Counted from the first letter of the stretch, positions 1 through 31,798 are shown. The stretch: DNA of 31,798 nucleotides from Archangiaceae bacterium (GCA_043750125.1 JAYVCD010000384.1:1-31798), one strand, 5' to 3'. Notes: generated by a model not told the origin, from the letters alone. Translations and numbers: made by a program.

Positions 1-243
1 GTCGGCGATCACCCGCTTGGCCGCCAGGTGTTCCTCGACCGCCTCTTTCAGCTCGTCCTTGATTTCCCCGATGTAGACAGCCGGATAAAACAGTTTCTCT
101 TCAATCGTGGCGTGCGCAGCCAGGTTGTCCGCAATCACATTGAAGGTCGCCTGCTTGGCATGTACGTCCTTCGCCTTCTCGTACTTGCTGAACAAAGATT
201 CGACTTCGTCATGCTGACTCTTGAGCAGGGTGATGGCATCCAT
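1..243 (-). CDS. Hemerythrin/HHE cation-binding domain protein (3' end runs off the window)
   Basis: Not in the ORF track. Manual translation from ATG at 243 gives MDAITLLKSQHDEVESLFSKYEKAKDVHAKQATFNVIADNLAAHATIEEKLFYPAV...EAVEEHLAAKRVIAD, with hemerythrin-type H, HxxxEE..FYP and EEH motifs. GAGGA RBS upstream. Confidence 0.88.
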   Translation of the reverse strand, partial: MDAITLLKSQHDEVESLFSKYEKAKDVHAKQATFNVIADNLAAHATIEEKLFYPAVYIGEIKDELKEAVEEHLAAKRVIAD

Positions 244-281
244 GGGTGTTCCTCGCGGTTGTGGCGTTCGGACCCGGTGGC

Positions 282-297
282 TGCAATCGATGAACCA
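282..297 (-). promoter_or_regulatory. Putative sigma54 (-24/-12) promoter of the hemerythrin gene
   Basis: Minus strand reads TGGTTCA-TCGA-TTGCA, with exact GG-N10-GC spacing about 40 nt upstream of the ATG. Confidence 0.55.
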
Positions 298-329
298 CGA
301 CCCGTCCCTCGGGCCGCACGCGGGGCGGC

Positions 330-512
330 GTGACACTTCGCCCCTTTGGGTCAAGCAGAGACAATGCAATTCTGGCGTTCTCGGTGATCGGCGGCTGGGT
401 CTTCAGCTACTTCGGCAACCATGGGGTCACCGGCCTCAATCTCTACAGCTTCGGAGTGGCGCTGGTCGGCTCGTGCATCTTGTTGTTCATCGCCAAGCTC
501 GCCCTTCGCTAG
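330..512 (+). pseudogene. 5'-truncated GlsB/YeaQ/YmgE (transglycosylase-associated) stress membrane protein remnant
   Basis: VIGGWVFSYFGNHGVTGLNLYSFGVALVGSCILL resembles the C-terminal half of the family. The first TM helix (GLIAGWLA-type) and a clear RBS are missing. Confidence 0.6.
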
Positions 513-1357
513 CGTTTGGGCCCGAACAGATCCAACTGAGGAATCGGGGTGGGCTCTGGCGCCGCAACAGCAGCAGCCGACGCCACCACCGCCGTCGAAT
601 CGAACAGCGGCCCGTCGAAGCGCGCGGTCACCGGGCCGTGATCGCTGGTGCCGAAATCGCGGTCCACCGTGCAGCTGCGCGCCTGACCTTCCAGCGCCTG
701 GCTGGCGAGCACGTAGTCCAACCGCCAGCCGATGTTTCGTTCGCGGTTGTTTCGCCAGGGCGCCCACCAGGTGAACAGCCGATCATCTTCGGGGGCGAAG
801 CTGCGCAGCAGGTCCACCAACCCGTGCCCGATGATCTTCTCCAGCAGCGCGCGTTCCCCCTCTGTCTGGCCGATTTGCTCGGGCTGCACCAGGTCGGGGT
901 GAACGTCTGTGACCGTTCGCGCGACGTTGAGATCTCCACACAAGATGAGCTTCCGCCCGGCCCGCAGCGAGGTGCCCACGAACGCCTCGAAGGCTTCGAG
1001 GAACCTGAGTTTGGCCGGAAAATCTTTGCCGCCGTTCGGCACGTAGATCGACGCGACGATCAGGTCCGCCAGCTCGACCGCCACGATTCGGTTCTCGTGG
1101 TCGAACGGGGGATGAAAGAAGCGGGGCGGAACGGTGCAAAGGGCTTTGCTCACCAGCAGCGCCACTCCCGAGTAGCCCTTGTTCCCGTGCCAGAACGCCC
1201 AATAGCCCTCGAGCCCCGACAAGCTCACCGGCACCTGGTGCAGCGACGCCTTGATTTCCTGCAGGCATAGAACGTCGGGTTGCTCGAGGCGCACCCAGTC
1301 GAAGACCTGGCCCTCGCGGGCGCGGATTCCGTTGACGTTCCAGGTGGTGATCTTCAT
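509..1357 (-). CDS. xth: Exodeoxyribonuclease III (AP endonuclease) with C-terminal QLDLF tail
   Basis: MKITTWNVNGIRAR, LCLQEIK, YSGVA, SIYVPNG, GDLNVA, FTWW, GWRLDY and SDHGPV motifs. Start reset to ATG 1357; the upstream extension in the ORF track overlaps the next gene. Confidence 0.95.
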   Translation of the reverse strand: MKITTWNVNGIRAREGQVFDWVRLEQPDVLCLQEIKASLHQVPVSLSGLEGYWAFWHGNKGYSGVALLVSKALCTVPPRFFHPPFDHENRIVAVELADLIVASIYVPNGGKDFPAKLRFLEAFEAFVGTSLRAGRKLILCGDLNVARTVTDVHPDLVQPEQIGQTEGERALLEKIIGHGLVDLLRSFAPEDDRLFTWWAPWRNNRERNIGWRLDYVLASQALEGQARSCTVDRDFGTSDHGPVTARFDGPLFDSTAVVASAAAVAAPEPTPIPQLDLFGPKR

Positions 1358-1371
1358 CGCAGCCAACGCGC

Positions 1372-2520
1372 TCACTGCCCGTACATCAGCTCCCACGCGG
1401 CGCGGTACGCGTAGCCTCCATCGGAAAGTTTGGGAGAATTGCCCCCCAGCTGCAGCGAGCCGTGAGGGTCCGCGGTGGGGGCCGAGGTGTAGAGCCGGTG
1501 CGAGCCGCCCCACGGAGTACCCGCGTCGTCGATCGACCGCGGAACGCCCGGCACCATCATCGTCGCGAAGGCTGTGAGGTGACCTGGATGCTGGGGATCC
1601 CCGGTGTGGGTGAAGCCCCAGAACCTTTCGATCGGCGTGACCGGCGGCAGCGCGAGCCACGGCTGATTGGCGTCGAGCGGACCCGAGAGCATCACCGCCC
1701 GCGAGACGGGCCGATAGAAGGCCACCAGCCCGGCGCTGCTGCCGCCATGGGAAATTCCCGAGATCACGATCGCGTTCCACCGCGGCTTGCCGTTCTCGAT
1801 GAACCACTGCCAGTCGCCCTTGGGGTTGAGCGTCTGCAGCCGCTGGAGCATTCGCACCACGCGGGTCTCGATGCTGTCGGGCGGGCCGACTTGAATCACG
1901 CTCGAATGGTCGATGCCGTCAAACGCCTCGCGACGGCAGCCTCCGATGTCGTTGCCGCAGATGGCGATTCCGTAGCCTGCGACGTAGCAAGGGCTGATCA
2001 CGTGAAAGCCGCGCGATGCGAGGAAGGCGTTGTGCCCGGTGCCGCCACAGGTGGTCGGGACGCCCGCTCCGTGCAGATAGACGACCAGCTTTCCGATCGG
2101 CGCGACCCGGGTGTCGAGCGCGGCCAACTGACTGCCCAGCGCCTGGGTTGCAGCGGGGTCGGCCTGGGCGGCGGTGAAGCTGAATTGGTACAGCTGCGGG
2201 TTCGAGCGGTCGACGTTGGGCAGCCCGGCGTCTGAAGAGCCGGCATCGGTCTTCCCTGCGTCAGCATCCCCGCCCGCGTCGCCTGGGCCCGCGTCGACCT
2301 CGCCGGCGTCTGGTGTTCCTGCATCGTCCCCGGCGTCGAAGGTGCCCGAGTCCATCCACCCTGCGTCCTGCGTTCCCGCATCCGGAACGCCGGCGTCCAT
2401 CGACGGGCCGGCATCGAGGGGAACCGCGGCGTCGGGCTCGTCGAGGCCTGTTCCCGAGCAGCCTGCGAGCAGCACGGAAAGGAACAGGGCGCTCAAACTG
2501 CGTTGAGTGACAAACGGCAT
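1372..2520 (-). CDS. Lipoprotein with DAG-repeat linker and alpha/beta-hydrolase-like (BPSS1187-like) domain
   Basis: Lipobox LLAGC, about 12 DAG repeats, VVYLHG and a GISHGG nucleophile elbow, C-terminal DPHGS. Confidence 0.75.
   Translation of the reverse strand: MPFVTQRSLSALFLSVLLAGCSGTGLDEPDAAVPLDAGPSMDAGVPDAGTQDAGWMDSGTFDAGDDAGTPDAGEVDAGPGDAGGDADAGKTDAGSSDAGLPNVDRSNPQLYQFSFTAAQADPAATQALGSQLAALDTRVAPIGKLVVYLHGAGVPTTCGGTGHNAFLASRGFHVISPCYVAGYGIAICGNDIGGCRREAFDGIDHSSVIQVGPPDSIETRVVRMLQRLQTLNPKGDWQWFIENGKPRWNAIVISGISHGGSSAGLVAFYRPVSRAVMLSGPLDANQPWLALPPVTPIERFWGFTHTGDPQHPGHLTAFATMMVPGVPRSIDDAGTPWGGSHRLYTSAPTADPHGSLQLGGNSPKLSDGGYAYRAAWELMYGQ
2222..2435 (-). repeat. Coding low-complexity (x)xDAG repeat linker
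   Basis: LDAG-MDAG-PDAG-QDAG-MDSG-FDAG-DDAG-PDAG-VDAG-GDAG-ADAG-TDAG-SDAG follows the lipobox; typical of myxobacterial lipoproteins. Confidence 0.8.
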
Positions 2521-2612
2521 GCTTTTCTACTCCCGCTTTCCTGCTCTGTACTCGGCCACTGGTTGAGCTACATATTGCCGCGAAACGGCCTTCCAGTGTC
2601 GCCCAGGATTGT

Positions 2613-2628
2613 TGGCGGTCCATTCGCA
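2613..2628 (+). promoter_or_regulatory. Possible sigma54 promoter of the ferredoxin-diiron gene
   Basis: TGGCGGT-CCAT-TCGCA, GG-N10-GC spacing, about 30 nt before the GTG at 2657. Imperfect match to consensus. Confidence 0.35.
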
Positions 2629-2656
2629 AACGGCCGTACTCGATTCGAGGTGTCCT

Positions 2657-3712
2657 GTGTCTCATTCCCCCGCGGCTTACGCCATTGATGCCCGTGCCTG
2701 TGTTCGCTGCGCCGCTTGCGCCACCGTGGCCCCCGCGCACTTCAGCATCGGAGCCGGACCCGCCAGAATGCTGCGCGCTCCCGTCGACGCTCGCGAGAGG
2801 TCCGCCTGCGAATCGGCGACGATCATCTGTCCTACTCAGGCAATCAAAACCCAGCCGGCCGTGCACCCCGACCCGCTGGCTCCCCCTGAGATTTTCAACG
2901 AGCTCTACCCCCGCGTCTCGGGCATCGCCGAAGGAGTTCGTTGGAAGCTCACCGACGTCCCGTGGGACAGCTTCGACCTGGCCCGAGCCACCGCGCCGCT
3001 GAAGGCGATGGTCCGCGAGATGGCCTATTCGGAATACACGACCTTTTCAGCCACCCAGCGCTTCATGGAAACGTTCTCGACCGACACCGACTTCTCGCAA
3101 TGGATCTCGGTCTGGTTCTACGAAGAGACCCGGCACCCGATGGTCTTGTTGAAGTGGCTCGAGCTGGCCGGGGAAACGCAGGAGCCCGGCTTCGCGCTCA
3201 AAGGCCGGGTCTCGGTTCCGTTCATGAAGTCGATCACCGGCACCCTGGTCACCAACGTCATCTCAGAGATGGTCGCCGCCGAGGCTTACGTCGGCTTCGT
3301 TCGCGTCACCGAGCCGGTGCTCGCCTTGCTGGCCCAGCGCATCGGTGCTGACGAAGCCCGCCACGGAGCCAGCTTCTTCACCTACGCGCGCCGGGCGATC
3401 GCACGCTCGGCCGAGCCCGATCGGGAAAGGCTGGCCGCGATGAAGGTGCTCCACTTCTGGATTCACGCGGCCCAGACGGTGAGTCACCCGGTGAACGAAG
3501 CGGTCGAGCGGATGAGGGCCTTGCTGCCTGCCGCCGGCGAGCCCCCGTTCGTCCCTCCCTTCGACCGGATCGTAAAGATGGTGGGCAACCTGGTGGGCCT
3601 GCCGATGGAAACCCCGGCCGATCTTCCCGCCCAGCTGGAAGTGATGATGCGGCGGGTGCACGCGACGGGCGCCCGGTCGATCAACGCCAAGGTCCAGACC
3701 GCGGTGTCCTGA
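2657..3712 (+). CDS. Ferredoxin fused to ferritin-like diiron domain (acyl-ACP desaturase-like)
   Basis: N-terminal CVRCAAC...ICPTQAI single-cluster ferredoxin, then E..., WFYEETRH, ISE and IGADEARH diiron ligand pattern. GTG start at 2657 with GAGG RBS. Confidence 0.8.
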   Translation: MSHSPAAYAIDARACVRCAACATVAPAHFSIGAGPARMLRAPVDARERSACESATIICPTQAIKTQPAVHPDPLAPPEIFNELYPRVSGIAEGVRWKLTDVPWDSFDLARATAPLKAMVREMAYSEYTTFSATQRFMETFSTDTDFSQWISVWFYEETRHPMVLLKWLELAGETQEPGFALKGRVSVPFMKSITGTLVTNVISEMVAAEAYVGFVRVTEPVLALLAQRIGADEARHGASFFTYARRAIARSAEPDRERLAAMKVLHFWIHAAQTVSHPVNEAVERMRALLPAAGEPPFVPPFDRIVKMVGNLVGLPMETPADLPAQLEVMMRRVHATGARSINAKVQTAVS

Positions 3713-3812
3713 AGGCGGGCCGGGTGAGGCAAAACAGCTCACCTGCGAAAATTTGGCGAGCAAACACGCAAACCCGCCGCGGTCACTTCCGCCTGCTCCC
3801 TCGTACAGAGGC

Positions 3813-3828
3813 CGGCACGGTTACTGCT
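3813..3828 (+). promoter_or_regulatory. Putative sigma54 promoter of the USP gene
   Basis: CGGCACG-GTTA-CTGCT, about 30 nt upstream of the AAGGAG RBS/ATG. Confidence 0.6.
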
Positions 3829-3856
3829 CACTGCCTTGGGTAAGGAGCTGAGCCGT

Positions 3857-4726
3857 ATGACCATCGTCTGCGCGACCCACTTCACCGATTCCTCGTTGGC
3901 TGCGATCAAGGTGGCCGCCCAACTGGCGCGGACCCATCGCGAGCGGCTGTGCGTGCTCAACGTGGTCCCCCCCGCCCAGAGCTCTTCCGGTTCGGAAAAA
4001 GACGTTGAAATCAGCGCGGTCAACGGCACCATTTCCCAGCTGGCCTCGGAAGGAATTGTCATCAACACCACCACCGTCTGCGGCCCGCTCGCGAGCGCCG
4101 TTCGCCAGGCGTGCGCTGTCAACCGGGCGAGCCTGCTGGTGGTGGGCGATTCTCACCAGACTCTGGGCCCGCTGATTGTGGGCCCGCTCGACCGTTTCGC
4201 CGACAGCATCGGAGTGCCCTCGCTGATCGTTCGCGACGCGACGCCCTTCGCCGCCTGGTCGGCCGGAACGGGCCCGCTGAAAGTGATGCTCGCGATGGAC
4301 GGCACCTGGAAGTCGGCCGCAGCACGAGAGTGGATCATTCGTCTTTCCGCCTTTGGCCCGATCGACCTCGTGGCCTCCTACCTGTGGTGGCCGAAAGACG
4401 AACGCCAACCCCGCGCCTGGGCCCTGGTGGCTCAGCGGCTCGAGGCCGAAGCGGCCTTTGCCGGGCTGCCTTCGAACGTGAAGGCCCGAATTCGCCTCGA
4501 AGTGGGCTGCCCCAAGATTGGCCCCCAGTTGCTGGCGCTGGCGAAGGCCAACCACGCCGACGTCTTCGTCCTCGGGACTCACCCTCACCGCGGGCCGGTG
4601 GGTCAACAGTGGTCGGTGTCTCACGAGGTGCTCGCCCTGGCTCCGATGTCCGTCGCCTGCATTCCGGATCCCGTGGTGCGTTCGACTCGGACCCCCAGCC
4701 AGCACGGGTTTCGCGCGGCGTCCTGA
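3857..4726 (+). CDS. Universal stress protein (tandem USP domains)
   Basis: MTIVCATHFTDSS, LLVVG, second domain KVMLAMD...ADVFVLGTH...SVSHEVL...VACIP. AAGGAG RBS. Confidence 0.88.
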   Translation: MTIVCATHFTDSSLAAIKVAAQLARTHRERLCVLNVVPPAQSSSGSEKDVEISAVNGTISQLASEGIVINTTTVCGPLASAVRQACAVNRASLLVVGDSHQTLGPLIVGPLDRFADSIGVPSLIVRDATPFAAWSAGTGPLKVMLAMDGTWKSAAAREWIIRLSAFGPIDLVASYLWWPKDERQPRAWALVAQRLEAEAAFAGLPSNVKARIRLEVGCPKIGPQLLALAKANHADVFVLGTHPHRGPVGQQWSVSHEVLALAPMSVACIPDPVVRSTRTPSQHGFRAAS

Positions 4727-4750
4727 ATCGCCCCGGTTGAGGCGGTTTTG
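4727..4750 (+). terminator. Weak possible intrinsic terminator after the USP gene
   Basis: ATCGCC/GGCGGT stem with one G-U pair, followed by a short T run. Confidence 0.3.
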
Positions 4751-4827
4751 TACTGCTCCCTTTCCAATTCGCCACACCCCAGCGCCAATTCCGGGCCGAA
4801 GCGCGCCTGAAAGTCACGGTTCGATGA

Positions 4828-4843
4828 CGGCCTGAGAGTTGCT
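4828..4843 (+). promoter_or_regulatory. Putative sigma54 promoter of the six-gene envelope operon
   Basis: CGGCCTG-AGAG-TTGCT. Upstream direct repeat CCAATTC at 4764 and 4785 (21-bp spacing) could be an activator site. Confidence 0.55.
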
Positions 4844-4894
4844 GTGCGCAAGTCCAACGATTTACCCCACGCAAGCGGAGCCTCGGCAGGTCCC

Positions 4895-6046
4895 ATGACC
4901 CAACCCATCGTTGCGAGCGAACCGGCCTCTTCCGCTCCAGTCCCGAAGAGGGCCATGCAAGTCGCGAAGATGCTCGCGTACTTCGCGATGTTGGTGCTCG
5001 GGGTGCGCCTGCTCGAAGAGATCCTCCGGGAAATCTCGAAGACCCAATACGCCGACGAGCTCAGCCGGGTCAGTGGAATGGCCGCGTCGCTGCTCGACGT
5101 GAACAAGAACCTCGACGACCTGATCGTCACCTTCTTTGCGCTGACGATCACCTTCTTGCTGATCCTCCCCATCTCCTGGGTTCACACCATCACCAAGGGC
5201 GACGAGAGCGATCCTTCGCTGACGCAGACGTTGATCGTGCTGAGCGTCATCGTCGCCGGGGTGATGCTGCTGCTGGACGACAACCTGGCCAGGTCGTTCA
5301 GTCTCGTCGGCGTCGTGGCGGCAGTGCGGTACCGCAACACCCTCAAAGATCCGAAGGACGCGGTCTACGTGTTTCTCTCGCTGGGCATCGGGATGGCCTG
5401 TGGGCTCCAGAGCTACCACGTCGCTCTTTTCCTCAGCCTGTTCGAGTGCGCGATCTTGCTGATGCTGTGGCTCTACCAGGCGGGCGCTCCCGCTCCGGGC
5501 GAAGCAAACCTGCTGCAGACGCTCAAGGACAGCGAGAACAAGGGCCAGCGAACTCCGGCCCAGGCGCTGGCGTGGCTGACGCCCGAGGCCCGCGAGCGTC
5601 TCGAGGCCGACCTCGAAACGCAGAGCCGGTACATCACCATGGCGAGCATGTTCACCAACAAGAAGGGCAAGTCGCCCAACGCGGTGATCACCGTTCGGAC
5701 CTCGGGCTCAGGCTCGGCCCGGAACAGCGTCAACGCCCAGATGGAAGACCACCGCGGAAAGTGGCGACTGCTCGGCACCGAAGAAAAAGATGGAGTGACC
5801 ACCCTCGAATATCTCGGACGGCTGTCCCGCAAACGATCGCCGCCGATGAACTTCCTCGAACGGCTTCGGGTGGCCGACCCCGGCGTCCACCATGTCGCGT
5901 TCCGTTCGCTGCGAAAAATGGTGGCGGACAAAGCGACCGCCGGTGAGCCCAGGGCGTCGGGCCCCAACGCAGCGGCCGCTCTCAATGGAGTGAGTTCCAA
6001 GGTTCACAGCGGCAAGGAAATGAAAGCTCGGGAGAGGAAAGAATGA
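4895..6046 (+). CDS. DUF4956 domain membrane protein
   Basis: Several TM segments and the signature NLARSFSLVGVVAAVRYRNTLKDPKDAVYVFLSLGIGMACG, followed by a soluble C-terminal domain. ATG 4895 preferred; start uncertain. Confidence 0.85.
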   Translation: MTQPIVASEPASSAPVPKRAMQVAKMLAYFAMLVLGVRLLEEILREISKTQYADELSRVSGMAASLLDVNKNLDDLIVTFFALTITFLLILPISWVHTITKGDESDPSLTQTLIVLSVIVAGVMLLLDDNLARSFSLVGVVAAVRYRNTLKDPKDAVYVFLSLGIGMACGLQSYHVALFLSLFECAILLMLWLYQAGAPAPGEANLLQTLKDSENKGQRTPAQALAWLTPEARERLEADLETQSRYITMASMFTNKKGKSPNAVITVRTSGSGSARNSVNAQMEDHRGKWRLLGTEEKDGVTTLEYLGRLSRKRSPPMNFLERLRVADPGVHHVAFRSLRKMVADKATAGEPRASGPNAAAALNGVSSKVHSGKEMKARERKE

Positions 6047-6570
6047 GCCTGCGAACGGTGATGCAGCGTCTGACTGAGCGTCCTCCGCGGAACGTCGGGG
6101 GAGGAGATCTGGTGACGCGCTTCCTCGCGATTGCCGGACTGGCGCTGATGGCAGGGATGGTGGCTCCCCAGGCGAAGATTTCGTTTCCGCTGGTGAAGAT
6201 CACTTTGCTCACGGCCGCAGAGCTGGGCCTGATGAGCTTGATGCTCGGGCTGTTCTTGAGAACGAAGACCTACTTCGTCGGCCTTCAGCTCTTCTGCGCT
6301 TCGTTGGCGATGCTGTATTTGGCGAATCGAAATTTTCCATTGGCCGCCGTCACGGTTGGGCTGCTGTTCGTCGCAGTGGGAATGCTGAGCGTGGTGACCC
6401 GCCGCAGTCGGTTGAATGCCGTCCTCGAGATCAATTCTCTGCGGGTGCCCCTGGAAGAAGCCGATGACGCGGCCGCCGCTCAGGAATTGCTGGACGTGGA
6501 ATCCGGGGGGAAGAAGACGCCTCCCCATGGTCCGCCGCTCAAAGCCGCGGCCCAGGGTGGCGCGCGATGA
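6043..6570 (+). CDS. Small multi-TM membrane protein, YgaP/DUF2892-like ends
   Basis: ATGA overlaps with both neighbours; about 4 hydrophobic segments; RNVGGGDLVTR and LNAVLEINS echo the DUF2892 NVGxxDRxxR and LYALLGINT motifs. Confidence 0.65.
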   Translation: MSLRTVMQRLTERPPRNVGGGDLVTRFLAIAGLALMAGMVAPQAKISFPLVKITLLTAAELGLMSLMLGLFLRTKTYFVGLQLFCASLAMLYLANRNFPLAAVTVGLLFVAVGMLSVVTRRSRLNAVLEINSLRVPLEEADDAAAAQELLDVESGGKKTPPHGPPLKAAAQGGAR

Positions 6571-7250
6571 CCGCCCTCAATCATTCGACCAACAGCGCGC
6601 TGGCCACCGAAGCCGTGGCCGCGCTAGGGCTGGGCCCGTCTGAATCCGAATCGAAGAAAGAAAGGAAGAAGAGAAAGAAGAAAGAGAAACACGAGCATCG
6701 CCTCGAGGCGGCACAGCCCGGCATCGACGCAGCAGCCGAGCCCGCACCCGAACCTCAGCAGGCGCCCCCCCAGATGCGGCTGCAGACCTGGCTCAAGGCG
6801 GTGTCGCAGGGGCTCGAGTCTGATCGGGTCGTCACCGCCCAGAAGTCGAATTTCCTGATCGCGATCAACTGCCTCATGTTGTCGATCGCCGCCCATTCGA
6901 TCTACCGCGACTTCGAGTTCAGCCCGCTGCAGTGGGCGTTGCTTCCCCTCGCGCTGACCAACGTCCTGTCTTTGGCGTTTGCAGTCTTCGCCGCGCAGTT
7001 CCGCCTTCAGCCCACCGCGCTCGAAGAGCTCTGGGCGATGCCCTCGGACGAGTACGAGCCCGCGGTCGCAGCGCGGCTGCAGGACAAGCAGCGCGTCTAC
7101 GCAGATCTCAACACCGACCTTCGCGTTCTCGGCGCTGACCTGAGCAAGCGGCATAGGCACCTGCGCACCGGGTACAACGTGCTGCTGGGCGGGGTCGCGC
7201 TGTCGACCTGCTTGTTCGTGGTCTGCATCGCGGCAGGGACGAGGGGCTGA
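6567..7250 (+). CDS. Pycsar-effector-like (PycTM/DUF5706) membrane protein with Lys-rich N-terminus
   Basis: KSNFLIAINCLMLS TM1, TNVLSLAFAVFAA TM2, DEYE...VYADLNTDLRVLGADLSKRHRHLRTGYNVLLGG TM3 follow the DUF5706 pattern (KANI...N, LG..L.KKY..LR..YN.F). Confidence 0.7.
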   Translation: MTALNHSTNSALATEAVAALGLGPSESESKKERKKRKKKEKHEHRLEAAQPGIDAAAEPAPEPQQAPPQMRLQTWLKAVSQGLESDRVVTAQKSNFLIAINCLMLSIAAHSIYRDFEFSPLQWALLPLALTNVLSLAFAVFAAQFRLQPTALEELWAMPSDEYEPAVAARLQDKQRVYADLNTDLRVLGADLSKRHRHLRTGYNVLLGGVALSTCLFVVCIAAGTRG

Positions 7251-7266
7251 AAAATTGTCCCAGTCA

Positions 7267-10200
7267 ATGAAGCAACTCATGGTGGGCCTGGCGGTCCTTT
7301 GTCTTCCGCTTCCGGCGCACGCCGCCAAGTCCGACAAGACGGCGCGCGACTTCACCGTGCTGGTCGTCGGCGGCTCGGCGGGCGACGGGACCACTCCCAC
7401 CTTGAGCCAGCTCAAAGAACGGCTGCAGTCGGCGGACCCCTCGAGCGCAGTGGTGCTCTTCACCGGCAATTACAGCCGCGAAGAGCTTCCGACCGAAGCT
7501 GAGGAAGGCCGCGCCCAGGCGGAAGCAGAAATTCTGGCTCACGTCACCGCCACCGAAGACTTCGTGCGGCGCGGCGGCAAGGTCTACTTTCTGGCCGGGC
7601 AGCAGGACTTCGCCGAGGGGGGGACGAAGGCCGTTCGCAGGCTGCGAAAATTTCTCAACCGGTCCTTCGCCGCCGTGGCGGGCGACCCGGACTCCGACGA
7701 CAAAGAGGATCTCGACGTGATGCCCCAGGCCGCCTGTGGCACCCCCACCCAGCTTGATCTCACTGCGAATCTCGGGCTGCTGCTGGTCAATTCTCAATGG
7801 TGGATGCAGGACTGGGTCGCCGACCCTTCGTTCAACGAAGGCTGCGAAGTGAAGACCCGCCAGTCGTTTCAGGAAACCTTGATCGACGCCCTGCGCACCT
7901 ACCGCAACCGGCGACTGGTGGTGGCGAGCCATCACCCGCTGCGCAGCTATGGCGAGGGCGGCGGCCAATTTACGGCGCGCGCCCACTTGAGTCCGGTTCC
8001 GTTGATTGGGACCGCCTGGGTCTGGGCCCGGCAGGCGGGCCTGGTGCCGCAGTACAAGAATCACCCGCTGTATCGCTCGTACGTCGAGATGGTGATCGGA
8101 GAAGCCGAACGAACGGGCTCGTATGTCTTTGCGTCCGGTCACGACGCGAACCTGCAGTTCGTTTCGTTGCACCGACAGGCGCAGATTGTCTCTGGCACCT
8201 CAGGGCTCGTCCCCGCTCGTACGGTGACTGCCGACCCGGGAGACTTCGCTTCGGCCTCGCCCGGCTGGGTCGAGCTGACGTTCGACCCTTCGGGACAAGG
8301 ACAAGCCCGCTACTTCTCGAGCCTCGGCGAGCCGCTGTTCGAAAAAGAGCTGCCGGCGGTCCCGATTCTCGCCCCGGCGCTGTCCGAGCCGCCGCACGCC
8401 CTGCCGCCCAGTCCGGTGGTGGCCGGCTACTCGAAGCATGGGGTCTGGAAGCTGCCCGGCTTCGTGAAACTCTTCGTCGGGTCCTATTACAGCGATGCCT
8501 ACTCTTTGAAGCTGCCCTACGACGTCCTCGATTTGAAGATCGAGCAGGGAGGACTCAAACCCTACAAGGTGGGCGGCGGCCTTCAAACCAACAGCATTCG
8601 GCTGCGCGACCCCGACGGCGGCGATTGGGCGATTCGGGCCACCACCAAAGACTCGAGCCGCCTGCTGCCCTACCCCTTGAGCCAATTCACCGTTGCCAGC
8701 CGATTGCTGGAGCACGGCTTTACCGCCACCCACCCCGAGGCGGCGCTGTCCTTCCCGCGTCTGGCCGAAGCGGTGGGAATGCTGCATCTCAATCCCCGCT
8801 TGATGTACCTGCCCGACCAGGAAGGTCTGGGGCAATACCGGGGCTTCATCACCGATGAAGTGGTGATGCTCGAGCAGCGCACCGAGGGAAAGGCGAAGAC
8901 CAAGAGCTACGACGACATGGTCGAGAAGATTATGGACAAGCCGGCCAAGCATCGAATCGATCAGGAAGCGATGCTGAGGGCGCGGCTGCTCGACGTCTTC
9001 ATCGGCGATTGGGATCGCCACAAGGGTCAATGGCGCTTCGCGGTGACCGTCGGGCCAGACGGAACCAAGACCTACGCTCCGATTCCGATGGACCGCGATC
9101 AGATGTTCGGCAACTACGACGGACTGGGGCTGGTCTTCGCCCGGCTGGTGGTTCCCGCCTCGCGCGCGCTGCAGCCGTTCACCGGCAATTACGGAAGACT
9201 GGGGTGGCTCAACTACAACGCCCGCAACGTCGACGCGTTTGCGCTCAACCAACTCACCCACGCACGGTGGATGGAGATTGCGGCTGAAGTGCAAAAAGCG
9301 CTCACCGACACGGTGATCGACGAGGCCTTCGCGAGCTGGCACCCCGAGACGTTTGCGCTCGACGGAGCTCGAATCGCCCAGGCCCTGAAGATGCGCCGCG
9401 ACAAACTGCTCAGCGCTGCCGAAGACTATTACGCCCTGCTCAGCACCCGGGTCGACGTATTGGGGTCGGCCCACTCCGATCAATTCGATGTCTGGTTTGA
9501 ACCAGGCGGCGCCGTTCGCATTTCGGTTCGAACCCGCAAGGAAGGGTCGACCCCCTACTTCGACCGGGTCTTCGAGCCCAACGACACCCAGGAACTGAGC
9601 CTGTACGGGCTCGAGGGCGATGACGTGCTGTCCGTGCACGGGAACCCCAACCCGCAGTTCACGATTCGTTTCGTCGGGGGCGAAGGCAAGGACTCGTTGT
9701 CCGCGGCGGGCGGCGGTGAGCCCGTCGACGCGCGCAACATTCAGCTCTACGACAGTGAGAAGGGCGCCGAAATCGACCCCTCGATCAAGGTTCGCGACGA
9801 ACGATCGAGCATCGCTTCGCTCAACCAATACGACTCGACCGAAAACCATGAGCCCGACTACGGGTCGTTCATGCCGGGCCTGGTCGTCAACCCCGACGAC
9901 GGGGCGTACCTGGGCGGCCAATACACCCACGTCGTCCACGGGTTAGAAGAGCCCCTTCGCCGCTCGCTACAGCCTGACCGCCTACTTCGCGACCGCCACT
10001 CTGGGCGCAGCGATCGACTTCCGCGCCCTGTTCCCCCAGAGCGCCTCGCTGCTCGATCAGCAGCTGGACCTGACGCTGAAGACCCCCAGCTACACCCGCA
10101 ATTTCTACGGCTACACCAACACCTACGTCGACGACGCGTCACCCAACTACTACCGGGTACGCCAGGCGCAGTACGAGGCGCGCTACGGCTTGTCCTACGG

Positions 10201-10900
10201 CTTCGGCGGCGATCGGACCCGCATCGGCGCGCAGCTGCTGGCCCAGGCCATTGTCACCGAGCCGACCGCAGGAAGGTTCGTCAGCGTCTCTCCTGATGTC
10301 ACTGGGGACACTCTGGGCCCGAGGTACTTCGGAGGCGCTCGGGTGTTTGCTCAAACCAACACCTTCGACAGCCTGACCTTGCCCCGGAGGGGCATCGCGC
10401 TCCACGGCTCGATCGAGACCCGCTACGACCTGACGCGCGCCAATCAAGTCTCGACCAACTTCAAAGCGGCGGGGGCATTCGCGATTCCTTTCGACCGAAA
10501 CCAGCGCCTGGTCTTGCTGACCCGGGCCAGCGTCGAAGCGATCGTCGGAAATCACCCGTTCTATTTTGCGCCCACCCTCGGCGACACCCAGCTGCGCGCG
10601 TACCACAAGCAACAGCTGGCCGGAGATCTTGCGTTTGCCCATACCACCGACCTTCGAGTCGACCTCTTGCGGTTCTATTCGGTGGTGCCCGGGACAGTGG
10701 GCCTGAACCTCTCGGTCGATCACGGCCGGGTGTTTGGCGCTGCAATCTCCACCAATGACTACCATTTGAACTACGGCGGCGGCCTCTGGTGGTCGATCGT
10801 CGACTTGTTTGGCATTTCGGCGAATTACTACCGGGGCCTCGATGGTGGGTCCCGGTTCACCCTTGCAGTGGGCTCCCTCTTTTCGGGGACCGGGTTCTGA
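7267..10900 (+). pseudogene. Large outer-membrane protein: degenerate metallophosphoesterase + kinase-like domain + BamA/TamA-type barrel, frameshifted near 9944 (about 1210 aa if restored)
   Basis: Signal peptide MKQLMVGLAVLCLPLPAHA; HHP and SGHD motifs; GDWDRH...PIPMDRDQ; NPDDG. The frame from 9947 to 10900 is open and continues the barrel (KSPFAARYSLT...NFYG...LGDTQLRAY...GTGF, terminal Phe). May be a sequencing error rather than a true pseudogene. Confidence 0.8.
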
Positions 10901-10902
10901 CA

Positions 10903-11871
10903 ATGATTGCTCTAATTGCCGCACTGCCGCTTCTCTTTTCCCTTCCTGCCTCAGAGGTTGATCGCCCGGATCATCAGGCGGTCAAACCCGATGGTGGATC
11001 TTTGCCCACCGTCGCACCCGGGCTGACTCCTTCTTTTGCCCCGATTCTGGCTCCTGAGTTCGTCGCCGACGGAGGAACCGCCCCGATCGTCACCCGCCCC
11101 ACCTTGTCGGTCTACAGCGTCGATCTGCCGGTCGAAGCGACGGTGACCGGGGGATCTCTGGCGCTGTTCTTGATCGTCGACCTGCTGATCAAGCCGACGC
11201 TGGAAGGCGACATTTCGTGTCGACGGCCGGTCGGGAACATGCGGTGCAACCCGGCCGACCTCACCACCATCGACCGTTATGCCGTCGGCAGGCAGTCGAA
11301 GCCCTGGTCCACGTTCGGCGACGTGGCGCTGTATGCGAGCATCATTGCCCCGGTGATCTACCTGGGCCTCGAAAGCCTGGCGCTGCCCACCGCCGAGCCG
11401 CTGCGCGACTTTGCAAACGACCTGATGGTGGTGAGCGAAGCGATGGCCTTGACGGGGGCGATGCAGACGCTGATGAAGTTTGCGTTCAGACGCCCACGGC
11501 CGGTGCGGTACATCGAGGTCGATGCTCCGCTGAGCAGCTTCGATCAAGAGCTGTCCTTTCCTTCGGGACACACCGCGATAGTCACCGCTGCAACCACCGC
11601 GCTGACCACCACCATCTTTTTGCGTCACCCGCATTCTCAGGTGCGCTACCTCGTGCTGGGAGGTGGCATCTTGCTCAGCGTCCTCACCGCCGCCTCTCGC
11701 GTCGAATCGGGTCAACACTTTCCCACCGACGTTGCGGTCGGAGTTTTGATCGGAGGGTTCGCCGGCTTCGCAGTTCCCTATCTTCACCGAAATAAAATCC
11801 CTCTCATTCCCACCGCCAGCCTCAATCCGTCCACCGGCCAGACTGCGTTTGGCCTTGCGGGAACCTTTTGA
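10903..11871 (+). CDS. PAP2 family phosphatase (membrane-associated)
   Basis: Intact KxxxxRPRP, SFPSGH and SRVESGQHFPTD motifs, several TM segments; ATG 2 nt after the upstream stop. Confidence 0.92.
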   Translation: MIALIAALPLLFSLPASEVDRPDHQAVKPDGGSLPTVAPGLTPSFAPILAPEFVADGGTAPIVTRPTLSVYSVDLPVEATVTGGSLALFLIVDLLIKPTLEGDISCRRPVGNMRCNPADLTTIDRYAVGRQSKPWSTFGDVALYASIIAPVIYLGLESLALPTAEPLRDFANDLMVVSEAMALTGAMQTLMKFAFRRPRPVRYIEVDAPLSSFDQELSFPSGHTAIVTAATTALTTTIFLRHPHSQVRYLVLGGGILLSVLTAASRVESGQHFPTDVAVGVLIGGFAGFAVPYLHRNKIPLIPTASLNPSTGQTAFGLAGTF

Positions 11872-12875
11872 AGAAGAGCGCCGACTGGGGCACCTGGCTG
11901 TCCATGTCCGCCGTGGTGGGGGTGTGCGTGGTGATCGGCCTCCGGGTCGTGTCCCCTGGCGGGGATTCCCCCACCCCGGGCCCGGTACCTGTCGAGGGCA
12001 CCCGGGTCGTGGCGCCGGTCGATGCGGGCCCGGCTGAAGTCCTGGCCCCTGCATCGCAGTCAGAAGCCCCCGGGTATCGACTCAACGCGCCGGACGCGAC
12101 CGCCGTGTTGTCACCGATCTTGAATGAAATTTCGGGACTCTCGCCCTCGAAGGAACCGGACAGTCTGTGGGCGGTGCACGACGAGCGCGGAACGCTGTTT
12201 CGCATTTCGGTCAAAGACGGGTCGGTGCTTCAGGAAGTCTCTTTGGGAAAGAAGGGAGACTACGAAGGCGTCGAGGAAGTCGGAGACATCGTCTACGTCG
12301 CCCGCAGCGAAGGAATCTTGTTGGTCGTCGACCCCAAGGCGGGCGGCGAACCGACCCGACTGAATTTTCAAAAGCAGCTCGGCCTGGCCTGCGATCTCGA
12401 AGGCCTGGCCTACGAGCCGAAACAAAAACGGCTCTTGCTCACTTGCAAGAACGAGGGCTCGAAGAGTCGCCGGTCGAACAAGTCTTTCGAGATCTTCGCG
12501 ATGGATCTCGAGTCCAGGAAAATCCACCGCGAGGCCGTCTACGTTCTCACCGAGCAGCAAATCGATGCCTACATCGCAGCGCACCCCGACATGACCCAGT
12601 TCAAGAAGGCGAAGGGAAACAACTTCGCTCCTTCCGGAGTCGCCGTTCATCCCGAAACGGGCGAGATCTACATTCTGTCGACCCGCGCAAAGATGGTCGT
12701 GGTGCTCGACACCCAGGGCGGCCTGGTCCGCGCCTATGCGCTCGACCCCGCGGTGCATCCCCAGCCCGAAGGAATTGCTTTTGGTCCCGATGGAACCTTG
12801 TTCATCAGCAGCGAAGCGCATGGAAAACGTGCGTTGCTGCAGACGTTCAAACCACCAACGGCGGTGAAAGACTGA
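11868..12875 (+). CDS. SdiA-regulated/YjiK-like beta-propeller protein, N-terminally anchored
   Basis: LNEISGL, LWAVHDE, GDYEGV, DLEGL, FAPSGVAVHP, PQPEGIAF and LFISSE blade motifs; TTGA overlap with the PAP2 stop. Confidence 0.85.
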   Translation: MKKSADWGTWLSMSAVVGVCVVIGLRVVSPGGDSPTPGPVPVEGTRVVAPVDAGPAEVLAPASQSEAPGYRLNAPDATAVLSPILNEISGLSPSKEPDSLWAVHDERGTLFRISVKDGSVLQEVSLGKKGDYEGVEEVGDIVYVARSEGILLVVDPKAGGEPTRLNFQKQLGLACDLEGLAYEPKQKRLLLTCKNEGSKSRRSNKSFEIFAMDLESRKIHREAVYVLTEQQIDAYIAAHPDMTQFKKAKGNNFAPSGVAVHPETGEIYILSTRAKMVVVLDTQGGLVRAYALDPAVHPQPEGIAFGPDGTLFISSEAHGKRALLQTFKPPTAVKD

Positions 12876-12968
12876 AGTTCGCGGCACGCACAAACCAGAC
12901 TGTTCTGAAGAATTCGCGCGCGAGCGGATCTGACTGGCTTCGAGATTTGAGCGTCTTTAGTCAAGCTC

Positions 12969-13298
12969 ATGCTCGAGAGGAAGCTCATCACAATTGCCTT
13001 CGGAGCTGCGCTGTTCGCTTCAGGCCCCTGTAACAAGGTTCGCCAGGAACCGAAGGCTGAAGCCACCCGCGAAGTTCCCGTCCCGACGCAAACCCTTTCT
13101 CCTTCCGTCCCCGGGACGGTGGAAGTCCGGCCGACCCTCGAGCTCGTCGTGCCGGCGAGCACGCCCGCCGAACGTTCCGAGGTCCACCCTGTTCCGTGTG
13201 GGCCGAAGAAACTTCGACTCCCCCCCAGAAGTTTTGGACCTTTTCGAAAAGATAATTTTTCTACAGACCCGCCGCCCGCCCTTAGGATTGAAAGATGA
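12969..13298 (+). CDS. Hypothetical small exported Pro-rich protein
   Basis: Signal-like N-terminus (MLERKLITIAFGAALFASGPC); fills the gap between genes. No family recognised. Confidence 0.4.
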   Translation: MLERKLITIAFGAALFASGPCNKVRQEPKAEATREVPVPTQTLSPSVPGTVEVRPTLELVVPASTPAERSEVHPVPCGPKKLRLPPRSFGPFRKDNFSTDPPPALRIER

Positions 13299-13314
13299 CC
13301 GCCTCAGGGGAATC

Positions 13315-14211
13315 ATGAAAATCATCTGCGCATTGATCGGGCTGGCCACCGCCTCGCTCACCCTGTGGGCTTGTCAGTGCGGCGCCCCCCCCATGAGTTG
13401 TGGGTCGCTGGGTCAAAGCTGCTGTTCGGGCGCGATCGAATGCTCGAGCAACGCGGTTTGTCGCGTCGGAGTCTGCGCACAGTGCGGCGGCCCCGGTCAA
13501 CCGTGCTGTGCCGCCACCACCTGTACGAATGGAGGCTGCTGCGCGAACAACACGTGCATCGCCGTCGGCTCGGCCTGCTCAGGCTTTGGCGTGTGCAATG
13601 CGGGCAGCTGTGGAGGTTGCGGCGCAGCCGGAGAGGCGTGCTGCGGCGGCCGTTGCACCGCCCCGAACGTGGGCTGCTCGGGCGCGGTCGCCGGTTCGTT
13701 GATCTGCCTCACCTGTGGTGGAGCAGGACAACCCTGTTGCGCCAACGGGGCCTGCACTGGCTCGAACCTCGGCTGCGCGGCCAACAACACCTGCGCCCAG
13801 TGCGGGGGCGCGGGGCAACCTTGTTGCTTCAACAGCACCTGCGGCGACAGTGCACTCGCCTGCAACCGGGGGATCTGCGCGCAGTGTGGCGGTCCGGGGC
13901 AGGTCTGCTGTCCGGGCAGCGTCTGTACCGGCGGCGGGTGTTGCGATCAAAACGGCCCCACCTGTCTGGCCCCCGCCAGCAGCTGTCCCGGAAACCAGGG
14001 CCTGTGCAGTGGAGGCGGCTGCCAGGGAGGTACCTGCGGCAAGGCCGGTCAGCCGTGCTGTGGAAGCGGCATCGATTGCACCGCTCCTTTTACCGACTGC
14101 AGCAAGGGCAACACGTGCACCGGGTGTGGAGATCTCGGCCAGAAGTGCTGCAACGGAGACACTTGCCTCACCGGGCGCGGGTGCAACCGTGCCACCGACA
14201 CCTGCCAGTAG
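13315..14211 (+). CDS. Cys-rich repeat lipoprotein (CGxxGQxCC modules)
   Basis: AGGGG RBS, signal peptide ending LWAC-QC, about 20% Cys, eight CGxxG(Q/E)xCC repeats. Confidence 0.85.
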   Translation: MKIICALIGLATASLTLWACQCGAPPMSCGSLGQSCCSGAIECSSNAVCRVGVCAQCGGPGQPCCAATTCTNGGCCANNTCIAVGSACSGFGVCNAGSCGGCGAAGEACCGGRCTAPNVGCSGAVAGSLICLTCGGAGQPCCANGACTGSNLGCAANNTCAQCGGAGQPCCFNSTCGDSALACNRGICAQCGGPGQVCCPGSVCTGGGCCDQNGPTCLAPASSCPGNQGLCSGGGCQGGTCGKAGQPCCGSGIDCTAPFTDCSKGNTCTGCGDLGQKCCNGDTCLTGRGCNRATDTCQ

Positions 14212-14582
14212 AGCCGCGCTCGCTGACTTGCGCCGGGAAGATCGGCTCACACCGCGCACCCGTCGTGACCTTCTTTGACATCGAACATCGGGGTGAACGT
14301 GCGCATCTTGAAAGGCCACGCGCGCGCGATCGATGACGCAGGACCGCGTCGAAGCAACCCGAGAACGGCTCGAACCGGATTGAAGCCAAATTTGAGCTTG
14401 GTGGCAGTCAGAGTGTCCGTCGCCCGCGAAGGACGTCGAAACGCCTCCTTGCCCACCACGCAGAAGAGGGTCGCTCGCGGTCCGCACCTCGTGCCCGCCG
14501 GAATTCCACACCTGTGGCGATTCGCCTCAGGGCCGGATTTGGGCCGACCGTAAAAGCCCCAGCAAAACCGCCACAACTTGGC

Positions 14583-14598
14583 CGGCTCGGCCTTTGCT
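14583..14598 (+). promoter_or_regulatory. Possible sigma54 box (or extended -10) directly before the MlaE-like gene
   Basis: CGGCTCG-GCCT-TTGCT 13 nt before the ATG; no RBS visible, so a near-leaderless transcript is implied. Confidence 0.35.
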
Positions 14599-14611
14599 AA
14601 GCCTTCGCGCG

Positions 14612-15745
14612 ATGCCCGAACACGCCTACGCTCTCACCCGCATCGAGGGGCAAAAAGGAGCTTCGGCGCTTCATATTGAAGGGCAGCTGACGTTCGCCGA
14701 GGCTGGCTTCCTCTGGGCCGATCTGCTGCAGAACGTCGGAGAGGTAGACAAGGGCCAGCGCATCGACTTCGACATGTCTAAAGTTGAACGGGTCGACGGT
14801 GGCTCGATGGCTCTGCTGGTCCAACTTCGCGCGGACCTCCATCGGCGGGGAGCCTCGGCCGAGTTTGTCGGCGCAGATGATCAGGTTCAAGAGATCATCC
14901 ATCTGTACCGGGGCGATGTTCTCGTCGGAGCACGCAAAAAACGGCGCGCCCAGGGAATGATCGAGCAGATCGGCGCCAGCACCGTGGCGCTCTTCGGTGA
15001 GTTCAAGCAGGTCTTCGGGTTCTTCGGTCAGGCCCTCGTCGCGACGGTGGGCGTGATCGCCAAGCCAAGGACGGCGAACTGGAAGGACGTAACCCCGACG
15101 ATGGAAAGGACAGGCGCCGACGCCGTACCCATCGTGGTGCTGATCAACTTCCTCGTCGGCTTCGTGATGGCCTTCCAGGGCGCCGTTCAGCTCAAGCAAT
15201 TCGGCGCCAACATCTTCGTCGCCGATCTGGTGGGCCTGTCGATCTGCCGCGAGCTGGGCCCGCTGATGACGGCGATCATTCTCTGCGGCCGATCGGGTGC
15301 TGCGTTCGCCGCCGAGATCGGGTCGATGAAGGTCTCGGAAGAAATCGACGCGCTGCGCACGATGGGCTTCGGCCCGATGCGATTCCTCGTTCTTCCGCGG
15401 ACCCTGGCCCTGGTGTTGGTGCTGCCGTTGCTCACGCTCTTGGGAGACGCAGTCGGCGTTCTCGGCGGACTGGTCGTCGGAATCTTGAGCCTCGATTTGA
15501 CGGTTGTCGGGTACCTCAACGAGACGCAGAAGGCGCTCTCGATGTGGGACATCTACTCGGGGATGATCAAAAGCGTGGTCTTCGCGATGGTGATCGCCCT
15601 CATCTCTTGTCAGCAGGGGCTGGCGACCACCGGTGGCGCGGCGGGAGTCGGGAAGCGCACCACCTCGTCAGTGGTTTCGATTCTCTTCGCGCTGATTCTC
15701 GTCGACGCCGGGTTCACCATTTTTTTCTACGCCTTCAACCTATGA
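14612..15745 (+). CDS. mlaE: MlaE-family ABC permease with N-terminal STAS domain
   Basis: STAS-like FDMSKVERVDGGSMALL; RELGPLMTAIILCGRSGAAFAAEIGSMKVSEEIDALRTMG; GVGKRTTSSVV. Confidence 0.92.
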   Translation: MPEHAYALTRIEGQKGASALHIEGQLTFAEAGFLWADLLQNVGEVDKGQRIDFDMSKVERVDGGSMALLVQLRADLHRRGASAEFVGADDQVQEIIHLYRGDVLVGARKKRRAQGMIEQIGASTVALFGEFKQVFGFFGQALVATVGVIAKPRTANWKDVTPTMERTGADAVPIVVLINFLVGFVMAFQGAVQLKQFGANIFVADLVGLSICRELGPLMTAIILCGRSGAAFAAEIGSMKVSEEIDALRTMGFGPMRFLVLPRTLALVLVLPLLTLLGDAVGVLGGLVVGILSLDLTVVGYLNETQKALSMWDIYSGMIKSVVFAMVIALISCQQGLATTGGAAGVGKRTTSSVVSILFALILVDAGFTIFFYAFNL

Positions 15746-16506
15746 GCCCCCTGATCAAAGTCACCGACCTGTCGATGGGCTGGGACACCACGGTGCTGCT
15801 GCAGAACGCCAGCTTCGAAGTCCCGCGCGGCGACATCTTCGTGATCCTGGGAGGCAGCGGCTGCGTCAAGTCGACCCTGCTGCGCTACCTGATTGGGCTT
15901 GAAACCCCGCTCAACGGGACGATCTGTGTCGACGGAGTCAAAGAGTCGTACCTCGAGGTCGGCCGCCCTCCTTACGGAGTGATGTTTCAATCGGGAGCGC
16001 TCTTCGGCTCGATGACGGTCGGCGAGAACCTCTCGCTGCCCCTGGGCCAGTGGACGGACCTTCCGGTCGATGCGATCAACGCGATCGTTCGAGCCAAGCT
16101 GCGGCTGGTCGGACTTCAAGACGCCGAGAACAAGTTTCCGTCCGAGCTGTCGGGCGGAATGAAAAAACGCGCGGCGATCGCCCGCGCGATGGTGCTCGAG
16201 CCTGAGCTCATCTTCCTCGACGAGCCGTCCGCCGGGCTCGACCCCGTCAGCTCCTTCGAGCTCGACGAGCTGATCCTCTCGCTCAACAAGGCGTTGGGGC
16301 TGACCGTCGTGCTCGTCTCGCACGAGCTGCAGAGCATCTTCGGCATCGCCAAGAACTGCATCATGTTGGACAAGGCGAGCAAGAGCATCATCGCGCGCGG
16401 CGACCCCCGCGAGCTGCGCGACTCTTCTCAAGATCCCCGGGTGAGCTCCTTTTTCAACCGCAGCGCGGGCCCCCCGGTACCCGCTCCCAATCCCTCTGCT
16501 CCCTGA
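15742..16506 (+). CDS. mlaF: MlaF-family ABC ATPase (Walker A variant GGSGCVKST)
   Basis: FQSGALF, LSGGMKKR signature, IFLDEPSAGLDP Walker B, VSH switch; ATGA overlap with mlaE. Confidence 0.92.
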   Translation: MSPLIKVTDLSMGWDTTVLLQNASFEVPRGDIFVILGGSGCVKSTLLRYLIGLETPLNGTICVDGVKESYLEVGRPPYGVMFQSGALFGSMTVGENLSLPLGQWTDLPVDAINAIVRAKLRLVGLQDAENKFPSELSGGMKKRAAIARAMVLEPELIFLDEPSAGLDPVSSFELDELILSLNKALGLTVVLVSHELQSIFGIAKNCIMLDKASKSIIARGDPRELRDSSQDPRVSSFFNRSAGPPVPAPNPSAP

Positions 16507-16518
16507 AGGACGCCCGTC

Positions 16519-17460
16519 ATGAGCACTCCCACCAATCATTGGAAGCTTGGTCTCTTCGTCGTCGTCGGCATCTGTGCCTGCGTCGCGACCGTCATTTTCT
16601 TCGGCGGCCGGTCGTTGAAGAAAGAGACCGTCGCCTACAAGACCTACTTCGACGAATCCGTTCAGGGACTCGAGCTCGGTTCGCCGGTTAAGTTCCGCGG
16701 CGTGAGCATCGGCAACGTCTCGGACATCAACCTCGCCGGCGACAAGCGCCACGTCGGAGTCACCTACGAGCTCGGGGTCAAAGTGCTCAACTCGTTGGGG
16801 TTGGCCGAAGACAAAACGAAGGGAACCAAGACCAAGCTCGTCATTCCGCCCGATCTGCGGGTTCAGCTCGCGTCGTCCGGGATCACCGGCGTGAAATTCA
16901 TTCAAATGGACTTCTTCGACGTGAAGTTCAACCCCCCCATCGAGCTCCCGTTCGAGGTCCCCGACAACTACATCCCCGCCACCGCTTCGATGATGAAGAA
17001 CCTCGAAGACTCGGTGGTGAACGCGGTCGACCGATTTCCTGAGGTCGCCAAACAGTTGCTGATGGTGCTTACCCGGGTGAGCACCATTCTCGGGGAGATC
17101 GAGGGCATCCGCCTTCCGGAAAAACTGTCCGACACCCTCGCCCTGCTCAACAAGGTCTTGAACCAGGTCAACACCGCGCTCGTCGCGCTCGACACCGGGA
17201 CTCTTTCGAAAGACGCGCAGCAGACGCTCAAGAATTTGAACGTCGCAGTCACCGGCATCAACCAGATTGTGGGCAGCGTTCACCGCACCTCAGAGGCAAT
17301 GGGGAACATGGCGCAGAACGCAACCCATGTCGGGCCGGCGATGGAAGACGCGCTGCGAGACGTGCAGGGCGCCGCTCAGTCGGTCCAGCGGCTCGCAGAC
17401 GCGCTCGAGCTCGACCCGGACATGTTGATTAAAGGCCGCGCCAAGAGGGTCGCCAAATGA
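16519..17460 (+). CDS. MCE/MlaD family protein
   Basis: N-terminal TM, YFDESVQGLELGSPVKFRGVSIGNV, GITGVKFIQM, helical C-terminus. Confidence 0.92.
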   Translation: MSTPTNHWKLGLFVVVGICACVATVIFFGGRSLKKETVAYKTYFDESVQGLELGSPVKFRGVSIGNVSDINLAGDKRHVGVTYELGVKVLNSLGLAEDKTKGTKTKLVIPPDLRVQLASSGITGVKFIQMDFFDVKFNPPIELPFEVPDNYIPATASMMKNLEDSVVNAVDRFPEVAKQLLMVLTRVSTILGEIEGIRLPEKLSDTLALLNKVLNQVNTALVALDTGTLSKDAQQTLKNLNVAVTGINQIVGSVHRTSEAMGNMAQNATHVGPAMEDALRDVQGAAQSVQRLADALELDPDMLIKGRAKRVAK

Positions 17461-18098
17461 GTCATTCCAGAATTGTCGTGCTGATCTGCTCGGTGTTCGC
17501 GCTGCAAGGCTGCGCGTTGTTTTCGAAGGGTGAAGTGACGATGCGTCGCTACTACACCCCCGAGCTGTCGGCGATCAGGCCGTCTCAGGCGCACTCGAGC
17601 TCGGAGCTTCGTTTGGGTCGGGTGACGGCTGGCGTCTACATCTCGGAACGAATCATGTTTCGGGAGTCGGCCTACGAGGTCGGCTTCTACGACGATCGCA
17701 TTTGGACCGAGAAGCCCGAGGCCTACCTGCGACGCGGGCTCGGCCGGGTTCTGTTCGAGGAACAAGGTCTGCGCAGCGTGGTGCGCGGCGCGGGGCCAAC
17801 TCTCGACGTCGAGCTGATTTCCTTTGAAGAAGTCAAAGCGCCCCAGCACATTGGCCGGGTAAAGCTTTCCTTTGCGCTCAGTGACGAACGGGTGGTCTCG
17901 CTGCAACAGACCATCACCGTCGATCGCCCGATCATCGAGCAGTCGCCCAAGAACGCGTCTACCGAAGCCTCCGCAGTGGCTCAGGCCATGGGTGAGGCTC
18001 TGCGGGACGCCATCTATGAGGTCTCGAATCGGGTGGTCGGCGACCTCGCGAAGGCGCCTGGGGCCATCTCGCCCTGCCCGGTCGCGACGGCTCCGTAG
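17457..18098 (+). CDS. ABC-type transport auxiliary lipoprotein (PqiC-like)
   Basis: Lipobox LQGC, YY motif, DRIWTEKP; last gene of the MCE operon with ATGA overlap. Confidence 0.85.
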   Translation: MSHSRIVVLICSVFALQGCALFSKGEVTMRRYYTPELSAIRPSQAHSSSELRLGRVTAGVYISERIMFRESAYEVGFYDDRIWTEKPEAYLRRGLGRVLFEEQGLRSVVRGAGPTLDVELISFEEVKAPQHIGRVKLSFALSDERVVSLQQTITVDRPIIEQSPKNASTEASAVAQAMGEALRDAIYEVSNRVVGDLAKAPGAISPCPVATAP

Positions 18099-18306
18099 GT
18101 CGGATCGCAGTGGAAGGTGTGGCGGTGTCGTCCGGCGCGATTCGCGACGGTGGGGCTTTACGCACCAACAAGCTCAATCACATCGGCCTTTGGCAACCCC
18201 GCGACCTCTGGACACCGAGAGCCGACTTCCGATGACGTTTGCCTTAAAGCGTGGCGCAAATGCATTCGCGTTCAGCGCTACCTACGGAATGTGGCGAGGT
18301 TGCGGC

Positions 18307-18322
18307 TGGCACGAGGGCTGCT
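18307..18322 (+). promoter_or_regulatory. Putative sigma54 promoter upstream of the ice-binding protein genes
   Basis: TGGCACG-AGGG-CTGCT, near consensus, in a 448-bp intergenic region. Confidence 0.6.
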
Positions 18323-18546
18323 CAAGCAACGTCGCGCACCACATCGGGGGCGAGGCCCTCGATCACGCTAAGCAAAAGGTTGAACAGCCAGCCCGTCGCT
18401 CTCCCCGACGGTCTACAGCTCAGCAACCTACCGCCACCCACAGTCCCGTACAACGCGTTCTCGGGGCGAACCGAAGTGGTGCAGCTCTCACTTTTCCGGC
18501 CGGCAAACTTCAATTCACGTTTTTCTCGAGACTGACAGGTCCCCCA

Positions 18547-19776
18547 ATGAAGCTTCTCCAGACGTCTGTGTTCCTCGTTATGCTGTCTCTGATTTCTGCC
18601 TGCGGTGAGCCCACCTTCGTGGCTGACGGCGGCAAAGGCGGCGGCACGGGCACCGGCGGCGGGACTGGCACCGGCGGCGGGACTGGCACCGGCGGCGGGA
18701 CAGGCACCGGCGGCGGCACGGGCACCGGCGGCGGGACAGGCACCGGCGGCGGGACAGGCACCGGAGGAGGATCAGCGATCGTCACTCCGACAGTCGCCTC
18801 GACCCACCCGCAGAGCAATGCGACCAACGTCCCGCTGAACGTCAAGCCCGCAGCGACCTTCAGCATCGCGATGAACGCCACCACCCTCAGCGCCACGACG
18901 TTCACCGTGAAGCAAGGCAACACGGCCGTTTCTGGCGCCGTGGTTTACGCCGGATCCACCGCGACATTCACGCCCGCCTCCGCTCTGGCGCCCAACACGC
19001 CCTTCACAGCGACCCTCACCACCGGAGCCCAAAGCGTTGCCGGCGTCCCGCTGGCCGCGCCCTACACCTGGAACTTCACCACCGGAACCGCCGCAGCCCT
19101 GGGCCCCGCGCCCGTCGGTCTGGGCACCGCCGGCAACTACGTGGTCCTCGCTAAGACGGCGATCTCCAGCGTCCCGGGTTCGACGCTCACCGGAAACATC
19201 GCGGTCAGCCCCGCCGCGGCCTCCTTCATCACCGGCTTCTCGCTCGTTGCCGATTCGACCAACGTATTCTCCACCTCCACTCAGGTGATTGGAAAGGTCT
19301 ACGCGGCCAACTACGCGGTGCCCACGCCCATCAACCTCACGACCGCCGTGGGCAACATGGAAAGCGCGTACACCGACGCCGCCAGTCGTCCGACGCCGGA
19401 CTTCCTCGAACTCGGCACTGGGAACATCGGAGGTCTCACTCTGGCCCCCGGCCTCTACAAGTGGACCAGCACCGTCACCCTCCCCGCCAATGTGACCATC
19501 GCGGGTAACGCCAACGACGTCTGGATCTTTCAGACCACCGGCGATCTCACCATGGCCGCGGCGAAGAGCATCACCCTCAGCGGCGGCGCGCAGGCCAAGA
19601 ACATCTTCTGGCAGGTCGCCGGCAAGGTCGTGATCGGCGCGGGCGCGCACTTCGAAGGCATCCTCCTGTGCAAGACCGAAGTGACTCTCCAAACGGGCGC
19701 AACAATGAATGGCCGGGTTCTCGCCCAGTCCCAGGTCGCGCTTCAGCAAGCGACCATTACCCAGCCCGCACCGTAA
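18547..19776 (+). CDS. Ice-binding-like lipoprotein 1 (Gly/Thr linker, Ig-like Big_5 domain, DUF3494)
   Basis: Lipobox ISAC; PTVASTHP...ATFSIAMN...YTWNFTT Ig-like domain; LGTAGNYVVLAKT, AYTDAA, LAPGLYKW, WIFQ, AKNIFWQVAG, HFEG, NGRVLAQ of DUF3494. Start reset to ATG 18547. Confidence 0.93.
   Translation: MKLLQTSVFLVMLSLISACGEPTFVADGGKGGGTGTGGGTGTGGGTGTGGGTGTGGGTGTGGGTGTGGGTGTGGGSAIVTPTVASTHPQSNATNVPLNVKPAATFSIAMNATTLSATTFTVKQGNTAVSGAVVYAGSTATFTPASALAPNTPFTATLTTGAQSVAGVPLAAPYTWNFTTGTAAALGPAPVGLGTAGNYVVLAKTAISSVPGSTLTGNIAVSPAAASFITGFSLVADSTNVFSTSTQVIGKVYAANYAVPTPINLTTAVGNMESAYTDAASRPTPDFLELGTGNIGGLTLAPGLYKWTSTVTLPANVTIAGNANDVWIFQTTGDLTMAAAKSITLSGGAQAKNIFWQVAGKVVIGAGAHFEGILLCKTEVTLQTGATMNGRVLAQSQVALQQATITQPAP
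18637..18762 (+). repeat. 7 x 18-bp tandem repeat encoding (GGGTGT)7
   Basis: GGCGGCGG(C/G)ACNGGCACC units with only synonymous variation. Confidence 0.92.
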
Positions 19777-19795
19777 TCAAAAGCCGGACCGTCGC

Positions 19796-19816
19796 CCGCC
19801 AGCAGCCGTCTGGCGG
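19796..19816 (+). other. GC-rich hairpin between the two ice-binding genes
   Basis: CCGCCAG-cagccgt-CTGGCGG inverted repeat; no immediate U tract. Confidence 0.4.
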
Positions 19817-19911
19817 CGCCGGATGTTAGCGATTGACTTGCTGTTCAGCCGTTGTCCTTTTTTCACTTTTCGTCTTTCGAGCAATCGCAAGACGCAATGA
19901 CAGGTCTACCC

Positions 19912-21069
19912 ATGAGCTTCCTCAAAACAGCCGTATTCTTCGTTGTGTTGTCTTTGATCTCCGCCTGCAGTGGTTCGGGCGGCGGCACCGGTGGAGGCAA
20001 CGGCACCGACGGTGGCTCGGGCGGCGGCAGTGGAGGCGCCGCCGGAGGAGGCAGTGGCGGCGGGACTGCGGCCACCGCTCCCACCGTCACCTCGGCATTC
20101 CCTTCTGACACCAGCACGGGCGTGGCCCTCAACGTGAGGGTGGCTGCAACCTTCAGCGCCGCGATGGATCCCGCCACGCTCAACGCCACCACGTTCACCG
20201 TGAAGCAGGGCACCACCGCGGTGGCCGGTGCCGTCGCCTACGTGGGGTCCACCGCGACCTTCGTTCCCGCGGCGAACCTCACCGCCAGCACCAGCTACAC
20301 CGTCACCCTCAGCACGGGCGCCAAAGACCTCGCTGGCAAAGCACTCGCCGCTGCGTACACCTGGAGCTTCGTCACCGGGACCACCACCGCCCAGGGGCCG
20401 GCAGCCGTCAGCCTCGGCACCGCCGGCAACTACGTGGTCCTCGCCAAGACGAGCATCTCGAGCGTTCCCGCGTCGGTCATCACCGGGAACCTCGGCCTCA
20501 GCCCTTCGGCGGCAAGCTTCGTGACCGGGTTCTCGCTGGTCGCCGACGCGACCAACGTCTTCTCCACTTCGACCCAGGTGGTGGGCAAGGTCTACGCGGC
20601 CAACTACGCCGTCCCCACTCCTTCGAACCTCACCACTGCCGTCAGCAACATGGAAAGCGCCTACACCGACGCGGCGGGCCGGCCCACCCCTGGCTTTCTC
20701 GAGCTGGGCACTGGAACGATCGGAGGCCTCACCCTCGCACCCGGCCTCTACAAGTGGACCAGCACGGTCAACGTCCCGACCGACGTGACCATCGCGGGTG
20801 GCGCCAATGACGTGTGGATTTTCCAGACCAGCGGCGATGTGAACGTCGCCGCTGCCAAAAACGTGATCCTCAGCGGCGGAGCCCAGGCCAAGAACATCTT
20901 CTGGCAGGTCGCCGGCCAGGTCACGGTGGGTGCGGGCGCGCACTTCGAAGGGGTGATTCTCTGCAAGACGGCCGTCACCCTGCAGACCGGTGCCACGATG
21001 AATGGCCGGGTGCTCTCTCAGACCCAGGTCGCGCTGCAGAAGGCGACCCTCACTGCGCCCGCGCAGTAG
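19912..21069 (+). CDS. Ice-binding-like lipoprotein 2 (paralog; Gly-rich linker, Big_5, DUF3494)
   Basis: Lipobox ISAC; same architecture and motifs as paralog 1; same TGACAGGT before the start. Confidence 0.93.
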   Translation: MSFLKTAVFFVVLSLISACSGSGGGTGGGNGTDGGSGGGSGGAAGGGSGGGTAATAPTVTSAFPSDTSTGVALNVRVAATFSAAMDPATLNATTFTVKQGTTAVAGAVAYVGSTATFVPAANLTASTSYTVTLSTGAKDLAGKALAAAYTWSFVTGTTTAQGPAAVSLGTAGNYVVLAKTSISSVPASVITGNLGLSPSAASFVTGFSLVADATNVFSTSTQVVGKVYAANYAVPTPSNLTTAVSNMESAYTDAAGRPTPGFLELGTGTIGGLTLAPGLYKWTSTVNVPTDVTIAGGANDVWIFQTSGDVNVAAAKNVILSGGAQAKNIFWQVAGQVTVGAGAHFEGVILCKTAVTLQTGATMNGRVLSQTQVALQKATLTAPAQ

Positions 21070-21183
21070 TCGCTTGCGACCCACATCGCCGTAGACGCCC
21101 GGAGACGCCCATCTTCGACCTTGTTTGCGGTTGACCCGTTCCAGAAAGCGCGCGTAAACAACCGTCTGAGGCCTAGAATTTCG

Positions 21184-24100
21184 ATGGGAAAAAAGAAAGG
21201 GGCGAGCCACGTTCAAGCCGCTGAAACGCCGCCGGCAAGGGGCGCTGCCGAGGAAGAACGTCACGCCCCTCACACAGGCGAGTCATTCCCGATCGTCGGT
21301 GTGGGAGCGTCGGCTGGAGGGCTCGAGGCGTTCACGCAAATGCTCGAGGGCCTTCCGGCCGACACCGGCATGGGGTTCGTTTTCGTGCAGCATCTTGATC
21401 CGGACCATGAAAGCGCGCTGACGCAGATTCTCTCTCGTGTCACTTCGCTACCAGTAAGCGAGATCACAAACGGCGAGCGGGTGCTTCCCGATCACATCTA
21501 CGTCATTCCGCCGAACGCAGGGTTGAGCATCTCCAAAGGCATCTTGAAGCTTGAGCCGCGCAAATCGACGCGCTTGCCACAGAGACCAATTGATTCTTTT
21601 TTTGAGTCGCTGGCGCAGGACCGGCGCGAAAGAGCCATTGGGGTGGTGCTCTCGGGCACTGCCAACGACGGAACACTGGGCCTCGAGGCAATCAAAGCCG
21701 AGGCCGGGATCACGTTTGCCCAGGATGATTCAGCGAAATACGACGGGATGCCCCGCAGCGCAGTGGCCGCGGGCTGCGTGGATTTTATTCTTTCTCCGGT
21801 AGAGATTGCGAAGGAGCTCGCGCGGATTGCACAGCACCCTCTTGTTGTCGGACAACCTTCGCCCAGGCTGATGGAAGACGACGGATCCGGCAGCTTGACT
21901 GCCGAGCCAGAGGCCTCTCGTGAGGGCGCCGAGCCCCGGAAAGGACAGGTCGTCCCCAAAGACGACGGCTACAAGAAAATCCTGCTGCTTCTGCGCAACC
22001 ATTCCCGCGTTGATTTCTCGCTCTATAAACCCACGACCATCCTTCGGCGCATCACCCGGCGCATGGTGCTCAATCAGCAGAGCACGCTCGAGGAATACGC
22101 GGGCTTTCTGCGCGGCAACGCGAACGAGCTCGACGCTCTGTACTCGGACGTGCTGATAAACGTGACGAGCTTCTTTCGCAACCCCGAATCGTTCGACGTT
22201 CTCCAGCACAAGGTCCTGCCCGAGCTGCTCAAGCAGCGCGGTGACGGTCCTCTGCGCTGCTGGGTGCTCGGCTGCTCCACCGGGCAAGAGGCGTATTCCA
22301 TCGCCATTGCCTTCGTCGAAGCGGCAGAGAAGGCGCCCCACGCGCGCGAGCTCCAGATCTTCGCGACTGATCTCAACAACACGCACCTCGACAAGGCTCG
22401 CCTCGGCCTCTACGGCAAGAGTCTTACCGAGGACATCACGCCAGAGCGGCTGCGGCGGTTCTTTGTCGAAGAGGGAGGTGGCTACCGTGTCTCGAGAACG
22501 CTGCGCGAGATGGTTGTCTTCGCACGGCAGAACCTCGTCGCAGATCCGCCGTTCTCGCGGATGGACCTCGTCAGTTGCCGCAACCTGCTCATCTATCTCG
22601 AACCGAGCCTGCAAAAGAAGGCGATACCCACGTTTCACTATTCGCTCAAGGCCGGAGGGTTTCTGGTCCTCGGCGCCTCAGAATCCGTCGGTGGCTTCAC
22701 CGACCTCTTCGAGCAGGTAGACAAGAAGCACAAGATCTTTTCAAGGAAGCCGGGAATGACCCCGGCGTTTCAACTGCCGCTGCAAAAAGAGCGCGACGAG
22801 AAGCCGTCCAGCCAAACGGCGCCTCTTCCGATAACACAGGCTGGCGACGTGGAACTGCCGGACGGCGCGCGTGGTGAGCTCAATGCGCAGCGCGAGGCCG
22901 ACCGCATCACTGTCAACCAGTTCGCCCCTCCCGCTGTCCTCGTAAACGAGGAGCTCCAGGTGCTCCAGTTCCGCGGGTCGACTGGCGCGTTTCTCGAGCC
23001 GCCCACCGGTAAAGCGACCTTCGACGTGCTGAAGTTGGCCCGGAAAGGCTTGATGCTGCCGCTGCACAGCGCGATCAACCAGGCCAAGAAGGACAACCAA
23101 ACCGCGCGCAGAGAGAACGTCCGTGTCAATCGCAACGGCAAGACCAGCGCCGTGAACCTGGAAGTTATTCCTCTGAAGAACCTGCCGGAACGCTGCTTTC
23201 TCGTTGTGTTCGACGAGGCGCGGAAGACTGGGCGCGCGCCGCCGTCCACGAAACCAGTGAAGTCTCGCGAAGAGAAGGCTCTGTCGACCGCCAAGCAGGG
23301 GTCGAGCCGCGTCGCCGAACTCGAAACCGAGGTCTCTGCGACGCGCGAATACTTCCAGTCGATGCAGGAACAGCACGAAACTGCCCACGAGCAACTCCAG
23401 GCGAGCAGCGAGGAACTCCAGTCCGCGAACGAGGAACTGCAGAGCCTCAACGAGGAATTGGAGACGTCCAAAGAAGAGCTGGAGTCTGCCAACGAAGAGC
23501 TCACCACCGTCAACGACGAGATGTCGAATCGGAATGTTGAGCTCGACCGCCTCAACAATGACCTCACCAACCTTCAGACCTCGACCAAACTTGCCATTCT
23601 GCTGCTTGGGCGCGATTTGGCCATCCGTCGCTTCAGCCCCCAGGCCGAAAAGGTGTTGGCCTTGAAAGTCACTGACGTAGGGCGACCGATCGGCCACATC
23701 CGGCACAGCCTGATTCTTGGCGACGCGAAGGAGTCGCATCTCGATTTGGATGTTCTTGCCGCCGAAGTCATCTCGCAGATGCGCGAGCAGGAGCTTGAGG
23801 TTCGCGAGAACAAAGGCGACCAATGGTATTCGCTGCGCCTGCGTCCCTATCTGACGCTCGACAACAAGGTAGACGGCGCGGTGCTTGTCCTGGTCGATAT
23901 CACCGACCGCAAACGAGCTGAAGAGGCACCCGCGCGCCTGGCCTCGATTGTCGACTCGTCTGACGACGCCATCATCAGCAAGGACCTTCGGGGTGTCATT
24001 AAGACCTGGAATCCGGGAGCACAGCGCCTCTTCGGATACACCACGGAAGAAGCGGTCGGAAAACCGGTGACACTGCTGATGCCTGCGGGACGCGTCGATG

Positions 24101-26655
24101 AAGAGACGGGGATTCTGGAGCGCGTCGGACGCGGCGAGACGGTCGACCACTATGAAACCGTGCGCCAGCGCAAAGACGGCAGTCTTCTGGATATCTCGCT
24201 GACCGTCTCGCCGATTCGAGACGCCACCGGTCGCGTCATTGGAGCGGCCAGAATCGCCAGCGACATCACCGACCGCAAGCGATCGGAAGCTCTGTTGGAT
24301 TCGCAAAGGCACGCACTTCAACTGCTGGCCGAAAGCGCGCCGCTTGATGACGTATTGGGATTCTTGGTGGGTGTCGTAGAGCGCCGTGCCCCCGCGGGCA
24401 TGCATGCCTCGATCGTGCCGCTCAATGCTGCCGGCACGCATTTCCAGCGCGGTATCGGGGCGGGCTTGCCGGACGCTTTCAATGCAGCGATTGAAGGCGT
24501 GGAAGTCAGCTCTTCGAGTGGCCTTTGCGCCAACGCCATCCGGCGGCGCGAGGCGGTGGCCGTTGACGATTTCAACCAAGATCAAGTGTGGCAACCCTTC
24601 GCGAAGCTCGTCGCTCCCTGGGGACTGCGCTCAGGCTGGTCCGTTCCCATTGTGGCCGCCAACGGGAAGATCGTCGGCTCGTTTGCCAACTATTCCCGCC
24701 GTGTGGGCGACCCGACCCCGCAAGACCGCGAAATGGTCGAGGTGGTCCTTCGAACAGCAGCCATTGCCATCGAACGGAAGCAGGCCGAGGAAGCGTTGCA
24801 GCAGAGCTACGCCGACCTTCGGGCGCACACCCAGATGGTGAGCCGCTTCAACCGCGTCGCGGTTGGGCGCGAGATTCGAATGATGGATCTCAAGAAGGAA
24901 GTCAACGACCTGTCCGAGCACCAGGGCGATGGATCGCGGTATGCGCTGGAATTCGCGCACCAGGCTGAGGTCACGGAGGTCGATGAACCGGCCCCGGGGG
25001 CCGCAGAGCTCAACCTGGCCAAGGAGTCGACGCGCGCCGCGCTCAACTTGATGGAAGACGCAGTGGAAGCGCGAAAGGCGATGGAAACAATCAGCACCGA
25101 GGCCAAAGAGAGTGAGGATCGGCTGCGGTTCACGCTGGATGCCACCCAGGTCGGTCAGTGGGATTTGGATCTCCTGACCGATACATCGCACCGTTCGCCA
25201 AGGCACGACCAAATCTTCGGGTACGACGAGCTCGTTCCGCAGTGGGGGTACCAAACCTTCTTGAACAAGCACGTCCACCCAGACGACCGGGCCCAGGTGG
25301 ACCAAACGTTCGAGCAAGCGCTGGCGAACCGCAAACCGTTGGCGATCGAGTGCCGGATCATCCGAACCGACCATGCCGTCCGGTGGATTTGGATCAAGGG
25401 GATCATCCACCTCACCCCTCAGGGCAAGCCGGTGCGGGTGTCGGGGCTGGTCATGGACATCACCGAGCGCAAGCGGCTCGAGACGAACTTGCGGCAGTAC
25501 GGCGCCGATCTTGTAGACGCCGACCAACGCAAGAACGAGTTTCTTGCGATGCTCGGTCACGAGCTGCGAAATCCGCTGTCCGCGCTTGTGTATGGTCTGC
25601 AACTCCTCGGCAAGGTGCCTGACGACCGCGCGCGATCCGAAGAGCTGCGCGGCATGATGGGCCGACAGACCACGCGAATTGTCACCCTGCTCGATCAGTT
25701 GCTCGACATCGCCCGCGTCATCTCAGGCAAGGTTGAGCTTTCGAAAGACCGAGTCGAGTTGGCGGACGTGGTCCGAGCCGGTATCGAGACGGTGAAACCT
25801 CTTCTGGAGAACCGGAAGAACAAGTTCACCTTTTCGGCGCCTACCAAAGTGAGCACCCTCGTCATGGGCGACGCGGTCCGGCTTGCGCAGGTCGTCGAAA
25901 ACCTGCTCACCAACGCCGCCAAATATTCGAATGAAGGCGGACCTATCGAGCTGACGCTCGAGACTTCCGGGGATCTGGCCCGAATGATCTTTCGGGACAC
26001 CGGAATGGGAATCAGCGCAGAGTTCCTGCCTCACGTCTTCGAAGTGTTCTCGCAGGCGCCGCGTGCCCTCGACCGCGCTCAAGGTGGGTTGGGGCTCGGC
26101 TTGCCGCTGGTGCGGCGCCTGGTCGAGATGCACGGAGGGCAGGTCGAGGCCAGGAGCCCCGGTCTTGGCAAGGGCAGCGAGTTTGTCGTCACGCTCCCTC
26201 GCCTCGCCGAGAGGCGTTCGGACAAGCGCACCGAAGGCGATGGAAGCACCGCCGCCCCAGCTGAGCCCACCCAGATTCGGCCTCGACGAATCCTCGTCGT
26301 GGACGACGAGAATGATGTGGCTGAGTCCCTCGCCCTGATTCTCGAAGCAGACGGCAACCAAACCCTTGCCGTCAATGACGGGCCCGCCGCGCTTGCGGCC
26401 GTCCACACATTTGATCCCGAGGTTGTGCTTCTCGACCTCGGCCTCCCCGAGATGAACGGCTACGAGGTGGCAAGAAGACTCCGCGATGAGCACGCCGATA
26501 AGAAGATGCTCCTGATTGCCGTGACTGGCTATCAGAGCGACGCGGCGCGCCTGAAGGAGGCCGGCTTCGACCAACACCTGATCAAGCCACCCAACTTGAA
26601 AACGCTGTCCGCCATGCTCTCGGCGTGGAACGGCGGGGCAAGGGAGACCCGTTGA
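21184..26655 (+). CDS. CheB-CheR fused multi-sensor hybrid histidine kinase (CheB, CheR, coiled coil, PAS, PAS, GAF, PAS, HisKA, HATPase, REC)
   Basis: GASAGG/VQH/SGTANDG; GCSTGQEAYS and CRNLLIY; EELQSANEEL coil; SSDDAIISKDL; LGHELRNPL; NLLTNAAKYS, DTGMGI, GLGLGL; VVDDE..LDLGLP..KP. Confidence 0.93.
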   Translation: MGKKKGASHVQAAETPPARGAAEEERHAPHTGESFPIVGVGASAGGLEAFTQMLEGLPADTGMGFVFVQHLDPDHESALTQILSRVTSLPVSEITNGERVLPDHIYVIPPNAGLSISKGILKLEPRKSTRLPQRPIDSFFESLAQDRRERAIGVVLSGTANDGTLGLEAIKAEAGITFAQDDSAKYDGMPRSAVAAGCVDFILSPVEIAKELARIAQHPLVVGQPSPRLMEDDGSGSLTAEPEASREGAEPRKGQVVPKDDGYKKILLLLRNHSRVDFSLYKPTTILRRITRRMVLNQQSTLEEYAGFLRGNANELDALYSDVLINVTSFFRNPESFDVLQHKVLPELLKQRGDGPLRCWVLGCSTGQEAYSIAIAFVEAAEKAPHARELQIFATDLNNTHLDKARLGLYGKSLTEDITPERLRRFFVEEGGGYRVSRTLREMVVFARQNLVADPPFSRMDLVSCRNLLIYLEPSLQKKAIPTFHYSLKAGGFLVLGASESVGGFTDLFEQVDKKHKIFSRKPGMTPAFQLPLQKERDEKPSSQTAPLPITQAGDVELPDGARGELNAQREADRITVNQFAPPAVLVNEELQVLQFRGSTGAFLEPPTGKATFDVLKLARKGLMLPLHSAINQAKKDNQTARRENVRVNRNGKTSAVNLEVIPLKNLPERCFLVVFDEARKTGRAPPSTKPVKSREEKALSTAKQGSSRVAELETEVSATREYFQSMQEQHETAHEQLQASSEELQSANEELQSLNEELETSKEELESANEELTTVNDEMSNRNVELDRLNNDLTNLQTSTKLAILLLGRDLAIRRFSPQAEKVLALKVTDVGRPIGHIRHSLILGDAKESHLDLDVLAAEVISQMREQELEVRENKGDQWYSLRLRPYLTLDNKVDGAVLVLVDITDRKRAEEAPARLASIVDSSDDAIISKDLRGVIKTWNPGAQRLFGYTTEEAVGKPVTLLMPAGRVDEETGILERVGRGETVDHYETVRQRKDGSLLDISLTVSPIRDATGRVIGAARIASDITDRKRSEALLDSQRHALQLLAESAPLDDVLGFLVGVVERRAPAGMHASIVPLNAAGTHFQRGIGAGLPDAFNAAIEGVEVSSSSGLCANAIRRREAVAVDDFNQDQVWQPFAKLVAPWGLRSGWSVPIVAANGKIVGSFANYSRRVGDPTPQDREMVEVVLRTAAIAIERKQAEEALQQSYADLRAHTQMVSRFNRVAVGREIRMMDLKKEVNDLSEHQGDGSRYALEFAHQAEVTEVDEPAPGAAELNLAKESTRAALNLMEDAVEARKAMETISTEAKESEDRLRFTLDATQVGQWDLDLLTDTSHRSPRHDQIFGYDELVPQWGYQTFLNKHVHPDDRAQVDQTFEQALANRKPLAIECRIIRTDHAVRWIWIKGIIHLTPQGKPVRVSGLVMDITERKRLETNLRQYGADLVDADQRKNEFLAMLGHELRNPLSALVYGLQLLGKVPDDRARSEELRGMMGRQTTRIVTLLDQLLDIARVISGKVELSKDRVELADVVRAGIETVKPLLENRKNKFTFSAPTKVSTLVMGDAVRLAQVVENLLTNAAKYSNEGGPIELTLETSGDLARMIFRDTGMGISAEFLPHVFEVFSQAPRALDRAQGGLGLGLPLVRRLVEMHGGQVEARSPGLGKGSEFVVTLPRLAERRSDKRTEGDGSTAAPAEPTQIRPRRILVVDDENDVAESLALILEADGNQTLAVNDGPAALAAVHTFDPEVVLLDLGLPEMNGYEVARRLRDEHADKKMLLIAVTGYQSDAARLKEAGFDQHLIKPPNLKTLSAMLSAWNGGARETR

Positions 26656-27674
26656 CGCCCGGACATGACCTGATCGTTGTGGGAGCATCCGCCGGCGGAG
26701 TCGAAGCACTTCAGGTTATTTCTCGCGCACTTCCCAAAGACCTGGCCGCCGCGATCCTGGTCGTGATGCACTCGAGCCCACAGGGCCCCAACCTGCTCCC
26801 TCACATTCTGGGCAAGGCGGGTCCAGTCGAGGTCGCAAAAACCGAAGACGGGGCCCCGATTGAGCCTGGGAAAATCTACATCGCTCCCCCAGATCACCAT
26901 CTGCTGGTGAACGGAACCCGCATCCGGTTGTCCAAAGGCCCGAAAGAGAATCGCTCCCGGCCTGCGATTGACCCGCTTTTTCGCACGGCAGCGTCGGCGT
27001 ACGGCCCTCGCGTGGTGGGCGTCATCCTGACCGGAATGCTGGATGACGGAACTGCCGGGCTGTCTGCTGTGAAAGAGCGTGGGGGAATCACCGTCGTTCA
27101 AGATCCCAAGGACGCCCTCTACCCTTCGATGCCCACGAGCGCCTTGCGATACGTCGGGGCGGATTACACCCTTCCCCTCTCCGAAATCGCGCCTCTCCTC
27201 GTGCGCCTCGTAACAAAGCCGACACAGGCCCCGAAGAATTTCCCTGTCTCGCGTCTCAACGAGATCGAATCAAAATTCGTCCAAATGGAGACCATGAAGA
27301 TGCAGGACATGGACGCCATCGGCGCTCACGCGGGCATCTCCTGCCCCGAGTGTCACGGCCCAATGTGGAAGATCAAAGACGGGAAACTGCACCGATACCG
27401 ATGCCACGTCGGTCACGCCTACACCGCCCAAACCATGCTCGAGGGCCAAATCGATGCTCAGGAAACCCACCTTTGGCAGGCCCTTCGATTGATGAAGGAA
27501 AGAGTTTCTTTGATTTGGGAAATGCGATGCCACGCACAGAATGACCATCGCGAGATCGATACCGAATCGTCCGATCTGAAAATAGCGCAGCTGCAGAAGA
27601 CCATCGCACTGATCCAGGAGATGCTTCAGGAGGAGGAGCCCCCCGTCGGTGGGAAGCCAGGAATCGAGCAATGA
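26652..27674 (+). CDS. Stand-alone CheB-type methylesterase with C-terminal CPEC...CHVGH domain
   Basis: GASAGG, VMH, RPAIDPLF, LTGMLDDG; C-terminal CPECHG...YRCHVGH; TTGA overlap with the kinase stop; no REC domain. Confidence 0.9.
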   Translation: MTPGHDLIVVGASAGGVEALQVISRALPKDLAAAILVVMHSSPQGPNLLPHILGKAGPVEVAKTEDGAPIEPGKIYIAPPDHHLLVNGTRIRLSKGPKENRSRPAIDPLFRTAASAYGPRVVGVILTGMLDDGTAGLSAVKERGGITVVQDPKDALYPSMPTSALRYVGADYTLPLSEIAPLLVRLVTKPTQAPKNFPVSRLNEIESKFVQMETMKMQDMDAIGAHAGISCPECHGPMWKIKDGKLHRYRCHVGHAYTAQTMLEGQIDAQETHLWQALRLMKERVSLIWEMRCHAQNDHREIDTESSDLKIAQLQKTIALIQEMLQEEEPPVGGKPGIEQ

Positions 27675-27701
27675 GTGGCTAGACAGGCAGTACCGTGCCC
27701 T

Positions 27702-28727
27702 TCAGAGAAACCGGACGATCTCTTCAGCCATCCGCTCAATCGGAACCTGCGCCGCCGACAGCCCAGCTTCCACCACCACCCGCGGCATTCCATAGACGAC
27801 GCAGGAGCTCTCGGCCTCGGTGATGATTGTGCCGCCCGCCTCGCGAATCGCTTTCGAGCCCAGCAACCCGTCGTCGCCCATTCCCGTGAGCACCACCCCC
27901 AGGGTACGCGAGCCGACCCGCTCGGCTGCGCTGCGGAACAGAACGTCGACCGCCGGGCGATGCAGCGATTCCATCGGCATCAAATCCAACTTGCACCGCA
28001 ACACGCCGTCGGTGCGCGTCAGCTTCAAGTGCCGGCCCGCGTGGGCGATGATCACCCTGCCGGCCTGCAATGCGACTCCGTCGGAAGCTTCGAGTACTTC
28101 GAGCTTGCAGTCGTCGTCGAGCCGCTTGGCCATCGCCGCGGTGTAGCCGGGAGGAATGTGCACGACGATCGCCACCGGCACCGGAAAACTTGCCGGCAGC
28201 GAACAGACCAGCCGGCTCAGCGCATTCGGACCACCCGTCGAGGCGCCAATCACCACCAGCTCGCGGGTCGTGCTCAAGCCAGAAAGCTTCGCTGGAACAA
28301 GCGGGCCTACGGGCGAGCTGTGGTGAGGCGCTCGCGCCGCGGCTCTCACCACCTCGACCAGCTTCTCGCCAATCTCATACAGCTGTGAAATCGCCAGCGC
28401 CGTGGGCTTTTGAACCACCTCGAAGGCTCCCTCTTGCAGCGCAGCCAAACCCAGCATGCTGTGCCCATCAGAGAAGCTGACCACCACCACCCGCGGAGAC
28501 CGTCGTCCCGCCAGCGCCTTCAAGACTCCCACTCCGTCCAGGTTCGGCATCACCAGGTCGAGCGTGATTACGTCGGGCGCCAGCTCGTCGATCTTCTCGA
28601 GCGCCTCGAGACCATCGCGGGCCAGGCCCACCACGTTGATGCCCGCCGCGCTCAAAGACTCGCGCACCACCTTTCTCGAAAAAGCCGAGTCGTCGACCAC
28701 CAGCACCTTGATTGGATCCGCACTCAT
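27702..28727 (-). CDS. cheB: Chemotaxis response regulator protein-glutamate methylesterase
   Basis: REC (VVDDS, TLDLVMP, KP) plus GASTGG, VHIP, RPAVDVLF, LTGMGDDG; TGATG overlap with cheR. Confidence 0.95.
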   Translation of the reverse strand: MSADPIKVLVVDDSAFSRKVVRESLSAAGINVVGLARDGLEALEKIDELAPDVITLDLVMPNLDGVGVLKALAGRRSPRVVVVSFSDGHSMLGLAALQEGAFEVVQKPTALAISQLYEIGEKLVEVVRAAARAPHHSSPVGPLVPAKLSGLSTTRELVVIGASTGGPNALSRLVCSLPASFPVPVAIVVHIPPGYTAAMAKRLDDDCKLEVLEASDGVALQAGRVIIAHAGRHLKLTRTDGVLRCKLDLMPMESLHRPAVDVLFRSAAERVGSRTLGVVLTGMGDDGLLGSKAIREAGGTIITEAESSCVVYGMPRVVVEAGLSAAQVPIERMAEEIVRFL

Positions 28728-29548
28728 CAATTCGATTTCCGATAAAAAAATGAACCCGAGCGCTCTTCGCAATTCAACCCGGTTCCAAAGGGCATCAACG
28801 ACTCGGACGCGCCGACCAACAACAAGCCTCGCGTCTTCAGCGCCGAGGTCAGCTGCCGCACGACGCGAGCGGCTACCGAATCACTGAAATAGATGAGCAC
28901 GTTGCGGCAGAGGATGGCGTCGAACTTCCCCAGCGCTTCGATCGGGGCTCGGTCGACCAGGTTGATTCTTCGCCAGTCGATTGCGCGGCGCAACACCTGG
29001 GGAACCCGGACTTCCCGGGCTCCCGTCGGCACCAACCAACGGGTGGCGACGGTCCCTTCGACCGCACGCAGCGCGCGGCCGCCGTAGATCCCGGCCTGCG
29101 CCCGGGCGAGCAAGCTGCGGCTCAAGTCGCTGGCGATCAGCTCGACATGACCCAGGAGCTTTCGTTCGCCCAGCAGCATCGCCAGCGTGTACGGCTCCTC
29201 GCCCGTTGACGCCGCGGCGCACCACACCCGCGGGCGGGCACCGGCCTCCACCCTCGGAAGAAGGCAGGTGTCCACCAACAGCTTCAGCTGCTCTGCCTCA
29301 CGAAAAAAATAAGTCTCATGAATGACCAGGCTCTCGAGCAGCCCAGCGAGCTCCTCGTCGCCCTGGGGGTCGTACCGAATGAAGTAGTAGTAGTCGAGCA
29401 GCAAGTCGAACCCCAGCGCCCGAGCCCGCGGGGAAACCTTGCTCGCCATCAGGCCCAGATCCTTCAGCCCATAGTGCAGCCCGCCGCGCTCTTCGATCAG
29501 ACTGCTGAGAATCGAAAATACCTGAGGAATCAGCTGGAGTTCACCCAC
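28727..29548 (-). CDS. cheR: Chemotaxis protein-glutamate methyltransferase
   Basis: IHETYFFRE, WCAAASTGEEPYT, ASDLS, CRNVLIYF, VGASESL. Confidence 0.95.
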   Translation of the reverse strand: MGELQLIPQVFSILSSLIEERGGLHYGLKDLGLMASKVSPRARALGFDLLLDYYYFIRYDPQGDEELAGLLESLVIHETYFFREAEQLKLLVDTCLLPRVEAGARPRVWCAAASTGEEPYTLAMLLGERKLLGHVELIASDLSRSLLARAQAGIYGGRALRAVEGTVATRWLVPTGAREVRVPQVLRRAIDWRRINLVDRAPIEALGKFDAILCRNVLIYFSDSVAARVVRQLTSALKTRGLLLVGASESLMPFGTGLNCEERSGSFFYRKSN

Positions 29549-29551
29549 GAT

Positions 29552-31798
29552 TCAACTTTCCAGGGTGGCCGCAGCACGCCGGCGCACTTCGAAGTCCGGA
29601 TCCCGTGCGGCCACATTGACCAGCGCCGCGCGAGCCCTGGGCGATCTGACCGACCCCAACACTGACACCACGGCCCGGCGAGCCGCGACATTGTTCGAGC
29701 CCAGCGCCTTCAGCAACCCCTCGACGGCGTCCGCTTGCTGAATCCGCGCCAGGGTCAAGGCCACCGGCCCGGCTAGCACCTCATTCGCGTGCTCGAGCGC
29801 TTCAATCAGCGTCGGCACCCGACCTTCCAACGGGTGGGCCAGTGCCAACAGCGCCGGGCCCCGCGAAGGGCCGGTGATCAGACTCAGCAGCGCCTTTGTG
29901 GCTGCCACGCCCGAAGCCGCGCCCAGGACTCCGATCGCCGCCGTGCGGACCCCTTCGTCGGCATCGCTCGCCGCCTGCACCAGCGCCGCAAACGCTTCGG
30001 GCTGCTTGAACCCCGCCAGCGCCGACAGAGCGATCAGTCGAGTCGCCGGTTCGAGCGCCTGGGTTGCCTCGAGCAAGGCTGGAAGCACATCCGGCTCGCA
30101 CCGCAGACCCAGCCCCACCAGCGCAGCGCGGCGCATGTCGGGATCGGTCGCCGTCGACGCCGCCCGTAACACCTGTTTGGCGACCTCACCCGGCATGTGC
30201 GAGAGCGCCTCTACCGCAGCGATCCGCACCTGACCCGCTTCGTGTTGCAGGCACGCCACCAGCACGTCTATCGACCCTACGTCCTTGCGCAACCCCAGCG
30301 ACCGGCAGGCGTGGTACCGGATCCAGGGGTCCAGATCTCTCACCGAGGCTCGCAACACCTGTTCGACCCTCGCGTCCGACGCAGCCTGGCCCAACGCGCG
30401 CACCGCCGCGATGCGGATGCGCTTCGACGGGTGATCGGCCGCGGCCAGCAGCGCGTCCAAAGCCATCGGGTCATCGAGCAGCGCAAGTCCCGGCAAGGCG
30501 ATGTCGCTCAGCCGCTCGTCGTCGTCATCGATCGCCGCCAGCAGGACGGCCAGCCCACTCGGGTAGCCGAGAGTCGCCACGATCCGAAGTCCCCCTCTGC
30601 GCTCTTGGGGCTTGCGCGAGACGGCCGCGGCCAGCGCCAGCCGTTCGGTTTCATGGCCCCCCAGAGAAAGGATCGCGTTGACCGCCGACTGGGTCACCTG
30701 CCCGCTGTCATCGCCCAACAGGCCGAACAACGCACGCACGGCGGTCGGATCTCCGAGCCGGGCCAGAGCGCTGCAGGCTGCCGCCCGGACCGCACTGGAG
30801 GGATCACTCAGGCACAGCACGACTTCCAGACGCGCCGCCGATCGGCCCACCAGGGGCAACAACAACGCGCGGCGGGCGCTGTCACCGCTGCGAAGGGACG
30901 ACAACACCTCGGGGTCAATCAGCTCACCCAGTCGGGTCAACGCCTGCCGTGCCGCCTGGCCTGACTCGCCCTCGATTTCCAGGAATCTCAGCAGCGCCGC
31001 CACCGCTTCACGGGTCGCGAACCAACCCAGCACGTGAATCATCGCCACCTGCTCGGCGGGCGAGCTGCCAATGCACGCTTCGATCAGCCGGCGCACCGAA
31101 CCGTCCGCCTGCTCGGGCAGCCAGTGGGTCGCCGATTGTGGGGCGACATTGGGCGCGTCCTCGTTGCGCTGTTTGTGAATTTCCCAGAGCGCAGTTGCGG
31201 CGGTGCGCACCAGCAGATCGCCTGGGTTGACCAGCAGTGCGGCCAGTGCCGGAATCGCCCACACATCGCCGATTTGCCCCAGGGCCCGGGTGGCCGCGAG
31301 GGTGTAGAGCGCTTTTCCGGTCAGCCCCACCAGCGAGGCGGTCGCCCGCACGTCGCGCAGCAACCCCACCGCATCGATCGCCGGAAAGACGCGGAAGAAG
31401 TTTCCGGTCTCGAGCACGTGAATCAGCCGCTCGACCGAGACCGGGCCTCCAATCCTTCCCAGCGCCTCGATCGCACCGACCGACACGTTGTCATCACCAT
31501 GCTCCACCAGCGCCGCCAGCGCAGTCAGCGCCGCTGAGCTCTGCCTGCGCCCGAGAATCTGCGTTGCATCGCAGATCACCGCCGGGTTCTTCGAGCCGAT
31601 CAGCACCAACAAGGCCGCGTCGGGGTTCCCGCGCGAGGCCACCAGCGCATCGACCAACGCGGCGAGCCGGGCCTCGTGGTCTCGGCGGCTGACCAGGACC
31701 TCGCACATTGCGGGGATCGCAGCGTCACCCAGCTGCGCCAGCGCGAAGACGACTTCGCGCCGCACCGCCCAGCTGGGATCATCGAGGCGGCCAATCAG
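29552..31798 (-). CDS. HEAT-repeat protein of a chemosensory cluster (5' end outside window)
   Basis: Many D-xx-VR-xx-A-xx-LG repeats; frame open to the window edge (LIGRLDDPSWAVRREVV...); ends 3 nt before cheR. Confidence 0.9.
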   Translation of the reverse strand: MIGRLDDPSWAVRREVVFALAQLGDAAIPAMCEVLVSRRDHEARLAALVDALVASRGNPDAALLVLIGSKNPAVICDATQILGRRQSSAALTALAALVEHGDDNVSVGAIEALGRIGGPVSVERLIHVLETGNFFRVFPAIDAVGLLRDVRATASLVGLTGKALYTLAATRALGQIGDVWAIPALAALLVNPGDLLVRTAATALWEIHKQRNEDAPNVAPQSATHWLPEQADGSVRRLIEACIGSSPAEQVAMIHVLGWFATREAVAALLRFLEIEGESGQAARQALTRLGELIDPEVLSSLRSGDSARRALLLPLVGRSAARLEVVLCLSDPSSAVRAAACSALARLGDPTAVRALFGLLGDDSGQVTQSAVNAILSLGGHETERLALAAAVSRKPQERRGGLRIVATLGYPSGLAVLLAAIDDDDERLSDIALPGLALLDDPMALDALLAAADHPSKRIRIAAVRALGQAASDARVEQVLRASVRDLDPWIRYHACRSLGLRKDVGSIDVLVACLQHEAGQVRIAAVEALSHMPGEVAKQVLRAASTATDPDMRRAALVGLGLRCEPDVLPALLEATQALEPATRLIALSALAGFKQPEAFAALVQAASDADEGVRTAAIGVLGAASGVAATKALLSLITGPSRGPALLALAHPLEGRVPTLIEALEHANEVLAGPVALTLARIQQADAVEGLLKALGSNNVAARRAVVSVLGSVRSPRARAALVNVAARDPDFEVRRRAAATLES

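Follow-up and report, generated by a model that had tools for sequence, protein, structure and literature searches.

The six genes at positions 4895 to 12875 of the DNA analyzed here (31,798 nucleotides in full, hereafter the window) would, in our preferred reading, form a sigma54-driven operon for an envelope module in which phosphoryl groups are moved or turned over and which is conserved in one Myxococcota family, a reading to which we give a probability of roughly 0.45. The conserved neighborhood supports a functional unit for envelope phosphoryl handling with a link to polyphosphate; that the products work as a single machine across the envelope we purely infer. A literature search found no published description of the six-gene cluster. 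The window derives from a soil or sediment myxobacterium (Archangiaceae bacterium).

Organization of the cluster and its promoter candidate

All six genes lie on the + strand in one direction, and their coordinates were confirmed. The features discussed below are the following:

4828..4843, + strand: sigma54-type promoter candidate, GG-N10-GC; CGGCCTGAGAGTTGCT
4895..6046, + strand: gene 1, long-form DUF4956 inner-membrane protein, 383 aa
6043..6570, + strand: gene 2, 175 aa, four hydrophobic segments, no family match
6567..7250, + strand: gene 3, PycTM-type membrane protein, 227 aa, cytoplasmic poly-lysine tract, no HD domain
7267..10900, + strand: gene 4, signal peptide, purple-acid-phosphatase-like domain, protein-kinase-like domain, GGxGxD segment and Omp85 barrel; frame interrupted
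gene 4 aa 28-362, + strand: purple-acid-phosphatase-like domain, degenerate
gene 4 aa ~395-727 (nt 8449-9447), + strand: protein-kinase-like domain, from predicted structure
~9448-9816, + strand: GGxGxD beta-roll-like segment, before the barrel
~9859-10897, + strand: Omp85 barrel, weak profile matches
9943..9946, + strand: gene 4 frame break, two bases fewer than intact homologues
10903..11871, + strand: gene 5, PAP2 integral-membrane lipid-phosphate phosphatase, three catalytic motifs present
11868..12875, + strand: gene 6, six-bladed beta-propeller of the SdiA-regulated / phytase-like type, membrane anchor or signal at the N-terminus

From gene 1 to gene 6 the junctions are ATGA, ATGA, 16 nt, 2 nt and TTGA, as a preliminary description of this DNA had given them, and hydropathy assigns a signal peptide or a membrane segment to each of the six products. 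The genes, the promoter box and the five domain assignments of that description also stand, with DUF4956, PycTM, PAP2 and SdiA-regulated all scoring above their Pfam cut-offs in HMM searches and Omp85 scoring weakly, below its own, but its treatment of gene 4 as one open frame does not.

The promoter candidate CGGCCTGAGAGTTGCT, located approximately 52 nt upstream of the gene 1 start, is the only match in the window, against a chance expectation of 0.10. A box of the form CGGC[CG]YR-N4-TTGCT is found 56-90 nt upstream of gene 1 in five of five orthologous loci, and in all six loci it is the sole contiguous invariant block upstream of this gene, which bears out the single sigma54-like box proposed earlier. 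The genome carries rpoN, and no activator gene for this promoter candidate was identified.

Conservation of the gene neighborhood

Neighborhood analysis showed that three further genomes of this family share the full order from gene 1 to gene 6 and that another four have it nearly complete, so that the expected co-occurrence in other genomes was indeed observed. Among the near-complete versions, one lacks PAP2 only, two are cut by contig ends, and one has its genes split over two contigs. The flanks vary among the conserved loci, the sole common flanking gene being Usp, shared with one of the three full-order loci only. Moreover, the gene 4 copies that are linked to a cluster form one group in the tree (support 83/81), separate from the solitary paralogues (88/94). 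Across 16 Myxococcota loci, genes 1, 2, 3, 5 and 6 are each present in seven, and four well-flanked copies of gene 4 are solitary.

Outside Myxococcota, iterated profiles were run on 56 well-flanked loci, counting genes up to 3.5 kb away from the barrel gene. A PycTM-type gene was found in 35 of these, an SdiA-regulated gene in 23, at least one of the two in 40, PAP2 in seven and DUF4956 in a single locus, with gene 2 in none (0/56). Given the counts for DUF4956 and gene 2, the six-gene set is best regarded as lineage-specific, and not as a universal machine. The HD+PycTM and SdiA-regulated neighbors were verified by Pfam in 12 sampled loci, which agrees with the occurrence of both beside barrel genes; in Bacteroidota the former are HD+PycTM fusions of approximately 400 aa.

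Inner-membrane proteins encoded by genes 1, 2 and 3

Gene 1, whose start is backed by orthologue alignment, encodes about four hydrophobic segments followed by a soluble C-terminal part of approximately 180 aa, as judged by hydropathy. It matches DUF4956 (Pfam E 4.2e-13; 49.8 bits, the cut-off being 30.6), as do all seven aligned orthologues, and it is the only DUF4956 gene in its genome. Its closest Atlas clusters are DUF4956 proteins of 339-364 aa, commonest in Gemmatimonadota. The product of gene 2 does have the four hydrophobic segments of the predicted 4-TM protein, and gave no match in Pfam (even at E<=10), NCBIfam or PADLOC. A search of 5.8 billion clusters returned only 20 relatives, 45-100% identical in the alignment and carrying the conserved motifs PxRNVG..D and TRRSRxN; on this sequence evidence, gene 2 is lineage-specific.

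Gene 3 matches PycTM (Pfam E 2.1e-7, 31.7 bits against a cut-off of 27.2), and its poly-lysine tract is present in five of seven orthologues, the window counted. The earlier assignment to PycTM/DUF5706 thus stands for the membrane part, but the HD domain expected from Bacteroidota is absent: the N-terminus is a poly-lysine tail in gene 3 and an HD domain in the Bacteroidota proteins. As gene 3 shares its membrane domain family with the Pycsar effector PycTM, a Pycsar- or CBASS-type defense module gated by cyclic nucleotides was considered, and we hold it to be extremely improbable. The effector models do match the window (PADLOC 2TM effector, E 4.3e-4) and the Bacteroidota HD-PycTM proteins (E 5.4e-14), and class III cyclases occur in 5/80 loci; nevertheless, the six products include neither a cyclase partner nor a cyclic-nucleotide-binding domain, PADLOC matched none of the five remaining products, and the surroundings are conserved housekeeping genes, unlike a variable island. 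Membership of the Pycsar system was rejected, as the membrane domain alone matches.

The outer-membrane protein encoded by gene 4

Gene 4 belongs to a large family, with 2049 clusters (50% identity) at E<=0.001 and 972 at E<=1e-30. Its 69 homologues are mostly 1200-1280 aa long, and 12 of them, mostly distant ones at 26-31% identity, carry precomputed PF00149 and/or PF01103. Residues 1-896 had no Pfam or NCBIfam match, Pfam (CotH PF08757 included) giving none at E<=10, and membership of the CotH family was consequently rejected. The phosphoesterase and kinase-like assignments were made on the basis of the PF00149-carrying homologues and the predicted structures (pLDDT 91.7 and 92.7). The proposed phosphoesterase-kinase-like-barrel architecture is thereby upheld for the folds, but neither for an intact frame nor for the metal motifs of the phosphatase.

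The outer-membrane barrel announced for this protein matches Omp85, albeit weakly: PF01103 is hit by the C-terminal fragment in the window with E 3.9e-4 and 20.5 bits, under the cut-off of 24, NCBIfam Omp85_fam with E 5.4e-7 and a score far under the model's cut-off, and the family profile matches BamA (8xnb) with E 1.5e-4. Model residues 349-513, which separate the barrel from the kinase fold, are beta strands throughout with no helices, and no POTRA domain precedes the barrel in the model. We assume a periplasmic location for the passenger, from Omp85 topology and the invariant cysteines C157 and C193.

The N-terminal domain resembles purple acid phosphatases in Foldseek (E 1.9e-11 to 4.1e-10), and the profile matches GAP50 (E 3.4e-6). 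At the positions of the two-metal motifs (expected GDxG, GDxxY, GNH[DE], H and GHxH), the window reads GGSAGDG, GNY, GQQD, HHP and GHDA. None of the 12 Myxococcota copies examined retains motif I, II, III or V unaltered, so that a competent metallophosphoesterase was rejected and the domain looks, from its sequence, catalytically dead in this lineage. The fold is thus shared with GAP50 and the mammalian purple acid phosphatases but the motifs are not, and we take the degenerate domain to be nearer to the non-catalytic GAP50 than to an active phosphatase. The four copies examined from Bacteroidota, Rhodothermota and Ignavibacteria all open motifs I and II with GD, and their motif V is GHxH or AHxH; motif III is GNHD in three and GDGE in the Rhodothermales copy.

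These observations bear on a scavenging role, in which outer-membrane-tethered phosphatases (metallophosphoesterase, phytase-like propeller and PAP2) would release phosphate from phosphorus in organic or polymeric form, while the kinase-fold domain would act in binding or regulation. All purple-acid-phosphatase motifs are retained in the Bacteroidota copies, one cluster (L062) lies next to a beta-propeller phytase, a Metallophos protein and a TonB-dependent receptor, and the paralogue in the window's own genome (on C207) adjoins a PKD/purple-acid-phosphatase protein. Nevertheless, we consider scavenging unlikely, given the loss of the motifs in the Myxococcota copies, the short forms of the barrel gene that lack the phosphoesterase domain (14/80 loci), the kinase-type residues that are invariant throughout, and the sigma54-type promoter candidate.

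The middle domain is, according to the models, a bilobal protein-kinase-like fold. VIA-align matched it to CotH (5jda, Z 13.8, 247 aligned residues, rmsd 4.4), PI4K-IIα (4pla, Z 13.8), CtkA (3akj, Z 12.7) and HipA (4pu3, Z 11.2), with 214-256 residues aligned over these four; 33 chains reached Z>=8, and almost all among the matches listed are kinases. Foldseek gave a probability of 1.00 for CtkA (E 1.1e-5), CotH, Rio2 and HipT. Across 63 sequences, residues K461, E536, D581, H585, D609 and D611 never vary, and by motif resemblance they appear to be the catalytic-type Lys and Glu, the Asp/His of the catalytic loop and the metal-binding Asp. Copies from Myxococcota to Bacteroidota have the motifs GDWDRHxxQ and DRDQ in common, reminiscent of the D-x-H-x-x-N/Q catalytic loop and second Asp motif of atypical kinases; the Gln presumably takes the place of their Asn, a position assigned by motif resemblance. 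Gene 4 differs from these kinases in its low identity (8-14%), its lack of a Pfam family and its predicted extracytoplasmic location.

An enzyme-fold passenger on an Omp85-type barrel is also the plan of PlpD and type Vd secretion (patatin passenger, POTRA, Omp85 barrel), so that gene 4 might instead be a type Vd-like autotransporter presenting a kinase/phosphatase passenger on the surface for predation or cell contact. In outline the arrangement is PlpD-like, GGxGxD repeats with nearly invariant G804, G805 and D809 precede the barrel, and the fold matches include CtkA and HipA-type kinases. Gene 4 has, however, no patatin domain, no POTRA-like helices separate its barrel from its kinase-fold domain in the model, its partners are membrane or periplasm proteins without immunity or chaperone genes, and inheritance of the cluster follows lineage; surface display is therefore highly unlikely in our view.

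Another precedent is the Omp85 subfamily 'Metallo', catalogued in 2014 as a barrel with N-terminal PF00149 and without POTRA, one of the known POTRA-less subfamilies (Heinz and Lithgow, PMC4104836). In the portion of that account considered here, PF00149 is labelled a metalloprotease, no function is given, and neither a kinase-like domain nor partner genes are mentioned. Gene 4 likewise joins a purple-acid-phosphatase-like fold to a barrel, PF00149 and PF01103 being carried by its homologues and the window's own sequence giving no Pfam match; it differs in that its PF00149-type domain is degenerate and the kinase-fold domain of approximately 330 residues is the conserved part.

Interruption of the gene 4 reading frame

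Gene 4 had been described as one open frame. Frame 1 is open to 9942, an in-frame TAG follows at 9944-9946, and the barrel resumes at 9947 in frame 2; when the DNA is aligned to three intact homologues, the window shows a 2-nt gap at 9944/9945. Independent contigs from two runs (X1 and X2) both stop exactly at 9944. Together with the two missing bases, this leaves gene 4 as either an assembly error or a pseudogene. In the latter case the cluster would be decaying in its own genome, an intact paralogue having taken over the function of gene 4. We regard decay as possible, though clearly short of an even chance: the gap itself, the identical truncated product of 1009 aa on record from a second contig of 12,382 bases, and the intact paralogue of 1231 aa speak for it. 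On the other hand, both halves of gene 4 keep a high third-position G+C (0.76 and 0.82) and all conserved motifs, the paralogue falls in a different clade, and an assembly fault would fit the contig ends at 9944 and the absence of coverage of 9945-9989 in all four runs (depth approximately 6.6-fold). The function ascribed to the window copy of gene 4 is thus a presumed one.

PAP2 phosphatase and beta-propeller encoded by genes 5 and 6

Gene 5 matches PAP2 (Pfam E 1.1e-23, 83.8 bits against a cut-off of 27.2), and both sequence and alignment contain the motif patterns KxxxxxxRP, PSGH and SRxxxxxHxxxD, read in the window as KFAFRRPRP, PSGH and SRVESGQHFPTD. Gene 6, with a hydrophobic segment at residues 7-33, matches SdiA-regulated (PF06977, E 3.4e-19, 69.4 bits against a cut-off of 21) and, second, Phytase-like (E 3.5e-7).

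The closest solved structure to gene 5 is LpxE (6ebu, E 6.2e-5), which would fit a remodelling of outer-membrane lipids without polyphosphate, where a PI4K-like domain and an LpxE-like PAP2 would tune phosphorylation of lipid A or some other envelope lipid. The donor would then be a lipid pyrophosphate, as used by LpxT. The fold matches of gene 4 include PI4K-IIα and the lipid kinase MavQ, and a Mla-type lipid transport operon lies nearby (14594-17460). Yet PAP2 rarely accompanies the barrel gene outside Myxococcota (7/56 well-flanked loci), the Mla genes lack synteny in the orthologous loci, and fold similarity does not separate lipid from protein kinases; we rate such remodelling as quite unlikely.

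Polyphosphate link and proposed mechanism

PPK1 is encoded in 12 of the 80 fetched barrel-gene loci, in line with the ppk expected near barrel genes, and in four of five Gemmatimonadota loci it immediately adjoins a short-form barrel gene. Counting against the favored reading, the window's own genome has ppk1/ppx, a second ppx and ppk2 all on contigs other than the cluster's, and neither VTC (PF09359) nor CotH was found in this genome, 89.4% complete, the PF09359 search recovering the family in three control genomes. For this reason, membership of a VTC - DUF4956 - CotH cluster was rejected.

The company of DUF4956 with CotH and a polyphosphate polymerase is published: Gram-positive pel loci have adjacent CotH, polyphosphate polymerase (VTC), DUF4956 and DUF4832 accessory genes, as far as the part of that work used here extends (bioRxiv 10.1101/768473). 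Within that limit, our cluster is alike in pairing DUF4956 with a CotH-type kinase fold and in its polyphosphate link, and it differs in the missing VTC and Pfam CotH, in a kinase fold that is joined to an outer-membrane barrel without a Pfam match, and in a long DUF4956 form with an extra C-terminal part.

Overall, the preliminary interpretation as a phosphate/phosphoryl-handling envelope operon holds for the domains, co-occurrence and associations, but apparently not for a phosphoesterase activity of gene 4. In the operon that we favor, the core would be an Omp85-type outer-membrane barrel whose N-terminal part, most likely periplasmic, has two domains, one purple-acid-phosphatase-like and without a metal site in this lineage, the other with a kinase fold of the CotH / PI4K-II / CtkA / HipA type. 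We know of no ATP source in the periplasm. The long DUF4956 protein, the 4-TM protein and the PycTM-type poly-lysine protein could deliver or gate a phosphoryl donor to this ATP-poor compartment, most likely polyphosphate made by PPK1, which is speculation on our part, and otherwise a nucleotide. The kinase-fold domain might transfer phosphate onto an outer-membrane lipid, glycolipid or protein, and the PAP2 phosphatase and phytase-like propeller might remove or trim it. Topology, phosphoryl donor, substrate and physical complex are all as we infer them.

In its broadest form, the idea is that widespread outer-membrane-anchored kinase-fold enzymes work without ATP in the periplasm, using polyphosphate supplied through DUF4956 and PycTM-type proteins to phosphorylate envelope lipids or proteins. 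We regard this generalization as doubtful; if true, Gram-negative bacteria would have their first extracytoplasmic phosphorylation system, and bacterial DUF4956 would gain a function.

Six genes form a conserved envelope gene set

The six plus-strand genes treated here are a genuine and conserved set of uncharacterised envelope genes: they are co-oriented and tightly packed, they lie behind a conserved sigma54-type box, and each of them encodes a membrane or secreted protein. Genes and junctions agree with the preliminary description, the starts of genes 1, 5 and 6 are backed by orthologue alignment, and its domain reading proved largely right (five domains in HMM searches). DUF4956 (gene 1, E 4.2e-13), PycTM (gene 3, E 2.1e-7), PAP2 (gene 5, E 1.1e-23) and SdiA-regulated (gene 6, E 3.4e-19, plus Phytase-like at E 3.5e-7) were borne out, and the Omp85 barrel of gene 4 was matched, but under threshold (E 3.9e-4). 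The window is the entire contig C384 of a 6.17-Mb MAG in 460 contigs (89.4% complete, 1.96% contamination), and its named homologues come from Myxococcaceae and Archangiaceae MAGs. Its G+C content is approximately 0.63, and a third-position G+C above 0.72 marks real genes. The features are as follows.

Upstream of the six genes: ferredoxin/desaturase-like gene and Usp gene
4770-4776: CGCCACA, second upstream element
4828-4843: sigma54-like box
4895-12875, plus strand: genes 1 (DUF4956), 2 (four hydrophobic segments), 3 (PycTM), 4 (barrel), 5 (PAP2) and 6 (SdiA-regulated)
7267-10900, plus strand: gene 4, encoding a phosphatase-like domain, a kinase-fold domain, a linker and an Omp85 barrel
Downstream of the six genes: cysteine-rich secreted protein, MlaE-STAS / MlaF / MlaD operon, two ice-binding-like proteins, chemotaxis-type signalling genes
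12994-14211: the cysteine-rich, glycine-rich repetitive secreted protein (likely start near 13375; repeats of CGG.GQ.CC type), without match in Pfam or NCBIfam
17872-21069: Big_5 and ice-binding-like domains in two tandem genes (E 4e-70, 1.2e-71)
21121-26655: 1844-aa CheB-CheR-PAS-GAF-histidine kinase-receiver fusion, after the ice-binding-like pair

The sigma54-like box noted earlier, CGGCCTGAGAGTTGCT, occurs once in the window against 0.10 expected, and the same GG-N10-GC box with TTGCT was found 56-90 nt 5' of gene 1 in each of the five orthologous loci compared, whose aligned upstream regions share no other contiguous invariant block; rpoN is present in the genome. The partly conserved CGCCACA element, about 55 nt before the box, is aligned in loci L116, L118 and L124, lies inside CAAGAACGCCACA in two loci, and could be an activator binding site. 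Consensus scans of 4400-13400 were uninformative both for sigma70 promoter-like sites (1 vs 0.9 expected) and for terminator-like sites (15 vs 8.6 expected).

Relatives of gene 4 were found in 24 of the 401 Myxococcota genomes searched, the source genome counted, with long forms in seven other genomes of its own family and in four of a second family. When 16 Myxococcota loci were fetched and compared by tblastn, the full order of genes 1 to 6 was recovered in L113, L117 and L118. Near-complete sets are present in L116, which lacks PAP2, and in L123 (5.9 kb) and L106 (4.6 kb), both cut by contig ends, L106 also lacking gene 3. Genome G263 has genes 1, 2, 3, 5 and 4 on one contig, and the remainder of gene 4 with two gene 6 copies on another. 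Loci of the second family (L119, L120) combine gene 4 with a divergent SdiA-regulated gene and a DUF4956 gene; L115 has PAP2 only beside gene 4, and four well-flanked copies stand alone (L112, L114, L121, L122). Since the flanking genes differ among these loci, with Usp seen again only in L113, the conserved unit ends at the boundaries first proposed, 4895 and 12875. A maximum-likelihood tree of 15 gene 4 sequences, from which the Ignavibacteria fragment L038 was left out, separates the cluster-linked copies, which form one group (83/81), from the solitary paralogues that these genomes also carry (88/94). Behind the cluster of L113 (genome G355; 14538-15697) come a short remnant of a barrel, matching barrel-part residues 235-317, and another PAP2 gene with 62% identity to gene 5, then a PAS histidine kinase with receiver.

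The barrel protein carries a conserved kinase-fold domain

Residues 1-892 of gene 4 were modelled on 63 aligned sequences (mean pLDDT 91.7), and residues 380-892 separately (pLDDT 92.7). Foldseek pairs the N-terminal domain with purple acid phosphatases (E 1.9e-11 to 3.5e-10) and with GAP50, PhoD and acid sphingomyelinase; GAP50 is also hit by the family profile (E 3.4e-6). Bacteroidota homologues keep the motifs GDxG, GDNIY, GNHD, HHP and GH[DE]H, which read GGSAGDG, GNY, GQQD, HHP and GHDA in the window; motifs I, II, III and V are altered in all 12 Myxococcota copies compared. The two-metal site has thus most likely been lost in this Myxococcota lineage, in which gene 4, judged by its motifs, would not encode a competent metallophosphoesterase.

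The middle domain, at approximately residues 395-727, has a predicted protein-kinase-like fold, with VIA-align matches to CotH (5jda, Z 13.8), PI4K-IIα (4pla, Z 13.8), CtkA (3akj, Z 12.7), HipA (Z 11.2) and actin-fragmin kinase (Z 10.8), with PI3K/PIKK kinases and Fam20 ranking next; Foldseek gave CtkA (E 1.1e-5) and CotH (E 5.0e-5). By sequence, however, the domain is not a member of the CotH family. K461, E536, D581, H585, D609 and D611 are invariant in the 63 sequences, and GDWDRHxxQ and DRDQ are identical from Myxococcota to Bacteroidota. Apart from a NAD_binding_1 match at E 0.022, which was disregarded, neither residues 1-896 nor gene 2 matched a Pfam family at E<=10 or one in NCBIfam. 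After the kinase fold, a linker of short strands contains GGxGxD-type repeats, in which G804, G805 and D809 hardly vary. The model of residues 380-892 shows no POTRA-like helices ahead of the barrel, and the protein is predicted to have no POTRA domain. A full scan with the kinase-fold domain returned 2049, 1561 and 972 clusters at 50% identity (E<=0.001, 1e-10 and 1e-30, respectively). Two main sizes occur among the 150 matches listed: approximately 1200-1260 aa, where the domain lies near residue 420, and approximately 850-900 aa, where it lies near residue 50. The short form lacks the phosphatase-like domain.

This central gene is interrupted in the present assembly, a break at 9944/9945 (within 9943-9946) that was missed when gene 4 was first described as a single frame. 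Gene 4 is read in frame 1 to 9942, after which its translation turns into arginine-rich nonsense as far as 10296, and the barrel is encoded in frame 2 (9947-10900), ending in the usual aromatic residue. Most of the 69 homologues found are intact, at 1200-1280 aa, and when the DNA is aligned with two orthologues, the nearest one included, and with the own-genome paralogue, exactly two bases prove to be missing; with two further bases after 9944, gene 4 would encode an intact protein of about 1210 aa. The stretch was traced in contigs of four DNA runs from one study (depth about 6.6): contigs of two runs stop exactly at 9944, the next beginning at 9990 in one and at 10046 in the other, and 9945-9989 is uncovered by contigs in all four. 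A product truncated at 1009 aa and identical to this one has, however, also been recorded, from a contig of 12,382 bases. The break could reflect decay of this copy of the gene set; nevertheless, we lean slightly towards an assembly fault, because coding signatures and every conserved motif are kept in both halves. In another MAG of the same genus (L106; G400, contig C876), the gene 4 copy changes frame inside the barrel at 3332-3340, in another place than in the window, and such breaks may be common in low-coverage assemblies.

The source genome also holds a second, intact gene 4 copy (1231 aa, 57% identical) on contig C207 (L112, 8869-12561), with the other five genes absent nearby. It is divergent from a minus-strand gene (6732-8903) for a 724-aa PKD-repeat protein with purple-acid-phosphatase N and Metallophos domains.

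The remaining genes and the genomic inventory

Gene 1 is a long DUF4956 form whose closest Atlas clusters hold DUF4956 proteins of 339-364 aa, most frequent in Gemmatimonadota, in agreement with two Gemmatimonadales loci where DUF4956 accompanies the short barrel gene. Comparison with solved structures gave nothing at E<=1; for its C-terminal part, a weak Atlas match to MgtC/SapB C-terminal domains (score 0.77) and sub-threshold MgtC matches (E>=0.16, in 5/7) are leads, not assignments. Gene 2 has no family in Pfam (E<=10) or NCBIfam, and a search limited by shared words yielded no more than 20 relatives, none below 45% identity. Gene 3 has a tail in place of the HD domain, with a lysine run in five of seven orthologues. 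The complex prediction of gene 1 and gene 3 (residues 70-227) with gene 2 scored 0.01 against a mark of 0.32, which lends a complex no support but does not speak against one either. Gene 5 carries the three PAP2 motifs, so that its site is intact as read from the sequence, and its closest solved relative is LpxE (E 6.2e-5); lipid remodelling without polyphosphate is a rival account of the gene set. Gene 6 encodes a six-bladed SdiA-regulated/phytase-like propeller with an N-terminal hydrophobic anchor.

The genome has one DUF4956, one PycTM and two SdiA-regulated genes. Of the polyphosphate genes looked for elsewhere in it, ppk1 (PPK1 matched once) was found with ppx on contig C34, a second ppx on C193 and ppk2 on C313, but neither VTC nor CotH was found in this 89.4% complete MAG.

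Neighbourhoods across phyla link the barrel gene to PycTM, SdiA-regulated and PPK1 genes

A contig scan matched 605 stretches, 595 of which encode a gene 4 relative, and 80 loci were kept, mostly from Bacteroidota, plus Gemmatimonadota, Ignavibacteria and Rhodothermota. A PycTM-type or SdiA-regulated partner was found by iterated profiles in 40/56 loci.

Partners of gene 4 relatives (plain tblastn over 80 loci; iterated profiles at most 3.5 kb from gene 4 over 56 well-flanked loci)
Partner; plain tblastn; iterated profiles
PycTM-type; 14/80; 35/56
SdiA-regulated; 18/80; 23/56
PAP2; 5/80; 7/56
DUF4956; 2/80; 1/56
Gene 2; not found in 80; 0/56

Pfam was run on 93 neighbouring ORFs from 12 loci, where the PycTM partners were HD+PycTM fusions of approximately 400 aa in eight and PycTM without detected HD in two; SdiA-regulated proteins were present in six, class III cyclases in three and PPK1 in two. 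A set of phytase, Metallophos and TonB-receptor genes occurs in one of the 12, and phosphorus scavenging is a further rival. Over all loci, phmmer found PPK1 in 12/80; it directly adjoins the short-form gene in four of five Gemmatimonadota loci and follows HD-PycTM in three Chitinophagaceae loci. Its presence within about 10 kb in 12/80 is far above chance, even though related genomes do not count independently. The associations of HD-PycTM, SdiA-regulated and PPK1 genes with gene 4 relatives, as given in the preliminary description, were largely right.

A protein of approximately 790 aa, with no match in Pfam or NCBIfam, is encoded in 19/80 loci, usually beside the HD-PycTM gene (L011 5266-7629, L035 4610-6991, L044 13743-16109, L062 3964-6324 and others), and in Bacteroidota this protein may be another partner so far overlooked. 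Genes for class III adenylate/guanylate cyclases are found near HD-PycTM in 5/80 loci by phmmer and 3/12 by Pfam (L016, L033, L053, L015, L020, L067), a hint that the HD-PycTM protein responds to a cyclic nucleotide. Ku and LigD (end-joining repair) genes were seen a few kb from the barrel gene in 3/80 loci (L030, L039, L044).

Proposed function

The Omp85 barrel fusion was catalogued in 2014 as the 'Metallo' subfamily (Heinz and Lithgow), an account in whose accessible text PF00149 is called a metalloprotease and a role only speculated on; unlike the present analysis, that text does not mention the kinase-fold domain or the partner genes. DUF4956 appears as a neighbour of CotH and polyphosphate polymerase in the accessible text of the Pel preprint (bioRxiv 10.1101/768473). 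Literature searches on DUF4956, DUF5706, Omp85 metallophosphoesterase/kinase fusions, PycTM and YjiK turned up no account of the cluster. By their titles and abstracts, the PycTM papers listed mostly concern phage defence or cyclic pyrimidine nucleotides, with none on the cluster, and nothing functional was found among those listed for YjiK. Defence is another rival reading; the gene set of the window is not a Pycsar system. A Riemerella metallophosphoesterase described in print is an unrelated, T9SS-secreted enzyme.

Overall, we favour, at a probability of about 0.45, a gene set for moving or turning over phosphoryl groups in the envelope, built around the kinase-fold barrel protein. The part of gene 4 before the barrel would hang in the periplasm, as Omp85 topology and two invariant cysteines suggest; surface display is the rival arrangement. 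There it would transfer phosphate to an envelope lipid, glycolipid or protein, and PAP2 and the propeller would reverse or trim the phosphorylated product. The periplasm lacks ATP, and an active kinase-fold enzyme there therefore needs an unusual phosphoryl donor, which might reach it through the inner-membrane proteins. Three neighbourhood links, namely PPK1, DUF4956 and the phytase-like and PAP2 hydrolases, point to polyphosphate, which is our best guess because of the PPK1 links and the published DUF4956-CotH-polyphosphate polymerase neighbourhood; that it is the actual donor is nevertheless unlikely. The proposals of one envelope-spanning machine and of polyphosphate handling are both hypotheses, the latter now with neighbourhood support.

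To our knowledge, little is known of the role of polyphosphate in the bacterial envelope, and we found no characterised precedent for a kinase-fold domain held beneath the outer membrane. This is a large family whose conserved kinase-fold domain has no Pfam model. Thousands of genes would gain an annotation from a single well-defined experiment in a Bacteroidota member that can be cultured, for instance Dyadobacter, Chitinophaga or Flavobacterium.
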